Shown: positions 1-64,000 of the stretch, piece after piece
Position numbering within the stretch: the first letter of the stretch is position 1
How the letters are laid out: every line of letters begins with the position of its first letter
Source: Candidatus Omnitrophota bacterium
GTDB lineage: Bacteria > Omnitrophota > Gorgyraeia > 1-14-0-20-64-10
NCBI GenBank assembly: GCA_030651065.1
Contig: JAUSCU010000077.1
Span: 13,362-77,361 of the forward strand
Length of the DNA: 64,000 nucleotides
Direction: 5' to 3'
Notes under the pieces: model-generated
The model's input: the letters and a program-made list of their open reading frames with translations, nothing else
What the model was told of the DNA's origin: nothing
Databases searched by the model: none
Made by a program: the position numbers and the translations under genes

Positions 1-634
1 CGCAGATGTAGACCCGGACGGCGGCGGGATTGGCAAGGAGCTTCTCCACCTGGGTCTGCACGTAGCCGGAGGCTCCCTTCCACGCGGGGGTAGGCCGGCT
101 TACCGTCGGAAGGTAGGTGAAGTTGGGGTACCGGCGGGCCAGTTCCTGGAACTCCTCGTGATAAGGGATCATTGTTTCAAAGCGAGCACCGAATAAGAGC
201 GACATCCGGCCCTTGAAGCCGGCGCTCAGCAAAGAATGGATCATGCTTCGAAAGGGGGCGACGCCGGTGCCGGTGGCGATGAAGAGCGGCTCGAAGTCCA
301 CCGGGTCCGGAAGGATAAACTTGCCGAACGGGCCATGCACCTGGAACCGGTCGCCGGGCTTCAAGGTCCAGAACCAGTTAGTGACCAGGCCCCCCTCAAC
401 CCGCTTGATGATGAGGTTCAAGTGGCGCGGCTCTTCCGGCGGGGAGGCGATGGAATAGGCGCGGCGGATGACCTTGCCGTCCCGGGGGAGAACCACGCTG
501 ATGAACTGGCCGGCGATGAACCGGATTTCCCGGCCGGCGTCGAAGAGGAACTCAAAATCCTTCGTTTCGTTGCCGAAGTCGTGGATCGACCCCACGGTGA
601 CGTCGAAATATTCCGGCGCGGTTTTTTTAAGCAT
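1..634 (-). CDS. FAD/NAD(P)-binding ferredoxin-NADP reductase-like oxidoreductase. The N-terminal part is in the window and the 3' end lies beyond the left edge.
   Basis: My hand translation of the minus strand gives [27 protein letters not shown]...[10 protein letters not shown]...[10 protein letters not shown]. RxYS is an FAD-binding motif and GTGxAP is an NAD(P)-binding motif, both typical of the FNR family. The start ATG at 634 overlaps the cysN stop as ATGCTTAA. The ORF is missing from the ORF track because no stop falls inside the window. Confidence 0.6.
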
Positions 635-2402
635 CGCGGAGGATCTTCCGGTCCTTCAGAAGTTGAAGGATGTTGCGGACATTCTTTTCGGTGCCGGCGA
701 CCGGGTCGAGGTTTAAGTCCACGACCGCGCTCTTGAAACCGTTGGGACCGACGTTGACGACGACCATCCCCTCGCGGGAGGTCATCTCGTGAAGCTCAGA
801 GAGCTCGGCGTCGTTGATATTGCTGCCGGTCGCCACCACGATGAGGCCGGCGTCCAGAAATAAGTGGGCCACTTCCCCCATGCGGCGCACGTGCTCATGC
901 CGCTCCAGCCGGTGCTGTTCGACGTCGGTGTTCAAGCCGCGCAGCAGGTTGCCCATCCCTAGGAAATAGGTGGCCGCCCCGTGCAGGCCGAATAGCCGCT
1001 TTTCCAGCTCCTTGGCGATGGTCTTCTTGTCGACGCCGACCTTGCCGGTGAGCAGAACGAAGGCCGGCCGGTGGCCATAGCGCTTGGTCCGCTCCTCCGG
1101 CTCGACGACGCTGAAGTCCCACTTCTGCTCCCGTTCGGTCACCTGCCGCCGGAGGGCATCGTGGCCGTCCTCGATCATTTCCAGGATGATGCCGCCGCCG
1201 GCGATGTCGACCTCGTCCACGATCACGAACCGGCCGGTGGCCTCCAGGTCGTGCATCAAGTCGAACGCGACGGCCGAGGCGGCCTGCAGAACGCACTGCG
1301 CCACGTCGTGCCGGCCGATCTCCTTTTTGGCGGCCGGCTTGAGCTCGGAGGCATCGATCACCCGCTCAATCTTCTTCAAGCGCACCGAGACCTGCGCGGC
1401 GGCCACCTTGAGCTTGTAGGGACGGTCCAGCACCATCGGCCGCTTGCCCATCCAGAAGAGCTTCACCCGGAGCAAAGAGCTAACCCCCGGCAGAGGCTCC
1501 TTCACCCTGCACATCACGTCGCCGCGGTTCACGTAGACCTGCTCGGTAAGCGTGACGCCGGTGGAATGCCCGGCCGTCACCGAGGTCCGTTTCGGGGCGC
1601 TGAACGCCTCGATGGTCTTGATCTGGGAGCGCTTGCCCGACGGCAGGAAGACCACGGAATCCCCGACCGACAGCGAGCCGGACTCCACCCGCCCCGCCAC
1701 GATCCGGCGAGTGTCCTCATCTTCGGTAAACTTGTAGATTCCCTGCACCGGCATCCGGAACGGCCGCGCGGAAATGTCGGGCGACTTCTCGAAGGAATCC
1801 AGCATCTCCAGCACCGCCGGCCCCCGGTACCAGGGAAGTTTCTTGGAGGGGGTGATGAGGTTCTCCCCTTCGAGGGCCGACAGCGGAATGAACGCGCGCG
1901 GCTCGAGATCGATCTCTTTCAAGAAAACCCGGTATTCCTTTTGAATGCGGTCGAACACCTCCTGCTTGTAGCCGACCCTATCCATCTTGTTGACGCAGAC
2001 GGCCACTTGCCGGATCCCCAGCATCGAGAGCAGGTAGCCGTGCCGGCGGGAGTTTTCCTGGATCCCCTCCTCCGCGTCGATCACCAACAGCGCCGCCTCC
2101 GCCCGGGCCGCCCCGGAGACCATGTTTTTGAGGAACTCGATGTGGCCGGGCGCGTCGATCAGGATGTACTCCCGCTTCTTGCTCTTAAAGAAGACGCGGG
2201 CCGTGTCGATCGTGATCCCCTGAGACTGCTCGTCCTTTAAGGCGTCCAGCAGGAAGGCGTACTCGAACGGCTTGGCGGTGCGCTGGCACTCGTCCCGCAC
2301 CTGCTGGAGCTTGCCCTCCGGCAGGGAGCCGGTGTCGGCCAGCAGGCGCCCGACCAGTGTGCTCTTGCCGTGGTCCACGTGTCCCACAATGACGATGTTC
2401 AT
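627..2402 (-). CDS. cysN: Sulfate adenylyltransferase GTPase subunit CysN, carrying a C-terminal APS-kinase-like domain whose P-loop is degenerate
   Basis: The N-terminus [21 protein letters not shown] contains the G1 motif, and an EF-Tu-like GTPase plus beta-barrel domains follow. The C-terminal ~150 aa align to CysC ([24 protein letters not shown] versus [24 protein letters not shown]). The Walker A motif reads [11 protein letters not shown] instead of GLSGSGKST, and the DGD motif reads GMG. Confidence 0.85.
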
Positions 2403-3283
2403 TACATGTACCCTTCGCGGCGCAGGGTCTCGAGCCCGCCGCCGTCTTCCTTATCCTGCGCGCGGCCGGAGCGCTCGGCGATGTTGCGGAACTTTCCGGT
2501 CTTAAGCTCCTCGATGATCTCCTTCACATTCTTGGCGGTGGATTTGACCGGGAAGGTGCAGGGGTAGCAGCCGAGCGACCGGTAACGCTCTCCCTTGCCT
2601 TGGTCGAAATAGAGCGGCACCACCGGGATCTTCTCCTTCTCGATGTACTCCCAGATGTCCAGCTCGGTCCAGTCGAGCAGCGGGTGGACGCGGATGTGGG
2701 TGCCGGGCGCGAAGTCGGTCTTGAACTGGTTCCAGAGTTCCGGCGGCTGATCCCCCACCTCCCAGTTGCTCTCCTTGTCCCGAGGCGAAAAGTAGCGCTC
2801 CTTCGAGCGGCTCCCTTCCTCGTCCGCTCGGGCGCCGACGATCACCCCGGTGTAGGGCTCTTTGTTTGTGTCCGGCACGTACTTACCCGTCGCGTGGTCC
2901 ATCCGGTAGCGGGGCCACTTGCCCGACAGGGTGTTCACCAAAGCATCGGTTTTTAAGGTCTTGCAGCACTCCACGCGGGTGAGTTTCCCTGCCGGGAAGG
3001 TCCGTCCCTCCTGGAGCGCCTGCTCGTTCCGGCCGGTGATCATGTTCAGCTTCCAATCGAGGGCCAGCTTGTCGCGGTATCGGATCATCTCCGGAATCTT
3101 GAAGTCGGTGTCGATATGGACGAGCGGGAACGGCACGTGGCCGAAGAAGGCCTTGCGGGCGAGCCAGAGCATGACGGTACTGTCCTTGCCGATGGACCAG
3201 AGCATGGCCAGGTTCCTGAAGTGGTGGTGAGCCTCCCTCAGGATGTAAACCGATTGGCTTTCTATCTTTTCGAGATGTGTCAT
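2402..3283 (-). CDS. cysD: Sulfate adenylyltransferase subunit 2 CysD (PAPS-reductase-like fold)
   Basis: [18 protein letters not shown]...[17 protein letters not shown] aligns with the E. coli CysD N-terminus (LTHLRQLEAESIHIIRE...SIGKDSSVML). I chose the internal ATG at 3283 rather than the ORF-track start at 3376. The CysD stop overlaps the cysN start. Confidence 0.85.
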
Positions 3284-3296
3284 CGCGAAAAAGGGG

Positions 3297-3749
3297 CTAT
3301 TCGGAAGCCTTCTTTTTGATCCAAGAAGCGCCGGCCTCTTCCAGCGCCGAGCGGATCGAATTGGGAAGAGCTTCAAGGGCCAGGTTCAGCTCCGCCGTCT
3401 GACCCGGCTCCACCGTGAAAAAGAGCTTTTCCGGCTGGAGCCCGCCCTTGCTCACTTGCAGCGAGTAGTTCCCCGGCTCAAGGCCTTTCTTTGAGTAGCC
3501 GCCGTCGGCACCGGTCTCCGAGGTGGCGATGATGCCGCCCTGCACCTTGGAAATCTGGACCCAGGCCTGCGGGACCGCCCGGCCGTCCGCCCGGACTTGG
3601 ATGGAGACGGCGCCGGGGCCCTGTGGGGAAAAAAAGATCTTCTTGGCGTTGTAAGCCCCCACCGCCAGCGTGACGACCCCCACTGCGATACCGAGGATCA
3701 GCTGGATCTTTTTCAACATCAGGTCATGCTTGCTTTCATCTGCGCCCAT
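3297..3749 (-). CDS. Membrane-anchored protein with a carboxypeptidase-regulatory-like (CarbopepD_reg) beta-sandwich
   Basis: The protein has an N-terminal TM helix ([17 protein letters not shown]). The motif [14 protein letters not shown]...[15 protein letters not shown] resembles CarbopepD_reg_2. Confidence 0.4.
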
Positions 3750-3781
3750 TCAAATTCTCCACTTTTCTTTATTATAGCAGG

Positions 3782-5743
3782 CTACTCGTACCTCAGCGCT
3801 TCGATCGGGTTCAAGGCGGCGGCTTTCCGAGCCGGCCAAAAACCGAACAGCACGCCGACCGCGCAGGAGAAGAAAAAGGAGAGCGCGACGGCGCTTAAAG
3901 AGACCTGGGCGGCCCACCCGGCCCACTGGGACATCCCCAGCGTGATGAGCCATCCGAGCGCGATGCCGATCACGCCTCCGGCCACGCTCACCACTACCGC
4001 CTCCACCAGGAACTGGCCGAGGATGTCCCGGCGGCGGGCGCCGATCGCTTTGCGCAGGCCGATCTCTCGTGTCCGCTCGGTCACGGAAACCAACATGATG
4101 TTCATGATGCCGATACCGCCCACCAGCAGGGAGATCACCGCGATGGAGGCCAGCAGCAATGTCATCGTCCGGTTAGTTTCCGACAGCGCCGCCTGGATCT
4201 CGGCCATGTTCCGGATCTCAAACGCCCCCTTTCGGGAGGCGGGGATCCGGTGGCGGCGGCGCATCAGATCCTGCACGGAATCCTCCACCGCGCTCATCCC
4301 CTCGGCCTCCTCCACCTCGATGGAAATGTCGTCCACGTGCTCTTTTCCCAGCAGGCGGCGCATCGCGGTGCCGATCGGGACGACCACCACGTCGTCCTGG
4401 TCCCGCCAGCCGGTGGCCCCCTTGGCCGGAAGGACGCCGATGACCTGGAAGCTGGAGCGGTTGATCTTGATCGTCTCGCCGACCGGATTGGCGTCGCCGA
4501 ACAGCTCCCTGGAGACCGTCTGTCCGACCAGCACCACGCGGGAGCGGCGGCGCGACTCCTCCGCGTCGAAGAACCGGCCGGCCACGGGGGTGGCGCCCCT
4601 CACCGAAGCGTAATCGGGCGTCACTCCCTCAATGCGGGTGTTCCAGTTCCGGTTGCCGTAGACCACCTGCCCCCGTCCGTCCACCGAAGGGGCCACCCGG
4701 CGGATGCCGGGCAAGGCGGCGACGGCCTCCGCGTCGGCCAGCGTCATCCGCGTGACCACGCCGCTCTCGAGCGCCACCCGGCCGGCCTGGCGGGCCCCGG
4801 GCCGGAGCATTAAGAGGTTGGAACCGAGCGAGGCCAGTCTCGCCTCAATCGAGGCGCTGGCCCCGCTACCCAGGGCCAGCATCGCGATGACCGCGGCCAC
4901 GCCGATCAGGATCCCCAGGGTCGAAAGCCCGGTCCGAACCTTGTTGGCCAGCAGCGCCCGGACCGCCTGCCGGAAATGGTCGGAGATCTCCCGAAGAAAG
5001 AAACCGGTACCGTTTCCGGCAGTACCGGGTTGCTCTCCGGAACCCGGCACGTTTGGAAATGGTACCGCATTGGACGTGTCTGATTCGATCCTGCCGTCCC
5101 TCATCCGGATGATCCGCCGCGCCCGGTCGGCCACCTCCTGCTCGTGCGTCACCAGGATCACCGTGATCCCCTGCCGGTTCAGCCCCGAGAGGATCTCCAG
5201 GATTTCGTGGGAGCTGGCGGAATCGAGATTGCCGGTCGGCTCGTCCGCGAAGATCACCCGGGGCCGGTTGACCAGCGCCCGAGCGATCGCCACCCGCTGC
5301 TGTTGGCCGCCCGACAGCTGGGCGGGGGTGTGGCCCATCCGGGCTTTCAAACCCACCTGCTCCAGCAGTTCCAGAGGGCGGGAGGGAGCGCTGCCATTAT
5401 GGAGGCCGGGAGCATACAACAGCGGCAGGCGGGTGTTTTCCAGCGCGGACATGCGGGGAAGAAGATTGAACTGCTGGAAGACGAACCCGATCGTCCGGGC
5501 CCTTAAAGCGGCCAACTCATCCTCCGAAAGCCCGCGGATCTCCCGGCCGGAGAGCCGGTAGGAACCGGCGTCGGGTACGTCGAGCAAGCCCAGCACGTGC
5601 ATCAGGGTGGATTTACCCGAACCGGAGGGACCCATGATCGCCACGAAATCCCCCTGTTCGACGGTCAGCGAAACATCCTGGAGCGCCTGCACCTCCACCT
5701 CCCCCATCCGGTAAACCTTGCGGAGGTTGGAGGTCTGTATCAT
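3782..5743 (-). CDS. macB: MacB-type ABC transporter, with the ATPase and FtsX-like permease fused
   Basis: The ATPase part shows GPSGSGKST as Walker A and LSGGQQQRVAIARAL as the ABC signature. A C-terminal FtsX-like permease with 4 TM helices follows, and the length is 653 aa. The start overlaps the macA stop as ATGA. Confidence 0.85.
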   Translation of the reverse strand: MIQTSNLRKVYRMGEVEVQALQDVSLTVEQGDFVAIMGPSGSGKSTLMHVLGLLDVPDAGSYRLSGREIRGLSEDELAALRARTIGFVFQQFNLLPRMSALENTRLPLLYAPGLHNGSAPSRPLELLEQVGLKARMGHTPAQLSGGQQQRVAIARALVNRPRVIFADEPTGNLDSASSHEILEILSGLNRQGITVILVTHEQEVADRARRIIRMRDGRIESDTSNAVPFPNVPGSGEQPGTAGNGTGFFLREISDHFRQAVRALLANKVRTGLSTLGILIGVAAVIAMLALGSGASASIEARLASLGSNLLMLRPGARQAGRVALESGVVTRMTLADAEAVAALPGIRRVAPSVDGRGQVVYGNRNWNTRIEGVTPDYASVRGATPVAGRFFDAEESRRRSRVVLVGQTVSRELFGDANPVGETIKINRSSFQVIGVLPAKGATGWRDQDDVVVVPIGTAMRRLLGKEHVDDISIEVEEAEGMSAVEDSVQDLMRRRHRIPASRKGAFEIRNMAEIQAALSETNRTMTLLLASIAVISLLVGGIGIMNIMLVSVTERTREIGLRKAIGARRRDILGQFLVEAVVVSVAGGVIGIALGWLITLGMSQWAGWAAQVSLSAVALSFFFSCAVGVLFGFWPARKAAALNPIEALRYE

Positions 5744-6735
5744 CGCTGCTCGGAGCGGCTGCGCCGCTGGAAATCGGGCGTGAAGGGGCTCTTGAGATTC
5801 TTGCGGGCCGACAGGTTCCCCTTTGAGCGGACCAGGACCGAATCTCCTTCGTTCAGGCCGGAGGTGATCTCCGTCATTTTTCCATCCGTGGCGCCGGTCT
5901 CCACCGGTTTTATTTCCGGCGGCCCGCCGCCGGGCCGGGCGATCAGCACCACCACCCGCCCCTGTTCCCGCTGCACCGCCTCGGAGGGAACCAGCAACAC
6001 CCCTTTCTTCGAGTCAGTCACGAACAGCACATTGGCCGTCATTCCACTGCGCATGGACTCAGGCACCTCAGCCGGCAGGACGTCCACCTCGTAGATCGTC
6101 ACGTTGTTCACGGTCTTGGCCTCGTAAGCGATCTGATCCACGACGGCCACAATCTCCCGGTCCGGGTAAGCGTCGAGCGTCAGCGCCGCTTCCTGCTTCA
6201 GCCGGACTTGGCCGATGTCGGTCTCATCCACCTGCGCCAGCACAATCAGCCGGTCCGACAGCACGAAGACGGCGTCCTGCGCGGTGACCGTCTGGCCCGG
6301 CTCCACCCTACGCCCGATGATCGTCCCATCCAGAGGGGCCAGCAGCGGGGCCGGTTTGTAGATCTCCTCCCAATGAGCGAGAACCTTTTCCCCTTTTGCC
6401 CGGGCCGCATCCAGCAGAGCCGCCCGCTCGGTGGAGCTCATCCAGGCCAGGATCTGGCCCCGCTTCACCTTTTCCCCTTCCCGCGCGAGCACTTCCTCCA
6501 TCCGCCCGGCGATCGGAGGCTTGATCTCCAGCCGGTTCTGCGGCTGAACGAGCCCGGTGGCCTGCACGGTCACTGTGAGGTCGCCGCGGGACACCGGCAC
6601 GGGCTGGAGCTCCTGAACGGTGCCAGGTCTTAGACCTGGCACCGTTTGTCCTGGCACTCCTTGCGCGCGGCCCCAGACTGCCCAGATCGCCGCCATCAGC
6701 GCGGCGAGCGCGATCCATTTCAAAGCTCTTTTCAC
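5740..6735 (-). CDS. macA: Periplasmic adaptor subunit (HlyD/MacA family) of a tripartite efflux pump
   Basis: The protein has a signal/TM segment followed by coiled-coil, lipoyl and beta-barrel adaptor regions. The ORF-track start at 6852 would overlap the TolC gene by 120 nt. I therefore chose the GTG at 6735, which overlaps the TolC stop as GTGA. Confidence 0.7.
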   Translation of the reverse strand: MKRALKWIALAALMAAIWAVWGRAQGVPGQTVPGLRPGTVQELQPVPVSRGDLTVTVQATGLVQPQNRLEIKPPIAGRMEEVLAREGEKVKRGQILAWMSSTERAALLDAARAKGEKVLAHWEEIYKPAPLLAPLDGTIIGRRVEPGQTVTAQDAVFVLSDRLIVLAQVDETDIGQVRLKQEAALTLDAYPDREIVAVVDQIAYEAKTVNNVTIYEVDVLPAEVPESMRSGMTANVLFVTDSKKGVLLVPSEAVQREQGRVVVLIARPGGGPPEIKPVETGATDGKMTEITSGLNEGDSVLVRSKGNLSARKNLKSPFTPDFQRRSRSEQR

Positions 6736-8000
6736 GTGATCGGTCCCTTCCCCAAAGCCCGCTCCCAGACCGCCTCCGCAAGCACGGCGTCCCGCAGCGT
6801 GGCCAACATCGTTTTTTGGTTGTCGATCAGGTCGTTCTCGATGATATCCCAATCCTCGAACGAGAGCAGACCGGTCGTGTACTGCGCGCGCGCGATCTCC
6901 GCCCGAAGGTCGGCCGCTTCCAGGAACTCCCGACGAACGGCGACCCGCTCCACCGCATCCTGCAGCGCGGCGAACCGGCTCTCCAGCTCCGCGGCGGTCT
7001 TTCCGTCCACGGTCCGCAGGTTGGCCAGTGCCCGCGCCTGCTCGGCCTGTGCCTCCTTCACGTCAAAGATCTCTTTCCCACCGGAGAAGAACGGGAAGGA
7101 AATCTCGATGCCGGCCGACCACTCGCTCTCATCCGGCGGCCAGTTGGAAGAGCCGAAACCGGCTGACCCCACGGCATCCACGTCCGGCAGGTACCGGCTC
7201 TGGGCGATCTTCACACCCGAACCGGCCGCCTGGGCTTGCGCATCCGCCTCCTGGTGGGCCGGCGTCTGCAGTGCCGCCTGCCCGATATCCGGCAGCGGCG
7301 CCAGCGGACGGACGCCGAACTCGCCGGCCACCGAGATCCCATCCGGCGTTTTTCTTCCCATCACCCGCCCGAGCTCCCTCTGCCCCACCCGGCGGGACCG
7401 CTCGGCCTGGGCCACCTCGAACCGGGCCTGCGCCGCCGAGGCCTTGATGCGCAGGTAAGAACCCTGGTGCTCGCGCCCGGCCTCGTACCGGAGCTTCAAC
7501 AGATCCACATTCTCTTGGCGGCGGCGATCAATCGCTTCGGTGAGCGCAAGCTGTTCCTGCGCGAACAGGAGCTGAGCGAAAGCCGACTTGAGCTCGGAAC
7601 CGACCCGGGACTTGACCGCCGACAGCCGAGCCTCCTCGGCCGCCCGTTCTGCGCCGGACTGCTCAACCCCGGCCCGGTTGCGGCCGCCGGAGAAAAGGGT
7701 CTGCTTCAAAGAGAGGCCGGCGCTATGGCTCTCGCTGGAACTGTCGCTGATCTCGGAAGAGGCATCGGCGGACAACTGCGGGAGGAGCGGGCTGCGGCTT
7801 CCTTGAACACGGGCCCAGGCGGCGGCGACCGAATAGCCGGCGGCGCTCAGGTCCGGGTTATTCCGGGCCGTTTCCTGGACGCTCCGTTCCCAGGTGAGAG
7901 GCTCTTCGGCCCTCGCCGCGGGAAGGAACGCGAGAAGGCAGAGGGCCAAGAAAAAAAATCTCACCGCGAGCCGTGTCTCTTGGCCCGACGGACCTGCCAC
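6732..8000 (-). CDS. TolC-like outer-membrane efflux protein (OEP family)
   Basis: The signal peptide is RFFFLALCLLAFLPAARA. Two OEP repeats with coiled-coil segments follow, and the protein sits with macAB. Confidence 0.75.
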   Translation of the reverse strand: MAGPSGQETRLAVRFFFLALCLLAFLPAARAEEPLTWERSVQETARNNPDLSAAGYSVAAAWARVQGSRSPLLPQLSADASSEISDSSSESHSAGLSLKQTLFSGGRNRAGVEQSGAERAAEEARLSAVKSRVGSELKSAFAQLLFAQEQLALTEAIDRRRQENVDLLKLRYEAGREHQGSYLRIKASAAQARFEVAQAERSRRVGQRELGRVMGRKTPDGISVAGEFGVRPLAPLPDIGQAALQTPAHQEADAQAQAAGSGVKIAQSRYLPDVDAVGSAGFGSSNWPPDESEWSAGIEISFPFFSGGKEIFDVKEAQAEQARALANLRTVDGKTAAELESRFAALQDAVERVAVRREFLEAADLRAEIARAQYTTGLLSFEDWDIIENDLIDNQKTMLATLRDAVLAEAVWERALGKGPIT

Positions 8001-8338
8001 TCCTTCTCCATTCGGTCGAATTTCTCTTGTTGCTCCGGGGAGAGTAATTTCCGGATCTCGGACTGGGTGGAGATCCGGATCTCTTCGCGGCGGGGCCGGA
8101 TCTCCGTCCGCAGCCCCTCCATCTTCTGCCGCTTCGTTTCCAAAAGAACTTTAACCTGCTCCGTTTGTTCGGACGTCAGTTTCAGCTGAGCGCTAAACCG
8201 CTCCAGCATGCTCTCGTACCGCTGTTCCCAGCCCCAGCGGCGCGGAAAAAGATCCCGGCCGGCCCACCAGCCGGTCCCTATCCCTAACGCGAAACCGGCC
8301 AGGCAGGAAAGAGCGATCACTTTCTTTAAGCCGTTCAT
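7961..8338 (-). CDS. Periplasmic Spy/CpxP-like (LTXXQ-motif) stress protein
   Basis: The true start, MNGLKKVIALSCLAGFALG, is a signal peptide, and its ATG at 8338 overlaps the anti-sigma stop as ATGA. LTSEQTEQVKVLL is an LTXXQ-type motif. Confidence 0.5.
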   Translation of the reverse strand: MNGLKKVIALSCLAGFALGIGTGWWAGRDLFPRRWGWEQRYESMLERFSAQLKLTSEQTEQVKVLLETKRQKMEGLRTEIRPRREEIRISTQSEIRKLLSPEQQEKFDRMEKEWQVRRAKRHGSR

Positions 8339-8685
8339 GAGCCCTCCTCCATCAGTTCCAGCAAGCTGCCGGAGGATGGCCGGACGTTCGCGACCCAGCC
8401 GGAGCTTCCCGTGTCCAGCAGCATCTGCGTGGAGACGGCGGGAGCCCGGCCCGCGACCACCGCCATGAGAAGCAGCGCCAAGCCCGGCGCCAGCGCCGGC
8501 ACCCACCACCTCACCGGCCAGAGGCGCGGGCGAGCCGGCTCGGGACGGCGAAGCTGCCCCATCACCTGTTCCACGAAGAACTCCTCATGGTCCGGCTTCG
8601 GCTGACCGGAAAAGATCCGGGCGACCTTCTCCCACCCCTTCGGAAGTTTCTCTTCCATGTTCCCAGAGCCCTCCCTCATTTTCAT
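8335..8685 (-). CDS. Putative membrane anti-sigma factor
   Basis: The ORF overlaps the ECF sigma gene as TAATG. It is 116 aa with a single TM segment (WVPALAPGLALLLMAVVAG). Its position is typical for the partner of an ECF sigma. Confidence 0.45.
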   Translation of the reverse strand: MKMREGSGNMEEKLPKGWEKVARIFSGQPKPDHEEFFVEQVMGQLRRPEPARPRLWPVRWWVPALAPGLALLLMAVVAGRAPAVSTQMLLDTGSSGWVANVRPSSGSLLELMEEGS

Positions 8686-8716
8686 TAGACGTCCGCCGGC
8701 TGCAAAAAGTGTCGCG
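8684..8716 (-). promoter_or_regulatory. ECF-type promoter-like motif (copy 2) spanning the sigma/anti-sigma junction
   Basis: The minus-sense sequence is cgcGACACTTtttgcagccggcggacGTCTAATG, in which the final ATG is the anti-sigma start codon. It shares 13+8 nt with copy 1 at 10086..10117. The spacing and the GTCTAA-like -10 element resemble an RpoE-type promoter. Confidence 0.3.
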
Positions 8717-9245
8717 CTTTTTCAGCGCATTCGGCCCGGGCCCGGCGCAGCCGGGCTTTCACGGCGTCCAGCGAACAGCCAAGGAACTCGGCCAACTCCT
8801 CGTAGCTTAAACCCTCCACTTCCCGAAGGATCAGGATCGTCCGGACCTGCTCCGGAAGGCGGTCCAGCACCTCCTGAAGCTGCCGGCGCTGAATGACCGG
8901 GTCTTCCCGGACCACCAGAGCTTCGGCCGCTTCCCCTTTCTCTTCCCGCAGGGCGTCCCAGGATTCCGTCGGCTGCCGCCCCCTCTTCCTTAACAGATCC
9001 CGGCAGTGGTTCACGGCGATCCGGTGCAGCCAGGTTGAGAAACCGGCCGCTCCGCGGAATCCCCCCAGTCCCCGGTAGGCTTTGATGAAAACCTCCTGAG
9101 CGGCGTCGTCCGCTTCCGCGGCGTTGCCCAGCGTCCAGAGACAAAGCTGACGGATCCGCGCCTGGTGCTTCCGGACAAGGAGGGCGTAAGCCTCTTTATC
9201 CCCGGCGCGGATCCGCTCGACAACATTCTGGTCCTCATCCTGCAT
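8685..9245 (-). CDS. RNA polymerase ECF-type sigma-70 factor
   Basis: Sigma-70 region 2 (AQEVFIKAYRGLGGF...FSTWLHRIAVNHCRDLLR) and region 4 (LPEQVRTILILREVEGLSYEELAEFLGCSLDAVKARLRRA) are both present. The protein is 186 aa. Confidence 0.85.
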   Translation of the reverse strand: MQDEDQNVVERIRAGDKEAYALLVRKHQARIRQLCLWTLGNAAEADDAAQEVFIKAYRGLGGFRGAAGFSTWLHRIAVNHCRDLLRKRGRQPTESWDALREEKGEAAEALVVREDPVIQRRQLQEVLDRLPEQVRTILILREVEGLSYEELAEFLGCSLDAVKARLRRARAECAEKARHFLQPADV

Positions 9246-9251
9246 GATGGG

Positions 9252-9617
9252 CTATTTTAACCCATACGCTCCCTGCAATTGCTCCTCGGTCGGCAGATGG
9301 AGGTAGCGCTCCCCGCGAGGCCCGACGTAGCTGCCCCCCTCCTGCCGGAGCGTAACCGGCGTGTAGCTGCCGTTGGAGTTGACGACGTTGATCACCACCG
9401 TATTGACGGGGGCCGCGTAAACCACCTGTGTGCGCGGCCAGTAATCATAACGGGGCCTAGGATGCCAATCCGACCAGCCGTGATGCCGTCTTCCATAGCC
9501 GCTCTCGTAGCGGACCGACCACCGGTCCCTGTGCTGGCCGCCGGCCTCATGGGCCCAGGCCACGCCCGAGGAAAGCAGGGCGGCACCCGCTACCGTCAGA
9601 ATCAGAATCTTTCTCAT
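9252..9617 (-). CDS. Secreted protein, paralog 2. Its C-terminal domain of about 45 aa is shared with the upstream gene.
   Basis: The signal peptide is ILILTVAGAALLSSGVAWA. The C-terminus VVINVVNSNGSYTPVTLRQEGGSYVGPRGERYLHLPTEEQL matches 9632..10060. Confidence 0.5.
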   Translation of the reverse strand: MRKILILTVAGAALLSSGVAWAHEAGGQHRDRWSVRYESGYGRRHHGWSDWHPRPRYDYWPRTQVVYAAPVNTVVINVVNSNGSYTPVTLRQEGGSYVGPRGERYLHLPTEEQLQGAYGLK

Positions 9618-9631
9618 CTCTCACTCCTCCT

Positions 9632-10060
9632 TTAGAACCCGTACACCGGCCGCAGCTGCTCCGGCGTGGGTAACTGGATGTAATGCTCCCCCTTGGGGCC
9701 GACATACTCGCTCCCCTCGCGCCGCAGAGTGACCGGTGTGATGGAACCGTTGCTGTTGGTCACGTTGATCAGCACCGTGTTGGCGGCCTGAATCGCCTGA
9801 GCGTTCTGCGCCTGCAATTGTGACTTGTCCTGTTCGTTCCCTACCACATAACCTCCACCCGCCCCGAGCGCTCCTCCAATGGCCGCCCCCTCCGCTGTGT
9901 GACCGGACTGGTGCCCGATGATCGCGCCCAGGCCCGCCCCGAGCAACCCCCCCAGCAAAGCCCCTTGAGGCGCCCGGTTAGAGGCCCCCGTGCCGGCGCA
10001 GCCCATCAGAGCGGAACCCGCGAGAAAAACCGAAACGATCTGAACCGTGGATTTCTTCAT
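9632..10060 (-). CDS. Lipoprotein, paralog 1, containing a glycine-zipper segment
   Basis: A lipobox-like LMGCAG is present. A Gly-zipper (GGLLGAGLGAIIGHQSGHTAEGAAIGGALGAGGG) follows. The C-terminus VLINVTNSNGSITPVTLRREGSEYVGPKGEHYIQLPTPEQL is shared with the downstream paralog. Confidence 0.5.
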   Translation of the reverse strand: MKKSTVQIVSVFLAGSALMGCAGTGASNRAPQGALLGGLLGAGLGAIIGHQSGHTAEGAAIGGALGAGGGYVVGNEQDKSQLQAQNAQAIQAANTVLINVTNSNGSITPVTLRREGSEYVGPKGEHYIQLPTPEQLRPVYGF

Positions 10061-10085
10061 GGCTTGGTCTTCCCCCTTTCACAGG

Positions 10086-10117
10086 ATTAGACGCGCAGGC
10101 GGGGAAAAAGTGTCGCG
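10086..10117 (-). promoter_or_regulatory. ECF-type promoter-like motif (copy 1) upstream of the lipoprotein, sigma, anti-sigma, efflux run
   Basis: The minus-sense sequence is cgcGACACTTtttccccgcctgcgcGTCTAATcc. It lies about 26 nt upstream of the ATG at 10060 and is nearly identical to the motif at 8684..8716. Confidence 0.35.
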
Positions 10118-10137
10118 GAATTTTAAGGCGGGGTTAT

Positions 10138-10599
10138 TTAAAGAATCGCGCGGAGACCTTCGAGGCCCCATTGCATGATGACGTTGTGGTTCCAGCGGAA
10201 CAGCGGGCGAGCGATGGGGGCAAGCAGGTTCATCCAGGCTTTCGTGGTGCGGACGTTCCAATCGTAGCGGACAAGGGTGACACCGCCAACAGCCTCAAAA
10301 GTCCACCGGCCGGTGCCGGAGAGCTCCCCTTCCGCCGTGGATTCAATGAGGGACATCGGCTCCACGCGGGTGACCTTCATATCAAAGGTAAGCCGGTACG
10401 GCAGCCGGCTTTTCCAGGTGAAGCGGCGGACCGAGCCGATCTGCTCCACCCGTTCCACCCCTTTCCACCAGGAGGGCCACCGGTCGGAATCGTAGATCGC
10501 CTCCCACACTTTTTCAAGCGGGGCTTGAAGGGTCCATCGGGTCACAAACGAATAAGCGGCCATTCTCCGGTCTTCATTATAGAATGGGAACTGTGACAT
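10138..10599 (-). CDS. SRPBCC (START/polyketide-cyclase-like) family protein
   Basis: [30 protein letters not shown] is typical of the SRPBCC ligand-binding fold. The start may be the internal M at about 10563. Confidence 0.55.
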
Positions 10600-11147
10600 C
10601 CGACCGGCTTCAAAAAGTCCTGCAAACCATAGACGAAACCAACGCCCAGGATCCCCGCGCTTACGAGCTTCCCTATTCTCAATGGGTGACGGATTGGGTG
10701 AAGCGGCTGGACCCCAACGCCTCTGAGGAGCTCCTGATCGCCGCGCGCGGCCAGCACATCCGGCGCTGGGAACTCCCGCGGGAAAAGTACCCGGACGACC
10801 GGAAAGGATACCTCCTATGGAGGGAGACCCTGAAAGGGTTCCACGCCGGGCAGGTGGGAACGATCATGCGGGAGGCCGGCGCTCTCGGCGAATCAGTGGA
10901 GAAGGTGGCGCGGATCATCCTTAAGAAGAACATCCGGGACCCGGAATCCCAGACGCTGGAAGACGCCCTCTGCCTGGTCTTCCTGGAGCGCCAGTTCGCC
11001 GACCTGAGCAAGAAGGAGCCGGAGGAGAAGATGATCGAGATCCTCCGGAAGAGCTGGCGCAAGATGGGGGAAAAGGGCCGGGCCGAAGCGCTAAAACTTT
11101 CCCTCTCCGGCCCGGAAAAAATCCTGCTTCAAAAAGCCCTCGCTTAG
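10584..11147 (+). CDS. Hypothetical protein (DUF4202-like)
   Basis: This is a 187-aa ORF with coding-like composition. I assign the family from memory only. Confidence 0.35.
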
Positions 11148-11695
11148 CGGGTCCCCGCAACCACTTTAAGAACAATTGTGACGCGCTTCCCAATAGTAGA
11201 GCCGTAAGAGAGTCCGAAGTCCCGGCGGTCGACCGCCGTCTTGGCGATCACCGCAATTCCCTCACCCGCGGCATCGGCAGTCTTTCCGGTGAAACGCACC
11301 CGCTTTGTCACGCCCCGGATCGTAAGGTCCCCTTCCATCTCAAAGGATTCCGGCGTACCGGTAATTTGAACGCTCTTGAAGGACATCTCCGGAAAGGCCG
11401 CCGCGTCAAAGAAATCAGGGCTGAGCAGGTGCTTGTCCCGTTTCCGGATACCGGTCTGGATGGATTCCACTTTGACCGTCCCTTCGACACGGGTCCGCTC
11501 GAACGGTTCCGCCAGCTCGACCCTCCCGTCAAACAGGGTGAACCGGCCCTCCACCGGAAAACCGAAGTTGCTGACGCGAAAACCGATCTCCGATCGGGCT
11601 TTGTCCACCGGATACCTGCCCGGCGCCGAGGAAGCCCCGCGGGCCGGAAGGACAGCCAGGATGACGGTCACCACGAACACCGCCGCGGTGGCCAT
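11144..11695 (-). CDS. YceI-family periplasmic polyisoprenoid-binding protein
   Basis: The signal peptide is MATAAVFVVTVILAVLPARGASSA, and I chose the internal start at M26. YceI-like beta-barrel motifs are present (IDKARSEIGFRV...FDAAAFPEMSFKS). Confidence 0.65.
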   Translation of the reverse strand: MATAAVFVVTVILAVLPARGASSAPGRYPVDKARSEIGFRVSNFGFPVEGRFTLFDGRVELAEPFERTRVEGTVKVESIQTGIRKRDKHLLSPDFFDAAAFPEMSFKSVQITGTPESFEMEGDLTIRGVTKRVRFTGKTADAAGEGIAVIAKTAVDRRDFGLSYGSTIGKRVTIVLKVVAGTR

Positions 11696-11778
11696 GATCC
11701 CTCGCTTAAAGAAAAAGCCTGCCGGCGTTTCCGCCGGCAGGCTCAAAACAACTCTTGGATCAGACAGCAAACGCTGGA

Positions 11779-11946
11779 CTAGCGGTCGCTACCTTTCCGC
11801 TTCGAGAAACAATCCCTGCAGTAAACCGGGCGGTCGCCGCTGGGCTTGAAGGGAATCTCACATTCCTTCTTGCAATCCGCGCAGGTCGCCTTGTGCATTT
11901 CCCGCTGTCCACCTCCGAACCCACCGCCGCCACCTTGAAATCCCAT
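11779..11946 (-). CDS. Small Gly-rich zinc-ribbon protein of 55 aa (CxxC-x17-CxxC)
   Basis: My hand translation gives MGFQGGGGGFGGGQREMHKATCADCKKECEIPFKPSGDRPVYCRDCFSKRKGSDR. The ORF is shorter than the 60-aa cutoff of the ORF track. Confidence 0.45.
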   Translation of the reverse strand: MGFQGGGGGFGGGQREMHKATCADCKKECEIPFKPSGDRPVYCRDCFSKRKGSDR

Positions 11947-12054
11947 GTTTTCTCCTTTGGTTTAAACTGCAACTGTCTAGTATATGCGAAGTTTGTCAAG
12001 ACGTCAATTAAGGAAAGTTACAAGAAAAACCGCCCGGCAAGGTATGCTAGATGA

Positions 12055-13305
12055 ATGCCAAACAATCCGCAAGGCAGCTTTTACGGGCTCGGGATAGCCC
12101 CGGGGCTCCTCCAGGCGCTTGACGCGCTGAAGTTCACGGTTCCCACCCCTATTCAGCACAAGGCGATTCCGATCGCGATCGAGGGCAAGGACATCATCGG
12201 CATCGCGCAGACCGGCACCGGCAAGACGCTGGCGTTCGGGATCCCGATGATCCAGCAGCTCGCCCAGAAGAAGGGCAAAGGACTGGTGCTGGCCCCCACG
12301 CGGGAGCTAGCACTTCAGATCAATGAGGCGCTCGGAAAGCTCCTCCTCACCTTCCGGATGAGAAGCGCGGTGATCATCGGCGGGGAGTCTATGCACCACC
12401 AGGTCCAGGCGCTGAGGAACACCCCCCGCATCCTGATCGCCACCCCCGGCCGCCTGCTGGACCACCTCGAGCACCGCAATACCCGCCTGGACGACGTCGC
12501 CATCCTGGTGCTGGACGAGGCCGACCGGATGCTGGACATGGGCTTCGCGCCGCAGATCGATCAGATCCTCCGGCTCATCCCGAAGGACCGGCAGACGATG
12601 CTCTTCTCGGCCACCATGCCGGCCAGCATCGTGAAGATCGCGGCCGCCCACATGCGGCTGCCGGTCCGTACCGAGATCGCGCCCACCGGGACCACAGCCG
12701 AGCGGGTCTCTCAGGAGTTGTTCGTGGTCAGCAAGGAAAAGAAGGGGCAGCTCCTGAAGGAGCTACTGAAGCGGTACACCGCCTCAGTGCTCTTATTCGT
12801 GCGAACCAAGCGAGGAGCTCAGAGAGTAACGCGGGACTTAAGAGCCGCGGGCCATCCGGCAGCCGAGATCCATGCCAACCGGAGCTTGAGCCAAAGGAAA
12901 GAGGCGCTGGCCGGCTTCAAATCGGGGAAATACCGCATCCTGGTCGCCACCGACATCGCGGCGCGCGGAATTGACGTGACCGGCATTGAGCTGGTAGTCA
13001 ACTTCGATCTGCCCGACGACCCGGAGAACTACGTCCACCGGATCGGGCGCACCGGCCGGGCCGGCCGCGAAGGCCACGCGATCACCTTCGCCACGCCCGA
13101 TCAGGGGAAAGACGTGCAGGGGATCGAGAAGATCATCCGAACTTCCATCCCGGTGGCCCAGCACCCTACCCTTCCGGCGGAGCGCTTCTCCTCATCCTCC
13201 CAGAGCCACGTCCAGCAACAGCAGCGCCACCGCGGGGGCCAGCAACAGCGCCCTTCGTTCGGCGGCACCCGGCACTTCGGCTATCCCCGCCGCCAGCGGC
13301 GGTAG
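12055..13305 (+). CDS. rhlE: DEAD-box ATP-dependent RNA helicase (RhlE/DeaD-like)
   Basis: The Q motif, AQTGTGKT (motif I), DEAD (motif II), SAT, and HRIGRTGRAGREG (motif VI) are all present. The C-terminal tail is rich in Gln, Arg and Gly. Confidence 0.9.
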   Translation: MPNNPQGSFYGLGIAPGLLQALDALKFTVPTPIQHKAIPIAIEGKDIIGIAQTGTGKTLAFGIPMIQQLAQKKGKGLVLAPTRELALQINEALGKLLLTFRMRSAVIIGGESMHHQVQALRNTPRILIATPGRLLDHLEHRNTRLDDVAILVLDEADRMLDMGFAPQIDQILRLIPKDRQTMLFSATMPASIVKIAAAHMRLPVRTEIAPTGTTAERVSQELFVVSKEKKGQLLKELLKRYTASVLLFVRTKRGAQRVTRDLRAAGHPAAEIHANRSLSQRKEALAGFKSGKYRILVATDIAARGIDVTGIELVVNFDLPDDPENYVHRIGRTGRAGREGHAITFATPDQGKDVQGIEKIIRTSIPVAQHPTLPAERFSSSSQSHVQQQQRHRGGQQQRPSFGGTRHFGYPRRQRR

Positions 13306-13328
13306 GATCTCCATCCTCTCGCTCGGAT

Positions 13329-13715
13329 TTAATCGCTGAGAGCGGCGCAGACCAGCGTCAGCACCAGGAACTGCCAGTTGGCGATCACATCCGGTTTCAT
13401 AAGGATGGTCTGTCCGAGAGTCAGCAGGAACATGAGCAGCGCGGTGAGCGTCCATGCCACGCGCGCTTTCTTGCCCGAGAGAATGAGCAGCGCCAAAACC
13501 GGCTCCGCCACTATGATCAGCCAGGCGAGCAAAACATTCAGCGCATGCGGCGACCAGGTCTTATCAAACTCTCCCGCGATCATGCCGACAAAAGCGTCGG
13601 ACCCCATGAAGATCCATTTCGTAAAACCCACGTAAAGCAGCCACAGACCAAAAAAGAACCGCATACCGAACAAAAAGAATTTGCGAGCGTCGTAACTGAA
13701 AAACCCCATACCCAT
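13329..13715 (-). CDS. DoxX-family membrane protein
   Basis: The protein is 128 aa and hydrophobic, with about 4 TM helices. The resemblance is DoxX-like. Confidence 0.5.
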   Translation of the reverse strand: MGMGFFSYDARKFFLFGMRFFFGLWLLYVGFTKWIFMGSDAFVGMIAGEFDKTWSPHALNVLLAWLIIVAEPVLALLILSGKKARVAWTLTALLMFLLTLGQTILMKPDVIANWQFLVLTLVCAALSD

Positions 13716-13722
13716 CTCCCCC

Positions 13723-13914
13723 CTAGGATTCTCTTTCGGCGTTGAAAGCGGTCACCCCGTCGGACTCCACCGTAAGCCGGATAGAAATCGGTTGGCAGCA
13801 GACCTCGCAATCCGTAGTGAAGGATTGGCGGCGGCCGGCGGTGACATCCACCCCAATCGAAATCTCCGCGGAGCAGTACGGGCAAACAAACGAGTATTCA
13901 TCCTCAACCGGCAT
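13723..13914 (-). CDS. CPXCG-motif cysteine-rich zinc-ribbon protein
   Basis: The sequence contains CPYC...CEVCC within 63 aa. Confidence 0.55.
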   Translation of the reverse strand: MPVEDEYSFVCPYCSAEISIGVDVTAGRRQSFTTDCEVCCQPISIRLTVESDGVTAFNAERES

Positions 13915-13988
13915 CGAGGGTGATTATACTCCTCGCCGTTTACACCCGCTGCGATTCCAGGTAGACTAATTTCGCTCTACAGTTCGTT

Positions 13989-14064
13989 TCCCCGGTAGCT
14001 CAGTCGGTAGAGCGGCTGACTGTTAATCAGCATGTCCCAGGTTCGAGTCCTGGCCGGGGAGCCA
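13989..14064 (+). tRNA. tRNA-Asn (anticodon GTT)
   Basis: The acceptor stem is TCCCCGG/CCGGGGA. The D-arm is AGCTCAGTCGGTAGAGC. The anticodon loop is CTGTTAA, with GTT at 14022-14024. The T-arm is GGTTCGAGTCC. G is the discriminator, and CCA is encoded. Confidence 0.9.
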
Positions 14065-15555
14065 ATTTGGACGAAGAAGCCCTTCGGCGAGTATGCCGAA
14101 GGGCTTTCTATATGTAGGGACTACGGTTGCGTCAACGAGGGTGTAGTTCGAGGCCACGAACTTGAGGATGGAGGCCTTGCCTTCGTACTTGGATTTAAGG
14201 TATTGCGGGTATAGGCGGTTAGAGAGTTCGAGGGTTCTAGAGGCGTTCTCGTACCAGTTCGGGTTTACCTTCCCCAGGCCGTTCAGGATGGCCTTGATTT
14301 CCGCGATAGTTGCCCTGTATTCGCCTTCTTTGGCCTTAAACGCCTCTTCATCTAACTCCCTGTCCAAACGGGCGTCATAGAGGCGGGAGAGCCGTTGGCT
14401 TGCCCGTTCCAGTTCTTTTTGCAGAGAGGCGACACGGTTCTCGCGTAGATCCTGGCTCTTGGCGTCGGCTTCCCGCAGGGCATCTTTCAGCCAGTCCACC
14501 GTCCCAGCGTCCAACGTTACCGCCTTGACCGCCGGCTCGAAGAGATGGGCGATTCGGTTCTCAGGGACGTAACCCCAGCCGTCATGCCTCCCCTTTGAAA
14601 ACGTGCAGTGGTAGTAAACAAACCGCTTCTTCTTGATCTCCCCCAGAACCTTGCACCCGCATTTCCCGCAGACAACGAGGTTGTTGAAGGCGAACCCGAG
14701 CCGACTCGCGTGAGGACGCGCCTTGCCATGTAAAGCGGCGTGTGCGTTATCGAAAAGGTCTTTGGTGATGAGGGGGGTATGACTTCCGCTTCGCACCTGT
14801 CCCTGCCAACGGAACACCCCGTAATAAATAGGGTTTTTCAAGAGCCATTCAATCCCGCTTTTTCCAACGCGACGACCTTTCTTGCCCCGAAAACCCTCCT
14901 GGTAAAGCATCTTGGCGATAGTTGCCAAAGAATAGGAGCCGGAGGCCATTAATTGAAACGCTCTGCGGATAAAAGGAGCGCGGTCTTCGTCTACTTCGAT
15001 CAGGTGGGTAATTCGGTTGTTCCTGTAGCCAAGTGGGGCAACAGAAGGGTATAGCCCTTGTTCGGCTTTCTCCATCATCCCCATCTTTGTTTTTCGGGAG
15101 ATGTCGTTCGACATCTTCTTGGCAACCGCAACTTCGATGTCGAACATGAACTCGTCTTCCGAGCCAGAGTTTCGGTCAATGATCTTTCCGGTCCGTGAGA
15201 AATGGATGGTCTTTCCAAAGTCCTTAATGAGGGTGCAGATTTTCAGCTTGTCGAAGTCGTTGCGGGTCATGCGGTCGGTTACGTCAAAGATGATGTGCTT
15301 AACTTCGTCATGCCGTTTGGCGTACTCGACAAGCTGATTGAAAGCGGCGCGTTCGCTTCGCCAAGCCGATTCCGAGACCTTCCAACTTCGGACTATAGAG
15401 AGGTTCTTCCGCTGGGCGTAATCCAGCCCTAACTTTTCCTGGGCATCCAGGGAATAACCTTCTTCTTGGGCGGTGCTTGAAACGCGAACATACAGGACGG
15501 CTTTGGGCGAGCCGTGGTAGCCGTTTGCGGAGGGCTGTGGTTGTTTCCTTGTCAT
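14023..15555 (-). CDS. Large serine recombinase (resolvase-type catalytic domain + recombinase domain + zinc ribbon)
   Basis: AVLYVRVSSTAQ contains the catalytic Ser in the resolvase N-terminal domain. The protein is 510 aa, with a recombinase domain and a C-terminal Cys cluster (CGKCGCKV...HC). Its 3' end overlaps the tRNA-Asn 3' half. Confidence 0.85.
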   Translation of the reverse strand: MTRKQPQPSANGYHGSPKAVLYVRVSSTAQEEGYSLDAQEKLGLDYAQRKNLSIVRSWKVSESAWRSERAAFNQLVEYAKRHDEVKHIIFDVTDRMTRNDFDKLKICTLIKDFGKTIHFSRTGKIIDRNSGSEDEFMFDIEVAVAKKMSNDISRKTKMGMMEKAEQGLYPSVAPLGYRNNRITHLIEVDEDRAPFIRRAFQLMASGSYSLATIAKMLYQEGFRGKKGRRVGKSGIEWLLKNPIYYGVFRWQGQVRSGSHTPLITKDLFDNAHAALHGKARPHASRLGFAFNNLVVCGKCGCKVLGEIKKKRFVYYHCTFSKGRHDGWGYVPENRIAHLFEPAVKAVTLDAGTVDWLKDALREADAKSQDLRENRVASLQKELERASQRLSRLYDARLDRELDEEAFKAKEGEYRATIAEIKAILNGLGKVNPNWYENASRTLELSNRLYPQYLKSKYEGKASILKFVASNYTLVDATVVPTYRKPFGILAEGLLRPNWLPGQDSNLGHAD

Positions 15556-15604
15556 CTGTTTGACTCAGCGTTGAGAGTTGGGCGTCAAAACTTTCACCCT
15601 TTTC

Positions 15605-16693
15605 TCACTGTCCAGACTTCCTTCGATTGTGGTTTTTACAGAGCATCTGGCAATTTTCTTCGGAGGTTTTGCCATCCAAGTGCCAAGGCTTAATATGGTC
15701 AGCTTCCATTTCTTCAAGCTCCCAATGTTTTGTCTTTGGGCATTTCGAGCAGATGCCTTTCTGTTTTTCGTAAGCCTTTTGCTTCTGAGGATCGGTGAAC
15801 GCTCGAATGTTGAGATGCTTTTCCTCGTGTGTCAGAAGATATGGGTAAATCCCCTTCTTGTTCGTTACGTCGTCATCCGCAATCAGCTTCGCCGTCTCCG
15901 CCTCGATTTTTGCCGTGTTGAACTTTTTGTCTTTGAATTCGTTGTAGAGTGCGCCCCATGCGACGCCTTTCATGAATTTTCTTTTCTTCGTGAACGTTGC
16001 GCCAACCCACTCCATCACGTTCTGAAAATAACTCCACAGCGCCTTGGCATCGGCATCCTTTTGGTGCTTGCCCATGTAATCCTCAATCTTGCCACCAGAA
16101 GTCCAATCAATCACCGCTTCTAAATAATCCTGACGTATCGGGGAGCCGTCCATATAGTCCTGCCCGATTTGATACGCGGCGCAACCTGTCTTACTGAAAT
16201 ACCGTTTCGCGTCGGAAACCCATGAACCCGCATAGACGGCGTTTCGCAATTCCTGCTCCGTCAACTTTTCTCCCGCGATGTTGATTGTCCTGAACCAATC
16301 CAACCTCTCGCTGTCCGTGCCTGTGCATTGATAGACCATTAGCTTATAGTTGAGGATTTGCGCCTGCTTGTCGTCGGGCAGATTATGGAAATACAACTGC
16401 TGAAACGAGAAATTGCCCTTCACATACTGGCAAACGGAAATCGTCCGCTGTTGCCCGTCGATCACCTCAAAGTTGCCGTCCTCCCGCACCGCCCAATACA
16501 TTACGTTCAGCGGAAAAGCTTTCGTGACGGTGTTGATGACGGCGTCGCGCTGTTTGTCCTTGTAAATGAACTCCCGCTGATACGGCGGACGAATGTCGAG
16601 GTTACCGCCATAGCCGACAACCCCTTCGAGGCCTTTGTCCTCGTAGCCCTCCGCCAGTTCACGGACGGTTATTTCTTTGAGCGTGATTTGCAT
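15605..16693 (-). CDS. DUF262 (ParB/Srx-like, DGQQR motif) plus a C-terminal HNH endonuclease. The architecture is GmrSD/BrxU-like.
   Basis: FEVIDGQQRTISVCQY is the DUF262 signature. The C-terminus CSKCPK...ADHIKPWHLDGKTSEENCQMLCKNHNRRK is an HNH His-Me finger. The gene is AT-rich. Confidence 0.7.
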   Translation of the reverse strand: MQITLKEITVRELAEGYEDKGLEGVVGYGGNLDIRPPYQREFIYKDKQRDAVINTVTKAFPLNVMYWAVREDGNFEVIDGQQRTISVCQYVKGNFSFQQLYFHNLPDDKQAQILNYKLMVYQCTGTDSERLDWFRTINIAGEKLTEQELRNAVYAGSWVSDAKRYFSKTGCAAYQIGQDYMDGSPIRQDYLEAVIDWTSGGKIEDYMGKHQKDADAKALWSYFQNVMEWVGATFTKKRKFMKGVAWGALYNEFKDKKFNTAKIEAETAKLIADDDVTNKKGIYPYLLTHEEKHLNIRAFTDPQKQKAYEKQKGICSKCPKTKHWELEEMEADHIKPWHLDGKTSEENCQMLCKNHNRRKSGQ

Positions 16694-17703
16694 GTTGCCC
16701 TTTTCCGTTTGATAACGATGCGAACATAAGTTGGTTTGCCATTTATTGTCCCGTCATTATCCTTGATGAGGCCGTGTTCTTTGAATGGCGTGTTATCGTT
16801 CGTGCGAATGTCATTCGCGCTTATTATCTTAAATTGGTCAGGATTGTATTTATCCAAGAACGTAATCGGTACGCCCATCGCGCCGTCATAATCACATGGG
16901 ATTTCTGCGTATTTATCCACGTTTATGGCGTCGTAGTTATCGTATTTTGGATATTCTTTTCGGCTGTATTTCTTGTATAAGATTAAATCTTGGTGGCGTT
17001 TTGCAGTATCCAAATTGGTGAGCCACACAATCCTGCCGCTGCTAAAAAATTTTTGTCCGTTTTCAATTTTTACACGAGATTTGGTTGCGATGTCGTAATG
17101 GTCTTTCACTCCGAACCATTTTGTGCCGTAATTATCCATACCCAGCCATATTTTATTGTCTCTGATGAGCGTGAAAATTTCCTTGTACGTTGTGGCGTTC
17201 TGGTCGCCGATGATGACAAACTGTTTTCCGTATTTCACGAGTTGCGCTACATATTCCCTGAATAAAGAAAACGGGGGATTCGTGACCACGATGTCGGATT
17301 GTTTCAGCAGTTCGATAGATTCCTTGCTACGGAAATCACCGTCGCCTTGCAAATGTTTGAGTCCGATTCGTTCGGGGGTGGGAACCTTGCCGCCTTGTTT
17401 TTCGCCCGCGTATTCCAGATAGACGGCTTTCTCGGAATCGTTCTCGCTGAACAAATCGGCGTTCTGGTTTTTGTAGCAGGTGGTGATGAGTTTTTTCAGT
17501 CCCAGCTCCCCGAACTTATTGGAGAAATAATGGAAAAAATTGCTGACTTTTGGGTCGTCGCAGTTGCAGAGAACGACTTTGCCTTTGAAATGCTTTTTGT
17601 AATGGCTGAGTTCCTTTTCGATGTCGGTGAGTTGAGTGTAAAACTCATCATTTTTCGCTTGCCTTGCCTTGTGCAAATTTGTGTTTAGCGTCTTTTTTGA
17701 CAT
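16669..17703 (-). CDS. N6-adenine DNA methyltransferase (NPPF motif IV)
   Basis: VVTNPPFSLF is a (D/N)PP(F/Y) motif, and the N-terminal DEFYTQ region also fits. The gene overlaps the downstream nuclease gene by 25 nt and is AT-rich. Confidence 0.7.
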   Translation of the reverse strand: MSKKTLNTNLHKARQAKNDEFYTQLTDIEKELSHYKKHFKGKVVLCNCDDPKVSNFFHYFSNKFGELGLKKLITTCYKNQNADLFSENDSEKAVYLEYAGEKQGGKVPTPERIGLKHLQGDGDFRSKESIELLKQSDIVVTNPPFSLFREYVAQLVKYGKQFVIIGDQNATTYKEIFTLIRDNKIWLGMDNYGTKWFGVKDHYDIATKSRVKIENGQKFFSSGRIVWLTNLDTAKRHQDLILYKKYSRKEYPKYDNYDAINVDKYAEIPCDYDGAMGVPITFLDKYNPDQFKIISANDIRTNDNTPFKEHGLIKDNDGTINGKPTYVRIVIKRKRATCKSRSKK

Positions 17704-17708
17704 TTAGT

Positions 17709-17927
17709 TCACCCCAAAAGCCGATCGTACTTGCGGCGCTCGGGCTTGCTGGAGATTAGCTTCTTGATTTGATACTCCTGGATTGGGCTGGGGCTAACGT
17801 GGCGCTTGAGCCAGCGGTTGACGGTGGTGAAGGCAACCCCTAGCTTCTTAGCGAGGATCTGCTGGGTGATCTTGTTTTCGAGGCGGTAATGTTCGAGGCG
17901 GTCTATCATGTCCATAGTGTTTAGCAT
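17709..17927 (-). CDS. Small HTH DNA-binding protein (Xis/XRE-like)
   Basis: I chose the internal start MLNTMDMIDRLEHYRLENKITQQILAKKLGVAFTTVNRWL. The sequence matches a helix-turn-helix pattern. The gene lies immediately downstream of the tyrosine integrase. Confidence 0.45.
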   Translation of the reverse strand: MLNTMDMIDRLEHYRLENKITQQILAKKLGVAFTTVNRWLKRHVSPSPIQEYQIKKLISSKPERRKYDRLLG

Positions 17928-17928
17928 C

Positions 17929-19023
17929 TTATAGCACCTTATCTTTGAGGGCAAGCAAAACTTTGTCCAGCTTCTCGTCCAGCGTTGCCCTGGGGTTGCC
18001 AGCAAAGTCCATGCTCTTGATGATCTCTGTGAGCCGTGAGGGGGTGTAGTTGCCATAGGACGAAAGGGTAGTGGCGATATATTCGTGTCCGAAGTTTTGG
18101 CTTACGGCTTTCATTTCTTCCCCGTCTTTGCAGGAAGCGACTGCCAAATTGACTGCAAGGTGTCGGAAGGTGTGCGGGGGGAAGTAGGGCAGACTTGCCG
18201 CCTGGGAACGCTTCTTAAAAATCTCTCTGATTCTGCCCGTCCCTTGCCAGAAGGCAGGTTCCACATCGGACGATGCCTCGAAGCTGAGGTTGTCCGCGCC
18301 CTGATCTAGCTTGGACCGGGGAAAGAGGGGGTCTTGGGAGCCAAAGCCCTTCCCTTCCAGGTGTTTCACCCAACCCGTTAGGAATCCCACCATCTTTTGG
18401 TCAAATGGGAAAATGGTGGTGGGGATCAGCTTGGCGAACTTGGTTTCGACCCCTTTTCTCGGATTTTGGAGGATGGTCAACTTCTCTTTGTCGAAGCACC
18501 CAAGCGGCAAGGTGGCAACAGCTCGATCCCTCATCCCACTCAGAAGCGTGAATGAAATCAACGCTCTGTCCCGCAGATCAACCTCGGTCTTCGGCTCGAT
18601 GGAATCAACGAGCTTTCGGACGTAATCCAGAGAAGGGTAGTTGCGCGGGGTAGATTGGGTGGCAATCCGCTCTTCTTTCTCTGTGATCTTGAGGTAGTCC
18701 ACCGCATTGGGTTTGATTCTGCTTCTGTATCCCGTTTCCCGAACAAGCCAGCCGAAGAACTTCCGCAGGTACCTCATGTAGGCATGGTAGGTAACAATGG
18801 AAATCGGCTTGCCCCGAAACGCCCGTTTTGCCAACCACTTTTTGAAGTCAATTGCCTTATCGGAGTTGTAAAGGGCGAAGTCCTCATTCTTGGAGAACTC
18901 CTGCCAAAGCAATATGGCGTTCTCGATGTTGTTGACGGTCGAATCGCAACAGCCGGCCGCCTCTTTCAACCACCTAAAAAACGACCTCTTCACCCGCTCA
19001 TTTTTGGCGCTTACTTTTCGCAT
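17929..19023 (-). CDS. Tyrosine-type site-specific integrase
   Basis: A C-terminal catalytic region with HTFRHLAV...LSSYGNY (the conserved R, H-x-x-R and Y) is present, and the N-terminal SAM-like region contains RDRALISFTLLSGMR. The protein is 364 aa. Confidence 0.75.
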   Translation of the reverse strand: MRKVSAKNERVKRSFFRWLKEAAGCCDSTVNNIENAILLWQEFSKNEDFALYNSDKAIDFKKWLAKRAFRGKPISIVTYHAYMRYLRKFFGWLVRETGYRSRIKPNAVDYLKITEKEERIATQSTPRNYPSLDYVRKLVDSIEPKTEVDLRDRALISFTLLSGMRDRAVATLPLGCFDKEKLTILQNPRKGVETKFAKLIPTTIFPFDQKMVGFLTGWVKHLEGKGFGSQDPLFPRSKLDQGADNLSFEASSDVEPAFWQGTGRIREIFKKRSQAASLPYFPPHTFRHLAVNLAVASCKDGEEMKAVSQNFGHEYIATTLSSYGNYTPSRLTEIIKSMDFAGNPRATLDEKLDKVLLALKDKVL

Positions 19024-19531
19024 TTTCCCGTCCTTTCAAGATGTCAGTCTTCACGGAGCTAATCCCACTACCGTTTATTACTTCCAGGGGTTCCGTGAAA
19101 ATCAGACCGTTTTTCGTCCATTCCGCCGCCTTTCGGTCGGAGGAAAAGAGGAGAAGCGACTGGTCGCAGACTTCGCAGACGCCCCGGAGCAAGACCTGTT
19201 TGTGGGTTTTCCCAAGCCGCCGTTGGGTTGCCTGGGCGGCAAGTCGGTCGGGGCGGCTCCTGCGGGGTTCCCTGCACCTGGGGCAGTAAAACTCTCCGAT
19301 CTTGAGGGGCTTCTTTCGGCTCCGAAGCCGCGCTTTCAGGAAATCCCGAAGGTCTTGTCCCATGACCAGGAACGGCCTGGTGTGGTCTTCCAGGATTTTT
19401 AACCCCTCTTTGTGCCATACCTGAACCGTTCGGACGTGGGTTTCCAGCTTCTCGGCGATGTCCGCGAAGGAGTATGCCCGCTTTGCCTTGAGGAGCCGGC
19501 CGTTATGCGTCCGATTTTTTCTCGTCCGCAT
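18998..19531 (-). CDS. Hypothetical HTH plus Cys4 zinc-ribbon protein
   Basis: An HTH-like stretch (AYSFADIAEKLETHVRTVQVWHKEGL) and a zinc-ribbon-like stretch (CPRC...CEVC) are present. Confidence 0.4.
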   Translation of the reverse strand: MRTRKNRTHNGRLLKAKRAYSFADIAEKLETHVRTVQVWHKEGLKILEDHTRPFLVMGQDLRDFLKARLRSRKKPLKIGEFYCPRCREPRRSRPDRLAAQATQRRLGKTHKQVLLRGVCEVCDQSLLLFSSDRKAAEWTKNGLIFTEPLEVINGSGISSVKTDILKGRENAKSKRQK

Positions 19532-19790
19532 CTTCCCTATCCAGCTTGTCCAGGAGCCGAAAAAGCCCCGTCATGTTCTCGGCAATCTCCCGCGCATCCT
19601 CAAGTGTGAGGGGATAGGGATAGCGGGGTTGCCAGAACTTGATCGTCCGTTGAAGAAACTCTTCGCTAAACTCAGCCATAAGGTGTCGCGCAATGTCCTT
19701 TATGGCTAATGGAGAAAAATCACCAACGAGAGCCGATTTCTTGATGGCAAAACGGGGTTTTAGAGGGAGTGGCAGGGCAAAAAAAGTCGG

Positions 19791-19845
19791 CGAAAAATCA
19801 CCGAGGCCGGTGATAAATCACCCAAGCGGGTGAAAAATCACCGAG
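19791..19845. repeat. Three direct iteron-like repeats, spaced 20 bp apart
   Basis: The repeats are cgaaaaatcaccgag at 19791-19805, tgataaatcacccaag at 19811-19826 and tgaaaaatcaccgag at 19831-19845. Confidence 0.55.
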
Positions 19846-21013
19846 AATCGGATTCGGGCGTCAGGTTGATCTTGATGCGGTAGGAACTGTTCTCTTTGTA
19901 GGGGTAGAACGGGTCGCCTTTGATACCGAAACAGTCCCGCAGGGTTTTCGAGAGAAGCTGTTTCTTCTTTTTCAGGGTATCTCTCGCTTCGGAATCGTCC
20001 CAAGAGAACTCCCCGCCCCTCATGGCGAGGAGCTTTAAAAACTCCCATTGTTGGTTAGGCTTGCGGTTCCTGGCGTCCTCAAAGCCCATTTCCTTGTAGT
20101 GGGCGGTTACGGGTGTCTTGGTATCCTTGCCAGAGATTTTCACGTTATGGCCGTCCAAGAACTGAACGGTGAGGGCATCCCATTTCAAATGCTGGAACGG
20201 TTTGGAAGCATCCTTTTTCTGGGCTAGCGGGATAGGCTGGGGTTCTGAGGTATCGGCATCGAATTGGCTTTCTGGCAGTTTCAGAAGCTCGGCTTTGAAA
20301 AGATTGAACCGCTTGATGTCAATTTCAACGCGTATGTCCAGGACCATACCAAGATTGGAATGAGGAAACTCGAATCGGTCCACCACCCCTTTGTTTTTCA
20401 GGAACAAGAGGGCATATCGTCTGGCATCGTGGTTTTGGGTAGAACTGGCGGGAACCCACGTAATCCGAACTATCTGCGATGGATTAAGCTGGAATTTCTC
20501 ATCAATATCCAGGACGGCCTCACGCACTTTCTGTTTGTTTAGCGGAGTAAGGTCGGACAGCTTAATTCTGCGCCTGTGGAGAAGAATCTCCCGCCAGTTA
20601 TTGAACTCGGAGAACAAGATAAGCGTAATGGGGATGCTTTCGGGAAGCGGCGCGGGTCTATATGCCGGAACCGGTTTTCTTACTTCGGATATGCCCGTAT
20701 AGTTCGGAAAAACAAACGTATCCTCTCTTTCGTTGGGCGGAATGAGTTCTTTCCCATAATTCGTTTGGCTGATCGCAAATGCGTGTGCGCTCTGCTCGAC
20801 CATCGTTTCCAACACTACCAGCGTTTCATAGCGATAAAGCTTATCCAGTTGATTTTTTGGATTTGGGGTTAGCGCCACTTCGCCGGACGTGTTGTTTTCA
20901 GTAGCCGCTATGAGCGCGTCGCAGACAATAGCGAACTTTTCTTTTCCATCTAATGACGGCGTTTTCTTCTTATACCGAAAATCGCTTGGGTCTGGATGCG
21001 GGACTATAGGCAT
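19838..21013 (-). CDS. Hypothetical protein (391 aa, AT-rich, no domain I recognise)
   Basis: This is a long ORF transcribed divergently from the plus-strand defence operon. Its composition matches the island. Confidence 0.4.
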   Translation of the reverse strand: MPIVPHPDPSDFRYKKKTPSLDGKEKFAIVCDALIAATENNTSGEVALTPNPKNQLDKLYRYETLVVLETMVEQSAHAFAISQTNYGKELIPPNEREDTFVFPNYTGISEVRKPVPAYRPAPLPESIPITLILFSEFNNWREILLHRRRIKLSDLTPLNKQKVREAVLDIDEKFQLNPSQIVRITWVPASSTQNHDARRYALLFLKNKGVVDRFEFPHSNLGMVLDIRVEIDIKRFNLFKAELLKLPESQFDADTSEPQPIPLAQKKDASKPFQHLKWDALTVQFLDGHNVKISGKDTKTPVTAHYKEMGFEDARNRKPNQQWEFLKLLAMRGGEFSWDDSEARDTLKKKKQLLSKTLRDCFGIKGDPFYPYKENSSYRIKINLTPESDSR

Positions 21014-21098
21014 TTCCGATCCTCATTGACTGCTGGCATTTAAGGCAACTTTAAGCATAATATAGCGTGAAAGGCCAGCTAACGGAACGAGCATTCGG

Positions 21099-21890
21099 AT
21101 GACCCCAACGCCCCCATTCTCTGAACGACACGGCTATCAGCCCCAAGCTAAACCCATAACTATTTGGCACGAAGCCCCGCCATTTATGAGAGCAGCCATT
21201 TTGTCTGTTGCTGCTAAATCGGGGTTTCATCCAAATGGTTTACGATCCGTGATATGCGCTGTCCTAGATGAGATCCCGAATACGGGGCAAAATTGGAGTC
21301 CATCAAATGTCCTAGAGGAATGTGAAGGCCTGATTCATGGTTGCGAATGGTTCGAGGTTTATGACATTTGCGAAGCTCTAGCACGGGAAAGGCCATCCTA
21401 TGACGTTGAGCCTGGAGTTTTTGAGAAGAATTTGAACAATTTTTTCTTGAAAAAAGGCATCGGCTGGAAGATGGAGAACGGTTTGTTGTCAGTGCGCGGA
21501 GAGCAGGACTATGAAAAGGTAACCGCCGAAGCCATAGGCATTTTAGAGCAATCGGGGCGGTCAACTGCCCTGGGGGAACTTAGAGAAGCAATACGGGATT
21601 TGGCGAGGCGTCCAGAGCCAGACTTAACGGGTGCTGTTCAACATGCTATGGCCGCTCTCGAATGTCTTGCTAGGGATATGTGCGACTCCAAAAAGACCTT
21701 AGGTGATCTAATTAGAGAATTAGGGCTTCCAGCGCCCGTTGATGTAGCAGTCGAGAAAATGTGGGGTTTCGCCAGCAATCAAGGACGCCATGTTGCGGAA
21801 GGCAAGAAGCCGGAGCTTCCAGAAACCATGCTGACCGTCCATTTTTGTTCCGCGATAGTCTCGTACCTGTTGCAGAGAAAAACAGCGTAA
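21099..21890 (+). CDS. AbiJ-N-terminal-domain-like protein (possible Abi/HEPN-associated)
   Basis: The N-terminus MTPTPPFSERHGYQPQAKPITIW matches, from memory, the FS[EQ]RxGY start of AbiJ-NTD4-type proteins. I could not verify the C-terminal domain. Confidence 0.3.
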   Translation: MTPTPPFSERHGYQPQAKPITIWHEAPPFMRAAILSVAAKSGFHPNGLRSVICAVLDEIPNTGQNWSPSNVLEECEGLIHGCEWFEVYDICEALARERPSYDVEPGVFEKNLNNFFLKKGIGWKMENGLLSVRGEQDYEKVTAEAIGILEQSGRSTALGELREAIRDLARRPEPDLTGAVQHAMAALECLARDMCDSKKTLGDLIRELGLPAPVDVAVEKMWGFASNQGRHVAEGKKPELPETMLTVHFCSAIVSYLLQRKTA

Positions 21891-21936
21891 TAAGAAGATG
21901 GGGAACGGAGCAATCTAGCATTAGGCGGAGGTTGTC

Positions 21937-22635
21937 GTGAAAACATTACTCTGGGCGGTTGTGGTCATCGGCACGGTAGGTGCGCTCTTAGCCGGATTTA
22001 TACTCGTCCTTCTTAGATTGCGCGAAACAACCTTTGTGAGTGGGGAGTTTTTCAGGGAAACGATGGCTCAGATTATCGCGGGGTTGTTGATTGCCCTCAT
22101 TGCTTCTCTTGCCTCATTTTGGTCAGCCTATGGGTTATATAAGCTCCAGGAGAACGACAAGGTTGCTTCTTCGCAGGCAGATGCTTTCATAAAGATTAAA
22201 AACGAGGTCTCCGAAAATCGGTTAACTCTTGGACAAGAACTAAAACGAGAAAAACCTCTTGTTCGTAATCTTTTAAAAACAGAAGCTTGGGACGCGGGAA
22301 AGTATCAGACTCCAATAAAGACACCCTTGCTACTCGATGGGCTGAAACTCCTGTACGATTTAATCGAAAAATACAACTGGCACACTAATTTCCTTCGCTT
22401 CAAGGTCATGGAGCAAGGCTTGACCCAACAAGGCGTTCCCGAAACCGTCTGGAAATCTGATGCCGCAATAATGAAAGAAGTTTATTCAAAACTAGAGGAA
22501 TTTGAGAACCTCACGACGCGGGAGCTTATTTTGCTGGGTCACGGCTCTCAAAGTGAATTTGAGAAGAGATTCGGACCCTGGCAGGCGCAGGTTGATATTT
22601 CGTTTTTTAAACAGGCCGCCAAAGACGGCAAGTAG
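21937..22635 (+). CDS. Small membrane protein with two TM helices
   Basis: The first TM helix is LLWAVVVIGTVGALLAGFILVLL and the second is IIAGLLIALIASLASFWSAYGL. A soluble C-terminus of about 150 aa follows. A 3-bp gap separates it from the next gene. Confidence 0.5.
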   Translation: MKTLLWAVVVIGTVGALLAGFILVLLRLRETTFVSGEFFRETMAQIIAGLLIALIASLASFWSAYGLYKLQENDKVASSQADAFIKIKNEVSENRLTLGQELKREKPLVRNLLKTEAWDAGKYQTPIKTPLLLDGLKLLYDLIEKYNWHTNFLRFKVMEQGLTQQGVPETVWKSDAAIMKEVYSKLEEFENLTTRELILLGHGSQSEFEKRFGPWQAQVDISFFKQAAKDGK

Positions 22636-22638
22636 CTA

Positions 22639-23511
22639 ATGAACGAGCCGGCAGTAAGTTTCGATTGTTGTGTTGAGGGTTACCTCAACAATTTTCAATG
22701 TGACAATCCAAGCGTTTTTGAGGGTGCTCCGGGGGTTATGCTGTCCCCGTTAAGTGATGAGGAAAAAAGAGAACTCAAAAATATCTCGGCATTCCATTCC
22801 GGTTATTCATTTGCTGAATGGAAATTAGAAATAAGTTTGTCATCGGTAACTGGAATAGGCGAAGCTGATAATAAAGCAGAAGCAATAATCCAGGATGTCG
22901 TAACTTCGCTTAGATTAACCAAGTCGGGTGGAGTAGAGATCCGCACTTTGAGATTTAGATCGGATAACCTCCCTCCTAATATTTCATTCCTTAATAATTC
23001 GGGCGTAACCAATCCGCAACCGAGCTATAGAGAAGGTACGTATCAATGTTCCGGGTCGGATCTCGAACAAACCCGTAACATCTATAGAAAACTACAGCAA
23101 GCCGTTTCGAGCAGATTGCGGATAGGAATCGGCCGCTTCAACACCGCATACCTAGATTATCGTGATGAAGATAAGTTGATCGACAATATCACAGCTTTGG
23201 AAGCCCTTTTATTGCGAGAATCACAAGAGCTAAGTTTGAGGCTATCCCTGCGCTGTGCTTGTTTGCTTCGTAAAGGAGATGAGCGCAAAACGCTGTTTGA
23301 GTTCGTGAAAGAGGCTTACTCTTGGCGCAACAAGCTAATTCACGGGGGACAATATAATCTCCCGGACGAGCTTGTAGTAGGCCAAACCAAATTTAACAAG
23401 CATTCCTTCCTAGTATTTCTGCAACAAGTAGTTCGTGACTGCATAAAACTTTCTTTAATGAATTCGGAAATGGTCGATAAGAAAAATCTCGAAAATCTAA
23501 ATCCATTCTAG
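22639..23511 (+). CDS. HEPN-domain protein (Rx4H motif), Abi/Apea-like
   Basis: The C-terminal region ITALEALLLRE...LRLSLRCACLL...VKEAYSWRNKLIHGG contains the R-x4-H HEPN RNase signature. A 2-bp gap separates it from the SIR2 gene. Confidence 0.55.
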   Translation: MNEPAVSFDCCVEGYLNNFQCDNPSVFEGAPGVMLSPLSDEEKRELKNISAFHSGYSFAEWKLEISLSSVTGIGEADNKAEAIIQDVVTSLRLTKSGGVEIRTLRFRSDNLPPNISFLNNSGVTNPQPSYREGTYQCSGSDLEQTRNIYRKLQQAVSSRLRIGIGRFNTAYLDYRDEDKLIDNITALEALLLRESQELSLRLSLRCACLLRKGDERKTLFEFVKEAYSWRNKLIHGGQYNLPDELVVGQTKFNKHSFLVFLQQVVRDCIKLSLMNSEMVDKKNLENLNPF

Positions 23512-23513
23512 AA

Positions 23514-24557
23514 ATGAGTTCTCCTGATGAATTTAGCGTTACAAAAGAGCAGGAAATCCGCCAGTTGGCTATGTTGAGACCTCATGTGGTGATCGTCGGA
23601 GCCGGCGCCTCGGTCGCATCATTTCCGCGTGGCGACAGGAATGGTCGAATGCTTCCTGTGATGGATAACTTGGTAGAAGTATTACAGCTCCGAAATTTGT
23701 TTGAAAAACATGGCGTGAAGCATGAGGGAATCGGTTTTGAGACATTATATGCTGAGCTTTATGAGGACGAAAAACTTCGCCCATTATGCACGGGGCTGGA
23801 AGAGCGAATCTCAGAGTATTTTCAACAGGTAGAAATTGTCGACGATCCTACTATTTACGACCATTTAGTGCTTTCCCTTCGGAAAAAGGATGTCCTAGCT
23901 TCTTTTAATTGGGACCCTCTTTTGCTGCAGGCCTATTTGCGGGTCGGCCATAAAGGGTTTCATGTGCCGCGATTAATTTTCCTGCATGGCAATGTGGGAA
24001 TTGGTTTTTGTGAAAAAGACCGACAACTCGGAGTGAAGGGTCGCCTTTGTACTGAATGTAGAAAGAGCCTCGCGCCATCGAAATTGTTGTATCCGGTAAC
24101 TAAAAAAGATTACCAGTCAGACCCCATGATTAAAGGCCAATGGGACGAGTTATTGGCCGCCATGAAACGAGCTTTTATGATCACGATTTTTGGCTATTCT
24201 GCTCCTAAAACTGATGTTGGCGCGATCGATTTACTACTCAATGCATGGAAGGGGGAGCGCGAAAGAGAGCTAGAACAAGTTGAAATTATAGACATTAAAA
24301 CGGAAGAAGAACTTCGGCGGACGTGGGAACCATTCATTTTTTCTCACCATTACGAGACATTGACCGATTTCTATGAATCGTATCTAGCCCGACACCCCAG
24401 GAGAAGCGGGGAGGCGTACATGAATCAATTTATCGAAGGCAAATTCACGGAAGATAACCCACTGCCAAAGAGTGTCGGATTTGAAGAGCTAGAAAAGTGG
24501 GCGCAACCACTTCAACATCGAGAGACATTGGCTGGCTATTCTATGTTCTCTGGATAG
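23514..24557 (+). CDS. SIR2-like (SIR2_2 family) NAD-dependent protein, a candidate NADase effector
   Basis: VVIVGAGASVASFP is the SIR2_2 N-terminal Rossmann motif. FNWDPLL is the N-x-D motif containing the catalytic Asn. LHGNVG is the HG motif containing the catalytic His. A partial zinc module CEKD...CTEC is present. Confidence 0.7.
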   Translation: MSSPDEFSVTKEQEIRQLAMLRPHVVIVGAGASVASFPRGDRNGRMLPVMDNLVEVLQLRNLFEKHGVKHEGIGFETLYAELYEDEKLRPLCTGLEERISEYFQQVEIVDDPTIYDHLVLSLRKKDVLASFNWDPLLLQAYLRVGHKGFHVPRLIFLHGNVGIGFCEKDRQLGVKGRLCTECRKSLAPSKLLYPVTKKDYQSDPMIKGQWDELLAAMKRAFMITIFGYSAPKTDVGAIDLLLNAWKGERERELEQVEIIDIKTEEELRRTWEPFIFSHHYETLTDFYESYLARHPRRSGEAYMNQFIEGKFTEDNPLPKSVGFEELEKWAQPLQHRETLAGYSMFSG

Positions 24558-24626
24558 CTGATTTTATGATTCAATAGGGACATCTCTGCGACTGTTGGGA
24601 AGTGAGGATTGGTTTCAAGGATATTC

Positions 24627-24668
24627 CCGTACAGGAAGCAGTTGCGAAGTTCGTCCAGTACGGGGAGT
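24627..24668. repeat. 41-bp hairpin-containing repeat, copy A
   Basis: The sequence ccgtacaggaagcagttgcgaagttcgtccagtacggggagt has palindromic arms CCGTAC/GTACGG. It is about 108 bp upstream of the gene at 24776. Confidence 0.6.
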
Positions 24669-24775
24669 CTTCCTTTGTTCATTTTCCATTCAGACAGACG
24701 ACCCGGCCGGGGCGCCCTCTTTGGACGGGAAAGCCCTTCTAGGAGTATACTGAATCCAATTCAGGAGGTGACGCG

Positions 24776-25174
24776 ATGAAGAAGAGCTGGTTACAGGGGC
24801 TCACCCTGGCATTGGTTATTGTAGGAACGGTTTTCCTCTTCCGGGTTGGCGTGGGAATCTCAAGTGAGAAGGCACGTCTGCAGGACGACGCGTCCGTTGA
24901 AGGTTCCGTCGTTTCTCTCGATCAATCCTCTCCCATTCCGGTCCTCGATTTAAAGACAGCCGACGACAAGATCGTCAAGATAAACATCGACAGCGAAACC
25001 ACCGTTTTGCAGGATAACCAGGTCGGCTCGTTGGGCCAACTGGCTCCCGGCCAGCGCGTGAAGGTCCATTACGGGACCAAGAACGGAAAGCAGGTCACCA
25101 CCTCCGTTGTCATCATTTCGCCCCTTCTCAGTTTTCCACCTGCGAATGAGCAGCCCCATCCCCTTGGGGAGTAG
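24776..25174 (+). CDS. Secreted hypothetical protein with a beta-rich OB-like fold
   Basis: A signal/TM segment (LTLALVIVGTVFLF) is present, and the coding pattern is good. Confidence 0.4.
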   Translation: MKKSWLQGLTLALVIVGTVFLFRVGVGISSEKARLQDDASVEGSVVSLDQSSPIPVLDLKTADDKIVKINIDSETTVLQDNQVGSLGQLAPGQRVKVHYGTKNGKQVTTSVVIISPLLSFPPANEQPHPLGE

Positions 25175-25216
25175 CGCGCGCGTTTCACCGACAAATAAAC
25201 CTAAAGGAGGTGCGCC

Positions 25217-25390
25217 ATGTTGTCATGGTCACTGGCGTTCTTTGTCATCGCGATCATCGCCGGCATTTTCGGCTTCACGGGGATAGCCGCCGGCGCCGTC
25301 GAAATCGCGAAAATCCTGTTTCTGCTTTTCCTCGTGCTGTTCCTCGTGTCTCTTGTTTTCGCGCTGCTCTTAGTGCGCCCCAGGTCTTAG
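25217..25390 (+). CDS. UPF0391/DUF1328 small membrane protein (57 aa)
   Basis: My hand translation gives [58 protein letters not shown] strong RBS (AAGGAGG) lies 6 nt upstream. Confidence 0.6.
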
Positions 25391-25933
25391 ATGAGCGCAT
25401 TTGCCGATCGGATCGTTCGGGCCGCGAGGCTTGACCCGAGTTTGTACGAAGAAGTGGAGGCGGACCGGGCCGCTTTCCCCCAGGCTGCGGCAACGGTGGT
25501 TTTATCAAGCGTTGCAGCGGGATTGGGACTGCTTTGGCCTGGGGTAGGCCTGGAAGGGTTGTTTTGGGGCACTCTGGCGGCCCTCGTGGGATGGGTTGCC
25601 TGGGCGTGCGTGATCTGTTTTGTGGGGACTCAGCTACTCCCGGGATCTCAGACCTCCTCCAACATGGGGGAGGTGTTGCGGTGCGTTGGATTTGCCAGCG
25701 CCCCCGGTTTGATCCGCGTTCTGGGGGTGTTTGCGCCGATTCGGCCGGTTGTTTTCCTTGTCGTTTCGGTTTGGATGCTGGCCGCCACGATTGTGGCTGT
25801 CCGGCAGGCGCTTGATTATTCGAGCACGCTCAAGGCAGTTGTTGTCTGTCTCGTCGGATGGGTGATTCAAATCCTGGTACTCGTGGCCATCCTGCGGCTT
25901 AGCGGAGCGCCCTATCTGGTTGTAACTCCCTAG
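25391..25933 (+). CDS. Yip1-family membrane protein
   Basis: The N-terminal soluble segment is followed by about 5 TM helices, which matches the Yip1/DUF1282 pattern. Confidence 0.5.
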   Translation: MSAFADRIVRAARLDPSLYEEVEADRAAFPQAAATVVLSSVAAGLGLLWPGVGLEGLFWGTLAALVGWVAWACVICFVGTQLLPGSQTSSNMGEVLRCVGFASAPGLIRVLGVFAPIRPVVFLVVSVWMLAATIVAVRQALDYSSTLKAVVVCLVGWVIQILVLVAILRLSGAPYLVVTP

Positions 25934-25966
25934 CCCTGCCAGCATAGAGGATCAAAGACAGGTTTT

Positions 25967-26008
25967 CCGTACAGAAAGCAGTTGCGAAGTTCGTCCAGTA
26001 CGGGGAGT
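25967..26008. repeat. 41-bp hairpin-containing repeat, copy B
   Basis: The sequence ccgtacagaaagcagttgcgaagttcgtccagtacggggagt differs from copy A by 1 nt. It lies upstream of the LpxL-like gene. Confidence 0.6.
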
Positions 26009-26050
26009 TTTGGGGGGCGGAGGATGATCTCCTCCGCCCTTTTTCTTTAG

Positions 26051-26983
26051 GTGAGACTCCGGGAGAGTCCCGACTGGGGAGCTTTTTTAGGGGAGTATAA
26101 TAAAGCCCATATGTTTAGGGGATATTTATTTCAATTTTACGCGGTTCAAGCCCTCATTCTAGTTTTAAGGATTCTTCCTTTATCGCTCTCCGGTTGGATG
26201 ATGAAACGCGCGGCAAACCTCTTCTTTTTCTGTTCCCCCAAGCGAAGGAATGTCGCGCTGGATAATCTTACGCTAGCCTACGGAAACACGCTTTCCTCCG
26301 GTCAGAAAAGAAAAATAGCCCGGCAGTCTTTCGAGAGCCAAGCGCTTTCCATGCTGGAGCTGTTTGTAATCAAGAAAATAAAGAAAGATGCTGGTCGCCG
26401 GTTTTCCATTACGGGACAGCAGAATTTCAATGAGGCCGCGGCTCGCGGGAAAGGCGTGGTGTTTGTCGCCTCTCACTTGGGTTCCTGGGAATACATCGGA
26501 TTCCCGGGTTATCTCGCGCGGTATCCGCATTCGGTAATCGTCAAAAACATCAAGAACCCCTATCTCAACAAAATGATCGATGCCTTGCGAAGGGAAATCG
26601 ATACCCTGCCCATCCTTAAGGAAGCGAACGCCCTACGGATCACCTTGGCCGAGTTGCGGAAGAATCACGGGGTCGCGATCGTGATTGACCAGTGGGCGGG
26701 AGCAGAAGGGCTGTGGGTCGATTTCTTTGGAAGGGCCACCTCCACCACCTCTTTCCCGGCCCGGCTGGCCAAGAAAACGGGATCCGCGTTAATTCCGATT
26801 TATTGCTTAAGAAAAGAACTGGGCCGCTACGAGATCCAACTGCTTCCGGAAGTTCCCTTGCCGGAGGACCCGGAATGGGAGTTTCGCGTCACGAAGCGTT
26901 TAAATGAATTGCTTGAATCTCAGATCCGAAAATGCCCGGAGCAATGGTCTTGGAACCACAGGCGTTGGAGGCCCCGGCCATGA
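26051..26983 (+). CDS. Lipid A biosynthesis late acyltransferase (LpxL/HtrB/MsbB family)
   Basis: The N-terminal TM segment, the LAYGNTLSSGQKRKIARQSFE region and the VFVASHLGSWEY region are typical of the LpxL family. The true start may be an internal Met. Confidence 0.6.
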   Translation: MRLRESPDWGAFLGEYNKAHMFRGYLFQFYAVQALILVLRILPLSLSGWMMKRAANLFFFCSPKRRNVALDNLTLAYGNTLSSGQKRKIARQSFESQALSMLELFVIKKIKKDAGRRFSITGQQNFNEAAARGKGVVFVASHLGSWEYIGFPGYLARYPHSVIVKNIKNPYLNKMIDALRREIDTLPILKEANALRITLAELRKNHGVAIVIDQWAGAEGLWVDFFGRATSTTSFPARLAKKTGSALIPIYCLRKELGRYEIQLLPEVPLPEDPEWEFRVTKRLNELLESQIRKCPEQWSWNHRRWRPRP

Positions 26984-28119
26984 AGAAAAAGTATATCTGC
27001 GTGGACGACGCGCAAGGTCTCGCCCGTTTAACCCAAACGCTGGAGGCCGCGGCCCGGGTGGGCATGGACACCGAAGCCGACAGCCTGCACCATTACTACG
27101 AGAAAGTTTGCCTGATCCAGTTAAGCTTTTTGGGGGGAAATTATATTATCGATCCCCTCCGCGGTTTTTCCCTTTCGGAGTTCCTTGAGGTGCTCTCTCA
27201 AAAAGAGCTGATCTTTCAGGGCGCGGATTTTGACCTCCGCGTCTTAAAAAAGTCATTCGGGTTCCGTCCAAAAGCCCCCATTTTCGATACCATGCTGGCC
27301 GCTCAGGTTCTGGGTTATGAAAAGATCGGCCTCGCGGCATTAGCGGAAAGATTCGTCGGAATTTTAATGTCGAAGACGGGGCAAAAAGCGGACTGGTCCA
27401 AGAGGCCTTTGCCGGAGCGATTGCTCACCTATGCCTCGGATGACACCCAATACCTGGAAACAATCGCTGACGCTCTGACGGAAAACCTTCAGAAACTCAA
27501 CCGAATCGCCTGGCACAGGGAATGCTGTGAACGTGTGGTCAAAACCTCCGGGCTTCCGGAGTCCGGCGAAGAGAAGGAGTCGTGGCGCGTTAAAGGATCT
27601 TCCGAATTGCCTCCCAATGAGCTTATCTTTGTGCGGGAGCTTTGGAAATGGCGGGATGAGGAAGCCCGGGAAAAAGACCGACCGGCTTTTTATATCTTGC
27701 AGAATGAAGACTTAGTCGGGCTTGCCGGATGGCAGGCGCAAAATCCGAAAAGTCCGATTCAGGAGGGCCCCGCATTTCTGAAAAGGTTCACCGGGGAGAA
27801 CCGCGCGCGGCTGGAAAACGCTCTTCGGTCCGCGAAAAACGCTCCCCCGGCGGAATGGCCGCTCCCAAAGAAAAGAAGGGAGTGGGCCACTGAGCGGCCG
27901 GATCAGAAAAAACTGGAGGCGTTGCTGGCCGCATGCAGAACGCTGGCGAAAAAACTGGGAATCGAGCCTTCCTTTCTGGCTTCCCGCGGCGCGTTAACGG
28001 CCGTGATCCGGCATCAGCCCCGATCCATCGAAGAGGTAGCGAAAGTGAGCGGCCTCATGCATTGGCAGGCGGAATTGATGCTGCCTGAGATCAAGACTCT
28101 ATTAGCCCCGCAACCTTAG
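26980..28119 (+). CDS. rnd: Ribonuclease D (DEDDy 3'-5' exonuclease + HRDC domain)
   Basis: The start MKKKYICVDD overlaps the preceding stop as ATGA. The exonuclease motifs are GMDTEADSLHHYYEKVCLIQL (Exo I) and YASDDTQYL (Exo III). An HRDC-like C-terminus follows. Confidence 0.8.
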   Translation: MKKKYICVDDAQGLARLTQTLEAAARVGMDTEADSLHHYYEKVCLIQLSFLGGNYIIDPLRGFSLSEFLEVLSQKELIFQGADFDLRVLKKSFGFRPKAPIFDTMLAAQVLGYEKIGLAALAERFVGILMSKTGQKADWSKRPLPERLLTYASDDTQYLETIADALTENLQKLNRIAWHRECCERVVKTSGLPESGEEKESWRVKGSSELPPNELIFVRELWKWRDEEAREKDRPAFYILQNEDLVGLAGWQAQNPKSPIQEGPAFLKRFTGENRARLENALRSAKNAPPAEWPLPKKRREWATERPDQKKLEALLAACRTLAKKLGIEPSFLASRGALTAVIRHQPRSIEEVAKVSGLMHWQAELMLPEIKTLLAPQP

Positions 28120-28670
28120 CGGGAGTGTTGGGAGATGTGGTCGATCTGGTGCTGGTAGGATTGGACTGCGTTCTTGAGGGACTGGTTCTCCGATGAAAGG
28201 TCGAGGATCTTCACCCAGACGGTCGCCACCACCCCCGCGGCTACGGCAGCCCCCAGGCCGAAAGTAACGACGCGGGTCCAGGAAATCCGAAAACCGGGCT
28301 GCATGTTGGAGACGATGACCGCCCCGTCGGAACGGGTGTATTCGGTGAGGAAGGAGTTTAAGCGCGCCTGCGCCCGGGCATCCACATTCTGCCAGCAGAG
28401 GCCGGATTCGTAGCCGATTTGGCCGCGGCCCTGCTGCATCAAGCGGGACCAGACCACCACTCCGGTCAGGATGACTTCCCCCTCCTTCGGCAGGGAGAGT
28501 GTCAGGGAGATCTTTCCGCCCGGCTCCAGCCGCTCGGGGGAGACAAAACGAGCTCCACCCAGGCTGATGTCCCGCGTCATGCCTAAACGGGGGCCGGCTA
28601 GCCGTGTGGTGGGCTGATAACTCCCCTCAACGCCAACGGGGACCCGAATATGGACTCTTTTCTCGTACAT
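28116..28670 (-). CDS. PilZ-domain (c-di-GMP-binding) protein with a C-terminal TM segment
   Basis: RVHIRV (RxxxR) and DISLGGARF (DxSxxG) are PilZ signatures. A TM segment lies near residue 130. Confidence 0.6.
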   Translation of the reverse strand: MYEKRVHIRVPVGVEGSYQPTTRLAGPRLGMTRDISLGGARFVSPERLEPGGKISLTLSLPKEGEVILTGVVVWSRLMQQGRGQIGYESGLCWQNVDARAQARLNSFLTEYTRSDGAVIVSNMQPGFRISWTRVVTFGLGAAVAAGVVATVWVKILDLSSENQSLKNAVQSYQHQIDHISQHSR

Positions 28671-28752
28671 ATCTTAAATTAGACTGCATTTACCCCATCA
28701 GGTAACTATACCACAAAGCACCACTCGTTGTGGGGGGAAATCGATAAAAATT

Positions 28753-31557
28753 TCAGCCGGTGGACTTCATGCCGTAGGCGATGCCGTGGACGGTGAGCTT
28801 GAGCAGCTCCAGCCATTTCGGGTGCTGGGCGCGGTTCCGCCGGCGGCGGATCTCCCGCAGGCAGCGCACCTGCAGCGCGTGCAGCGGGTCCACGTAGGGG
28901 TTGCGCAAAAGAATCGAGTGGCGAAGCACCGGCTGGGTCTCGAGAAGGGCCTGATGACCGGTGATCTCCTGGAGGCCGTGGATCGCGCGGGTATATTCCG
29001 CCTGGATCTGGGGGAACACCCGCTCCCTCAAGGAGGACGGCTGCACGAGGCTCGCGTAGGCGCGGGCAATCTTGAGATCGGTCTTGGCGAGCGAGGCCTG
29101 CGCGTTTTCCCAAACCACCCGGGCGTACGGCCAGTCCCGCGCCATGCCGGCCAATTCCCGCAAGCCGGCTTCCCCGTGGCGGCGGCGGAACGATTCGATC
29201 GCCGAGCCGATACCGTACCAGGAGGAGAGCATGTGGCGGGATTGAATCCAGCTAAAAACCCAGGGGATCGCCCGCAGACCCTTGAGCGGAAAATTCTTGT
29301 TCCCTTTCGGCAGTGAGCCCGGCCGGGCGCCCGGCCGGGTGCCGGCCATCGGGGTTTCCAGGAAGATCTGGATCGGAGTCGCCTGCGCGTAGTACGGGAT
29401 GAAGTCCGGGTTCTCGAAGACGAACGATCGGTAGGCCGATTCCGAAGCGAGGGAAAGTTCCTCCATCATCCCTTCCCAGCGCTTGAGTTGGCGCTCCCCC
29501 ACGCGGGAGGCAGGACCCAGGTTGGCCAACAGCACGGCGCTAAGCATCTGCTCCAAGTTGCGCAGCGCGATCACCGGGTGGCCGTACTTGGCGGCCACCA
29601 CCTCTCCCTGCTCGGTGATCTTGATGCGGCCGGAGGGGGCGGCGAAAGGTTGGGCCAGGATCGCCCGGTGGCTTAAACCGCCGCCCCGGTCAATGGTGCC
29701 CCCCTTGCCGTGGAACAACACCAGCCGGATGCCGAAGCGCCCGGCCGCCCGGACCAGCCGGCCCTGGGCCCGGTAGAGGGCCCAGTTAGCGGCCAGGTAC
29801 CCGCCGTCCTTGTTGGCGTCGGAGTAGCCAAGCATCACTTCTTGATGATGGCCGCGCGCGGAGAGGTACCGCCGGTAGACCGGGTCTTTCCAGAGAACGG
29901 TCATCACCTCTTCGCTGCGGGCGAGGTCCGGGATTGTTTCGAACAGCGGCACCGCGTCGAACGTCGCCCTCGGCCGGCCGTCCTTGGGGAACAGGTCCCG
30001 CGCGAGGCCGGTCCATGCCGCCAGCGCCAACACCGCCAGGAAATCACTGGGCGCCTGGCTCATGCTGACCAGGTAGGTCCGGGCCAGGTTCGGGTCCAGT
30101 TCCTGGATCTTCTTCATGGTATGGAACTGGTCCAACACATCCAGCGTCACGGCGGAAACACGCCGGTGGTCGTGGGAGGCCGGTTCCCGGTGGGCCAGCA
30201 CCTGGCGCAGGCGCAGCACAGCCTGCCGCTTCCCTTCCGGCAGCGTCTTGTAATCCAACGGCCGCTTGAGGATCTTCGGAAGGATTTCTCCCACCGCCTG
30301 AAGGATCCGGTCCCGGTGCTCCCGGAATTCCAGCTGCGCCAAGTGGAAACCAAACGTCTCCACCTGCCGGATCAGCTGCTGAACCTCCCCCACCGCGTAG
30401 CGGCTCCCGCGTGCCTGGAGGCTAGACTCGACCAGCCGAAGGTCCTGCACCATTTTCTGAGGAGAGAGGTACCCTCCCGGCTGGCGCGCGGCGGATTTGA
30501 GCACCCGCGTGTGGATGAAGGAAAGCTTCTTCCGGTAGAGTTCCGATCCCTCGAACCGTTCCAACAGGCGGGCCATCTCGGGGAGTTCCCGCCGGTCCTT
30601 TTCTATCGAGGCCCGCAGCGCCGGGCTGACCGGCAGCAAGGTTTCCGCCTGGCTGAACTTCCGGATCAGTTCCTCCAGACGCTGCTGGTAAAACTGAAGG
30701 ATCAATTTTCGGTGGGCGACGGCCGTCGTCCAGGTGACTTCGGAGGTGACCGACGGGTTGCCGTCCCGGTCGGCGCCGACCCAGGAGCCGAACCGGAGTA
30801 GCGTCGGCACGGAGTTCTTGTGGGAAGGGTCCACCGAGCGGACCAGGTGGCCGATCCGCTCGTAGAGCTCCGGGATGAGCCCTAGGATCGTCCGCTCAAC
30901 GAAGAACAGGGTCTGCGACACCTCGTCGGCGACCTCCATCTTACGCTGCCGGGCCTCGTTGGTCGCCCAGAGGATCTCCAAGCTCTCACGGATCGCCCGC
31001 TCCTGCCGGGCCCGGTCCGACGGGGTCGCTTCCGTCTCGTGCCATTTCTCGAGCGCGGAAGCGATGTCCACCAGGTGGTCCATCGTCGTGCGCCGCCGTA
31101 CCTCGGTCGGGTGGGCGGTGAGCACCGGCATGACCTGCGCCTGTTTGAGCGCCCGCCGCAGCGCCGCGGGGCGCACCCCTTTGAGCCGGTGCGCGGTCCA
31201 GGCCAGCGACATCTCGAGGCTCTGCCCCGGCTGTGATTCGTACCAGCGGATCCGCCGGATCCGCTGCGATTCTTCCGCTACGTTGACCAGCTGGAAGTAG
31301 ATGGTAAAGGCGCGCGCTACCTTGAAGGCAACGGGATAGGAAAGCTTCTCCGTGAGCCGCCTTAGCTCCCGGACTTCGCCGGCTTGGGAGGCCCGGCTGC
31401 TCTTAGCCAGCTTGCGAATCCTCTCAATCACGCGGAAGAAGGAGACCCCCTCCTGCTCCTGGATGATCCGGCCCAGGAGGGAGGTCAGGAACCGCACATC
31501 GTTGCGCAGCGCCGGGTCCATGAAACGCCGCGGGTCGGCGGCGGGAGCGGCGCTCAC
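28753..31557 (-). CDS. ppc: Phosphoenolpyruvate carboxylase
   Basis: The protein is 934 aa. It carries conserved PEPC motifs (VLTAHPTE and FHGRGGTIDRGGG-type, here FHGKGGTIDRGGG) and the C-terminal QNTG-like end. Confidence 0.9.
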   Translation of the reverse strand: MSAAPAADPRRFMDPALRNDVRFLTSLLGRIIQEQEGVSFFRVIERIRKLAKSSRASQAGEVRELRRLTEKLSYPVAFKVARAFTIYFQLVNVAEESQRIRRIRWYESQPGQSLEMSLAWTAHRLKGVRPAALRRALKQAQVMPVLTAHPTEVRRRTTMDHLVDIASALEKWHETEATPSDRARQERAIRESLEILWATNEARQRKMEVADEVSQTLFFVERTILGLIPELYERIGHLVRSVDPSHKNSVPTLLRFGSWVGADRDGNPSVTSEVTWTTAVAHRKLILQFYQQRLEELIRKFSQAETLLPVSPALRASIEKDRRELPEMARLLERFEGSELYRKKLSFIHTRVLKSAARQPGGYLSPQKMVQDLRLVESSLQARGSRYAVGEVQQLIRQVETFGFHLAQLEFREHRDRILQAVGEILPKILKRPLDYKTLPEGKRQAVLRLRQVLAHREPASHDHRRVSAVTLDVLDQFHTMKKIQELDPNLARTYLVSMSQAPSDFLAVLALAAWTGLARDLFPKDGRPRATFDAVPLFETIPDLARSEEVMTVLWKDPVYRRYLSARGHHQEVMLGYSDANKDGGYLAANWALYRAQGRLVRAAGRFGIRLVLFHGKGGTIDRGGGLSHRAILAQPFAAPSGRIKITEQGEVVAAKYGHPVIALRNLEQMLSAVLLANLGPASRVGERQLKRWEGMMEELSLASESAYRSFVFENPDFIPYYAQATPIQIFLETPMAGTRPGARPGSLPKGNKNFPLKGLRAIPWVFSWIQSRHMLSSWYGIGSAIESFRRRHGEAGLRELAGMARDWPYARVVWENAQASLAKTDLKIARAYASLVQPSSLRERVFPQIQAEYTRAIHGLQEITGHQALLETQPVLRHSILLRNPYVDPLHALQVRCLREIRRRRNRAQHPKWLELLKLTVHGIAYGMKSTG

Positions 31558-32165
31558 AGCGAACGCCGCCCTTCGAGCGCCCGGCCGAGCGTGACCTGGT
31601 CCGCGTACTCCACGCTGGACCCCATCGGGATCCCGAACGCGAGCCGTGAGACCTTGAGCGGAGGCTCCTGCTCTAGGGCTTTCAGCTCTTTGGCCAGATA
31701 GAGGGCGGTGGTCTCCCCTTCAAGGTCGGAGTCGGTGGCGAGGATCACCTCCCGGATGCCGCCGGCCTTGACGCGGGCCTTAAGTTCCGGGACCCTCAGG
31801 TCTTTCGGACCGATGCCGTCCAGCGGCGAGATCGACCCCAGCAGCACGTGGTACAGGCCCTTATAGCCGCCGCTCTTCTCCATCGCCCGGATCGAGCGGT
31901 GGTCCTCCACCACGCAGACGATCGACGGGTCCCGGCCGGGATCGCGGCAGAAGGTGCAGGTGTCGCCATCGGCCAGGTTGAAACAGGTGCCGCAGAAGCC
32001 GATCGCCTGCTTGACCCGGAGGATCGCTTCGCTGAGTTCCGCCGCTATGTTGGAAGGATGGCTGAGCAGATAGAAGACGTAACGCTCGGCGGTGCGGGGA
32101 CCAACCCCCGGCAGCTTGCGCAGCGCCTGGATCAGCGCCTCCATAGAAGCGGTGAGCCCGGCCAT
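31554..32165 (-). CDS. recR: Recombination protein RecR
   Basis: The HhH motif is LPGVGPRTAERYVFYLL. The C4 zinc finger is CGTCFNLADGDTCTFC. A Toprim domain is present. Confidence 0.9.
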   Translation of the reverse strand: MAGLTASMEALIQALRKLPGVGPRTAERYVFYLLSHPSNIAAELSEAILRVKQAIGFCGTCFNLADGDTCTFCRDPGRDPSIVCVVEDHRSIRAMEKSGGYKGLYHVLLGSISPLDGIGPKDLRVPELKARVKAGGIREVILATDSDLEGETTALYLAKELKALEQEPPLKVSRLAFGIPMGSSVEYADQVTLGRALEGRRSL

Positions 32166-33754
32166 CAGCTTTCTCCCGGCAGCATCCGCCCTTCAAACAG
32201 CTCCAGCACGCTGTTCACGTAGCCGGAGTCCGGTTTGGGGGCCACAACCGGGGGAACCTCTTCCGAGATTTCGAAGACGCAGCGGACCGGGTGGCCCAGC
32301 AGCTCGCCCAGTGACTGCTCCACCAGCTGACGCGCGGTCAGCTGGCCCAGCTCCTGGCAGGAAAACTCCATCCCCTTCCCCAGACCGATCACCAGTTCAG
32401 ACGGATTACCGGACTTGAATGAGACCGGCTGCCCATGGCTCAAGTGCCCGGAGGTGCCCGCCTTTTTTTGATGAACAAGTTCCATGAGCGCCGGCCAGAC
32501 CGAGACGATCTTTTCGATGTCCGGTGAAGCGGGCACCTCTCTCTGCGCGGAGGACGGCTTCTGCGCTGCCGGCGGCGTGGGAGCCGGAGGAGTCCCTCCT
32601 CCCGAACGCAGCCGCTGGTCCAGTTTCTCCAGCCGGGCCACCAGATCCGCAACGCGCACTTGGGCGCCGGGGCTGCTCAACCGCACCAGCGCCATCTCCA
32701 GCGGGATACGCGGCTCACCGGCATGGTGCATCGTTTCCAACGCGCCGGAGAGCGTATCGGCAATGTCGGTCAGTTCTTCCGGCGTGAATTTCTCCGCCAG
32801 GACTTCCAGCTTCTTCACCGATTCCGGGTCCAGATCCTCAAACCCCAGCGTCCCCGCGCCGATCTTGACAACCAGCGTGTTCCGAACGAAAACCAGTAAC
32901 CCGAGGCCCCAGAGCTTCAGCTCCGTCCCGCTGTCGGCGCAGCGGGCAATGAGTTTCAGCAGGCGGACCGGCTCCCTGGCCTGGATCCCCTCCAGCGCTT
33001 CAACGAACAGGTCTTCCGGCAGCGTCCCCAGCAGAGTCTGGACGTCCTCTCCCTTAACCGCGCCGCCTCCTGCGAAGGCCGCCACCTGGTCCAAGATGGA
33101 CTCCGCGTCCCGCAGCGAACCGGAAGCGGCCCGGGCGATTCCGGCGATCGCCTCTTCGGAGATCTTCAGCTTCTCCTCCGCGGCCACCCCCTTGAGCTTC
33201 TCCGTGATCAGCTTCATCGGCAGCCGCTTAAACTCGAACCGCTGGCAGCGGGACAGGATGGTGGCCGGCACCTTGTGGGCGTCGGTGGTGGCCAGGATGA
33301 ACAGGATATGCGGAGGCGGTTCCTCCAAGGTCTTCAGCAGCGCGGCGAAGCCGGCTGGGGTGATCTGGTGCACTTCATCAATGATGTAAACCTTGTGGGT
33401 GCCGCTCGACGGACTGAACTTGGCCAGCTCCCGCAGCGCCCGGATCTGGTCAATGCCCCGGTTGGAGGCGCCGTCGATCTCCAGAACGTCGAGCGAGCGG
33501 CCTTCGGTGATTTCCTCGCACTGCTTGCATTTCAGGCAGGGCGCGGCCGTCGGGCCTTTCATGCAGTTGAGAGCCTTGGCGAAGATGCGGGCGGTGGAGG
33601 TCTTTCCGGTGCCGCGCGGGCCGGCGAACAGGTAGGCTTGCCCGATCTTCTTCTGCTGGATCGCGTTGGTGAGCGTGGTGACGATCGGTCCCTGCCCCAA
33701 CACCTCGGAGAAGGTCCTAGGCCTGTATTTTCTTGCCATCACCAGGTAGCTCAT
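32165..33754 (-). CDS. dnaX: DNA polymerase III subunit gamma/tau
   Basis: The N-terminus MARKYRPRTFSEVLGQGPIVTTLTNAI...YLFAGPRGTGKTSTARIFAKALNC contains the AAA+ Walker A motif and a zinc-module Cys cluster. Confidence 0.9.
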   Translation of the reverse strand: MSYLVMARKYRPRTFSEVLGQGPIVTTLTNAIQQKKIGQAYLFAGPRGTGKTSTARIFAKALNCMKGPTAAPCLKCKQCEEITEGRSLDVLEIDGASNRGIDQIRALRELAKFSPSSGTHKVYIIDEVHQITPAGFAALLKTLEEPPPHILFILATTDAHKVPATILSRCQRFEFKRLPMKLITEKLKGVAAEEKLKISEEAIAGIARAASGSLRDAESILDQVAAFAGGGAVKGEDVQTLLGTLPEDLFVEALEGIQAREPVRLLKLIARCADSGTELKLWGLGLLVFVRNTLVVKIGAGTLGFEDLDPESVKKLEVLAEKFTPEELTDIADTLSGALETMHHAGEPRIPLEMALVRLSSPGAQVRVADLVARLEKLDQRLRSGGGTPPAPTPPAAQKPSSAQREVPASPDIEKIVSVWPALMELVHQKKAGTSGHLSHGQPVSFKSGNPSELVIGLGKGMEFSCQELGQLTARQLVEQSLGELLGHPVRCVFEISEEVPPVVAPKPDSGYVNSVLELFEGRMLPGES

Positions 33755-33793
33755 ACGATTCCCCTAGAATCCGAATTCGATTTTACGGAGTTA

Positions 33794-33884
33794 ACGGAGA
33801 GGCAGGGATTTGAACCCTGGGACCCGCTTTTGGCAAGTCAGCTCATTAGCAGTGAGCTCCGTTCGACCGCTCCGGCACCTCTCC
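33794..33884 (-). tRNA. tRNA-Ser (anticodon GCT)
   Basis: The minus-strand sequence is ggagaggtgccggagcggtcgaacgg...ctcactGCTaatgag... It has a long variable arm and the T-arm GGTTCAAATCC. Confidence 0.85.
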
Positions 33885-33919
33885 TGAAAATGATTTTCTG
33901 AAAAAAAGAGGGATGAAAA

Positions 33920-33937
33920 CGCGCTCGGAGGGATTTG
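33920..33937 (-). repeat. Duplicate of the tRNA-Arg 3' end (18 nt), a putative att remnant
   Basis: cgcgctcggagggatttg is identical to 34082-34099, which is the 3' acceptor strand and part of the T-arm of tRNA-Arg. Confidence 0.55.
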
Positions 33938-34081
33938 GCGCCCTACGGCCGGCTTCGCCGGCCTACGGGTCGGCCAACCGCCGCTTCAGGGGAAGTCGGC
34001 CCTCCCTATTCGGTTGGGCCTCCCTAGACAAAAACAGTCGCGGCTCCCTTCAAATCCCTCTGAATAGATAAAGAATGAATT

Positions 34082-34155
34082 CGCGCTCGGAGGGATTTGA
34101 ACCCCCGACACCCAGGTCCGCAACCTGGTGCTCTATCCAGCTGAGCTACGAGCGC
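34082..34155 (-). tRNA. tRNA-Arg (anticodon GCG)
   Basis: The minus-strand sequence is gcgctcgtagctcagctggatagagcaccaggttGCGgacctgggtgtcgggggttcaaatccctccgagcgcg. Confidence 0.85.
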
Positions 34156-34208
34156 AACAAAGTTTTATTCTATCACGTAGATTGGGTTGGTGTAGATCCA
34201 GGGACGAG

Positions 34209-35675
34209 TCAGCGAGAGGCGGAAGCCTCTCCGATGAGGGAGAGGTAGTTTTTCGCGGTCTCTTCCATAATGAGACCCTGAACGACAAGCTGCCGGAGGG
34301 ACTGCTCGATCGAATACATACCCTGAGTGCGGCCTGTTTGAAGCAACGTGAGGATCTGCTCAAGATTACCGCCGCGAATCATGTTGCGGGCGGCGCTGGT
34401 CGGGACAAAGACCTCCGTCGCCAGAGTGAGGTCGCCGCCCATCGCCTCCTCCTTCGGGATGAGGTATTGGGTGAGGATCCCTTGTAAACAGTTGGCCAAT
34501 TGAAGCGTGGCCTGGCGACGGGAACTCTCAGGACATAACCCGAGAAAGCGATCAATGGCCTGAACCGTATTCGTGGCATGGAAAGAGGCCAACACCAGCG
34601 TTCCCGTTTCCGCGGCGTTCAAAACCACCTGGACGGTTTCCGCGTCCTCCACCTCGCCGACCACAATGACGTCGGGGTCCTGCCGCAACGCGCGCCGGAC
34701 CGCCTCCGGGTAGGACAGCGTATCCGATCCGACTTCCCGCTGCTTGATCAAGGACTTCTTACTTTGATGGATGTACTCGATGGGACGCTCCAAGCAGATC
34801 ACCACGGCATCCCGTTCTTGGTTGATCTGATGGATCATCGCGTTCAGCGTGGTGGTTTTCCCGCAACCCGTTGGTCCAACGATGAGAATCAGGCCGTTGC
34901 TGCGGCGGCTCCATTCCCCCACAATGCTCGGCCGGCCCAGCGCCTTCCAACCTTCATGCTGAGATTGTATCAGTCGAATTGCCGCTTCCACATGGCCCTG
35001 CTGCCAATGCAGGTTAATCCTAAATCGCTTGTCGGAAGAAAGGGAAAAGGCGAAATCCAGTTCCCGGTTCTTCTCGAAAGCGGCGATTTGAGAATCCAGC
35101 ATGGTGCCGTAGATCAGAGCCTGGATCTCTCCGGGCTGAAAAACAGGCCACTTCATAGGAACCAACCGGCCTTTGACGCGAGCGTGAGGAACCTGATTGG
35201 TCGTCAAGTGAAGGTCCGAAGCCTTCATCTGGCAGAGCAGGTTAAGCAGCTCTTTGAGATCCAGCGTTTCCAAACGGCGGAGGACGGCCAACTGCTCCGG
35301 AGAAACCAGCGTCTCGAAAGCAACTCCCAGAAGATACTGGTGTCCGGTCTTCTCTTCCTGAACGCGGACGACCGGTCCCGTGGCCCGAATGTACTCCTTG
35401 GAACCGGGCAGCTCAATCTGGAGACGAACTTGGACAAGTGAGCCGAATCCAGCCGGCTGGCCGGTGCGCAGCAGGACTCCTCGAGAGCTGATGTCAACAG
35501 TGGTGGCGGGGTAAATGGAGCCCTCAGGGCGGCCGTTCTGCATGAGCTGGTAGGTGGCTTGACACCGAATGTTGGTCCGATGGATGGGACGGCGGTCCCG
35601 CGACGCACCCTGAGTGGGGGTTTTCCTTTTCTCTTGCACGATCGGCAGTATGAACGACTCTTGAAATATTGTCAA
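34209..35675 (-). CDS. PilT-like type IV pilus retraction ATPase with an N-terminal PilZ (c-di-GMP-binding) domain
   Basis: The N-terminal RRPIHR...DISSRG are PilZ motifs. The C-terminus carries GPTGCGKTTT (Walker A), the DPDVIVVGEVED Asp box and the PilT-family His box. Confidence 0.75.
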   Translation of the reverse strand: MTIFQESFILPIVQEKRKTPTQGASRDRRPIHRTNIRCQATYQLMQNGRPEGSIYPATTVDISSRGVLLRTGQPAGFGSLVQVRLQIELPGSKEYIRATGPVVRVQEEKTGHQYLLGVAFETLVSPEQLAVLRRLETLDLKELLNLLCQMKASDLHLTTNQVPHARVKGRLVPMKWPVFQPGEIQALIYGTMLDSQIAAFEKNRELDFAFSLSSDKRFRINLHWQQGHVEAAIRLIQSQHEGWKALGRPSIVGEWSRRSNGLILIVGPTGCGKTTTLNAMIHQINQERDAVVICLERPIEYIHQSKKSLIKQREVGSDTLSYPEAVRRALRQDPDVIVVGEVEDAETVQVVLNAAETGTLVLASFHATNTVQAIDRFLGLCPESSRRQATLQLANCLQGILTQYLIPKEEAMGGDLTLATEVFVPTSAARNMIRGGNLEQILTLLQTGRTQGMYSIEQSLRQLVVQGLIMEETAKNYLSLIGEASASR

Positions 35676-35726
35676 TACTGGACTGGAGATGTCGAGAATA
35701 ACGGAAATCTATTGTAGAATACCCAC

Positions 35727-36356
35727 ATGAAGCGAGCGCTCATGGTCCTAGCACTCCTATTGTTGCCGGCGATGGCGGCTCCCGCCGGCGAAGAAACGAC
35801 TCTCCGGGGGCGCGTGACTCTGGACACTGCCGCCGGACAGCCCAGAGCGAACGCTTCCGATGTGGTGGTTTTCCTGGAAAATGTGGAGGGAGCGCCTGCC
35901 TCCGAACCCCGTCCTGCCGAGATGCGCCAACTGGGCAAACAGTTTTCACCTGAAGTGCTTCCGGTGGTGGTGGGAACACAGGTTTCCTTCCCCAATCAGG
36001 ACAATGTTTATCACAACGTCTTCTCCCGGTCGAAAACCAAACCGTTCAATCTGGGGATGATTAAACAAGAAGACAAGCCCTCTCTCCGCTTTGATGCGCC
36101 CGGGCTCGTCAAAGTTTATTGCCACATCCACGCCCACATGGTCGGGTATATCCTGGTCCTCAACAACCCGTTCTTCGCGGTCACCGACGCGCAGGGCTCT
36201 TTCGAAATCTCCGGCATCCCTCCCGGCCAGTACACGGTCCGGGCTTGGCAACGTTTCGGCCCGGAGGAAACGGCGACGGTGCAGCTGGCCCAGGGACAGA
36301 CCCAAGATCTGGATTTTCACCTGAAAGAAGAAAATAACCTGATTTCCTCCCCATGA
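35727..36356 (+). CDS. Secreted cupredoxin-like protein (possible type-1 copper site)
   Basis: A signal peptide is present. H in YHNVF, together with VYCHIHAHM (C-x2-H-x2-M), suggests a blue-copper ligand set. Confidence 0.4.
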   Translation: MKRALMVLALLLLPAMAAPAGEETTLRGRVTLDTAAGQPRANASDVVVFLENVEGAPASEPRPAEMRQLGKQFSPEVLPVVVGTQVSFPNQDNVYHNVFSRSKTKPFNLGMIKQEDKPSLRFDAPGLVKVYCHIHAHMVGYILVLNNPFFAVTDAQGSFEISGIPPGQYTVRAWQRFGPEETATVQLAQGQTQDLDFHLKEENNLISSP

Positions 36357-38626
36357 AGACCCGGGGGAACCTCTTTCAAAAAATCAGTCTCAGCACTTGC
36401 GCTGTCCTCACGATGCTGGTGCTCAGCACGCTGATCTTCCTGGATGGGAGGCTGAAAGAGACCATCTCCGCTCGGACCCGGCAAAGCTTGCAGGATGGAC
36501 GCAGGACCGGTTCGGGTTTCCTCAATGACCGGTCGGAGCTGCTGCTCCTGAACGCCCGGGTCTTCGTCGAATCACCCCAATTCAAGAGCCTGCTGGCAAC
36601 ACCAGGCGTCGACCGCGAGACCATAGTATTCACGTTGCGGGAACTTTCCCAGGTGGCGGAAACAGACCTGCTGATGGTCACTGACGCCGGCGGGAAAGTC
36701 CTCGCCCGCCTCGATAAACCGGACCAATCGGGGGAAGACCTGGGCCGGCGAGCAGACATCCGTGAAGCGCTCCAGGGGAAAGAGTACGCCAGTTTTTTCG
36801 TGGAAGAGGAAACCCTCTATCAGGTCCTCACCTTACCTGTGATCTCCGAGGAGAGGCTCCAGGGCGCGCTTTCCATCGGATTCGCGGTCGATCACGACCT
36901 GGCTCAAAGAATACGGGAAATGACCGGCTGTGAAGTCTCCTTTTGGGCCGATGAAACCGTCGTGGCCCTGTCGGGAGGCGCGGATCAAAAGGACCGGCTG
37001 GAGAGGCGAGCCCGCAGCCATCCTGAAATCCTCTCCATCCCGGCAGACCGCGGGCCGCTTGATCCGCGGCCATTGGAAGAGGGCGGAAGACGATCCTTGA
37101 TCCTGGCCTGGCCGCTGGAGCACGGGCTGGGCTCGCAGAATTTGAACGTCGTCCTGGAATTGTCCCTCTCGGAAGCTTTGGCGTTTTATGAGCGCGGGAT
37201 CCGCCTCCGGTTGATCCTCATCGGGATTTTCTTGATGGTCCTCTCACTTGCCGCGAGCCTCTGGCTGGCCCAGAGCATCGCCAGCCCCATCCTGAGGCTG
37301 GCCACCGCCGCCGGCGAGATCGCCAAAGGCAACTTCTCGCAAAAGGTCCGGATCGAGTCCCAGGATGAGGTCGGCATCTTGGGGGAATCGTTTAATCGCA
37401 TGGTGGGGGACCTGCAGAAAACCCGCGACGACCTGCTGGCCTCCATCGACAAGCAAGGCACGCTGATGGACGCCCTGACACGGTCCGTCGCGTCCGAAAA
37501 ACAAAGAGCGCAGGAGCTGGAAAAAGCCCAGGAAGAGCTGACGATCTACTCCCGGGAGCTGGAGCAGAAAGTGGCCCAAAGAACCGGAGAGCTGGGCCAA
37601 GCGAACGATAATCTGACGTTCCGGTTGGACGAGCTCAAGCAGCGCAACCGGGAGATCACGCTGCTGAGTGAAATGGATGACATCCTCCAGGCCTGCATGA
37701 CAGCCGATGAAGCGTACACCGCCGTTGGCCGGACAGTCCACCAGATGTTCCCGGCCGCGTCCGGCGGGCTCTCCCTGATGGATAGTCAGAAGAGGGATCT
37801 GCTGAACGTCGTCATTTCCTGGGGAGAGGTCTTAGCGTCACAACCGGTTTTCACCTGGTCCCAATGCATGGGATTGAGACGCGGGCGGCTTCATTGGGTG
37901 GAGGACCCGCGTCTGGGCATTCCCTGCCCCCACCTCCCGAAAGAATCGAACGTCGCGTCCATGTGCGTTCCGATGATGGGACAAGGCAAGGCCTTGGGAG
38001 CCCTGCATTTGGTTTTTCCGCTGGGCACCGTGATCAGCGATGAACAGCGGCAGATCGCCGGAACGGTCACCAAGCACATCTCCCTGTCGCTGGCCAACCT
38101 CGGCCTGCGAGAAACGCTGCGGGAACAATCCATCCGCGACACGCTGACAGGCCTGTTCAACCGCCGATACATGGAAGAAACCCTTCACCTGGAGGTTGCG
38201 CGCGCCATCCGCAGCGAACGTCCGCTGGGAATCATCATGCTGGACGTGGACCATTTCAAACGCTTCAACGACACCTACGGTCATGACGGAGGGGACGCGG
38301 TACTTAAAGAAGTCGGCCTCTTCCTTAAAAAACAAACTCGGGAAGGAGACATCGCTTGCCGGTTTGGCGGCGAAGAGTTCGTTTTGATTCTTCCGGCCAC
38401 TCCCCTGGAGGAATGCCGCCAGATCGCCGAACAGATCCGCGAGGCGGTGAAGAAATTGGAAATCCGAAAAAATCAACAGGTGATGGAACCGATCTCTGTC
38501 TCACTGGGGGTTGCTGTCTTTCCGCAGCATGGGCGGACCGCGGAGTTTGTCCTCCAAACAGCGGATGAGGCCTTGTATCGCTCAAAGGAGGAAGGCCGTG
38601 ACCGTGTCACGGTAAGCGGCTCATGA
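36353..38626 (+). CDS. Membrane sensor diguanylate cyclase (periplasmic sensor, HAMP, coiled coil, GAF, GGDEF)
   Basis: Two TM helices flank a periplasmic domain of about 270 aa. A HAMP-like segment, a GAF-like region, and a GGDEF domain with an intact RFGGEEF active site and RxxD I-site region are present. Confidence 0.8.
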   Translation: MKTRGNLFQKISLSTCAVLTMLVLSTLIFLDGRLKETISARTRQSLQDGRRTGSGFLNDRSELLLLNARVFVESPQFKSLLATPGVDRETIVFTLRELSQVAETDLLMVTDAGGKVLARLDKPDQSGEDLGRRADIREALQGKEYASFFVEEETLYQVLTLPVISEERLQGALSIGFAVDHDLAQRIREMTGCEVSFWADETVVALSGGADQKDRLERRARSHPEILSIPADRGPLDPRPLEEGGRRSLILAWPLEHGLGSQNLNVVLELSLSEALAFYERGIRLRLILIGIFLMVLSLAASLWLAQSIASPILRLATAAGEIAKGNFSQKVRIESQDEVGILGESFNRMVGDLQKTRDDLLASIDKQGTLMDALTRSVASEKQRAQELEKAQEELTIYSRELEQKVAQRTGELGQANDNLTFRLDELKQRNREITLLSEMDDILQACMTADEAYTAVGRTVHQMFPAASGGLSLMDSQKRDLLNVVISWGEVLASQPVFTWSQCMGLRRGRLHWVEDPRLGIPCPHLPKESNVASMCVPMMGQGKALGALHLVFPLGTVISDEQRQIAGTVTKHISLSLANLGLRETLREQSIRDTLTGLFNRRYMEETLHLEVARAIRSERPLGIIMLDVDHFKRFNDTYGHDGGDAVLKEVGLFLKKQTREGDIACRFGGEEFVLILPATPLEECRQIAEQIREAVKKLEIRKNQQVMEPISVSLGVAVFPQHGRTAEFVLQTADEALYRSKEEGRDRVTVSGS

Positions 38627-38630
38627 AGTT

Positions 38631-39761
38631 TTATTCCGTCACGTAGATCGGGTTGGTGTAGATCCAGGGGAGGCCTTTGCGGGTCACCTCGAGGCGGTAA
38701 ATCCCCTTCCCCTTCACATCGAACGCGGCCTCCCGCCCCCGCCGTTTCTCTACCGGCCGGCCGTCGAGGAACAGCGTCATCTCCCCCGGCCCAGGCAAGT
38801 TTGCGCGCAGCCTCAGTCCGGGTTCCCAGCGAACCTTCTCTCCCATCGTGCCGAGAACCTTATCCTCCTTCACGGCGGTGAACCGGAACCCGCGGGCATC
38901 CGCCAAAATATCGTGCGCCACGAATAAGCGGCCCTTCCCCAGCGCGTCATACACCGCCGCTTCCGTGAGCTCGCCGGAAATCAGCAGGTGGTTGCGCACC
39001 AGCTTGAACAGAGTCTCGTAGGGACCCAGCCGCAGGCCAACCCGCTTCAGACCATGCGCGTCGGCGCCGCCGATGCCGACAACGGGGCCCCGGTCGGCAA
39101 GGTATCGGTCCCACAACTCGAGGGTCCGGTCCGGCCGGTCCAGCCACCGGCTGGCGCTGACATCCGACCCGGTCAGCAGAGTCCAGAGGATCAAAGAGAC
39201 AGAGTTTTCCTCCGTGGCATCCTGCGCGGCATTGTAGATCTCCATGCCGGTGAACCCGTGAAGCCCCCAATGTTCCCAGCGTTTCTTGTGCCAGAGCGGA
39301 TGCGCGATGAACCCCAATCCTCCCCCCGCCGTCACGGCATCCGAGGTCGGCTGGAATTTTTTTCCCTGAGGCACATCCTCTTTGATCCGAAACGCCAGGT
39401 AATGCCCCTCCGAGGAGATCTCGGATCCCACCAGCAACAGCGTCTTTCCGTGGAAACCTTCCTTCCCTTCCTGCTTGGCCCGCAGCGTGTTGTGGTCGGT
39501 GAGAATCAGGAAATCCAGCCCCTGCTGTTCCGCGATAGCCGCGATCTGCTCCACGGTCCCGGTCCCATCGGAGTAAACACTATGGACATGAATCACGCCG
39601 ACCGCTTCCCGGTAGCCGGAGATCGCGGCCTCAACGGCGGGATCGGGGCACGGGACATCCTGCGATTCGACGGGAAGAAAAACGCAGCCGGAGAGAAGAG
39701 GCAGGACCAACAACACCTTCTTCGCCAAAAAGAGAGATGACCAGGTCAGCGGTTTATTCAT
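38631..39761 (-). CDS. PHP-domain metallohydrolase (CehA/McbA-like), lipoprotein
   Basis: GVIHVHSVYSDGTG...ILTDHN are PHP metal-binding motifs. The start MNKPLTW was chosen to avoid overlap with the tRNA. A lipobox LLSGC is present. Confidence 0.55.
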   Translation of the reverse strand: MNKPLTWSSLFLAKKVLLVLPLLSGCVFLPVESQDVPCPDPAVEAAISGYREAVGVIHVHSVYSDGTGTVEQIAAIAEQQGLDFLILTDHNTLRAKQEGKEGFHGKTLLLVGSEISSEGHYLAFRIKEDVPQGKKFQPTSDAVTAGGGLGFIAHPLWHKKRWEHWGLHGFTGMEIYNAAQDATEENSVSLILWTLLTGSDVSASRWLDRPDRTLELWDRYLADRGPVVGIGGADAHGLKRVGLRLGPYETLFKLVRNHLLISGELTEAAVYDALGKGRLFVAHDILADARGFRFTAVKEDKVLGTMGEKVRWEPGLRLRANLPGPGEMTLFLDGRPVEKRRGREAAFDVKGKGIYRLEVTRKGLPWIYTNPIYVTE

Positions 39762-39772
39762 AATGTAAATAA

Positions 39773-39861
39773 CGGAGAGGCAGGGATTCGAACCCTGGAG
39801 GCCCCTTTCGGAACCTACGCGATTTCCAGTCGCGTTCATTCAACCGCTCTGACACCTCTCC
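39773..39861 (-). tRNA. tRNA-Ser (anticodon GGA)
   Basis: The minus-strand sequence is ggagaggtgtcagagcggttgaatgaacgcgactGGAaatcgcg... with a long variable arm and the T-arm GGTTCGAATCC. Confidence 0.85.
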
Positions 39862-39920
39862 AAATAGAGCAAGGAGTAAGCAGTATAAGCCATTTGGGAG
39901 ATTCGGGGAAGCGAGCCGTC

Positions 39921-41255
39921 CTACGTGGAGGAACGGCGTTCTTTAAGACCAGCCATGAACTCCTGGAAACCGGTTCGCGCTCGGATCACATCTTCTTCCA
40001 GACCGGAGAAAACGGAGAGAATCGCTAAAACCACCTGCTCGAATTCTCTCTGTCCTAGAATTGCATCGAGATCTACCCGCGCCAGTTGAGCAACGGATCT
40101 CCAAACAGGTATCTCCTCTTCTAGACCAGCCAGATGAACGGCTGGAAGAGAAGGAGTGTCGGCAATCAGCACGGCGAATACCTCCCCGGGTGTCTGATTC
40201 CCCTGGAAACGGATCCCCGGCAAGCGGTCCAAACCACGCAAAGCGGAAAAACGCTCCTCCACGCCGGAGGTGATGACCAGCGGGACCCGAGAGATCTCAG
40301 CCGACGGTAGGAGCGCCTGGAGGAAACCCTCCGCGCTTGCCTCCTCCACACCGGCATGATCCGGCTCTTCAAACGCGGAGGGTTTCGGGAACAGCAGGAC
40401 ACGGGTGTTGCCAACGCCCTCTCGAAAAAATTCCTTGTCGATGATGAACTCGTTGGCCTGACGCATGATGCTGAGTGTCGGACCCGCCATGCCACCCGGT
40501 CTTTGGCTGTCAATCCCTCTCTGCTGATCATGGCTTGCCTTCCAGAGAAAATATTCGTCCGTCTGCTGCACCATGCTGGGAATAGGGTCCAGCCAGGTTT
40601 GGTAATTGAATTCCATCTGGTACTGGTCACTTAGCGTGGCCCGCACGAGATCGGAGTTCCACTCCAACTCGATGACGGTTGTACGGCTTGCATCCCATTC
40701 GTAGCTCCACTCATTGATGTTGCCGACCAGCTCAGACAACGGATAAACCAATTGACGCACTTGATCGATGGGCAATTCTCTCAGAATGGGAACGATCCAA
40801 TCCCTCAACCACTCATCAATTCTCAGGACCATCCAATCTCCCGGAATGACGAACCTCGCAGTTTTGTGCGGAACGTCCATCACCGCTTCGGGTGGCTCAA
40901 TGTAGCGCGTCTCTTTCGGCAACTGAGAACGGATAAATTCCATCGGCTCCGCATTGGGATCCCCGAGTCTCCGGGCCACCATGCGGCCCCGCCTTACTTC
41001 CGAGATTCGATAGTCGTTCGAATGGATGGTCGTACCCTCCTGCGGCGGAACGACCAGGATGCCGCCGACTTTCAAGCGAGCTCTCCGGATGGGCACTCCT
41101 GCCTGCGGCATGGGTTTTCGCACCGCCTCCTCCAGACCGGTGAGGGAAGACGGGGTTTCTGGCTGGGAGGTCCGCAGAGCCCAGGCAGGAGAAGGAGCCA
41201 GGAACACTAGGATCAGCAGAAGGGCGACGGGTTTAGGGGGAGCCGAAAAAGGCAT
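39921..41255 (-). CDS. Secreted formylglycine-generating-enzyme (SUMF1/FGE) family-like protein
   Basis: GNINEWSYEW resembles the FGE-sulfatase motif. A signal peptide MPFSAPPKPVALLLILVFLAPSPAWA is present, and I chose this internal start to avoid overlap with the tRNA. Confidence 0.4.
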   Translation of the reverse strand: MPFSAPPKPVALLLILVFLAPSPAWALRTSQPETPSSLTGLEEAVRKPMPQAGVPIRRARLKVGGILVVPPQEGTTIHSNDYRISEVRRGRMVARRLGDPNAEPMEFIRSQLPKETRYIEPPEAVMDVPHKTARFVIPGDWMVLRIDEWLRDWIVPILRELPIDQVRQLVYPLSELVGNINEWSYEWDASRTTVIELEWNSDLVRATLSDQYQMEFNYQTWLDPIPSMVQQTDEYFLWKASHDQQRGIDSQRPGGMAGPTLSIMRQANEFIIDKEFFREGVGNTRVLLFPKPSAFEEPDHAGVEEASAEGFLQALLPSAEISRVPLVITSGVEERFSALRGLDRLPGIRFQGNQTPGEVFAVLIADTPSLPAVHLAGLEEEIPVWRSVAQLARVDLDAILGQREFEQVVLAILSVFSGLEEDVIRARTGFQEFMAGLKERRSST

Positions 41256-41312
41256 GGAACAAGTATGCCCGATGAAGAGAAGAAATGACAAGGTGCGGAG
41301 AACGGAAGATAA

Positions 41313-41397
41313 CGGAGAGAGGAGGATTCGAACCCCCGAACCCTTGCGGGTTAACGCTTTTCGAGAGCGCCGCATTCAGCCACTCTGCCATCTCTCC
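41313..41397 (-). tRNA. tRNA-Ser (anticodon CGA)
   Basis: The minus-strand sequence is ggagagatggcagagtggctgaatgcggcgctcTCGAaaagcg... Read CGA as the anticodon. A long variable arm is present. Confidence 0.8.
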
Positions 41398-41423
41398 AAG
41401 AACCCCTTATTTTACACGAGTAT

Positions 41424-41510
41424 CGGAGAGGGTAGGATTCGAACCTACGGAGGCCCGAAAGCCTCAGCAGTTTTCAAGACTGCCGCTTTCAACCGCTCAG
41501 CCACCTCTCC
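41424..41510 (-). tRNA. tRNA-Ser (anticodon TGA)
   Basis: The minus-strand sequence is ggagaggtggctgagcggttgaaagcggcagtctTGAaaactgctgaggc... A long variable arm is present. Confidence 0.85.
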
Positions 41511-41511
41511 T

Positions 41512-42174
41512 TCAGCGGAAGATCTGGGTGAAGATACTTCGGTAAAGGTCCAGGCCGGCATGCCAGCCGCCGGCCAGGTAGGCGCCGAAATGGACCTCCG
41601 TCACGACGAGACTTAAGACTCCCAGCACGCAGGTGATGTTTGCCCAATAGATGAGCCCCACCGAGAGGATGGGCCCCAGGACGTCGAGGTCCGTCTGCTT
41701 CTGTTTGAGCGCCTCCACGGTGAAGACCAGGTGGAACGCCAGGCTGGCCCCCAGGCCGAACAGGAACCAGCTCACCGTGGGCCGGACGTCCCAGAAAAAA
41801 CCGGCGATGCCATAGGCCAGCGCCGCGAGGATCGAGTAGACCGGGATCATGTAGGGTGCCAGCGCGATGAAGCCGGTGACCTTGTTCGTCACCACGGACC
41901 CTTGCGTCTTCCCCGCTTTGAACCCCTTTACCTGCCCGCCGGACATCCAGGCAGCCGTCGCGTGGGTCAGCTCGTGGCCAAAGACGTAGGCCCGGCTGGG
42001 GGCGCCTAAAAAGACGTGCAGCGCGAGATAGGCCGTAATGCCCAGCAGCAGCGCCACCTCCGGCTGCCCGACCCGGCGGGGCAACATCAGCTGCTCGTAG
42101 AAAGCGAACGAGTAGCCGGCCCAGAGCGGGATCAGCAGCAAACCGAAACAGGTCCGCAGGACGCGGGCGATCAT
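41512..42174 (-). CDS. Polytopic membrane protein with an HExxH motif (putative zinc metalloprotease)
   Basis: FGHELTHA lies within a TM-rich protein of 220 aa. Confidence 0.4.
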
Positions 42175-42175
42175 G

Positions 42176-43486
42176 TCAGCGGGGCGTCAGCCTCTCCAAT
42201 CCGTTGAGGTAGGGCCGCAGCGCCGGAGGCAAGGTCACCGAACCATCAGCATTCTGGTGCGTCTCCAACAGCGCGATGAACGTCCGGGCCAGCGCCACCC
42301 CGGAACCGTTGAGCGTGTGGACGAAGCGAACCTTCTGGGTGGCTGCCTCCTTGTACCGGATGTTCGCCCGGCGGGCCTGGAAATCCTCGAAGTTACTGCA
42401 GCTGGAAACCTCCAGCCAGCCGTTGGTCCCGGCCGAATGGGCTTCCAGGTCGTAGGTCTTCGCGGAGGAGAATCCGAGGTCCCCGGTACAGAGGGAGACC
42501 ACCCGGTACGGCAACTCCAGCTTCTGCAGCACCGTTTCGGCGTTGGCGAGCAGTTTCTCCAGTTCCTCGTAGGAACTCTCCGGCGTCACCAGCTTCACCA
42601 GCTCCACCTTGTCGAACTGGTGGACGCGGGTCAGCCCTTTCGTCTCTTTGCCGTACGATCCGGCCTCCCGGCGGAAACAGGGGGTGGCGGCGGTGTAACA
42701 AACCGGCAGCTCGTTGGGGTCCAGCGTCTCACCGGCCCGAAGGTTGGTCACCGGCACCTCCGCCGTTGGGATGAGGAACAAATCGTCATCCTTCAACCGG
42801 TACATGTCCTCCTCAAACTTCGGAAGCTGGCCGGTCCCGGTCATCGCGGCGCGGTTGACCAGCAGCGGAGGAGAAATTTCAAGGTAGCGATGCTCCTGCG
42901 TGTGCAGATCCAGCATGAATTGGATCAGCGCCCGCTCCAGCCGCGCCCCCATCCCGGTGAACAGCACGAAGTGGGACCCGGAGATCTTGGCCGCCCGCGC
43001 GAAATCAATGAGCTCCAGCAGCTCGCACAGCTCCAGGTGTGTCCTGGGCTTAAAATCGAACCGGCGCGGCTCGCCCCAGCCGCGGAGCACCTTGTTAGCC
43101 TCCGGCGGCTTGCCGGCGGGAACGCTCTCATGCGGAATGTTTGGGATCAGCAACAGCTGCTGCTGGAGCCGGACCTGCAGAGCGCCGACCTGGTCGGTGA
43201 GCTCCTTCTCCCTCTCCGACTCCTTGCGCAGCTCTTCCAGCAGCCGGTCCGCGTTCTGGCCGGAGCGCTTTAGCCGCCCCACCTCCTCGGACGCCTGGTT
43301 CTTTTTGCAGCGCAGGTCGTCCATCTCCTTGGCCTTCCCGCGGAATTCCTCCTCCAGACGGAGCAAGCCGTCCAGATCGAAGGAGGCGTTCCGGTTCTTC
43401 AGCGCCTGTTTGACCTTGTCCGGATTTTCCCGAATAAATTTGAGGTCGATCATTTTAGGACCTTCATGATAGCACAGGAAAAACAA
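42176..43486 (-). CDS. serS: Seryl-tRNA synthetase
   Basis: MIDLKFIRENPDKVKQALKNR is the N-terminal coiled-coil arm. Class II motifs (FRREAGS, GSGVAL) are present. Confidence 0.9.
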   Translation of the reverse strand: MFFLCYHEGPKMIDLKFIRENPDKVKQALKNRNASFDLDGLLRLEEEFRGKAKEMDDLRCKKNQASEEVGRLKRSGQNADRLLEELRKESEREKELTDQVGALQVRLQQQLLLIPNIPHESVPAGKPPEANKVLRGWGEPRRFDFKPRTHLELCELLELIDFARAAKISGSHFVLFTGMGARLERALIQFMLDLHTQEHRYLEISPPLLVNRAAMTGTGQLPKFEEDMYRLKDDDLFLIPTAEVPVTNLRAGETLDPNELPVCYTAATPCFRREAGSYGKETKGLTRVHQFDKVELVKLVTPESSYEELEKLLANAETVLQKLELPYRVVSLCTGDLGFSSAKTYDLEAHSAGTNGWLEVSSCSNFEDFQARRANIRYKEAATQKVRFVHTLNGSGVALARTFIALLETHQNADGSVTLPPALRPYLNGLERLTPR

Positions 43487-43542
43487 GGGGGCTTGGCACT
43501 GCTGGCAGGGGGATTCAGATGGTGTACAATGTCAGTCTTCCG

Positions 43543-43614
43543 GGGCCGGTAGCTCATTAGGAAGAGCGCCAGACTTTTAATCTGGTGAGCGTGGTTCGAA
43601 TCCACGCCGGCCCA
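43543..43614 (+). tRNA. tRNA-Lys (anticodon TTT)
   Basis: The sequence is gggccggtagctcattaggaagagcgccagactTTTaatctggtgagcgtggttcgaatccacgccggccca. Confidence 0.85.
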
Positions 43615-43623
43615 TCCTCCTAA

Positions 43624-44184
43624 CTAGACGACCTTGAGTTCGGCTTCCTTGCCGGCGAGAATTTCGTCGACTTTCTTCTGGGTGCGGTCGGTGAGCTTCT
43701 GAAGGCTGTCTAAGTTCTTGAACTTGTCGTCCTCGGTGATCTCCTTGTCCTTTTGCAGCTTCTCGATCCCTTCCTTGGCGGCGTGGCGGATATTCCGGAC
43801 GGCGACCCTGCCCTCTTCCGCCTTCCGGTGCGCGATCTTGGCCAGCTCGTCCCGGCGCTCGGTGGACAGCGGTGGAATCGGCACCCGGATGACCTTCCCC
43901 TCGACAATCGGGGTCAACCCAAGATCCGATTTCTGAAGCGCCTTCTCGATCTCCTGGATCGAGTTGGCGTCCCAGGGCTGGATCACAAGCATCTTGGGGT
44001 CCGGCGCGGAGATATTGGCCAGCTGCTTTAAGGGGGTCGGCGTTCCGAAATAATCCACCCGCACCCCCTCCACCAGCGCGGGACTGGACCGGCCGGTGCG
44101 CAGCGTGTTGAACTCCCGCTGCACCACTTCCAGCGCCTTCTGCATCTTCACCTCGGTGTCCTTCAGCAAGGATTCTAAGCTCAT
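43624..44184 (-). CDS. frr: Ribosome recycling factor
   Basis: The protein is 186 aa, with the typical RRF VRVDYFGTPTPL...RNIRHAAKE sequences. Confidence 0.9.
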   Translation of the reverse strand: MSLESLLKDTEVKMQKALEVVQREFNTLRTGRSSPALVEGVRVDYFGTPTPLKQLANISAPDPKMLVIQPWDANSIQEIEKALQKSDLGLTPIVEGKVIRVPIPPLSTERRDELAKIAHRKAEEGRVAVRNIRHAAKEGIEKLQKDKEITEDDKFKNLDSLQKLTDRTQKKVDEILAGKEAELKVV

Positions 44185-44197
44185 GGGGTCGCCTCCC

Positions 44198-45504
<1,307 letters not shown>

Positions 45505-45512
<8 letters not shown>

Positions 45513-46404
45513 CCGTCGGCTCCTTGTCCTTCTCCTTGGCCTCCGGCTTGGCTTTCAAGGCTTTATTCTTGGACTCTTCCACCTCATCAATCAGCGGGTC
45601 CACAAGCTGCTCGAGCACGGAAATCTCCTGCGGCTTTTCCTCGGGTTCTTCCTCCGCCTGCTCCTGCGCTTTGCGCTCGGCCGCGGCTTTGGCGGCAACC
45701 TCGGCCTGACCGGCCAGGTAGGACTCATGTCCCTCTAGAATCGCATCGGCCAGCAGACGGGTGACTAGCTTGATGGATCGGATCGCGTCGTCGTTACCCG
45801 GAATCACGTAAGAGATGGGGTCCGGGTCGCTGTTGGTGTCCACGAGGGAGACGACAGGGATGCCGAGCCGGATCGCTTCTTGCACCGCGGTGACTTCCCT
45901 CTTGGCGTCAATGATGTAGATCGCCTTCGGCAGGCGGGGCATGTCCCGGATACCGCTCAAGACCTTCTCCAGCTTGGCCAGCTCCTTCCCGGCCCGGGCC
46001 TCTTCCTTCTTCTTCATGCGGTCCATCGTGCCGTCTTCTTTCCAGGACTGGAGCTCTTTCAAGCGGGCAATGGACTTGCGAACAGTCTGGAAGTTGGTCA
46101 GCAGCCCGCCCAGCCAGCGGACGCACACGTAAAACTGGCCGCAGCGCTTGGCTTCTTCGGTCACGATCGGCTGCGCCTGACGCTTGGTCCCGACGAACAG
46201 GATGGGGCCGCCCTCGGCGGCAATCTTGCGCAGGTACTCGCGGGCCTCCTGAAGAGACTTGGCGGTCTTCTCAAGATCCAGGATGTAAATCCCGTTCTTC
46301 TTGCCGAAGATGTACCGGCGCATCTTCGGATTCCACCGATGGGTCTGGTGTCCGAAATGCACTCCGGCTTCCAATAAATCTTTAACAATGGGCTCAATGA
46401 TCAT
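45505..46404 (-). CDS. rpsB: 30S ribosomal protein S2, with a charged C-terminal extension
   Basis: The protein contains [16 protein letters not shown]. Confidence 0.9.
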
Positions 46405-46430
46405 AAGCGGAGATTATACCTAAAAAGCCA

Positions 46431-48239
46431 CTAGGACGCAACCTGAAGTTCGTAGAGGCGGCGGTAGAGAGGAGAGCCGCGCAGCAGCTCCTCATGGCGG
46501 CCGGTCTCAGCGATCCGGCCCTGGTCCAGCACGACGATCCGGTCGGCCTGCCGGATCGTGGAAAACCGGTGGGCGATCACGAAAACGGTGCGCCCCTTCA
46601 TCAGCCGGTCCAGCGCCTCCTGTACTAAGCGCTCCGATTCGGAGTCCAACTGAGAGGTGGCCTCGTCCAGCACGAGGATCGGCGGGTTTTTCAGCAGAGC
46701 CCGCGCGATGGCGATCCTCTGCCGCTCCCCGCCGGACAGCTTGGCGCCAAGGTCCCCCACCTGCGAGTCGTATCCGGCCGGCAGGCGCCGGATGAACCCG
46801 TCCGCGTTGGCCGCTTTCGCCACCGCGACGACCTCCTCCAGCGAAGCCTCCGGCTGGCCGAACGCGATGTTGTTCCGGATCGAGTCGTGGAACAGGAACG
46901 GGTCCTGGGTCACCAGTCCGATCTGCCGGCGCAGGGACTCCAGCGTCACGGAGCGCAGGTCCTTCCCATCCACGGTGATCCGGCCGGAGGTGGGATCGTA
47001 GAGCCGCAGCAGCAGGTTCACCATCGTCGTCTTTCCGGACCCGCTGGAACCGACGATCGCCACCACTTCCCCGGCCCGCACGGCCAAATCCACCCCCTGC
47101 AGTACCCACCGCTCATCGCCTGACCCGGCGGCGGCCGAGTAGCGGAAGCGAACATCCTCGAATTGGATCCCTTCCGAGAATTTCACCAGGGCGACCGCCC
47201 CCGGCGCGTCCTGAACGGACGGCTCCGTCCGGAGAATCTCCGCTACCCGCTTCGCTGCCGTCAGCGCCTGCTGGTTTAGGGAATGCAGCCGGCTCAACCG
47301 TTTGATCGGCTCGTAGAGAGAAAGCAGCGCCGCCAGGAAGAAGACCACCGTGCCGGGAGAGATCGAACCCTGCAGCACCGCCCGGCCCCCCACCTGCAGC
47401 ACCACCAACCCGCCGGCCATGCTGATCATATCGGTGATGGCGGCCAGCGCTTCCCGCCGCTTCACGGTCCGGATATGCGCCTTGTAGTAGTCCTGGTTGA
47501 TCGCCGCGAAGCGGGCCTCTTCCAACCGCTCAGCCGTGAAGGCCTTGATGATCCGGATCCCCTGCAGCGTCTCGATGAGCCGGCTGTTCAGGTCGGCCAT
47601 CCGCTCCTGCACCGAGAAGCCCAGCTTGCGCAGAGCCTTCCCGATCCGAACGATCGGGTACCCGAGGGCCGGCAGCAACAGCAGCGCCAGCCCCGCCAGC
47701 TTCCAGTCAATCGCGAAAATGATCACGGCAAACACGATCATCTGGGCGGTTTGATAGATGATATCCGTGAGCCCCTCGGTAATCGTGTTCTGCAGCACCC
47801 CCACGTCATGCGTGATCCGGGAGACCAGCTCCCCGGTCCGCTCGCCGCTGAAGAAATCCTGCGAGAGCCGTTGGTAGTGCTGATAGAGGCCGTTCCGGAG
47901 GTCCCGAAGAAAACGCAGAGAGACGGTGTTCATCAGGGTGGTCTGTAGGTAAAGAACGGTATTCTTCATCGCGTAGAGGATGATGAGCGCCGCTCCCAAC
48001 CCGTTGAGCCGGGACACCGGGGAGAGCTGCTGGAACCAGACGGCGGCCGAAACCAAGGGCCCCGGCACCCAGCCCGGCAGGGCAACCTGCCGGTTGAGCA
48101 GAACGAAATCCACTAACGGCACCAGCAGCCCCAGAGAGACCCCTTTTAGGACGCTCGAGAAGGCCATACAGGCGGCCGCCCACATTAACAGGGGAAAATG
48201 GGGCCTTACATAGGGCCAAAGCCGGCGATAGTTCTTCAT
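46431..48239 (-). CDS. ABC transporter permease/ATPase of the MsbA (lipid A/lipid exporter) type
   Basis: Six N-terminal TM helices are followed by GSSGSGKTT (Walker A) and LSGGERQRIAIARAL. The protein is 602 aa. The surrounding genes are lipid A genes. Confidence 0.75.
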   Translation of the reverse strand: MKNYRRLWPYVRPHFPLLMWAAACMAFSSVLKGVSLGLLVPLVDFVLLNRQVALPGWVPGPLVSAAVWFQQLSPVSRLNGLGAALIILYAMKNTVLYLQTTLMNTVSLRFLRDLRNGLYQHYQRLSQDFFSGERTGELVSRITHDVGVLQNTITEGLTDIIYQTAQMIVFAVIIFAIDWKLAGLALLLLPALGYPIVRIGKALRKLGFSVQERMADLNSRLIETLQGIRIIKAFTAERLEEARFAAINQDYYKAHIRTVKRREALAAITDMISMAGGLVVLQVGGRAVLQGSISPGTVVFFLAALLSLYEPIKRLSRLHSLNQQALTAAKRVAEILRTEPSVQDAPGAVALVKFSEGIQFEDVRFRYSAAAGSGDERWVLQGVDLAVRAGEVVAIVGSSGSGKTTMVNLLLRLYDPTSGRITVDGKDLRSVTLESLRRQIGLVTQDPFLFHDSIRNNIAFGQPEASLEEVVAVAKAANADGFIRRLPAGYDSQVGDLGAKLSGGERQRIAIARALLKNPPILVLDEATSQLDSESERLVQEALDRLMKGRTVFVIAHRFSTIRQADRIVVLDQGRIAETGRHEELLRGSPLYRRLYELQVAS

Positions 48240-48279
48240 GGGAACAGATATTTTAGCATGCTATACTGCCCCTCAAACC

Positions 48280-49203
48280 ATGAAACCGATCCGTGTCGCT
48301 GTGGTCGGAGCGGGCCACCTGGGTTCCATCCACGCTCGAATTTACTCGCAACTTCAAGAAGCACAATTGGTTGCAGTGTGCGACCGGCTCCCCGAACGGG
48401 CCCAAGCCGTAGCGGGTCCCCTGCACTGCCGGCCGGTCTCGGATTTCCGGGAACTGATCGGCCAGGTAGACGCCGTCTCCGTCGCCGTCCCCACGCAGGC
48501 CCACTACGAAGTGGCCAAAGAATTCCTCGCCCGGGGCGTCCATACACTGGTGGAAAAACCGATGACCTCCACCCTTCCGGAGGCGGACCGGCTCCTGGCC
48601 CTGGCCCGAAAAACAAAGGCTGTCCTTCAGGTCGGCCATGTGGAGCGATTCAACGCGGCCCTCCGGCGCGTGCAGGACACCTTAAAAAATCCCCGCTTCA
48701 TCGAGGTCCACCGGCTGGCCCCTTTCCAACCGCGCGGGACGGAGGTCGGTGTCGTGCTGGACCTCATGATCCACGACATTGATCTCCTCCTCTGGCTCGT
48801 CCGCAGCCCGGTCCGGCGCGTGGAGGCGGTCGGCGTCCGGGTGCTGACGCCGCATGAGGACATCGCCAATGCCCGGGTCACCTTCCGCAACGGGACGGTC
48901 GCGAATCTGACCGCCTCCCGAATCTCCAAGGAAGCGCTGCGCAAGTTCCGCATCTTTCAGCCGGATGGCTACGTCTCGATGGATTTCCTGGGGCTGAGCG
49001 TGGACCTGTACCGCCATGAGGCCGGCCAGATCCAGCACGAGCACCTGACGCTCACCGGCGAGGAGCCGCTCAAAACGGAGCTGGCCGGCTTTCTGGACGC
49101 CATCCGGCATCGCACGCCCCCTCCCGTCTCCGGCCGGGAGGCGCGGAACGCGCTCGCGATGGCCCTCAAGATCACAGCCCTGATCAAAAAGAATCCTCCC
49201 TGA
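48280..49203 (+). CDS. Gfo/Idh/MocA-family NAD(P)-dependent oxidoreductase
   Basis: The start MKPIRVAVVGAGHLGSIH contains a Rossmann GxGxxG motif. The gene is adjacent to lpxB. Confidence 0.6.
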   Translation: MKPIRVAVVGAGHLGSIHARIYSQLQEAQLVAVCDRLPERAQAVAGPLHCRPVSDFRELIGQVDAVSVAVPTQAHYEVAKEFLARGVHTLVEKPMTSTLPEADRLLALARKTKAVLQVGHVERFNAALRRVQDTLKNPRFIEVHRLAPFQPRGTEVGVVLDLMIHDIDLLLWLVRSPVRRVEAVGVRVLTPHEDIANARVTFRNGTVANLTASRISKEALRKFRIFQPDGYVSMDFLGLSVDLYRHEAGQIQHEHLTLTGEEPLKTELAGFLDAIRHRTPPPVSGREARNALAMALKITALIKKNPP

Positions 49204-49207
49204 CCCC

Positions 49208-50350
49208 ATGGGTTCCTGCGTTTTCATCCTGGCCGGAGAATCCTCCGGGGATCTGCATGGCGCCCATCTGGCCAAAGAACTCAAAACCCTCTCCCCCCGC
49301 CTGGAGCTGACCGGCTTCGGCGGCGCCGAAATGCGAGCGGCCGGCGTCGAGATCCTGGAGGATCCCACCCGCATCGCGGTGATCGGTCTCTTCGAGGTCT
49401 TGCGCCACCTCTCCGATTTCAAACGGCTGTTCCGCCGGGCGGTGCAAATCCTGGACGAGCGCCGTCCCGACCTCGTCGTCCTGATCGATTACCCCGGCTT
49501 TAATCTGCGCTTCGCGCGGGAGGTCAGAAAGCGCGGCATCCGGTTGGTCTACTACATCAGCCCGCAGATCTGGGCCTGGGACCCCGGCCGCATCCGAACC
49601 ATCAAACGTCGGGTGGACCGGATGCTGGTCCTCTTCCCCTTTGAAGAGGCCCTCTACAAGAAAGCCGGCGTGCCGGTCACTTTCGTCGGTCACCCGCTGG
49701 TCGAGCAGGTCCGGCCCAATCCCCGGAGGATCGAAGCGTTGGAGAGCTTGGGGCTGGCCGACGGACTTCCGGTGATCGGCCTCCTGCCCGGCTCGCGGGA
49801 GGTGGAGGTCCGGCGGCTCCTGCCGGTCCTGCTGGCCGCCGGCGAAAAGATGAAGGAGGCCCTGCCCTCCTCGGCCCGGTTCCTGCTGATCAAGGCGCCT
49901 CACCTACCCTGGGAGATTTACCAGGAACACCTCCGGCACTCCAGCCTGAACCCGAAAGTAGCGGAACGCTGGGACTACGACGGCATCCACGCCTGCGACC
50001 TCGTGCTGGTCGCCTCCGGCACCGCCACGCTGGAATGCGCGCTGCTGGAACGGCCGATGGTGATCGTCTACAAAACCTCCTGGCCCACCTATCTCCTGTC
50101 CCGCCTGCTGATCCGGATCCCCCACATCGGGCTGGTGAACGTCGTGGCCGGCCGGAAAGTGGTCCCCGAGCTAATCCAGCGGGAGGCCAATCCCTCCCGG
50201 ATAGCGGCAGAGGCGCTGGCCCTTCGGAATGACGCGCGGCGGCGGGAGAAGATGAAAGAGGATTTTGTGGAAATCAGGCGATCGCTTGGGAGCCCGGGCG
50301 CCAGCCGCCGCGCGGCGGAAGCAATCCTGGCGGAGCTGAATAAGAGCTAG
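49208..50350 (+). CDS. lpxB: Lipid-A-disaccharide synthase
   Basis: FILAGESSGDLHGAHLAKELK matches the LpxB N-terminus. The protein is 380 aa. Confidence 0.85.
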   Translation: MGSCVFILAGESSGDLHGAHLAKELKTLSPRLELTGFGGAEMRAAGVEILEDPTRIAVIGLFEVLRHLSDFKRLFRRAVQILDERRPDLVVLIDYPGFNLRFAREVRKRGIRLVYYISPQIWAWDPGRIRTIKRRVDRMLVLFPFEEALYKKAGVPVTFVGHPLVEQVRPNPRRIEALESLGLADGLPVIGLLPGSREVEVRRLLPVLLAAGEKMKEALPSSARFLLIKAPHLPWEIYQEHLRHSSLNPKVAERWDYDGIHACDLVLVASGTATLECALLERPMVIVYKTSWPTYLLSRLLIRIPHIGLVNVVAGRKVVPELIQREANPSRIAAEALALRNDARRREKMKEDFVEIRRSLGSPGASRRAAEAILAELNKS

Positions 50351-50733
50351 ACGGACAAGGCTTGATGAATCGTCTGGAGCAGCTCTTCCGCCTGGTAAGG
50401 CTTTCCGAGGATGGCGTAGCCTTCGTCCGGTCCTAAGTTGTGCTGGGCCGGAGCAGTGTTTTTAGCCAAGGCACTCAGGAAAATAATGGGGATCTTGGAG
50501 GTCGAAGGATCTTGCTTTAAGGCATGGTAGGTCTCGATCCCATCCTTTCCCGGCATCAGGATGTCCAGCAGGATAAGATCCGGCCGAGTCTCCCCCGCCC
50601 GCACAATCGCCGAAAAGCCATCCGCGGCTTCCAGTACCTCAAACTGACTGGCTTCCAACCGTCTGCGCAAAAAGGCGCGGATATCGGCCTCATCGTCAAC
50701 GACTAAAATCTTCTTTCGTGTCTCCACGATCAA
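50347..50733 (-). CDS. Single-domain response regulator (CheY-like receiver)
   Basis: The receiver signatures are KILVVDDEADIR, ...PDLILLDILMPGKDG, ...FLSA and ...LGKP. Confidence 0.7.
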   Translation of the reverse strand: MIVETRKKILVVDDEADIRAFLRRRLEASQFEVLEAADGFSAIVRAGETRPDLILLDILMPGKDGIETYHALKQDPSTSKIPIIFLSALAKNTAPAQHNLGPDEGYAILGKPYQAEELLQTIHQALSV

Positions 50734-50810
50734 AGTATCGCCGATCAGGGATCGGCGTTCAAGAGAAGGTGGTAAAGGTGAAAATGCGAAAAAGGGTAGG
50801 AGGAGGGAGG

Positions 50811-52133
50811 TTAGTCCCGATTCCAGAAAGGGGAGGCGGAGTTATTTCGAACCGACAACGTGATCAACAACCAGCCGGTAGAGGCAGTGGATTCCAAATC
50901 GGAGAAGGTATCTCCATCGGCGTTTGTGTAGCGCGAAAGCGCGTATGGAAGGGCTCCATGCCACTTTCCCTGAGACTGCCAGGTGGTCTGGATCCTGGAA
51001 ACATCGTTCAGAATTCGATCGGCCACGGCCGTTTGTCCCACCCGCTTGTACGCGGCCGCGACACCCAGCGTTCCCTCCAGCCAAATCGTTCCGCGGGCGG
51101 AATCCGGCGCGTAGCCGGTCACGGAAACCGAGCTTCCAGAGATCGTCCGCGTGTTCTTGAAAGTGGATTCCACGTATTGCAGGGCTTTATTGGCCTGCGC
51201 GGTCCTTCCAACCGCCCAGAGAAAAATGGCACCCCAGGAGTTGGCGTCCAGCGCAGGTGTGGAATCCCCGATCCCCTGCAGGAAATGACCGCTGGTGCCG
51301 CCGGTTGCCACCCAATGCCGGGTTAAGAGGGAGTTCTTAATCTGGACAGCCGTCGACTGGTAGGTGCTCTTCCGGGTGACCCGGTACAGTTCCCGGTAAA
51401 AGAAATAGGCATCGATGTTGTGCTCCGTGGAGCGCCAACTCACGTCTGGTCCGCCCCGCAGAGAACCGGAGGAGACCTGAAGTCCCTTAAGATAAACCGC
51501 GATCTTCTCGGCGTTGGCTTGGAAGGTCCTGTCGCCGGTCAATCGCTGGTAGAGAGCCATCGCGTATCCCACCCAGGCCAGTGTCCCGGTCCGAACCCGG
51601 CTGTCCGTCCAGCTGGAATCCACCTGGTAAGAGAAACCAAGGGTGCCGTTAGGCGCCATCAGCCGTTGAAGAGCAGCGAGAACCGATCGAGCATCGCCGG
51701 ACCGGCCCTGCAAAAGGAAGGAAATGGCTCCCACCGCGTTGTCGTAGGTGTAGGAACGCCCCGTCAGAAACGGAGCGAGGGGATCTACGGGTGGAACCGC
51801 GTAGCTCACCAAAAGACCGGTCCGGCCAGGAATCGGCTGAATCCCCGTTGCCAAGGGATTATCCCGATTCGCCAGCCAGTTCAAACTCCCCTCTCCCAAA
51901 ACAGACTGCAGCGTGGTTGAGAAAGCGAGGTTTTGAACCCTCGCTAATTCCACGGATTGAAGGCGCATGAGTTCCGCCTGCTGAGCCTGCTGATCAGCCA
52001 GAGTGCGCGAGAGGGTCGCGCTCGCCGACTCCACGCGATCTTCCTGAGGAGAGACGGAACGCGCGGAGGCCGGAGAAACCAACCCGGCGAAACCAGCGAC
52101 CGTCAGGAGAAGAGCCAGAATCTTTTTGTTCAC
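50811..52133 (-). CDS. Secreted hypothetical protein (possible alpha/alpha-barrel glycoside-hydrolase-like)
   Basis: A GTG start at 52133 gives the signal peptide MNKKILALLLTVAGFAGLVSPASA. The ORF-track start further upstream would overlap glnA. Confidence 0.4.
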   Translation of the reverse strand: MNKKILALLLTVAGFAGLVSPASARSVSPQEDRVESASATLSRTLADQQAQQAELMRLQSVELARVQNLAFSTTLQSVLGEGSLNWLANRDNPLATGIQPIPGRTGLLVSYAVPPVDPLAPFLTGRSYTYDNAVGAISFLLQGRSGDARSVLAALQRLMAPNGTLGFSYQVDSSWTDSRVRTGTLAWVGYAMALYQRLTGDRTFQANAEKIAVYLKGLQVSSGSLRGGPDVSWRSTEHNIDAYFFYRELYRVTRKSTYQSTAVQIKNSLLTRHWVATGGTSGHFLQGIGDSTPALDANSWGAIFLWAVGRTAQANKALQYVESTFKNTRTISGSSVSVTGYAPDSARGTIWLEGTLGVAAAYKRVGQTAVADRILNDVSRIQTTWQSQGKWHGALPYALSRYTNADGDTFSDLESTASTGWLLITLSVRNNSASPFWNRD

Positions 52134-52155
52134 AGGGATGATTATACTCGCCTCG

Positions 52156-53499
52156 TTAGAGGAGGGGAAGGTAGATTTTGCGTTCGAAATCGGTGACGGC
52201 GGCCCGGTAGCGCTCCCACTCGATCCGCTTGTTCTGCAGAAAAGAGGTAAAGATGTGTTCTCCCAGGGCTTTGCGCAGCAGCTTGGAGCCTTCCGCGGCA
52301 GCAATCGCTTCCCCAAGGTCGCGCGGCAGGGACTGGATCCCCAGCTTGCGCCTCTCCTCATCGGTGAAGCGGGCAACGTTGGTTTCGGCCGCAGGCTGCA
52401 GCGTCAGGGGCTCTTTCGACTTGAGCCCGTCCAGCCCGGCCGCCAGGATCACGCTGAATGCCAGATAGGGGTTGCAGGCCGGATCGGGGCTCCTGAGCTC
52501 CAGCCGGAAGTCCGATTCCTTCCCTGGCTTGGTCTGCGGGATCCGGACCAGATCCGAGCGGTTTGTCATCGCCCAGGTAACGTAGACCGGCGCCTCGTAT
52601 CCGGGGATCAGCCGCTTGTAGGAATTCACCCACTGGTTGGTCACCACAGTGAACTCCCGCACATGGCGCAGGATGCCGGACAGGAACCGCTTGCCGGTGT
52701 CGGAGAGCCCGCGCTTGTCGCTCCGGTCGAAAAAGAGGTTCTTCTCCCCCTGGAACAGGGAGATGTTGACGTGCATGCCGGACCCATTCTGGCCCTGTAG
52801 GGGCTTGGGCATGAAGGTGGCGTAGACACCGTGCTTCAGGGCGATCTCCTTCACCACCAGCCGGTAGGTCATCAGGTTGTCGGCCACCGTCAAGGCGTCG
52901 GCATAGCGGAAATCGATCTCGTGCTGGGAGGGAGCCGCCTCATGGTGGCTGAACTGGACGCCAACCCCCAGCTCCTCCATCGCCAGGATCGTCTCCCGGC
53001 GCAGGTCGGTGGCCAAATCCAGGGGGGTCAGATCGAAGTACCCGCCGGAATCCAGCGGGGTCGGATCCTCGGCCGACTTGAAGTAGAAATGCTCCAGCTC
53101 CGGACCCACGTAGAAGGTGTATCCCAAAGCCGCCGCCTCCTTGAGATTCTTCTTAAGGATGAAGCGGGGGTCTCCCTCAAACGGCTGGCCGCCGGGCTTC
53201 ACGATGTCGCAGATCATGCGAGCCACCGCGTTCTCCTTTGGCCGCCACGGAAGAATCGCGAAGGTGTTCGGGTCGGGCATCGCGATCATGTCCGACTCAT
53301 CCGCCCGCGTGAAGCCATCCACCGCGGAGCCGTCAAAACCGACCCCCTCCTCGAGCGCCTCCTCCAACTCCTCGATCGTGATCGCCACGTTCTTCAAAGC
53401 GCCGAGGATGTCGGTGAACCAGAGGCGGATAAACTTCACGCCCAGGTCCCGGGCGGTCTTCAAAACGTACTCTTTATCTTTGAGAGTGGAGGACGGCAT
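52156..53499 (-). CDS. glnA: Glutamine synthetase (type I family, 447 aa)
   Basis: The GS beta-grasp and catalytic domains are present. The motifs are GPELEHFYF and MHVNISL. Confidence 0.85.
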   Translation of the reverse strand: MPSSTLKDKEYVLKTARDLGVKFIRLWFTDILGALKNVAITIEELEEALEEGVGFDGSAVDGFTRADESDMIAMPDPNTFAILPWRPKENAVARMICDIVKPGGQPFEGDPRFILKKNLKEAAALGYTFYVGPELEHFYFKSAEDPTPLDSGGYFDLTPLDLATDLRRETILAMEELGVGVQFSHHEAAPSQHEIDFRYADALTVADNLMTYRLVVKEIALKHGVYATFMPKPLQGQNGSGMHVNISLFQGEKNLFFDRSDKRGLSDTGKRFLSGILRHVREFTVVTNQWVNSYKRLIPGYEAPVYVTWAMTNRSDLVRIPQTKPGKESDFRLELRSPDPACNPYLAFSVILAAGLDGLKSKEPLTLQPAAETNVARFTDEERRKLGIQSLPRDLGEAIAAAEGSKLLRKALGEHIFTSFLQNKRIEWERYRAAVTDFERKIYLPLL

Positions 53500-53526
53500 C
53501 TTTTCCTTTCAAGCCTTTAGAGACAC

Positions 53527-53582
53527 AGAACCCCACACCCGGTTGCCTTCCCCGTTGCGGGGAGCTTCCGGGTGCGGGGTCT
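53527..53582 (-). terminator. GC-rich hairpin between the two glnA genes (terminator or attenuator-like)
   Basis: The minus-sense RNA reads CCCCGCACCCGG-aagcUCCCCGcaaCGGGGAaggcaa-CCGGGUGUGGGG, followed by UUCUGUGUCUCU. The outer stem is 12 bp with one G·U pair, and an inner hairpin is nested within it. Confidence 0.3.
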
Positions 53583-53601
53583 TTCTGTGCCCTACGAAAT
53601 C

Positions 53602-55122
53602 TTAAACGTCGAAGTAGAGGTAGAACTCCCAGGGATGCGGCCGGAGCCGGACCGGATCGACTTCCTTCTCCACCTTGTAGTCGAGCCAGGTGTCTATTAA
53701 ATCCTGGGTGAAGACGCCGCCGCGCAGGAGGTAATCGTGGTCCTTCTCCAAAGCGCTGAGCGCTTCACTGAGCGAAGACGGAACCGTCGCGATCTTGGCC
53801 AACCGCTCCTTCGACAGGCTGAACAGGTCCTCATCGACCGGCTGACCCGGGTCGATCTTGTTGAGGATGCCGTCCAAACCGGCCATCATGAGGGCCGAGA
53901 AAGCCAGGTACGGGTTCGCGGCAGCATCCGGCGGGCGGAATTCCACGCGCCGCGCCTTGGGGCTGTTGGAGTACGTCGGGATACGGCACGCGGCGGAGCG
54001 GTTGCGCTGGCTGTAGACCAGGTTAACCGGCGCCTCGTAACCCGGCACCAACCGCTTGTAGGAGTTGGTGGTGGGCGCGCAGATGGCCATCAGGGACTTG
54101 CCGTGCTTGATGAGCCCCCCGATGTACCACTTGCACAGCTGGGAGATCAGCGCGTAGCCCTTCGCGTCGTAGAACAGCGGCTCGCCGTTCTTCCACAGCG
54201 ACTGGTGGCAGTGCATGCCGGACCCGTTGTCCTGGAACAGGGGCTTGGGCATGAAGGTGGCCACCATGTTGTGCTTGCGGGCCACGTTCTTGACGATGTA
54301 CTTGTTCAGCATCAGCTTGTCCGCCATCGTGGTCAGCGAATCGAACCGCATGTCGATCTCGCACTGGCCGGCGGTCGCCACCTCATGATGGTGGACTTCC
54401 ACCGGGATCCCGCACTTGATCATCGTCAGGATCATCTCGCTCCGGATGTCCTGCAGCGTGTCGCTCGGGGGGACCGGATAATACCCTTCCTTGTTACGGG
54501 TCTTGTAGGAGAGGTTCGGCTTCTCATCCGCGCCGGTGTTCCATTCCCCCTCCACCGAGTCGATGAAGTAATAGGCGCTGTTCTGGTTCTGCGCGAAACG
54601 AACGTCGTTGAACAGGAAGAACTCCGCCTCCGGACCGAAGTAAGCGGTGTCCGCGATGCCGGTCGTTCTCAAGTAGGCCTCCGCCTTCTGGGCGATGAAA
54701 CGGGGGCTGCGGCTGTACGGCTTGCGCGTGAGAGGGTCGATGATGTCGCAGACCAACGACAGCGAGGGGATCTGGTACACGGGATCCACGATCGCGGTGG
54801 CCGCGTTCGGAATCAGCAGCATGTCCGACTCGTTGATCTTCTGGAAACCGCGGATCGAGGAGCCGTCAAACCCAAAACCCTCATTCCAACTCGACGGGGT
54901 CAGCTGGGCGGCGGCAACCGACACGTGCTGCCAGGTGCCGGGGAGGTCGGTGAACTTGAAATCGACGATCTCGATTTTATTGTCCTTGATCAGCTTGTAC
55001 GCCCGCTCTATGGCGGCCGGAGCGGACCGGAACGGATTCTCGGGAACCTGCACGGAAGACGCCTTCGAGCCGTTGCTGGCCTTGGGCTTTGAAACCGTCG
55101 CTGTACCACGACCTTTCGCCAT
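53602..55122 (-). CDS. glnA: Glutamine synthetase (type I, 506 aa, with an N-terminal extension of about 30 aa)
   Basis: [17 protein letters not shown] is the GSI N-terminal domain. MHCHQSLW is the ATP-binding region, and a catalytic Glu cluster is present. Confidence 0.85.
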
Positions 55123-55284
55123 CAGAACCTCCTGTTAGAGAAAATGGACCCCTTCAAGTGACATCCACTGATTGGATTATTCAGTAGGAAGACAGGGCCG
55201 GCTGGGGCGGCCGGCCCAGGTGTTATTGGCGCCTATTTTCTCCCCGGCGCGTTAATTCCAGGTTACAGCTATGTTAAATCTGGG

Positions 55285-55623
55285 TTACAGCGCGGCCTCT
55301 CCCGTCTCACCAGTCCGAATCCGAACCACCTCCTCCACAGGAGAGACGAATATCTTGCCGTCCCCAACCCCGCCGGTCTTGGCCGTATCCTGGATCGCCT
55401 GGACGATCTTCTTGACGTCCTTGTCGCTGACCACAATCTCCAGGCGCACCTTGGGCAGCAGCTCGACGCGGTACTGTTCCCCCCGCCACTGTTGCACGAT
55501 CCCTTTCTGTTTGCCGTGCCCTTCCACCTCGGTGATGTTCAGGCCCGGGAAACCGACTTTCTCAAGCGCGTGCCGGACGTCGTCCAGCTTCTCTTGGCGC
55601 AAAATCGCTTCAATCTTCTTCAT
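55285..55623 (-). CDS. glnK: Nitrogen regulatory protein P-II (GlnK, paired with amtB)
   Basis: MKKIEAILRQEKLDDVRHALEKVGFPGLNITEVEGHGKQKG matches the T-loop region. The protein is 112 aa. Confidence 0.9.
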   Translation of the reverse strand: MKKIEAILRQEKLDDVRHALEKVGFPGLNITEVEGHGKQKGIVQQWRGEQYRVELLPKVRLEIVVSDKDVKKIVQAIQDTAKTGGVGDGKIFVSPVEEVVRIRTGETGEAAL

Positions 55624-56987
55624 CTCTTGCTCCCTCCGTTGACCGCCTCGGGCGTTTCGCTCGGAAGGGCGGAAACCGTGGTAAAGGAATAGGCCGGCTT
55701 ACGGATCACGAACTCAGGATAAGCCGAGTTGCCATGTTCGCCCGCATCCAAACCGCCGAGTTCCTCCTGCAGGGAAACCCGAATCCCCATCGTGACCTTC
55801 AACAGCGCCCAGAGGACGGCAAAAGCGATGAAGGAAAAGACCCCCACCCCGAAAACGCCGGTCGCCTGCGCCGCCAGCAGCTTGGTCCCGCCGCCGAAGA
55901 AGAGGCCGTTGCCGGTCGTGTTCGGCATGAAGAGATCCTGAGCGAACAGGCCGACCGCGAGCGTGCCCCAGATGCCGTTGACCAAGTGCACCGATGTGGC
56001 GCCCACCGGGTCGTCGATCCGTAGCCGGTCGAACAAAGGAACGGCCAGGACTACCAGAACGCCGGCGACCGCGCCAATGATCAGCGAGCTTTCCACGCTG
56101 ACGAAGGCGCAGGGGGCCGTCACCGCCACTAAACCGGCCAGACAACCGTTCAGCGTCATCCCTAAGTCCGGCTTGCCCATGGTGAAGCAGGAGGTAAACG
56201 TCGCCGCCAGGATGCCGGCGATGGCAGCGGAGTTGGTCGTGACGCAGATCCGGGCTATCGCGCCCGGGTCGGCTGCCATCGTTGAGCCGGGGTTGAACCC
56301 GAACCACCCAAGCCACAGGATGAAGGTGCCGATCGTCGCCATTCCCAGATTGTGGCCGGGAGTCGGCGTGATCGATCCATCTTGACGATATTTTCCAAAC
56401 CGGGGTCCCAGGATTAGCGCGCCCGCCAAGGCTCCCCAGCCTCCCACTGAGTGGACAACGGTGGAGCCGGCGAAATCCCAGAATCCGGCCTTTGCCAGCC
56501 ATCCCCCGCCCCAGATCCAGTGCCCAACCACCGGGTAGACCAACCCGCACAGGAAGAACGAGAAAACCAGGAAGGAGAAATACTTGATCCTCCCGCCCAC
56601 CGCTCCGGACACGATCGTGGCTGCTGTTCCGGCGAAGACCAGCTGAAAGAAAAACTTCGCCATCAGCGGAACACCCGTCCAGCTCAAAGCACTGTAAACC
56701 CCTTTGTAGGCTTCGCCGGCAGCCGGAGAATTATCGGCCCCATGCAGCATCAACAACCCTTGCAGGCCGAACCAGCCGTTGCCATCCCCGAACTGGAGGC
56801 CGAAACCGATCCACCAGTAAGCGAGGGACGCGATCGCGAAAACCACGAAATTTTTCGACAGAATGTTGACGCAGTTCTTTTGCGGCTGAAAACCCGCCTC
56901 CACCGTCGCGAAACCGGCGTTCATCCAGAACACCAGCATCGCGGTGACTAATGTCCAAATTGTATCGAGTGCTACCTTGGCGTCCAC
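55620..56987 (-). CDS. amtB: Ammonium transporter
   Basis: The protein has eleven or twelve TM helices. The Amt signature DFAGSTVVHSVGGWGALAGALILGPR is present. The start is GTG, with AAGGAG lying 8 nt upstream. Confidence 0.9.
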   Translation of the reverse strand: MDAKVALDTIWTLVTAMLVFWMNAGFATVEAGFQPQKNCVNILSKNFVVFAIASLAYWWIGFGLQFGDGNGWFGLQGLLMLHGADNSPAAGEAYKGVYSALSWTGVPLMAKFFFQLVFAGTAATIVSGAVGGRIKYFSFLVFSFFLCGLVYPVVGHWIWGGGWLAKAGFWDFAGSTVVHSVGGWGALAGALILGPRFGKYRQDGSITPTPGHNLGMATIGTFILWLGWFGFNPGSTMAADPGAIARICVTTNSAAIAGILAATFTSCFTMGKPDLGMTLNGCLAGLVAVTAPCAFVSVESSLIIGAVAGVLVVLAVPLFDRLRIDDPVGATSVHLVNGIWGTLAVGLFAQDLFMPNTTGNGLFFGGGTKLLAAQATGVFGVGVFSFIAFAVLWALLKVTMGIRVSLQEELGGLDAGEHGNSAYPEFVIRKPAYSFTTVSALPSETPEAVNGGSKR

Positions 56988-57008
56988 GTGTTGTCTCCTT
57001 TAAACATC

Positions 57009-57037
57009 GAGTACCGGGTACAAAGTACCCGGTACTC
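57009..57037. terminator. Perfect 13-bp inverted repeat with a 3-nt loop between the porin gene and amtB
   Basis: The repeat is gagtaccgggtac-aaa-gtacccggtactc. It lies immediately 3' of the porin stop (57043) and about 22 nt 5' of the amtB GTG. A T-rich tract flanks it on the plus strand. Confidence 0.4.
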
Positions 57038-57042
57038 TTGTT

Positions 57043-58326
57043 TTAGAACGGGTAAATGACTTCCGCGCTGAGCGTGTCCTGCGTGTTGTCCCTGCTGCTG
57101 CCGGCGTTGAAGACCGCGTCGCTCGCGTGGTCGTGCCGGTATTCCAGCCGGGTGATCAGGTCCTTGTAGACCTTAAACTCGTTGGTGAGCGTGAGTCCCA
57201 AGAGCCCCACCCGCCCTACCCCGTTGTTCGCCCGGACGCCGGTCCGGACGCCGTCGGCATCGTCGAAATACTCCGCCCGCCCTGCCAGCGCGTACCAGTC
57301 GTTCACCTGATACCGCGCGTAGCCGGCCACTCCCTGCCAGGAAGCATCCTCATCGGGTCCTTCCGAAACGGCATCCTGCTCATGACCGTAATCGTAGTTG
57401 AGCTTGAGGCTGAGCTTGTCGGTCGGGTTGTAGCCGAGCACGACATCGAACAGATGCCGTTTATCGCGGTTGTCGCTGTTCTGCTCCGCGCCGTGCAACC
57501 CGGTGACGGAAAGGAAGGTCTTCGGGGTGGGGGTCAAGATCCCCGTCCACTCCACAGTCTTGGCGGTGTTGTTGTCATCCACCACATCCCACCCGTTGTT
57601 CACGCCAAAAACCGTCGTCAGCCAAGACTGCCAGGGATAGCTTACCCGAACACCAGTGTGGGTGAACGGGATCGCGTAACCAAACAGGTAGGAGCGGGAG
57701 AAGTTCCAGTTGTCCTTGGACTCGATCACCTCCGCGCCGTGCAGCGTGACGAACTTTCCGAATTTCACGTTCAAGCCGTTTCCGATCGGCAACAGCGCCT
57801 CGGCGTACATCTGCTGCAGGTCCACCTCATCCGTGGTGGAACCCAGGCCGGTGGTTACCGAACCCACCACCTCGGCATCCTCTCCAAAATCCAGATCAGC
57901 CCGGAACCCCACCGGTGACTCTGAAGAGACCGGCTTCTGCAGCACAATCTCCACCGCGTTCGGCTGGAAGCCGTTGGATTCCGTGTCGAACACCCGCAGG
58001 CTGTTGGCCCGGTTTTCCGGGCTCTGCGTGTTGTAGACATAGGAAGCATCCACGAACCCACTGAGTTGGAGGTTGTGCACCCAGGCCGGGATTTCGGAAG
58101 CTTCGCCTGCCGTGGGGGGAAGCGCCGAACCGGCGGATGCCTGCCGGGCCGATTGCTGCTCCTGGCGGGACAGCCGGTCCTCCAACTGCTTCAGCCGCTC
58201 TTTCAGAACGGCCACTTCGGATTTCAGCGCGGTGGTCTCATCGGCGAGAGCGTGGGACCCGGAAAACGGGACGGAAAGGGAAAGAACCAGGAAAGAGATT
58301 GCTGCTGTTCTGAACCATTGTGTCAT
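57043..58326 (-). CDS. Putative outer-membrane beta-barrel porin with an N-terminal coiled coil
   Basis: A signal peptide and a coiled-coil segment (LKSEVAVLKERLKQLEDRLSRQEQQ) are present. Alternating hydrophobic beta-strand patterns follow, ending in the C-terminal ...AEVIYPF, which carries an aromatic terminal residue. The gene sits upstream of amtB-glnK. Confidence 0.5.
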   Translation of the reverse strand: MTQWFRTAAISFLVLSLSVPFSGSHALADETTALKSEVAVLKERLKQLEDRLSRQEQQSARQASAGSALPPTAGEASEIPAWVHNLQLSGFVDASYVYNTQSPENRANSLRVFDTESNGFQPNAVEIVLQKPVSSESPVGFRADLDFGEDAEVVGSVTTGLGSTTDEVDLQQMYAEALLPIGNGLNVKFGKFVTLHGAEVIESKDNWNFSRSYLFGYAIPFTHTGVRVSYPWQSWLTTVFGVNNGWDVVDDNNTAKTVEWTGILTPTPKTFLSVTGLHGAEQNSDNRDKRHLFDVVLGYNPTDKLSLKLNYDYGHEQDAVSEGPDEDASWQGVAGYARYQVNDWYALAGRAEYFDDADGVRTGVRANNGVGRVGLLGLTLTNEFKVYKDLITRLEYRHDHASDAVFNAGSSRDNTQDTLSAEVIYPF

Positions 58327-58420
58327 CGGGGAGTGAACCTCCTATTTGAAGGAGATTCTACGGAAAGAGATTACCGCGAAATGACCATTACGTTAAATCC
58401 GTGTTACGAGCTGGAGGGGC

Positions 58421-59095
58421 CTAGATCTCTTCGAGGAATTTGTAGCCGACGTTGCGGACGGTATCGATGAGGGCAGCGTACTTCGGGCCCAGTTTGGCGC
58501 GCAGGCGGCGCACATGCACATCTACGGTGCGGGTACCACCAATGAAGTTGTAGCCCCAGACCTGGTTCAAAAGCTGGTCCCGGCTAAAGACCCGGCCCGG
58601 ATGCGTGGCCAGGAATTTCAGAAGCTCGAACTCCTTGTAGGTGAGCTCCAGCGGCTCCTTGTTCAAGAGCACCTCGTAGCGGTCCACGTTGATCTCCAGC
58701 GCGCCGAACCGCTTGCCGGCCCCCGGCACCAGGTGGTTGAGGCGGCCTAAGACAAACCGGATGCGCGCCTCCACCCCCTCCGGCTCGGCCGGAAGGATCA
58801 GGAAGTCTTCCAAACCGGAGGTGATCCCCAGTTCCCGAATCTGCCCCGGATGAATCAGCGCGATCAGCGGCAGTTCCTTGCAGGAGGAATTGCGGCGCAC
58901 CTGCTGAACAAGGCCCTGGAGCCGCTCGGACTGAGGCGCCTCCACCAGCCCGAGCGCGAAGCTGCCCTCCTTCTGGCAGAGCCGTTCCAGATCGCCGGCC
59001 TGGCCGGCCCGAACCTGGAACCCCCGCTTCAGCAGCAGGCTCCGGAGCTTTTGAAGATCTCCGTTCTCCGGCCCGATCAGCAGCAGCGTCTCCAT
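58421..59095 (-). CDS. OmpR/PhoB-type winged-helix regulator with an atypical (non-phosphorylatable) receiver
   Basis: The C-terminal trans_reg_C domain reads FSRDQLLNQVWGYNFIGGTRTVDVHVRRLRAKL. The N-terminal receiver-like fold lacks the acidic pocket and the phospho-Asp: it has LLLIGPENGD instead of DD, and FALGLVEAP at the phospho-Asp position. Confidence 0.55.
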   Translation of the reverse strand: METLLLIGPENGDLQKLRSLLLKRGFQVRAGQAGDLERLCQKEGSFALGLVEAPQSERLQGLVQQVRRNSSCKELPLIALIHPGQIRELGITSGLEDFLILPAEPEGVEARIRFVLGRLNHLVPGAGKRFGALEINVDRYEVLLNKEPLELTYKEFELLKFLATHPGRVFSRDQLLNQVWGYNFIGGTRTVDVHVRRLRAKLGPKYAALIDTVRNVGYKFLEEI

Positions 59096-59101
59096 GAAGC
59101 T

Positions 59102-60742
59102 CTAACCTTCCCTATACTGGTTGGTGATCGGCATCCGGCGGTCCCGCCCGAACGCCAGCGGCGTAATCTTGATACCGGGAGCGGCTTGGCGGCGCTTGTA
59201 TTCACTGGAGTCAATCATCCGAAGCACGCGGCCCACCGAAACGCCGGAAGACCCCCTCCCGCGCCGGATCTCGGAGGCCGGGCGGCGCTCCTCCACGTAG
59301 GCGCGGATGACCGCGTCCAGCTTGGCGTAAGGCGGCAGGACATCCTGGTCCGTCTGGTTGGGCTTTAGCTCCGCGCTGGGTGGGCGCCGCAAAACCGAGT
59401 CGGGGATGACCTTCTTTCCGAAAACACGGTTCGCGTACCGGGAGATCCGGTAGACTTGAGTCTTGGGGACATCTTTGATCACGGCAAATCCGCCCACCAT
59501 GTCGCCGTAGAGCGTGCAGTACCCTGTCGAGATCTCTGATTTGTTCCCGGTGGACAGCACCAGCCAGCCAAACTTGTTGGAGAGGGCCATCAGCAAGGTT
59601 CCCCGGATCCTGGCCTGCAGGTTCTCCTCGGTCGCGTCCGGCTTCGTCCGCCCGATCCCCCTCTCCAGCGTGGAGAGAAAGGTCTGAAAGACCGGCTCGA
59701 TCGGAATCTCCAGGAACCGGATCCCGAGCGCCTTCGCGGCTTTACGGGCGTCCCGTTGGGTCCCCGCCGAGGAATACCTCGACGGCATGGAAACCGCCGT
59801 CACCGACCCACGCCCCAGCGCCGCCACCGCGAGGACCGCTGTGAGAGCCGAGTCCACCCCCCCGCTCATCCCCACCACCACGCGGGAGAAACCGTTCTTG
59901 CTCACGTAATCCCGAAGCCCTAGCACCAGCGCGTGGAAGACCTCTTCCTCCGGCTTCATCGGCCGGGCGGACGGTCCGCTCAAAGAGCGGCAACCGCCGG
60001 CCGACCCGTCCGCGGGAAGCTCCACGATGAACAGGCCTTCCTTAAACTGCGGCGCCTTGAAAACCGTCCGGCCCCGGGGGTCCACCACCATCGATCCGCC
60101 GTCGAAGACCAGCTCATCCTGCCCGCCCACCAAGTTCGTGTAGCAGATCCAGCTGCGGCACTGCCGGGCTCGCCGGGTCAGGATCCTCTCCCGCAGCATC
60201 CATTTCCCCGCGTGATAAGGAGAGGCGGAGAGGTTTACCAGCAGCCGCGCCCCAGAAGCGGCCTCCGTCCGGCAGGGCCCGTCGTCCCTCCAGATGTCTT
60301 CGCAGATGGAGAGCCCCACCCGGACGCCGCCGCAATCGAACAGCAGCGGCTTCTTTCCGGCCGTGAAGTACCGCTTTTCATCGAAAACGCCGTAGTTGGG
60401 AAGCATCATCTTGTGATAGGTGTGGATCAAGCGGCCGTCGCGTAGGACCGCCGCCGCGTTGGTCAGCCGCCCGGAACGGTCCTGATCCGCGAAACCCACC
60501 ACCGCGCAGATCCCCTTACTGAGAGGAACGATCCGGCGCAGCGCCGCTTGGGTTTCCCGGATAAAAGAGGGCTTGAGCAGAAGGTCTTCCGGCGGGTAAC
60601 CGGTCACCGCCAGCTCCGGAAAGAGAACCAGCCCAGCGCCTCTCTTCCGGGCCTGGTCCATGGCGCCGCAAATCTTTTCACGGTTGGCGGCCAGCGCGCC
60701 CACCGTCACGTTGATCTGGGCCATCGCGACCCGGAGCCGCAT
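59102..60742 (-). CDS. nadE: Glutamine-dependent NAD+ synthetase (CN-hydrolase + NAD synthase domains)
   Basis: The chosen start is MRLRVAMAQINVTVG (CN hydrolase). SGGVDS is the P-loop of the C-terminal NAD synthase. The ORF-track N-terminal extension is an unlikely Gly/Arg-rich sequence. Confidence 0.85.
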   Translation of the reverse strand: MRLRVAMAQINVTVGALAANREKICGAMDQARKRGAGLVLFPELAVTGYPPEDLLLKPSFIRETQAALRRIVPLSKGICAVVGFADQDRSGRLTNAAAVLRDGRLIHTYHKMMLPNYGVFDEKRYFTAGKKPLLFDCGGVRVGLSICEDIWRDDGPCRTEAASGARLLVNLSASPYHAGKWMLRERILTRRARQCRSWICYTNLVGGQDELVFDGGSMVVDPRGRTVFKAPQFKEGLFIVELPADGSAGGCRSLSGPSARPMKPEEEVFHALVLGLRDYVSKNGFSRVVVGMSGGVDSALTAVLAVAALGRGSVTAVSMPSRYSSAGTQRDARKAAKALGIRFLEIPIEPVFQTFLSTLERGIGRTKPDATEENLQARIRGTLLMALSNKFGWLVLSTGNKSEISTGYCTLYGDMVGGFAVIKDVPKTQVYRISRYANRVFGKKVIPDSVLRRPPSAELKPNQTDQDVLPPYAKLDAVIRAYVEERRPASEIRRGRGSSGVSVGRVLRMIDSSEYKRRQAAPGIKITPLAFGRDRRMPITNQYREG

Positions 60743-61548
60743 TAGAAGGCCACCATCGCCAGGCCGGCGGCGTCTGCCGCCGCGATCATCTCCGGACGGC
60801 TGAACAGCAACACACGGCCCGCCTCGAGCCCAAGACACCCGGCGCCGGCCTCTTTCATCGCCCGCACCGTCTCCGGGCCGACCACCGGAATGTCGAAACG
60901 CATGTCGTGGTCCGGCTCGCAAGCCTTGGCCACCACGCAGCCGGGGCCGGCCAGCCGGCCGGCCCGGAGGATCGCTTCATCGGTCCCTTCCAACGCTTCC
61001 ACGGCAGCAACCGCCTTCCGCTTGACCACCAGCGTCTGGCCGATCCCCAGTTCCGCCAATTTTCGGGCCAGCTTCATGCCGAACTGGAGGTCCGCCTGCT
61101 CCTCCGCCGAAGGAGCGCGCCGGGTCAGCGTACCCGGCTCGGGAATCCAGTGTTTCAGGAAAGTTCCGGAATGCAGGACCCGAAACCCCTTCGCCTCAAG
61201 GGTTTGGACCGCCATCTTCATCGCGGAGTTGCCGGACCGGTCCGGCATCAGATTCAGCAGCTGCCGGACAACGCCGTCCCACTGCCCTTCCCCTTTGAGC
61301 AACCGCTCCGGGCGAATCTGCCCGGCCAGCAGCAAGTCCCGCACGCCGGCCTCTTTCAGAAGTTCCGGCACGCGGCCGATCTCGGAGAAGGAAATCCAAA
61401 ACATCCGGCTCACTTCCCGCTCCAAGGCCGGATCGGTCTCTTCCTTCAGACCGACCGCCACCACCTCATACCCCTGCGCCTTGGCCGAACGAGCCGCGTG
61501 GATCGGGAACGAGCGATTACCTGCTATGAGTCCGAGTATTATAGCTTT
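60742..61548 (-). CDS. lpxI: UDP-2,3-diacylglucosamine hydrolase LpxI (DUF1009). The start is uncertain.
   Basis: C-terminal LpxI-like motifs (ACEPDHDMRFDIPVVGPETV) are present. The in-frame upstream extension reads ...[34 protein letters not shown], which is typical of an LpxI N-terminus. No ATG, GTG or TTG lies in frame before the overlap with the upstream gene. Confidence 0.55.
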   Translation of the reverse strand, partial: KAIILGLIAGNRSFPIHAARSAKAQGYEVVAVGLKEETDPALEREVSRMFWISFSEIGRVPELLKEAGVRDLLLAGQIRPERLLKGEGQWDGVVRQLLNLMPDRSGNSAMKMAVQTLEAKGFRVLHSGTFLKHWIPEPGTLTRRAPSAEEQADLQFGMKLARKLAELGIGQTLVVKRKAVAAVEALEGTDEAILRAGRLAGPGCVVAKACEPDHDMRFDIPVVGPETVRAMKEAGAGCLGLEAGRVLLFSRPEMIAAADAAGLAMVAF

Positions 61549-62888
61549 TCGTCTCCATCCAGAAGGGCGAACATGAGATCCGCCTCCACAGCCGTTTTTC
61601 CTTCCACGCTGGCGCGCGTGCGCATCATGCCGGTCTTGGCCCGGATTCGCAGGATCTCCGTCTCCAGCATGAGAGTGTCCCCCGGCAGCACGGTTCTCCG
61701 GAACTTCACCTTGTCCATCGCCACGAAATAAGCATACTTGCCCAGATGCTCCGGCTTATTCAGCAGCAACAGGCCCGACAGCTGCGCCAGGGCTTCGATC
61801 ATGAGAACACCCGGCATCACCGGCCGTTTCGGGAAATGGCCCTGGAAGAACGGCTCGTTGATCGTAATGTTCTTCAACCCCACCGCCCTTTTGTCCGGCA
61901 CCAGCTCGGTGACCCGGTCCACCAGCAGAAACGGATAGCGGTGCGGGAGAATCCTCTGGATCGCGTGGATGTCCAGCGATCGGGCCTCCGGCTCTACGTG
62001 CTGCGCCTGGATCCCGCTCTCCTTGCTCCGCTCGATCAGTTGGCGAAGCCGCTGAACGAGCCGGATGTTCAGCGTATGGCCCGACCGGATCGCCAGCACG
62101 TGCCCCTGGATCGGCCGGCCAAGCAGGTAGAGGTCCCCGATCAGGTCCAGCACCTTGTGCCGGACGTGCTCGTCGGGGTAACGCAGGTGGTTGTTCACCA
62201 CCCGGCCGGTGGGTTCGACCACCACCGTGTTCTCGTAGGTGGACCCCTTCCCCAACCCGATCTCGCGCAGGGCTTCCACCTCCTGCGCGAGGCAGAACGT
62301 GCGGGCGGAGGCGATTTCCTTTTCAAACGTGGCCGGCGTTACCTCCGCCGAGAAGAATTGCGCGGTCAGCGTGGGAACGGGATAACTCAAGGTGTAGGAA
62401 ACTCGGAACGTGTCGCCCGGAAAGACCGCCAGCGCCGACGACCCCTCCTCGACCCAGACGGGTTCCCGGATGGGGATCGGCCGGCGAGGAGCCGGCTGCT
62501 CCTGGATGCCGACGCGCCGGAACAGTTCCAGAAACGGGTGGGCCGATCCGTCCATCCCCGGCACCTCCTCGCCGCTGATCTCCACCAGCAGGTTGTCGAT
62601 GCCGCAGCCGAAACAGCTGGCCATCAGGTGCTCAATCGTGTGCACCTCCACCACGCCGTTCCCAACCGAGGTCCGGCGCTGGCGGCGCCCGGCGTCCAGG
62701 ATACTGGGGACCGCCGCGTGAACCGGCGAGGAACCCGCCAGGTCGGTCCGGAGAAAATTGATCCCGCTGTCCGGCGGAGCCGGTTTAAATTCCACCCGTA
62801 CCGTCTTTCCGGTGTGCAGGCCGATCCCTTCAACGCGGACCGGCTTTCGGATCGTCTGCTGCTTGACGACCGAGGGCTCTTCAGCCAC
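61539..62888 (-). CDS. lpxC/fabZ: Bifunctional LpxC (UDP-3-O-acyl-GlcNAc deacetylase) / FabZ (3-hydroxyacyl-ACP dehydratase) fusion
   Basis: The N-terminus [12 protein letters not shown]...HTIEHLMAS matches LpxC. The C-terminus [14 protein letters not shown]...GHFP...[11 protein letters not shown] is the FabZ hot-dog domain. Confidence 0.85.
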
Positions 62889-63936
62889 GGCGGTTCCGCC
62901 TCTTCTTCGCCTTCAAAAGTTTTTCCAGCTCTTCGACTTTCTGATAAAGCTCCGGAAGCTTCTGTAGGACCGCGTGCACCCTCTTGACTCGGGAAATAGG
63001 CCGGGCGGGAAGCCCCCACACACGCGAGCCGGCTGGGATCGACTTGGTCACGCCGGACTGGGCGCCCACCATCACGTTGTCGCCCAGCGTGAGGTGCCCG
63101 GCCACGCCGACCTGCCCCGCCAGCACCACGTTCTTGCCAAGCACCGTGGAACCGGAAATGCCGGACTGCGCCACCAAGATGCAGTTGGGCCCGACCACCA
63201 CGTTGTGGGCGATCTGAACCAGGTTGTCCACCTTCGTCCCCTTGCCGATCACGGTCTTCCCGAACCGGGCCCGGTCGATCGTCACGTTGGCTCCGATCTC
63301 CACGTCATCTTCCACGACCACGGTTCCGGTCTGCGGAATCTTGTGATGGATCCCCTGCACCGTGGCGAACCCGAATCCATCGGAGCCGATTACCGTTCCG
63401 GGATGGACGATGACCCGGTGGCCGATCTCCACCTTCTCGCGAATTGAGACATGGGGATAGATGAGGCAATCATTTCCGATCCGGACGTTCCGGCCCACGG
63501 TGCAGCCGGCGTAGATCACCGTCCGGTCGCCGATCTCGGCGCCGTCCTCGATCACGGCGAACGGCTGAATCGCCACCCCAGCCCCCAGCCGGACCTTCTT
63601 CCCGATCACCGCCTTGGGGCTGATACCCCGCGGGCGCTGCTCCAGGTCCGGATTGGCCAGGGACGCCAGTTTAGAAAACGCGAGTGAGGGATCTTCAGTC
63701 TGGATGATCGGAAGCGGAGCGGAATGGATTTGCCTGGAGGTGAGAACCGCCGAGGCCCGGGTGCTTTCCAGCAGAGGCAGGTACTTCGAGTTCGCGATAA
63801 AGGTCAAGTGGCCGCGCCCCGCCTCCTTGATCCCGCAGAGACCGGTGATCCGAGTCTCCCCGTCCCCCACCACCGTGCCGCCCACCCACCGGGCGACCTC
63901 CGCCAGGCGCCGCGGGAAAAGCCCGTTGCGTTTCAC
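62881..63936 (-). CDS. lpxD: UDP-3-O-acylglucosamine N-acyltransferase
   Basis: A left-handed beta-helix of hexapeptide repeats is present, with the LpxD N-terminal region [22 protein letters not shown]. Confidence 0.85.
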
Positions 63937-63940
63937 CTGC

Positions 63941-64000
63941 TCTTCCCGGCGCGCCCGTTCAGGATGGTGATCACCTCCTGCGTCAGGTCAATCGTGTCGG
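63941..64000 (-). CDS. 3' end of an unidentified upstream gene (partial)
   Basis: An open frame ends ...[21 protein letters not shown]-stop just upstream of lpxD. Its identity is unknown; a Skp/OmpH-like position in the lpxD cluster is possible. Confidence 0.25.

Follow-up and report, generated by a model that had tools for sequence, protein, structure and literature searches.

A 10.6 kb serine-integrase defence island at tRNA-Asn, from an apparently uncharacterised family of integrative elements

The results of this analysis suggest that a stretch of about 10.6 kb (~14056-24667) in a Candidatus Omnitrophota genome is a single integrated mobile element rather than two fused ones, and a probability of roughly 0.8 may be given to this reading. 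The element belongs to a widespread and apparently uncharacterised family, in which the serine integrase is inferred to insert at the very last bases of a tRNA gene, the integrase gene runs backwards into that tRNA, and anti-phage defence genes and often a second recombinase are carried. The window, i.e. the whole stretch of DNA analysed, is 64,000 nucleotides long (GenBank assembly GCA_030651065.1, contig JAUSCU010000077.1, positions 13,362 to 77,361), and all coordinates are given relative to its first letter. The features of the region are as follows.

13989-14064, plus strand: tRNA-Asn(GTT), intact, the integration target (B arm of attL)
14055-14061, plus strand: core shared by attL and attR (CGGGGAG, the end of the acceptor stem plus the discriminator), with an inferred central dinucleotide GA at 14059-14060 (tRNA nt 71-72)
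14076-14107, plus strand: 13-bp hairpin followed by a U-rich tract just downstream of the tRNA, encoded on the opposite strand by the integrase peptide KPF...EGL, probably a replacement terminator for the tRNA
14023-15555, minus strand: large serine recombinase (LSR, 510 aa), the integrase of the element
15605-17703, minus strand: cargo slot 1, a type II restriction-modification (RM) pair, with the REase (DUF262/GmrSD_N + HNH) at 15605-16693 and the M.EcoRI-like methyltransferase at 16669-17703
17709-17921 (approximate), minus strand: small HTH_3 (Cro/CI-type) protein, a candidate regulator or directionality factor, with its start codon chosen by homology
17929-19023, minus strand: tyrosine recombinase (YR, 364 aa, Xer-like 'simple' type), a conserved backbone gene
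18998-19679, minus strand: backbone genes p177 (18998-19531, weak sigma-70 region 4-like HTH) and p58 (19503-19679)
19789-19842: three palindromic operator-like sites, GGTGA-N4-TCRCC, at 20-bp spacing between p391 and p58
19838-21013, minus strand: p391, a backbone protein with no known family and the first gene of the backbone operon
21040-21109, minus strand: conserved intergenic block containing a promoter-like TATATTAT, upstream of p391
21099-24557, plus strand: cargo slot 2, an AbiJ-like / PDC-S32 gene (21099-21890) and three genes of unknown function (21937-22635, 22639-23511, 23514-24557)
24598-24667, minus strand: P arm, the distal end (attR) of the element, with the conserved motif TGGACGAACTTCGCAACTG (24639-24657) and the core (24661-24667); in the excised form it would encode the LSR tail LPVLDELRNCFLYGNILETNPHF...
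24700-24760, minus strand: scar of an older element, a tRNA-like fragment (24700-24716) joined to the last ~14 codons of an LSR gene (FSILLEGLSRPKR, 24717-24760)
24776-25933, plus strand: three small membrane or secreted-protein ORFs (24776-25174, 25217-25390, 25391-25933) between the two P arms, either cargo of the decayed older element or host genes
25964-26011, minus strand: second, truncated P-arm copy, probably the original attR
26012-26042, plus strand: the strongest terminator-like hairpin of the region, probably the native terminator of tRNA-Asn, displaced about 12 kb by the insertions

A sequence-only reading of the window had described a composite island in the 3' half of tRNA-Asn, with a serine recombinase ending in the anticodon loop, a tyrosine integrase with a small HTH protein and two low-GC blocks, and the observations on the tRNA, the two recombinases, the HTH protein and the GC content are confirmed. 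The tRNA was called by ARAGORN and by Rfam (RF00005, 72.1 bits). The stop codon of the LSR gene, TAA, is the complement of 14023-14025 and thus overlaps the second and third anticodon bases plus nt 37, and the last 14 codons (42 nt) are the antisense of the tRNA 3' half. The LSR has Resolvase (64.8 bits), Recombinase (57.1 bits) and Zn-ribbon (21.8 bits, below the Pfam cut-off) domains, matches PHROG_95 'integrase' at 253.9 bits and is similar to the A118 integrase in the PDB. The YR lies 2.4 kb further on; its Pfam score (25.3 bits) is just under the cut-off of 27.1 bits and its NCBIfam XerA/XerC hits are weak, but PHROG_1 'integrase' gives 69.6 bits and the catalytic residues (R..K..HxxR..GH..Y) are conserved in 19 sequences. 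GC content is 0.42–0.51 at 15.5–17.75 kb and 0.42–0.52 at 19.75–24.75 kb, against 0.58–0.66 in the left flank (8–13 kb) and 0.62–0.69 beyond 28.7 kb. A search with a 42-mer or 20-mer allowing up to three mismatches found no second copy of the tRNA 3' half in the window. The imperfect 13/15 match at 24702-24716, proposed as a candidate distal att, exists but is not above chance on its own (4 such matches in the window, 0.71 expected), and it gains meaning only because the next 45 nt resemble the LSR 3' end. A better-supported distal end lies 35 nt to its left, at 24598-24667.

The interpretation offered with these observations, that of two elements accreted in tandem, is only partly supported. 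An integrative island of foreign base composition is indeed present at tRNA-Asn, the LSR/tRNA overlap is real, and the right boundary is within about 50 nt of the position proposed. However, the presence of two recombinases is not evidence of two accreted elements, the insertion is not in the 3' half of the tRNA, since the crossover maps to the last bases of the acceptor stem, and the two low-GC blocks are the two variable cargo slots of a single element. The accretion that did occur is of a different kind, a 1.3 kb remnant of an older element of the same family lying at about 24668-26007.

Homology searches found 381 LSR homologs; in a set of 120 of these, identity is 54–91%, and about 70 of the 120 end in tRNA-antisense peptides such as WLPxxDSN. 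In 61 of 80 genome loci carrying a homologous LSR (numbered here with the prefix L), spanning Planctomycetota, Omnitrophota, Zixibacteria, Elusimicrobia, Desulfobacterota, Acidobacteriota and others, the 3' end of the LSR gene overlaps a tRNA gene in antisense; by the ARAGORN calls, these are Asn (31), His (11), Gln (8), Thr with intron (4), Arg (3), Glu (2), Asp (1) and Ala (1). In 54 of the 61, the conserved Trp codon TGG is the complement of the CCA of the tRNA. The hairpin just downstream of the tRNA in the window folds at -25.7 kcal/mol (z = -5.1), and equivalent hairpins occur in L012, L027, L036, L099 and, more weakly, L022. An identical LSR and RM segment was found in an independent sequencing run.

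In relatives from several phyla, the LSR and the YR sit in one conserved backbone, p391-p58-p177-YR-HTH-[cargo]-LSR-tRNA, which is collinear in L002–L008 and others, with different cargo in each. Among the 50 loci with at least 5 kb of flank, the YR, p177 and HTH lie upstream of the LSR on the same strand in 17 (15 of 22 in the subclade with LSR identity of 50% or more), whereas 33 lack this YR, and most of the latter still have the tRNA overlap; the tRNA association therefore follows the LSR. Both recombinases are also found on L099, an apparently circular contig of 6649 nt with a 30-nt exact terminal overlap, which carries homologs of p391 (weak, 27% over 119 aa), p177, YR, HTH and LSR and an intact attP, although its circularity rests on a k-1 terminal overlap that a tandem duplication would also produce. 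The HTH protein has tblastn hits in 32 related loci, where it lies directly upstream of the LSR or of the cargo slot, and p177 homologs were found in 17 loci, always just upstream of the YR. No hits to p391 were obtained in Pfam, PADLOC, PHROGs or the PDB, its homologs occur only in related elements, and an AF2 model (pLDDT 76.6) gave no fold match. The operator-like sites (5 strand-matches, 0.35 expected) are conserved in L003 and L005, and the intergenic block upstream of p391 is 84–93% identical to L003, L005 and L007 although flanked by unrelated cargo. The type II RM system of slot 1 is well supported (PADLOC REase_II 447.7 bits and MTase_II 432.3 bits; Pfam EcoRI_methylase 452.5 bits), and relatives have other cargo at this position. 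The AbiJ-like gene of slot 2 matches AbiJ_NTD4 (Pfam, 65.9 bits) and PDC-S32 (PADLOC, 77.6 bits), and the slot 2 genes have no homologs in any related locus.

Comparison of attL and attR in eight loci (the window, L003, L005, L007, L012, L018, L022 and L027) showed that the two ends share only 3–12 nt (7 nt in the window), always including positions +1 to +3 after the TGG codon, with a dyad CGTCCA(-12..-7)/TGGACG(+11..+16) centred on +2/+3. L096 and L097, an empty and an occupied site from sister metagenomes, are 99.97% identical over 6951 nt and then diverge right after the core CTGCCCC, into the tRNA-Gln body in L096 and into a P arm in L097. These comparisons place the crossover at the end of the acceptor stem, which explains why no repeat of the tRNA 3' half exists, although the exact position remains an inference from sequence. 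The P arm of the window is 84–88% identical to the far ends of L003 and L005 and 82% to that of L007. Its motif occurs twice in the window, against 0.04 expected, and is always in the LSR orientation in 12 loci. Substitutions by codon position in the P-arm tail are 44/49/87, but this signal comes from only four related sequences. L005 also has an 18-nt exact tRNA-end repeat 204 nt outside its P-arm motif, so that the active end is ambiguous in that locus.

To the right of the element, the scar at 24700-24760 can be aligned to 14040-14125. The second P-arm copy is identical to 24624-24671 at 45 of 48 nt, homology between the copies ending after 48 nt, and contains the second motif hit (25979-25997). 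The three small ORFs between the P arms (GC 0.54–0.61) gave only a weak DUF1344 hit. The hairpin at 26012-26042 has a 13-pair stem with 8 GC pairs and a T tail, and the layout matches that of the empty tRNA-Gln site of L096. The region up to 26007 is a decayed earlier insertion bounded by a second P arm and the native tRNA terminator, although a simple tandem-integration history does not explain the 32 nt and the tRNA-like fragment lying between the P arm and the LSR-like scar.

Of the alternatives, the one that survives best, although it seems unlikely, is that this copy is an immobilised relic that no longer excises and persists only because of its defence cargo. The two ends share only 7 nt, the distal region holds scars and a decayed neighbour, the same junction to the tRNA is seen in an independent sample, and no circle and no empty tRNA-Asn site from a close relative of this host was found, the nearest LpxL-bearing contig having a different neighbourhood. 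However, the LSR ORF is full length and keeps the residues that are invariant across 34 aligned family members, such as S26, R24 and the Cys cluster, both arms match the family consensus, and the backbone genes are all intact; serine integrases need only a 2-bp match, so short identity is not a defect. It has also to be considered whether the YR is the true tRNA integrase, with the LSR serving another purpose, such as resolution, inversion or cargo exchange, because in described systems integration at tRNA 3' ends that preserves the gene is the hallmark of tyrosine integrases (PMC5704250) and the catalytic residues of the YR are intact. This seems very improbable given the many tRNA-overlapping loci that lack the YR, the fixed codon-to-CCA register of the LSR gene, which is the one that abuts the tRNA, the dyad layout of the arms, as expected of a serine-integrase attP, and the identity between the two ends, which can be as short as 3 nt, too short for a 6–8 bp tyrosine-recombinase overlap region. 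Successive insertion of a serine-recombinase element and a tyrosine-integrase element, suggested by the unrelated recombinases, the separate low-GC blocks and the tandem arrays that do occur in this family, is already contradicted by the collinear module, which lies 0–6 kb upstream of the LSR and shows broadly parallel divergence, by the contig L099, by the absence of any P-arm motif or tRNA fragment between the two recombinases, and by the coincidence of the low-GC blocks with the cargo slots.

The LSR shares its architecture (resolvase catalytic domain, recombinase domain, zinc ribbon and a coiled-coil region), its short att sites with imperfect dyad symmetry and the very limited identity between attP and attB with phage and ICE large serine integrases (A118, phiC31, Bxb1, TP901-1, SPbeta SprA, CcrAB of SCCmec), the A118 integrase being its best solved relative. 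It is, however, at most 29% identical to any integrase in 50,697 phage and 72,556 plasmid records. The characterised enzymes are described as inserting within or at the end of protein-coding genes, with attP beside rather than inside the int ORF, whereas here the target is a tRNA gene that is kept intact and attP overlaps the 3' end of the integrase ORF. As in classical tRNA-integrating islands and prophages with tyrosine integrases (Williams 2002 sublocation classes; Islander/TIGER islands), the target is a tRNA 3' end, the gene is restored by element-borne sequence, the integrase gene lies next to the tRNA, and tandem arrays and decayed neighbours accumulate at the site, but the recombinase family is different, there is no long direct repeat of the tRNA 3' segment at the eight P-arm junctions compared, and only the last few bases of the tRNA are replaced. 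In SSV1-type archaeal integrases and in the integration-dependent immunity of mycobacteriophages, attP also lies inside a coding sequence of the element, so that integration changes the encoded protein. Those systems use tyrosine integrases, SSV1 integration splits int into two pieces, and the affected gene in the mycobacteriophages is the repressor, whereas here only the C-terminal tail of a serine integrase is exchanged. Tycheposons are small cargo-carrying site-specific integrative elements, 27 of 937 of which use an LSR (bioRxiv 10.1101/2020.12.28.424599). They reportedly insert at tRNA genes. Some subgroups of marine VEIMEs carry both a serine and a tyrosine recombinase (PMC9618062). These elements come from different hosts (Prochlorococcus and marine virus particles), no ORF/attP/tRNA overlap is described in the text of those papers that was examined, and no relative of this LSR was found in IMG/VR. 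Defence islands on integrative elements, such as P4-like satellite hotspots and pipolins, resemble this one in organisation only, with a conserved integration and maintenance backbone and hypervariable slots filled with RM and abortive-infection-type genes, but the backbone genes and the recombinase are different.

The anatomy of the element, the family-wide tRNA overlap, the conserved arms, a circular relative (with the reservation made above for L099) and one occupied/empty polymorphism are demonstrated by these data, whereas the exact crossover, the mobility of this particular copy, the terminator role of the hairpin and the role of the YR are inferred. The YR is a conserved accessory of one subclade, and it may, as no more than a best guess, resolve multimers of the excised circle. 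In the proposed model, attP straddles the 3' end of the LSR gene, the P' arm being the last ~25 bp of conserved coding sequence, ...CGTCCAaatTGG, and the P arm the conserved motif TGGACGAnTTTCGCAACTG; the attP junction would read ...CGTCCAAATTGGCTCCCCGTACTGGACGAACTTCGC... The target attB would be the T arm, acceptor 3' strand and discriminator of a tRNA gene, with strand exchange inferred at a central dinucleotide at tRNA nt 71-72. The tRNA body would therefore stay host DNA, the element supplying only the last 1–2 acceptor-stem bases, the discriminator, CCA and a new terminator hairpin. Once integrated, the LSR ORF reads on into the antisense of the tRNA and stops in the anticodon loop, whereas in the excised circle, or in a tandem array, the same ORF would end in a P-arm-encoded tail (LDE[LF]RNW...).

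The sequence-only reading, which had described a large serine recombinase (LSR) open reading frame running into a tRNA-Asn gene, a tyrosine recombinase with a small HTH protein further into the island and two low-GC blocks, is confirmed as far as these observations are concerned. The features found in the window are as follows.

13989-14064, plus strand: intact tRNA-Asn(GTT) (ARAGORN and Rfam)
14023-15555, minus strand: LSR, 510 aa, with Resolvase, Recombinase and zinc-ribbon domains
15605-16693, minus strand: DUF262/HNH endonuclease, called a type II REase by PADLOC (447.7 bits)
16669-17703, minus strand: M.EcoRI-like methyltransferase, called a type II MTase by PADLOC (432.3 bits)
about 17709-17921, minus strand: small HTH_3 protein
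17929-19023, minus strand: tyrosine recombinase (YR)
following the YR, minus strand: p177 and p58
19789-19842: three palindromic operator-like sites
19838-21013, minus strand: p391, a protein of unknown family
up to 24557, plus strand: an AbiJ-like / PDC-S32 gene and three unknown genes

The stop codon of the LSR is the complement of 14023-14025, and its last 14 codons, reading W L P G Q D S N L G H A D and stop, are therefore the antisense of the 3' half of the tRNA, with the Trp codon TGG complementary to the CCA end. The GC content is 0.42-0.52 at 15.5-17.75 kb and 19.75-24.75 kb, against 0.58-0.69 in the flanks. An Rfam search of the island found only the tRNA. A protein 100% identical to p391 is recorded from an NCBI MAG named Candidatus Omnitrophota bacterium, and the identical LSR and restriction-modification (RM) segment also occurs in an independent sequencing run, on a contig that breaks inside the tRNA. 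The three palindromes, GGTGA-N4-TCRCC, lie at exact 20-bp spacing between p391 and p58 (0.35 expected by chance) and are conserved in the related loci L003 and L005 (related loci carry L numbers throughout), where a fourth copy lies downstream; they are probably operators for the HTH protein or for p177.

By domain content, the 510-aa protein is a member of the large serine recombinase family. The N-terminal resolvase catalytic domain scores 64.8 bits (Pfam PF00239, cut-off 23.3 bits), and R24, S26 and S27 are invariant in 34 sequences. The recombinase domain PF07508 scores 57.1 bits (cut-off 21.1 bits); the zinc ribbon that follows it, PF13408, scores 21.8 bits, below its 25.3-bit cut-off, but C296, C299, C301 and C317 are invariant. 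Residues 158-324 match the RD-ZD region of A118 integrase, the best solved relative, and PHROG_95 'integrase' gives 253.9 bits. The ORF at 17929-19023 belongs to the tyrosine recombinase superfamily on the basis of its sequence: R, K, HxxR, GH and Y are conserved in 19 homologs and PHROG_1 gives 69.6 bits, although Pfam PF00589, at 25.3 bits, falls just under its cut-off of 27.1 bits. The adjacent methyltransferase and endonuclease genes are of matching families, as expected of a type II RM system (Pfam EcoRI_methylase 452.5 bits, GmrSD_N and HNH), their activity being inferred from sequence alone. The same RM pair sits in slot 1 of a different backbone in L096 (L096:3461-5561 versus window 15605-17703), with 77% protein identity for the REase and 76% for the MTase, although the LSR is only 58.6% and the YR 66% identical, which suggests cargo exchange between elements.

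The overlap between the LSR and the tRNA is a family trait. The LSR has hundreds of homologs; the 120 listed are 54-91% identical, and about 70 of them end in peptides such as WLPGQDSNLGH, WLPRLDSNQRP or RGRRDSNSRPP, which are translations of the antisense of a tRNA acceptor and T arm. A scan of one genome per species returned 308 relatives. The best 80 of these are MAGs and one single-cell genome of Planctomycetota, Omnitrophota, Zixibacteria, Brocadia, Elusimicrobia, Desulfobacterota, Acidobacteriota, Binatia and others.

Situation at the LSR 3' end in the best 80 of 308 relatives
tRNA on the opposite strand overlapping the LSR end: 61 loci
Contig ends at the LSR: 4 loci
No tRNA called (several still show tRNA-like sequence): 15 loci

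ARAGORN calls the 61 tRNAs Asn 31, His 11, Gln 8, 'Thr' with intron 4, Arg 3, Glu 2, Asp 1 and Ala 1, and in 54 of the 61 TGG is the complement of an encoded CCA. In the closest relatives, the default tRNA scan found nothing, because the tRNA next to the LSR carries a group I intron in its anticodon loop (L002:4259-4477, L005:11492-11694 and L007:11496-11713; Rfam RF00028, 83.9, 70.4 and 51.2 bits, respectively). With introns allowed, ARAGORN calls some of these tRNAs 'Thr'. The tRNA-Asn of the window has no intron.

Around the closest LSR homologs the same gene order recurs: p391-like, p58, p177, YR, HTH, variable genes, LSR, tRNA. The variable genes differ between loci.

Cargo between the HTH gene and the LSR
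L002/L003: GmrSD
L005/L006: 867-aa type IIG RM enzyme
L007: N6/N4 methyltransferase plus a ResIII helicase
Window: type II RM pair

Nucleotide homology between the window and these loci falls into four blocks: the far end (24598-24667), a promoter-like block (21040-21109), the core (17801-20606) and the LSR (14024-15495). The intervening 15496-17800 and 21110-24597 are unrelated, and these two gaps are exactly the two low-GC blocks of the sequence-only reading; they are the two cargo slots of one backbone. A family-specific HMM finds this YR, always upstream of the LSR and on the same strand, in 17 of 50 loci with at least 5 kb of flank: 15 of 22 where the LSR is at least 50% identical, and 2 of 28 in more distant branches. 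Contig L099 (6649 nt) has a 30-nt exact terminal overlap, as expected for a circle assembled with k = 31, and carries homologs of p391 (weak, 27% over 119 aa), p177, YR, HTH and LSR together. The earlier interpretation, in which the two recombinases reflect tandem accretion of two elements, is therefore not supported, and as a whole that interpretation is only partly supported. Nor does the YR appear to be responsible for insertion at the tRNA: 33 of the 50 loci lack it, and most of these still have the tRNA overlap, so that the tRNA association belongs to the LSR, although this evidence is indirect. Cassette capture by the YR found no support either, as homology to relatives simply ends at the HTH stop and the LSR start, and no conserved repeats or recombination sites were seen at the slot borders. 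A prophage, phage satellite or other viral origin was rejected, as PHROGs gave no structural or packaging hits, IMG/VR contained no relatives, and identity in phage and plasmid records was at most 29%.

A direct repeat of the tRNA 3' segment at the distal end, typically of 15 nt or more in classical tRNA islands and proposed beforehand as a test of the island, was sought with the 42-mer and the 20-mer at up to 3 mismatches, and no copy of the tRNA 3' half was found elsewhere in the window. Among the 80 related loci, only L005/L006 (18 nt) and L012 (12 nt) show an exact repeat of at least 11 nt within 10 kb, and the idea of a displaced tRNA half was dropped. The 18-nt repeat of the tRNA 3' end (CTCCCCCGCCAGGACTCG; L005:1675-1692 and L005:11447-11464, the same in L006) lies 204 nt outside the P-arm motif of that element, and may be either its active end or a remnant of an earlier event. 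An apparent intron-like similarity at the L005 far end was rejected because the alignment score came almost entirely from this 18-nt match.

The far ends do, however, share a conserved arm (the P arm), which in LSR orientation reads C[TC]CCC-N4-TGGACGAnTTTCGCAACTG(G/C). It is found in the window (twice), L003, L005, L007, L018, L021, L022 and L027, with a diverged copy in L012 (TGTACGACTTTCGCAACTGG). In the window, the motif occurs at 24639-24657 and 25979-25997, against 0.04 hits expected. The two junctions of each element were compared.

Identity shared by attL and attR
Window: CTCCCCG
L003: TGGCTCCCCGG
L005: CTCCCC
L007: CTC
L018: CTCCCCC
L022 (tRNA-Gln): TTG
L027: TGGCTCC
L012: GAATGGCTCCCC

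All of these blocks, 3-12 nt in length (7 nt in the window), include positions +1 to +3 after the TGG codon. The coding-side arm has CGTCCA at -12 to -7 and the far arm has TGGACG at +11 to +16, a dyad centred on +2/+3. A central dinucleotide TC is therefore inferred, which is GA in tRNA sense at nt 71-72 (window 14059-14060). Under this model, the tRNA body remains host DNA and the element contributes only the last 1-2 acceptor-stem bases, the discriminator and CCA. The attP junction predicted for the excised element would read ...GGGCTTCTTCGTCCAAATTGGCTCCCCGTACTGGACGAACTTCGCAACTGC..., and an empty attB would read ...GGTTCGAGTCCTGGCCGGGGAGTCTTCCTTTGTTC... or ...CCGGGGAGTTTTGGGGGGCGGAGG..., depending on which distal site is used. 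Independent support for the model comes from two sister metagenomes, L096 and L097, which are 99.97% identical over 6951 nt and then diverge immediately after the core CTGCCCC: L096 continues into an intact tRNA-Gln (an empty site with its own terminator), whereas L097 continues into a P arm (an occupied site). The dyad arms, the short identity blocks and this single occupied/empty pair are consistent, in silico only, with attP x attB recombination at a 2-bp crossover between short, weakly similar sites.

When the LSR reads across a junction into a P arm rather than a tRNA, its tail becomes ...WLP(x)LDE[LF]RNW..., as seen in the tandem arrays of L003 and L018, in the L099 circle and in the database proteins P0050, P0075, P0086 and P0104. 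At L003:1-693, a second, divergent LSR (30% identical to the first) lies in tandem upstream of the element, and its ORF runs in frame into the P arm of the downstream element (...SWLPGLDELRNWFLYGNIIEINPHF...). For the window, the predicted excised-form protein, of about 539 aa against the 510 aa of the tRNA-tailed form, ends ...NWLPVLDELRNCFLYGNILETNPHFPTVAEMSLLNHKISYPENIE before its stop codon. Among the four closest elements, substitutions in this tail fall 44/49/87 on codon positions 1/2/3 in the LSR frame, which hints that the tail is translated, but the sample is small. The conserved peptide KPF...EGL, just before the arm, is a DNA palindrome (AAGCCCTTC / GAAGGGCTT), which on the tRNA-sense strand forms a 13-bp hairpin (14076-14107, -25.7 kcal/mol, z = -5.1) followed by a U-rich tract. 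Equivalent hairpins occur in L012, L027, L036, L099 and, more weakly, L022, including a canonical terminator in the tRNA-His subfamily (L036). This hairpin is read, by inference, as a replacement terminator for the tRNA, whose native terminator would be displaced by the insertion.

By homology, the distal arm of the element is 24598-24667, with its core at 24661-24667, giving an element of about 10.6 kb (14056-24667). The distal att candidate of the sequence-only reading, an imperfect 13/15 match to the tRNA 3' end at 24702-24716, is at chance level on its own, with 4 such matches in the window against 0.71 expected. It is, however, followed by about 45 nt that align with the LSR 3' end, reading FSILLEGLSRPKR on the minus strand, against FGILAEGLLRPNW in the intact LSR; this is a scar of an earlier element of the same family. 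Three small membrane or secreted-protein ORFs follow (24776-25933), then a second, truncated P arm (25964-26011, 45 of 48 nt identical to the first) and, immediately after it, the strongest terminator-like hairpin of the region (26012-26042), a layout that mirrors the empty tRNA-Gln site of L096. The whole insert between the tRNA and its probable native terminator is thus about 11.95 kb, consisting of the 10.6-kb element plus a 1.3-kb remnant. The 32 nt and the tRNA-like fragment between the first P arm and the scar are not explained by a simple two-step history; one possibility is a former second tRNA-Asn copy. Two or three P-arm motifs 0.9-2 kb apart are also found in several other loci (L096:7069-9017, L097:5061-6965 and L022:2128-4098, compared with window 24639-25997), each short segment holding one to three genes (single methyltransferase genes in L096-L098), and these segments are either decayed elements or integrase-less cassettes.

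No empty tRNA-Asn site from a close relative of this host was found. A metagenome scan with the neighbouring LpxL returned relatives (L088, 89% nucleotide identity), but with a glycosyltransferase upstream and no tRNA, and a search for the neighbouring DEAD-box helicase returned no record. In L002 and L005, the tRNA-Asn and its element lie directly beside PEPC (L002) or PilZ-PEPC (L005), in the opposite orientation, whereas in the window (13989-28670) they are about 14 kb away and inverted, with LpxL and RNase D in between; the region has been rearranged between close lineages. The LpxL-like acyltransferase and RNase D genes (26000-27500) have a GC content of 0.50-0.53, clearly lower than the 0.60-0.69 of the surrounding host genes, although they look like housekeeping genes. 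A dense set of tRNA genes lies at 33795-43614: four tRNA-Ser with different anticodons, tRNA-Arg(GCG) and tRNA-Lys(TTT).

The best explanation, to which a probability of about 0.8 is given, is a single LSR-driven integrative defence element of a widespread tRNA-3'-end-targeting family, followed by a decayed older copy. The tRNA overlap, the gene order and the conserved arms are read directly from the sequences, whereas the exact crossover, recombination by the LSR, the activity of the RM pair, the terminator role of the hairpin and the regulatory meaning of the tail swap are inferences. The element works like a tRNA-targeting genomic island, but lacks two defining features of the classical kind: it has no long tRNA repeat, and the responsible enzyme appears not to be the tyrosine recombinase. 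A few percent of tycheposons carry an LSR, and some marine satellites carry both recombinase types. No description of this clade, of its ORF/attP/tRNA arrangement or of serine integrases that restore a tRNA was found in the accessible literature, which is incomplete, so that prior description cannot be excluded; the LSR survey of Durrant et al. does not mention tRNA at all.

A more speculative possibility, unlikely on present evidence but not excluded, is that integration state is written into the integrase itself. Because attP lies inside the LSR ORF, the excised element would make an LSR with a conserved tail of about 33-43 aa encoded by the P arm (LDE[LF]RNCFLY.N..E.NPHF...), whereas the integrated element would make an LSR with a short tail encoded by the antisense of the host tRNA. 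This tail swap could set directionality or stability, giving an integration-proficient form and an excision-competent or silenced form without a classical directionality factor, and the same 60 nt or so would also encode, on the other strand, the CCA end of the tRNA and a replacement terminator. It is likewise not excluded that the short segments bounded by P arms (window 24668-26007 and the 0.9-1 kb single-gene units in L096-L098) are integrase-less cassettes mobilised in trans by the LSR, forming integron-like arrays at tRNA genes.

Island finders that look for tRNA-fragment repeats will miss the distal ends of such islands. As tRNA genes are universal and nearly invariant, and serine integrases need no host factors, these enzymes would be candidates for integration tools with predictable, conserved landing sites. 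In described systems, serine integrases insert into protein-coding genes and often disrupt them, while tRNA 3' ends are the territory of tyrosine integrases (PMC5704250). The finding challenges this working rule, as a large clade found across many uncultured phyla appears to have solved the tRNA problem differently, cutting at the last bases of the acceptor stem and packing into one stretch of about 100 nt the integrase C-terminus, half of attP, the tRNA CCA end and a putative terminator.

Follow-up and report, generated by a model that had tools for sequence, protein, structure and literature searches.

The window, the whole 64,000-nucleotide stretch of DNA analysed here, holds two overlapping genes for an N6-adenine methyltransferase (MTase) of the M.EcoRI family and a DUF262-HNH nuclease, and in related loci the methylases exchange two hypervariable segments with no matching change in the nucleases beside them. 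We give about an even chance to the reading that the pair is a mobile restriction-modification (R-M) module on a tRNA-Asn-integrated island, in which m6A would protect self DNA and a sequence-blind, NTP-gated ParB-fold/HNH nuclease would be targeted by the methylase. As far as sequence can tell, the best reading of its logic is one resembling Type III and Type IIG systems, put together from different parts, rather than classical Type IIP or Type IV. That the pair stands for an unrecognised class of NTP-dependent R-M systems, with a sequence-blind ParB/Srx NTPase-HNH nuclease targeted by a monomeric M.EcoRI-type methylase carrying two independently exchangeable modules, seems to us a real possibility, though somewhat short of an even one.

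Domains of the methylase and the nuclease

The upstream gene (16669..17703, minus strand, as for all features below unless marked; 344 aa) is by its sequence a true M.EcoRI homologue. It matches PF13651 (EcoRI_methylase, 1.4e-135) over the full length of the profile (positions 1-345 of 345) and the PADLOC model MTase_II PDLC03297 (3.4e-130, aa 1-336 of 344), and it is 52.4% identical to a genuine M.EcoRI encoded beside an annotated R.EcoRI on E. coli pU90-3. The catalytic motif IV, NPPF (aa 142-145; 17269..17280), was confirmed by translation and is invariant in the alignment, and the MTase keeps the conserved His equivalent to H235, a residue that in M.EcoRI controls intercalation, base flipping and discrimination. 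The adenine MTase call of the initial annotation is thus borne out by Pfam. An origin as an orphan phage Dam was considered and rejected, the gene being coupled to the nuclease, though orphan copies exist in mycobacteriophages. The likeness to the EcoRI system ends with the methylase, since the window nuclease is unrelated to R.EcoRI, a PD-(D/E)XK enzyme, and the methylase gene precedes the nuclease gene here, in contrast to the R→M order of EcoRI.

To judge from profile matches and its predicted structure, the downstream gene (15605..16693; 362 aa) encodes a nuclease made of a ParB/Srx-fold (DUF262), a helical and an HNH domain, with NTP-pocket and catalytic residues conserved family-wide. 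Nearly its full length matches PADLOC REase_II PDLC03418 (8.1e-135, aa 1-360 of 362). The N-terminal domain, called DUF262 in the initial annotation, withstood the profile search (PF03235 GmrSD_N/DUF262, 1.2e-17; aa 34-154, 16232..16594) and contains the motifs PPYQREF (16568..16588) and DGQQR (16445..16459), the latter confirmed by translation as was the HNH motif. The C-terminal domain (aa 315-360; 15614..15751) matches the zinc-finger nuclease family PF01844 HNH (1.2e-8), with the core CxxC...DH...N...CxxxC...N, and no DUF1524 was found with Pfam. An alignment of 94 sequences, down to 37% identity, shows no variation at Q39, R40, D79, G80 and R83 and very little at Q81 and Q82; in the HNH domain C315 and N347 are invariant, and C318, H333 and C352 nearly invariant.

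The AF2 model of the nuclease built from this alignment (pLDDT 93.4, pTM 0.80), which replaced an earlier one from a shallow alignment of 34 sequences (pLDDT 58.8), was compared with known folds using Foldseek. Its N-terminal part matches ParB/Noc CTPase domains, Srx, BrxU and SspE, and its C-terminal part matches Gme-HNH, McrA and Cas9-HNH. Against the PDB, the family profile matches the Gme HNH (4h9d, 8.8e-7), the En domain of intron maturases, the Cas9/IscB HNH and McrA; the profile match of DUF262 to BrxU (7p9k) is weak. Searching solved structures with each single protein sequence returned nothing significant for either, and NCBIfam gave no matches. Between the two domains lies an all-helical region (aa 146-310; 15764..16258) defined by the AF2 secondary structure; the Foldseek alignments to ParB/Noc reach past the N-terminal domain with TM-scores so low (0.2-0.4) that we claim no homology for it. 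This middle domain could nevertheless bind DNA sequence-specifically. The DUF262 region (aa 30-160) also matches the PADLOC models of Menshen NsnA (4.5e-26) and PD-T4-2_A (5e-12); the likeness to these systems is confined to that region, and their partners and effectors differ.

The initial annotation had assigned the nuclease the architecture of GmrSD, BrxU and SspE, which holds in part. The succession of an N-terminal DUF262 of ParB/Srx fold with DGQQR, a helical connector and, at the C terminus, a His-Me nuclease is indeed the layout of GmrSD and BrxU. However, the His-Me finger is a canonical zinc-finger HNH (PF01844) and not the DUF1524 (PF07510, with (E/D)HxxP) of GmrSD, BrxU and SspE, the protein has about 360 aa compared with their ~580, and it is not encoded as a stand-alone gene, so that it does not belong to the GmrSD family in the strict sense.

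Linkage and distribution of the pair

The 3′ end of the MTase gene and the start of the nuclease gene share 25 nt in different frames (ATGCAAATCACGCTCAAAGAAATAA; 16669..16693), an arrangement that suggests translational coupling; the positions of both reading frames and of the overlap are those of the initial annotation. Being two separate ORFs, they do not form the single chain of a Type IIC/IIG enzyme. We examined 80 loci, picked as those most closely related to a single nuclease, a choice that narrows the range of nuclease identities, and 77 of them have a co-oriented MTase gene directly upstream. Among the 75 loci with scored gene junctions, 41 show an overlap (33 of them by 4 nt) and 29 a distance of 0-30 nt, that is, 70 overlap or lie within 30 nt of each other. 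The same pair occurs on plasmids (40-67% identity) and in a few phages, and over the wider range given by the plasmids the MTase and the nuclease diverge together. Fusions of the MTase with DUF262(-HNH) are rare, being found in three separate 50%-identity clusters in the best 150 of 496 cluster representatives (E<=1e-30); two distinct fusion sequences of 688 aa come from separate contigs. Two loci depart from the pattern. One, in a metagenome-assembled genome (MAG; L009), has an intact nuclease and no MTase within 1.7 kb upstream. In the other (L040), an IS66 element interrupts the MTase beside an intact nuclease ORF, a configuration that polarity could explain. Mycobacteriophages contain orphan copies of the MTase (60% identity), which is consistent with the methylation serving for protection.

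The family numbers at least 8000 protein candidates, with at least 547 relatives confirmed in a genome scan, and its members, found on plasmids, in phages and on islands, range from CPR bacteria to an archaeal MAG. Both proteins belong to the Type II catalogue of PADLOC (PDLC03418 and PDLC03297), with full-length matches and conserved co-oriented adjacency, and a look-up of the MTase in REBASE returned a homologue, M.Kaq16071ORFDP of Kangiella aquimarina DSM 16071 (B158DRAFT_0961), for which GAATTC is predicted by similarity. Our literature search for a characterised member found only work on GmrSD, BrxU, SspE, Menshen and Dazbog. The family is very widespread, labelled in databases as putative Type II with specificity GAATTC, and biochemically unstudied. 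The R-M-like character proposed at the outset is well supported by the linkage in 77 of the 80 loci, the plasmid and phage copies and the natural fusions, which also exclude an unrelated orphan MTase never co-occurring with the nuclease elsewhere. What does not stand is the view of the pairing as an unexpected anomaly, given a very large family catalogued as Type II in PADLOC and with a homologue named in REBASE. The accompanying statement that enzymes of this architecture are not normally partnered with a protective methyltransferase overlooked the partnership of a DUF262 nuclease with a self-marking system in SspABCD-SspE.

This linkage also bears on whether the nuclease could be a modification-dependent (Type IV) enzyme of the GmrSD/BrxU type with an accessory MTase, whose methylation would then be unrelated to nuclease targeting. 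The order of DUF262 with DGQQR, helical region and His-Me nuclease would suit such an enzyme, as would BrxU and SspE among the fold matches and the one locus with a solitary nuclease. We nonetheless find it very unlikely: Type IV enzymes stand alone, whereas here the MTase link is obligate, with translational coupling and occasional fusions; the nuclease domain is PF01844 HNH instead of DUF1524; and a nuclease depending on its partner's own m6A would be suicidal, which makes modification dependence unlikely. The phage orphan MTases, too, fit protection and not sensitisation.

Methylase modules and nuclease targeting

Throughout the related loci the methylases consist of a conserved core and two hypervariable segments, A and B, which in the window span aa 188-234 (17002..17142) and aa 294-338 (16690..16824) and are putative recognition modules 1 and 2, respectively. 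Mean identity is ~69% in the core, ~37% in segment A, which ends about three residues before the H235-equivalent His, and ~21% in segment B. In 73 loci the segments fall into 12 discrete A types and 32 discrete B types that form 55 combinations, with 13 of the 14 multi-member B types occurring beside two or more A types. Cassettes that are otherwise 90-100% identical in DNA drop to 8-35% identity in blocks with sharp edges that coincide exactly with segments A and B. Each segment type keeps its sequence across phyla, which marks the segments as functional modules and not drifting loops, and we infer that A and B set the sequence specificity of the MTase. The window methylase is of type A7/B24, B24 being unique to it in our sample, and its closest relative (P0002) shares segment A with it and carries an unrelated, longer segment B. 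This discrete, combinatorially shuffled two-segment architecture is new here.

The nucleases are blind to these exchanges, and proteins 95–99.7% identical are found beside methylases with replaced segments. In one pair of loci (L054/L056) the nucleases are 99.7% identical and segment A 100%, with segment B at 27%; in another (L033/L044) the nucleases are 97.2% identical and both MTase segments are replaced. The three closest relatives of the window nuclease (82-84%) accompany three different module combinations. Mean nuclease identity is 73.3% between loci with matching modules and 73.2% between loci with differing ones, the Mantel r is about 0 in every nuclease region, and none of the 362 nuclease columns tracks module type, whereas the positive controls in the MTase gave 36 and 22 such columns. 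Over whole proteins, methylase and nuclease divergence correlate with a Spearman coefficient of 0.07 in a sample spanning a narrow range of nuclease identity, so that our argument rests on the module-level and near-identical-pair analyses and not on this value alone. Since the methylase modules are swapped freely while the nuclease remains unchanged, it is probably the methylase that leads the nuclease to its targets. The two options of the initial annotation, a compact Type II-like R-M and a methylation-sensing system, both miss a nuclease blind to the swappable modules of its methylase.

In a classical Type IIP system, the nuclease would itself read the fixed sequence of its MTase and be blocked by m6A, DUF262 would serve in dimerisation or regulation, and the variable segments would be irrelevant. 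The Type II labels given to both proteins by PADLOC speak for it, as do the GAATTC prediction in REBASE for the Kangiella homologue, the 52% identity to M.EcoRI and the gene overlap, which is common among Type II systems. It is however difficult to reconcile with near-identical nucleases beside MTases that have replaced A and/or B, with the absence of any co-varying nuclease position, and with segment types conserved across phyla as functional modules. In addition, 92% of locus pairs show higher conservation in the nuclease than in the MTase, the opposite of the usual Type II pattern, and none of the sampled loci combines both EcoRI-type segments. Together with the methylation pattern of Kangiella described below, these observations make it an improbable explanation.

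An effector that senses a self mark, as SspE does, would also be blind to MTase specificity: DUF262 would read m6A generically, NTP hydrolysis would keep the HNH domain off, and unmarked DNA would be nicked or cut with no targeting by the MTase. SspE is itself a DUF262 and His-Me protein, its NTPase is stimulated by the phosphorothioate mark of the host and it nicks phage DNA, so that in both cases such an effector is genetically partnered with self-marking of host DNA. Yet any adenine methylase, such as Dam, would satisfy a generic reader, which leaves the strict linkage to one MTase family and the diversification of its modules unexplained; SspE reads its own mark in sequence context; and the natural fusions suggest physical cooperation. 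The mark here would moreover be m6A made by one MTase, whereas phosphorothioate takes a machine of four proteins to install; SspE also has a DUF1524 and additional domains, and the coupling here is tight, with overlapping genes and occasional fusions. We regard this explanation as about as improbable as the Type IIP one.

Under methylase-guided restriction, which we prefer, the methylase would mark host DNA with m6A at a site set by its two modules, and the nuclease, having no matching sequence specificity, would be directed by the methylase to unmethylated sites, as in Mod/Res or through the shared recognition domain of Type IIG enzymes. The DUF262 NTPase could then be the nucleotide-gated switch or clamp through which HNH cleavage is permitted, and the M→R order with its overlap would make nuclease expression depend on methylase expression. 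The closest parallel is found in Type III systems (Mod/Res, for example EcoP15I), which likewise place the methylase before the nuclease with an overlap and in which, as appears to hold here, specificity resides in the methylase only, its recognition region being exchanged and the NTPase-nuclease conserved; the resemblance is one of sequence pattern. The components differ. Type III Res joins an SF2 helicase-like ATPase to a PD-(D/E)XK nuclease, and Mod belongs to the beta-class MTases and has a single central target recognition domain. Here, by contrast, a ParB/Srx-fold NTPase with HNH is combined with an EcoRI-family MTase having two variable segments, and neither protein matches a Type III model in PADLOC. 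In Type IIG/IIC enzymes of the MmeI kind, one recognition module serves methylation and cleavage, as it would here, and the rare fusions join M and R in a comparable manner; however, the window and most loci encode two polypeptides, and the folds of the nuclease and NTPase domains differ.

Should the methylase indeed direct the nuclease, this would be a fourth way to build an MTase-guided restriction enzyme, beside Types I, III and IIG, and a functional analogue of Type III Mod/Res made from unrelated parts. DUF262 would have a function beyond modification-dependent defence, perhaps that of a nucleotide-gated clamp like ParB, and a two-module code could give rise to a large number of specificities, perhaps asymmetric ones, and might lend itself to reprogramming. 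Natural variants that differ by one swapped module make this small monomeric MTase a ready system for deciphering and engineering m6A specificity, and the family could help to assign orphan motifs from methylome surveys.

The recognition site at the window locus is probably not GAATTC, since its segments A7/B24 differ from the A9/B22 of M.EcoRI. Kangiella aquimarina has an intact pair, yet no GAATTC methylation was detected in it, which also weighs against the Type IIP explanation; m6A is present in this species at CYGATG and AGTACT, with no methylase assigned to either. An asymmetric site has a precedent in the EcoRI-like M.MpnI, which methylates CTAT. Many 4- and 6-mer palindromes are depleted in the 80 loci, among which GAATTC (O/E 0.77) and AGTACT (O/E 0.68) do not stand out, and AGTACT is absent from the window against four expected, a difference not significant after multiple testing. 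If the methylase-guided reading is right, the hundreds of REBASE entries to which GAATTC is assigned by similarity are probably in error.

The carrier island

Upstream of the MTase lies a small Cro/C1-type HTH gene (17709..17927; 72 aa from an internal ATG; PF01381, 1.1e-5; PHROG transcription regulators) whose last codon stops 5 nt before the MTase ATG, and which is possibly a locus-specific regulator. We rejected it as a conserved controller (C) protein, as other loci carry no homologue of it ahead of the MTase and their upstream ORFs are heterogeneous. On the other side, as noted in the initial annotation, the pair is adjoined by a large serine recombinase (14023..15555) with Resolvase, Recombinase and Zn_ribbon_recom domains, the 3′ end of which overlaps a tRNA-Asn(GTT) found by ARAGORN (13989..14064, plus strand). 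This tRNA gene is probably the integration site and the left border of a low-GC island that, from the GC profile, spans about 14.0-26.0 kb, housekeeping genes resuming at 26051. No long direct repeat (att) matching the 3′ end of tRNA-Asn was found at the far side of the island, which is compatible with a serine recombinase. The MTase gene has a GC content of 43.0%, the nuclease gene 49.7% and the pair 46.6%, so that the pair, initially described as strongly AT-rich, is so relative to the host flanks (62-63% GC) and not in absolute terms.

The methyltransferase and nuclease genes

Two overlapping genes on the minus strand of the window encode a nuclease of 362 aa (15605..16693) and a methyltransferase (MTase) of 344 aa (16669..17703), the two ORFs sharing 25 nt, exactly at the coordinates of the initial annotation. 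Their translations contain the motifs NPPF, PPYQREF and DGQQR and the HNH core CxxC...DH...N...CxxxC...N. The MTase matched Pfam EcoRI_methylase over its full length (PF13651, 1.4e-135), and the nuclease was confirmed as DUF262-like, with GmrSD_N/DUF262 in its N-terminal part (PF03235, 1.2e-17, aa 34-154) and HNH in its C-terminal part (PF01844, 1.2e-8, aa 315-360). The pairing is already known to databases through PADLOC models and REBASE names, the nuclease matching REase_II PDLC03418 (8.1e-135) and the MTase matching MTase_II PDLC03297 (3.4e-130), both at full length. The GC content of the pair is 46.6% vs 62-63% in its flanks, and a protein search found an identical nuclease recorded in a Candidatus Omnitrophota MAG.

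Judging by its 52.4% identity to genuine M.EcoRI (encoded by E. coli plasmid pU90-3 beside annotated R.EcoRI), the window MTase is a real M.EcoRI relative; MTases of this family are 49-60% identical to M.EcoRI and on average 63% identical among themselves. However, the EcoRI system has the gene order R→M, whereas the MTase gene comes first here (M→R), and its nuclease is unrelated to the DUF262-HNH nuclease.

The AF2 model of the nuclease, built on a diverse alignment of 94 sequences, was confident (pLDDT 93.4, pTM 0.80) and comprises three domains: alpha/beta at the N terminus, all-helical in the middle (aa 146-310), and HNH with a beta-beta-alpha fold at the C terminus. Its Foldseek matches were each weak (E>0.01) and together coherent, pointing to the ParB and Noc CTPase domains, sulfiredoxin, BrxU and SspE for the N-terminal part and to Gme-HNH, McrA and Cas9-HNH for the C-terminal part, and the family profile matched PDB sequences of the Gme HNH (8.8e-7) and, weakly, BrxU (1.8e-3). 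Down to 37% identity, Q39, R40, D79, G80, R83, N138, Q147, E148, C315 and N347 are invariant in the nuclease family and Q81, Q82, C318, H333 and C352 nearly so, and thus the nucleotide pocket and the nuclease centre are both under selection. The layout is indeed like that of GmrSD, BrxU and SspE, as initially proposed, but the nuclease departs from two defining features of those proteins: they have a DUF1524 domain, where its His-Me domain is PF01844, and they are stand-alone enzymes with no cognate MTase.

Linkage and spread of the pair

Judged from sequence matches, the nuclease belongs to a very large family: a search of 5.8 billion proteins gave at least 8000 nuclease matches, with 496 clusters at 50% identity reaching E<=1e-30 (most of them full length, 360-420 aa), and a scan of species-representative genomes gave at least 547 confirmed relatives. 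Hosts among the relatives listed include Verrucomicrobiota, Planctomycetota, Bacteroidota, Proteobacteria, Firmicutes, Chloroflexi, CPR/Patescibacteria and one Woesearchaeota MAG.

The pair is obligate and translationally coupled. Of the 80 best loci, 77 have an EcoRI-family MTase directly upstream of the nuclease and co-oriented with it, and contig ends account for two of the remaining three. Among the 75 junctions that could be measured, the genes overlap in 41 (by 4 nt in 33) and are 0-30 nt apart in 29. Plasmids carry the pair in identical order down to about 40% identity, it is also present in Flavobacterium phage laban6-1 and two gut phage contigs, and the two proteins are sometimes fused: MTase-DUF262(-HNH) fusions are rare and form three separate 50%-identity clusters, including two distinct 688-aa sequences, each on its own contig. 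The pairing at the window locus is not a local oddity, and the initial proviso that the two genes might never co-occur elsewhere is clearly contradicted by these loci, plasmids, phages and fusions. The linkage, the coupling and the fusions, together with the absence of DUF1524, also contradict the reading of the nuclease as a Type IV enzyme with an accessory MTase, which we consider very unlikely. The pair is quite probably a protective-methylation R-M module.

Several loci depart from the common arrangement. An Ignavibacteria MAG (L009:1-2780) has the sole solitary nuclease among 78 loci with room to judge; it is intact, with no EcoRI-family MTase in 1.7 kb upstream, where the ORFs (209, 66 and 187 aa) are without Pfam matches. 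At L053:3715-3900, a 61-aa piece left over from the N-terminus of a second nuclease lies just upstream of the MTase, and an extra ORF of 91-200 aa without family match lies between MTase and nuclease in L007, L045, L068 and L011. At L040:2412-6086, an IS66-family transposase (2918..4273, -) splits the MTase into fragments of 169 and 141 aa upstream of an intact nuclease ORF (361 aa), and from this arrangement the insertion should be polar on nuclease expression.

Exchange of MTase modules and proposed targeting of the nuclease

In the 73 loci where both proteins are full length, 92% of locus pairs show higher identity for the nuclease than for the MTase (means of 73% vs 63%), in a sample drawn from the nearest relatives of one nuclease, which narrowed the nuclease identity range; over a wider range the two diverge together. 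Type II systems usually show the opposite, the MTase being the better conserved partner. The MTase variation is concentrated in segment A (window aa 188-234) and segment B (aa 294-338), with mean identities of about 37% and 21%, respectively, against about 69% in the core. At 50% clustering the segments fall into 12 and 32 types, every one kept across distant taxa, so by sequence they are discrete types and not drifting loops. There are 55 different A/B combinations in the 73 loci, and 13 of the 14 B types with several members pair with at least two A types. Where cassettes share 90-100% DNA identity over both genes, identity falls abruptly to 8-35% in blocks that coincide exactly with segments A and/or B, and the DNA flanking the cassettes is unrelated. 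Nuclease identity is 99.7% between loci L054 and L056, with 100% in segment A and 27% in segment B; the corresponding values are 97.2, 25 and 12% for L033 and L044, 95.0, 38 and 23% for L043 and L073, and 94.7, 98 and 23% for L023 and L075.

The nuclease does not co-vary with these modules. Its mean identity is 73.3% where the partner MTases share both module types and 73.2% where they share neither, the Mantel correlations of each nuclease region with each MTase segment were about 0, and none of the 362 nuclease columns was informative on module type above the permutation threshold, which 36 and 22 MTase columns exceeded as positive controls. The window fits this rule: its MTase combines type A7 with a B type (B24) unique in the sample, and the three nucleases most similar to its own (82-84% identity) accompany three further A/B combinations, one with segment A as in the window and an unrelated, longer segment B. 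A literature search for the pairing of a DUF262-HNH nuclease with an EcoRI-family MTase found no describing paper, and reviews of DUF262 systems name only GmrSD, BrxU, SspE, Menshen, Dazbog and PD-T4-2. The shuffling of two modules in an EcoRI-type MTase whose ParB-fold/HNH nuclease partner stays invariant appears to be undescribed.

Four lines of evidence lead us to read segments A and B as putative recognition modules. Target-recognition elements, as known from Type I S subunits, Type III Mod and Type IIG enzymes, have as their signature discrete, conserved and combinatorially swapped cassettes within the non-catalytic half of the DNA MTase, and this is the exchange pattern observed. Segment A ends about three residues ahead of the conserved His corresponding to M.EcoRI H235, whose mutation alters intercalation, base flipping and, at least 1000-fold, sequence discrimination (PMC2396439). 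Specificity demonstrably varies within the family, since M.EcoRI targets GAATTC and the EcoRI-like M.MpnI the asymmetric CTAT (PMC3536716). Finally, Kangiella aquimarina DSM 16071 has an intact homologous pair whose MTase, M.Kaq16071ORFDP in REBASE, is predicted to recognize GAATTC, yet GAATTC methylation was undetected there by PacBio or ONT, and the m6A motifs CYGATG (100%, "no obvious candidate") and AGTACT (about 56%) have no assigned MTase (PMC4752239 supplement; Nanomotif preprint supplement). "Predicted GAATTC" MTases of Algoriphagus marincola, which has several m6A motifs without assigned MTase, and B. longum subsp. infantis were "not detected" too (PMC4752239 supplement), although these two MTases may not belong to the pairing. 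Site-depletion analysis for the recognition sequence of the window system singled out no site.

A nuclease serving MTases with differing recognition modules would have no matching specificity of its own. The label given by databases, a classical Type IIP system with an autonomous nuclease, is contradicted by the module swaps and seems improbable. Generic sensing of the SspE kind, with m6A as the self signal, would suit a sequence-blind nuclease, but it leaves unexplained both the strict linkage to one MTase family and the diversification of the linked MTase, and we regard it as equally improbable. In the simplest model, the MTase on an unmethylated site would recruit or activate the nuclease, the same logic as in Type III Mod/Res and Type IIG; the DUF262 NTPase could be a nucleotide-gated switch, by analogy with BrxU, SspE and ParB clamps, and nuclease expression would depend on the MTase through the M→R order. 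For this full model of MTase-directed targeting we see the balance as about even. Methylation by the MTase would mark self DNA, which is supported by the orphan copies (60% identity) in phages, as expected for anti-restriction. Mycobacteriophages Marchy, Hami1 and Norz (PQ362668, PQ362672, ON970624) carry an orphan EcoRI-family MTase 59.6% identical to that of the window, with no full-length nuclease match in their records; it is plausibly an anti-restriction methylase against actinobacterial versions of the system.

The carrier island and neighbouring features

The island that carries the pair is about 12 kb long and low in GC (50% vs 62-63%); it starts at tRNA-Asn(GTT) (13989..14064, +) and ends before housekeeping genes restart at 26051. 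This tRNA gene, where the island probably integrated, is overlapped by the final ~14 codons of a large serine recombinase gene (14023..15555, -); a search for a long att repeat was negative. Between the R-M pair and the remaining island are a tyrosine integrase-like gene (17929..19023; weak Phage_integrase match, 1.5e-5, under the Pfam cut-off), so that the island has two different recombinases, and a gene for a 177-aa protein with a weak sigma-70 region 4-like match (18998..19531). A 72-aa HTH gene (17709..17927) starts at the integrase gene end, its last codon 5 nt before the MTase ATG.

Three tandem repeats of ~20-22 nt at 19784-19845 (consensus roughly AAGYSGGYGAWAAATCACCSAG, each with a short inverted repeat) cover the last codons of a 391-aa ORF (19838..21013, -) and neighbouring intergenic DNA, and are possibly an operator or iteron array. 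An AbiJ N-terminal domain 4 (7.4e-18) was identified in a 263-aa protein (21099..21890) that also matches PADLOC candidate system PDC-S32 (3.2e-22); together with the three unannotated ORFs after it (21937..24557), where the GC content of the island is lowest (43-45%), this protein may form a second defence module (21099-24557). Near the right edge, a 48-nt direct repeat, 94% identical (24624-24671 and 25964-26011), encloses two small ORFs without database matches (24776..25174 and 25391..25933). Elsewhere in the window, a tRNA cluster at 33795-43614 (Ser-GCT, Arg-GCG, Ser-GGA, Ser-CGA, Ser-TGA, Lys-TTT) includes four different tRNA-Ser genes in 8 kb.

Follow-up and report, generated by a model that had tools for sequence, protein, structure and literature searches.

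The four-gene locus analyzed here most likely comprises three candidate anti-phage modules that are evolutionarily independent of one another, stacked head-to-tail within the cargo region of an integrated element and carrying putative effectors. The locus lies within a stretch of 64,000 nucleotides from a Candidatus Omnitrophota bacterium (the window) and comprises four plus-strand genes: gene 1 (21099..21890), encoding an AbiJ-type protein of 263 amino acids with an AbiJ_NTD4 N-terminal domain and a C-terminal region; gene 2 (21937..22635), encoding an inner-membrane protein with two transmembrane (TM) helices and a conserved helical soluble domain of ~165 amino acids; gene 3 (22639..23511), encoding an alpha/beta N-terminal domain (residues 1–137) followed by a HEPN-like helical C-terminal domain (139–290); and gene 4 (23514..24557), encoding a SIR2-fold (sirtuin-like) protein of 347 amino acids with a three-cysteine Zn-ribbon insert and, at its C-terminal end, a conserved extension of ~90 amino acids. 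The four open reading frames, with the spacings of 46, 3 and 2 bp given in an earlier note on this DNA, were confirmed as real, and genes 1–4 are probably co-transcribed in this genome. At the level of fold, the domain calls of that note (AbiJ-NTD, two TM helices, HEPN and SIR2) were broadly right.

The GC profile of the window likewise confirmed that the genes lie in a low-GC tRNA-Asn island, whose context region (13989..19023, no strand assigned) contains the tRNA-Asn, a large serine recombinase, a type II restriction-modification (R-M) pair and a tyrosine integrase. Pfam and PADLOC scans identified the R-M pair as a GmrSD_N+HNH restriction endonuclease and an EcoRI-like methyltransferase (PADLOC REase_II, 8e-135; MTase_II, 3e-130). 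No direct repeat derived from the tRNA-Asn was found that would mark the far end of the island. This context suggests that the stack functions in defense, in which case phage infection would be the trigger and abortive infection the presumed outcome.

Gene 1 looks like an AbiJ-type single-gene candidate defense module. The AbiJ-like N-terminus that had been read from its sequence was borne out by a match of residues 6–135 to Pfam AbiJ_NTD4 (7.4e-18, above the Pfam cutoff), and residues 55–260 of the 263 match PADLOC PDC-S32 almost over the full length (3.2e-22). The cluster had been put forward as a candidate undescribed module; none of genes 2–4 has a PADLOC match, but gene 1 is already the PADLOC candidate PDC-S32. 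To our knowledge, PDC-S32 is a bioinformatic candidate only, and a literature search on this name returned no papers that mention it. Module 1 would thus consist of an AbiJ_NTD4 domain joined to an AbiJ-like C-terminal region. As read in this single sequence, the C-terminal stretch FASNQGRHVAEG does not contain a canonical R-x4-6-H at that position. Fusion of an AbiJ-NTD to an AbiJ-type HEPN domain is a known architecture, often found near R-M systems (PMC3710099). The sampled loci of genes 2, 3 and 4 contained no gene 1 relative.

Gene 2 belongs to a rare family, with 12 relatives among 5.8 billion clusters, none of the 12 carrying a Pfam domain; a metagenome scan added solely loci that were already known, and a scan of viral contigs found no member. 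Gene 2 itself matched nothing in Pfam, PADLOC or NCBIfam. TM prediction agreed with the earlier call of two helices, and the family alignment shows the conserved motifs EVSENRLTL, LKTxAWxxGK and DGLKLLYDxIEKYN. In every gene 2 lineage for which sequence is available, a same-strand partner gene follows immediately downstream, 6–110 bp away in the lineages other than that of the window, where the partner is gene 3. Ymh and DUF4145 are HEPN families. The partner is a HEPN protein in four of the eight lineages, from three different families: Ymh-HEPN in L009/L012 (1e-40), a split Ymh in L015, DUF4145-HEPN (3e-20) together with a Zn-ribbon ORF in L004, and gene 3 in the window. Three of the eight have a non-HEPN partner, which is a membrane or secreted protein. 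For the 193-amino-acid partner in L006, the case for HEPN is limited to a motif, since Pfam, hhalign against the gene 3 alignment and phmmer against PDB sequences all proved negative.

Since gene 2 homologues in other genomes are likewise followed by a partner gene that varies and often encodes a HEPN protein, genes 2 and 3 may form one two-gene module. In this module 2, a membrane protein would be joined by a HEPN protein that is swapped between lineages; gene 2 would serve as a membrane-anchored sensor or regulator, and gene 3 as an RNase effector that acts through its Rx4H site to arrest growth upon infection. TM-fused HEPN proteins are known (PMC3710099). It is unlikely that gene 2 is instead unrelated to gene 3, in which case it would be a membrane gene of Abi or toxin-like type that stands alone and whose pairing is a by-product of HEPN-rich defense islands. 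The non-HEPN partners in three lineages, the unconfirmed HEPN identity of the L006 partner and the lack of a gene 2 neighbor in all gene 3 relatives fit such an account, but the invariable presence of an immediate same-strand partner does not. Moreover, HEPN partners from three families in half of the lineages are far above expectation by a rough estimate that assumes HEPN genes to be <1% of genes, and one pair, a gene 2 relative with a 183-amino-acid partner, stays together next to two different R-M systems. Outside the window, none of the sampled gene 2 loci contains a relative of gene 3 or gene 4.

Gene 3 belongs to a HEPN-like superfamily of >12,000 cluster representatives without a Pfam or PADLOC model. 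The protein itself matched nothing in Pfam, PADLOC, NCBIfam or PDB sequences, and the HMM check that had been proposed for genes 3 and 4 gave no match to HEPN or SIR2_2, respectively. Gene 3 is a putative HEPN protein: structure prediction supports a HEPN-like bundle in the C-terminal region, and R230 and H235 of the Rx4H motif (R230-x4-H235) are invariant across 122 aligned superfamily sequences. An attempt to tie the superfamily to a named HEPN family, in which first 10 and then 122 members were scanned against Pfam and PADLOC, failed, as a single one of the 122 matched, and weakly so (HEPN_RiboL-PSP, 0.0037). No superfamily member fused to a gene 2-like or TM domain was found. Relatives of gene 3 occur in varied settings: those in L001 and L002 adjoin a BamHI R-M system and that in L003 follows an HD_4 protein, in each case without a gene 2 or gene 4 neighbor.

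The closest relative of gene 3, an orthologue in L099 with 75% identity, also lacks gene 2 and gene 4 as neighbors, and the sequence upstream of it contains stop codons in all frames. Just 3′ of gene 4 in the window lies a flank element (24600..24671, no strand assigned) that has its counterpart immediately 3′ of the L099 orthologue of gene 3: in a blastn comparison, L099:1380-1451 aligns with window positions 24600–24669 at 83% identity. Because the 3′ flank of the L099 orthologue matches the window flank that follows gene 4, gene 4 is, on this alignment, an indel relative to L099. A 48-nucleotide core of the flank element is repeated in direct orientation at 25964–26011 with 94% identity, where 0 matches are expected by chance. 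A structured RNA or an attC-like site was considered for this core and rejected, since Rfam gave no match and L099 does not preserve the stem. A short remnant of coding sequence is the better reading of the element; on the minus strand, ..DELRNCFLY.., the differences are mostly synonymous.

The SIR2 assignment of gene 4 was not accompanied by a SIR2_2 match, as nothing in Pfam, SIR2_2 (PF13289) and SIR2 included, was hit at E<=10, but the fold and the proposed GAGAS, N-x-D and H-G residues held. PADLOC, NCBIfam and PDB sequences (phmmer) yielded no meaningful match either, and a precomputed Pfam domain was present in 0 of 120 homologues among the matches listed. The AF2 model of gene 4 (pLDDT 89) supports a SIR2 fold: the best 20 Foldseek matches in the PDB (E 4e-9 to 1e-4) have this fold without exception. 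An alignment of 32 family sequences contains 65 invariant positions, including GAGAS, FNWDP, FLHGN, C166/C179/C182 and HPRR, so that the NAD-site residues G29/G31/A32/S33, N132/D134 and H158 are invariant throughout. In an hhalign comparison with Escherichia coli CobB, whose E value is a weak 0.01, FNWD pairs with QNID and LHG with MHG, and the Zn cysteines also align. A search of PDB sequences with the full profile gave chance matches only (an enterovirus 3C protease and an octahaem nitrite reductase), with Sir2Tm below threshold (E 0.36); a sub-profile of the core performed no better, retrieving the Cys-rich chance matches MetRS and nitrite reductase. Gene 4 would by itself constitute module 3, a putative stand-alone sirtuin-fold enzyme with intact NAD-site residues, which may be an auto-inhibited NAD+-consuming effector (a NADase or ADP-ribosyltransferase); regulation or sensing would then likely fall to the conserved C-terminal extension.

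Gene 4 is a member of a large, stand-alone, horizontally spread family. A family search returned >4,900 matches, annotated solely as hypothetical, with lengths of ~336 amino acids (about 330–345). They are distributed patchily over at least 590 of ~185,000 species, a count to be read as a lower bound, and occur in bacteria and archaea, on some plasmids, and in none of the phages searched. Among 80 homologue loci, neither gene 1 nor gene 2 had a relative within 6 kb, a gene 3 superfamily member was present at one (2.2 kb away), and no neighbor recurs, the largest cluster of neighbors being integrases at 6 of the 80; the median gaps around the homologues are ~100–150 nucleotides. The immediate neighbors include integrases, methyltransferases, Mrr, MazF, SoFic, Schlafen and PDC-S candidates, with most being non-defense genes. 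On the Legionella plasmid pLPL, the homologue adjoins a type I-F CRISPR-Cas locus, and on a Vibrio plasmid it lies inside a SIR2/SLATT/McrBC island.

These features bear on a different account, in which gene 4 is not a defense effector at all but a mobile sirtuin-type enzyme, for example a protein deacylase or ADP-ribosyltransferase acting on a conserved cellular or plasmid target, and is present in this locus by chance. The prevalence of non-defense neighbors would be expected of such an enzyme, as would the alignment of its Zn-ribbon cysteines and N-x-D/H-G residues with CobB, a genuine deacylase, the unusually strong conservation across domains of life, the lack of a PADLOC model match and the absence from phages. 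Weighing against it are the patchy distribution, the variable genomic context, the occurrence on conjugative plasmids and in islands near CRISPR-Cas, McrBC, SLATT and R-M genes, and the best structural match, which is to the defense SIR2 of SIR2/HerA; a non-defense role is thus considered improbable, and gene 4 is treated here as a candidate single-gene module.

The earlier note had left undecided whether the locus is a single new system or a row of two or three neighboring Abi loci of one gene each. The latter is favored, with the qualification that genes 2 and 3 may be a two-gene module. In the loci sampled, the gene 1–gene 2, gene 2–gene 3 and gene 3–gene 4 adjacencies occur nowhere outside the window, and the membrane-HEPN-SIR2 order, which had been expected to be conserved if the genes form a unit, was not recovered, as the three genes are never syntenic in the other genomes sampled. 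A single system of genes 2–4, whether or not gene 1 is included, in which a membrane sensor controls a translationally coupled HEPN RNase and SIR2 NADase, would explain the gaps of 3 and 2 bp, the absence of any evident internal terminator within genes 2–4, and the resemblance of the gene 2 family and its interchangeable downstream partners to a conserved sensor with swappable effectors. Such a system is nevertheless improbable in view of the stand-alone occurrence of the gene 4 family in 80 of 80 sampled genomes, the uniqueness of the two adjacencies, the absence of fusion proteins joining the gene 2 and gene 3 families, and the L099 orthologue of gene 3, which lacks both neighbors yet carries the flank that follows gene 4 in the window. 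A bolder proposal, to which a low probability is likewise assigned, holds that the gene 2 family is the conserved membrane core of an undescribed modular defense family, with either small membrane proteins or HEPN RNases, the latter from at least three families, as interchangeable effectors, that it drives gene 3 and gene 4 together in this genome, and that the gene 4 family is separately a new, widespread single-gene sirtuin-type immune enzyme of bacteria, CPR lineages and Asgard archaea.

The failure of the membrane-HEPN-SIR2 unit saves cloning effort on the wrong construct, and the analysis of the stack reveals three protein families missed entirely by current annotation: highly conserved stand-alone SIR2-fold proteins, the HEPN-like superfamily represented by gene 3, and the rare two-TM proteins of the gene 2 family, whose partners are exchanged between lineages. 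Should the gene 4 family prove to be a single-gene NAD+-targeting defense, it would be a compact and very widespread addition to the sirtuin immune effectors, and would provide a model that defense-finder tools currently lack.

Compared with known systems, gene 1 resembles the AbiJ family and PDC-S32 in its AbiJ_NTD4 domain and near full-length HMM match, but has the C-terminal motif SNQGRH and not a clear Rx4-6H. Gene 3 has a HEPN-like bundle with Rx4H in common with membrane-associated HEPN proteins and HEPN Abi proteins (Ymh, DUF4145, AbiJ and others; Anantharaman et al. 2013, PMC3710099), and the HEPN partners found beside gene 2 relatives fall within two of these families, Ymh and DUF4145; the gene 3 superfamily and the gene 2 family, however, match no existing Pfam or PADLOC model. 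TM-HEPN fusions have been described (PMC3710099), whereas the TM and HEPN proteins are here encoded by separate genes. The SIR2-fold effectors of Thoeris (ThsA) and DSR1/DSR2 deplete NAD+, and ThsA structures are among the Foldseek matches of gene 4 (E 1e-4 to 1e-5). Gene 4, however, lacks a SLOG domain and a TIR partner (the PADLOC Thoeris model matched neither gene 4 nor its neighbors, and no TIR domain was found in the 10 island ORFs scanned), is far smaller than the DSR proteins of ~1000 amino acids with a large C-terminal sensor, which PADLOC likewise did not match, and carries sirtuin-like Zn cysteines that distinguish it from ThsA and DSR. Its best structural match is to SIR2/HerA (Nezha, GAO_19; 8wld, E 4e-9, TM ~0.53), which has a SIR2 NADase effector of similar size; in contrast to gene 4, that system needs an adjacent HerA helicase, and no HerA-type helicase lies beside gene 4 or elsewhere in the window or recurs in the 80 homologue loci, the sequence identity is 13%, and the PADLOC SIR2/HerA model gives no match. 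Sole-Sir2 is a CRISPR-supervised single-gene SIR2 NADase, and NADase activity and protection against T2 and T4 have been shown for a homologue (bioRxiv 10.1101/2024.12.27.630466). Compared by description only, sole-Sir2 has ~440 amino acids, an N-terminal sensor and, at the C-terminus, a DSR2-like SIR2 domain, whereas the 347-amino-acid gene 4 has an N-terminal SIR2 core with the Zn-ribbon insert and the ~90-amino-acid C-terminal extension. Both are small stand-alone SIR2 proteins, the gene 4 homologue on Legionella pLPL also adjoins a CRISPR-Cas locus, and sole-Sir2 offers a precedent for defense by one such gene.

The four-gene cluster is set in a low-GC region (0.43–0.55 at approximately 14–25 kb versus 0.60–0.68 in the flanks) with a tRNA-Asn gene (13989–14064), a large serine recombinase gene whose 3′-end overlaps that tRNA gene (14023–15555), a complete type II restriction-modification (R-M) pair on the minus strand (15605–17703), and a tyrosine integrase gene (17929–19023). 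The R-M pair consists of overlapping genes for a GmrSD_N+HNH restriction enzyme (PADLOC REase_II, 8e-135) and an EcoRI-like adenine methyltransferase (3e-130; Pfam, 1e-135). The low GC content, tRNA-Asn gene, recombinases, and R-M pair identify a genuine integrated element carrying defence genes, as the earlier note had proposed, and the presence of two recombinases suggests that two elements were inserted in tandem. Matches of exact sequence assign the stretch to a Candidatus Omnitrophota MAG. A search for a direct repeat of the tRNA at the far end of the island found none; the right edge probably lies near 24.7–26.0 kb, where the GC content rises. An unannotated 391-aa ORF on the minus strand (19838–21013) diverges from gene 1. 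At its 3′-end, an iteron-like 20-bp repeat (AAGTCGGCGAAAAATCACCGAG and variants; 19784–19845) occurs three times in tandem, and the element may use these copies as binding sites of the regulator, integrase-arm, or replication type.

All four predicted plus-strand ORFs were recovered: the AbiJ-type gene 1 (21099–21890, 263 aa), the two-transmembrane (TM) gene 2 (21937–22635, 232 aa), the HEPN-like gene 3 (22639–23511, 290 aa), and the SIR2-fold gene 4 (23514–24557, 347 aa). The successive junctions are TAA-46 nt-GTG with a GGAGG-like site, TAG-cta-ATG, and TAG-aa-ATG, and no convincing terminator or promoter was identified inside the cluster, where site counts did not exceed those of shuffled controls. 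The reading that best fits the locus is a stack of candidate defence modules that are independent of one another and plausibly transcribed together: the AbiJ-type PDC-S32 gene 1, genes 2 and 3 as a TM+HEPN pair, and the SIR2-fold gene 4 on its own. The single new system of membrane, HEPN, and SIR2 genes, which the earlier note had offered as one option, is unsupported, because the gene order is not conserved among 80 gene 4 loci or the relatives of gene 3, and each of the three adjacencies (genes 1–2, 2–3, and 3–4) was found in the window alone.

Gene 1 matches Pfam AbiJ_NTD4 (7e-18), which bears out the AbiJ-like start noted previously, and also matches the PADLOC single-gene candidate PDC-S32 across almost its full length (3e-22); it is therefore already catalogued as such a candidate. 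Infection sensing would fall to its N-terminal domain and RNase activity to its C-terminal region; that activity is uncertain because the C-terminal motif, SNQGRH, differs from the canonical Rx4-6H.

Gene 2 matches no family and has only 12 relatives. The two N-terminal TM helices described in the earlier note are present in gene 2 and in every full-length relative, and a same-strand gene always follows 6–110 bp downstream, the identity of which differs by lineage: a Ymh-HEPN protein (1e-40; L009/L012), a split Ymh (L015), a Zn-ribbon ORF plus DUF4145-HEPN protein (3e-20; L004), gene 3 (window), a 193-aa protein with an RNRTLH motif (L006), for which HEPN identity was sought and not confirmed, a 183-aa two-TM protein (L017/L103/L104), a polytopic membrane protein (L018), or a truncated secreted protein (L016). 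The pair formed with the 183-aa protein is intact beside two distinct R-M systems (HinfI-type and MjaI-type) and thus moves as one unit. Ymh, DUF4145, and AbiJ are all recognised HEPN families, and HEPN proteins fused to TM segments have been described (PMC3710099). Since HEPN partners occur in four of the eight lineages, well above our chance expectation, genes 2 and 3 plausibly belong together as a two-gene module in which the effector can be exchanged; no protein fusing the two families was found. In such a module, gene 2 would be a membrane-anchored sensor or regulator controlling gene 3, a putative HEPN RNase whose cleavage of RNA would lead to growth arrest.

Neither gene 3 nor gene 4 matches Pfam (E ≤ 10) or PADLOC (E ≤ 0.1), a SIR2 or HEPN family in NCBIfam (E ≤ 10), or, meaningfully, any PDB sequence; the only NCBIfam match of gene 4, to a peptidyl-dipeptidase, is at chance level (E ≤ 10). 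The domain calls of the earlier note were largely right at the level of the fold, but the expected SIR2_2 and HEPN matches did not appear, an outcome which that note itself had said would weaken its case. Searching with a gene 3 profile yields 12,138 cluster representatives, of which 3,341 score E ≤ 1e-10; P0140–P0286 are among them. The representatives have a median length of about 434 aa (most are about 430–460 aa), and in most the homologous region lies within the C-terminal half. Aligned members show no variation at the Y, R, and H of the Rx4H region. Together they make up a HEPN-like superfamily of very large size that lacks annotation and that Pfam and PADLOC leave essentially uncovered.

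Only five close relatives of gene 3 were found, none beside a gene 2 or gene 4 relative; those on L001 and L002 adjoin a BamHI R-M system, and that on L003 follows an HD_4 protein. The closest and most telling one, on L099, is 75% identical. Upstream of it no ORF is present, and the sequence 3′ of it (L099:1380–1451) matches window positions 24600–24669, directly after gene 4; gene 4 is therefore an insertion or deletion at the junction of gene 3 with a conserved element downstream. The L099 orthologue is itself flanked by two copies of a YccV/HspQ-like ORF start (MNTTKALYKPGQ...; 300–436 and 1464–1498), suggesting insertion of a cassette with duplication of the 5′-end of the target gene; the upstream copy ends prematurely after about 45 codons.

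Downstream of gene 4, a 48-nt element occurs twice (24624–24671 and 25964–26011; 94% identical, 1.34 kb apart), and it is conserved in another metagenome downstream of the gene 3 orthologue (L099:1385–1450). Its minus-strand reading is ..LPVLDELRNCFLYG(NILETNPHF).., with mostly synonymous differences, and in the window this frame forms an ATG-initiated ORF of about 48 aa that, by translation and with approximate coordinates, starts just 3′ of gene 4 and extends back into its 3′-end. This points to a mini-gene or a short remnant of coding sequence; the alternative of an attC-like or RNA element was rejected. The copies bracket two small ORFs (24776–25933), one of 132 aa with a signal or TM segment and a weak DUF1344 match and one encoding a 180-aa polytopic membrane protein, and a strong terminator hairpin (about 26013–26048) immediately follows the second copy.

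The gene 4 family is very large (>4,900 clusters at E ≤ 1e-3; 590 species genomes), spanning most bacterial phyla, CPR lineages, Asgard archaea, and methanogens at 44–55% identity. Within flanks of up to 6 kb, relatives of gene 1 or gene 2 were found at 0 of 80 homologue loci, and a gene 3 superfamily member at one, 2.2 kb away. The 141 immediate neighbours, typically separated by 100–150 nt, are heterogeneous; integrases recur at six of the 80 loci and no other family recurs more, with a few neighbours being integrases, methyltransferases, Mrr, MazF, SoFic, Schlafen, or PDC-S candidates. Homologues are absent from 50,697 phage genomes and occur on conjugative plasmids; two of these are annotated as "hypothetical protein". 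One, on the conjugative Legionella plasmid pLPL (L100:3450–4427), has umuDC on one side and a type I-F cas operon on the other; the second, on the Vibrio megaplasmid pOCN014 (L101:5962–6993), is in an island with SIR2-family, SLATT, McrBC, and mobile mystery protein A/B genes. This absence from phages, plasmid carriage, and proximity to CRISPR-Cas and McrBC/SLATT support a defence or mobile role. Gene 4 may encode an auto-inhibited sirtuin-fold enzyme that consumes NAD+, in which the C-terminal extension, about 90 aa long and strongly conserved (W271, H279, HPRR294–297, and W329), is a candidate regulatory or sensing element. Given how unusually well the family is conserved and its sirtuin-like Zn site, a different enzymatic activity, for example as a deacylase or an ADP-ribosyltransferase, is also conceivable.

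What is new at this locus is its unannotated families, not their arrangement. Part of the cluster proved to be catalogued already, as gene 1 corresponds to PDC-S32. Gene 4 matches no PADLOC v2 model. As an NAD+-consuming candidate, gene 4 differs from SIR2/HerA in having no HerA partner, from Thoeris in having neither a SLOG domain nor a TIR partner, and from DSR, a large protein, in being too small. The nearest concept, likened by description rather than by sequence, is sole-Sir2 (bioRxiv 10.1101/2024.12.27.630466), an NADase of about 440 aa that is encoded by one gene and gives protection from T2 and T4; its architecture is different, with the SIR2 domain at its C-terminus.
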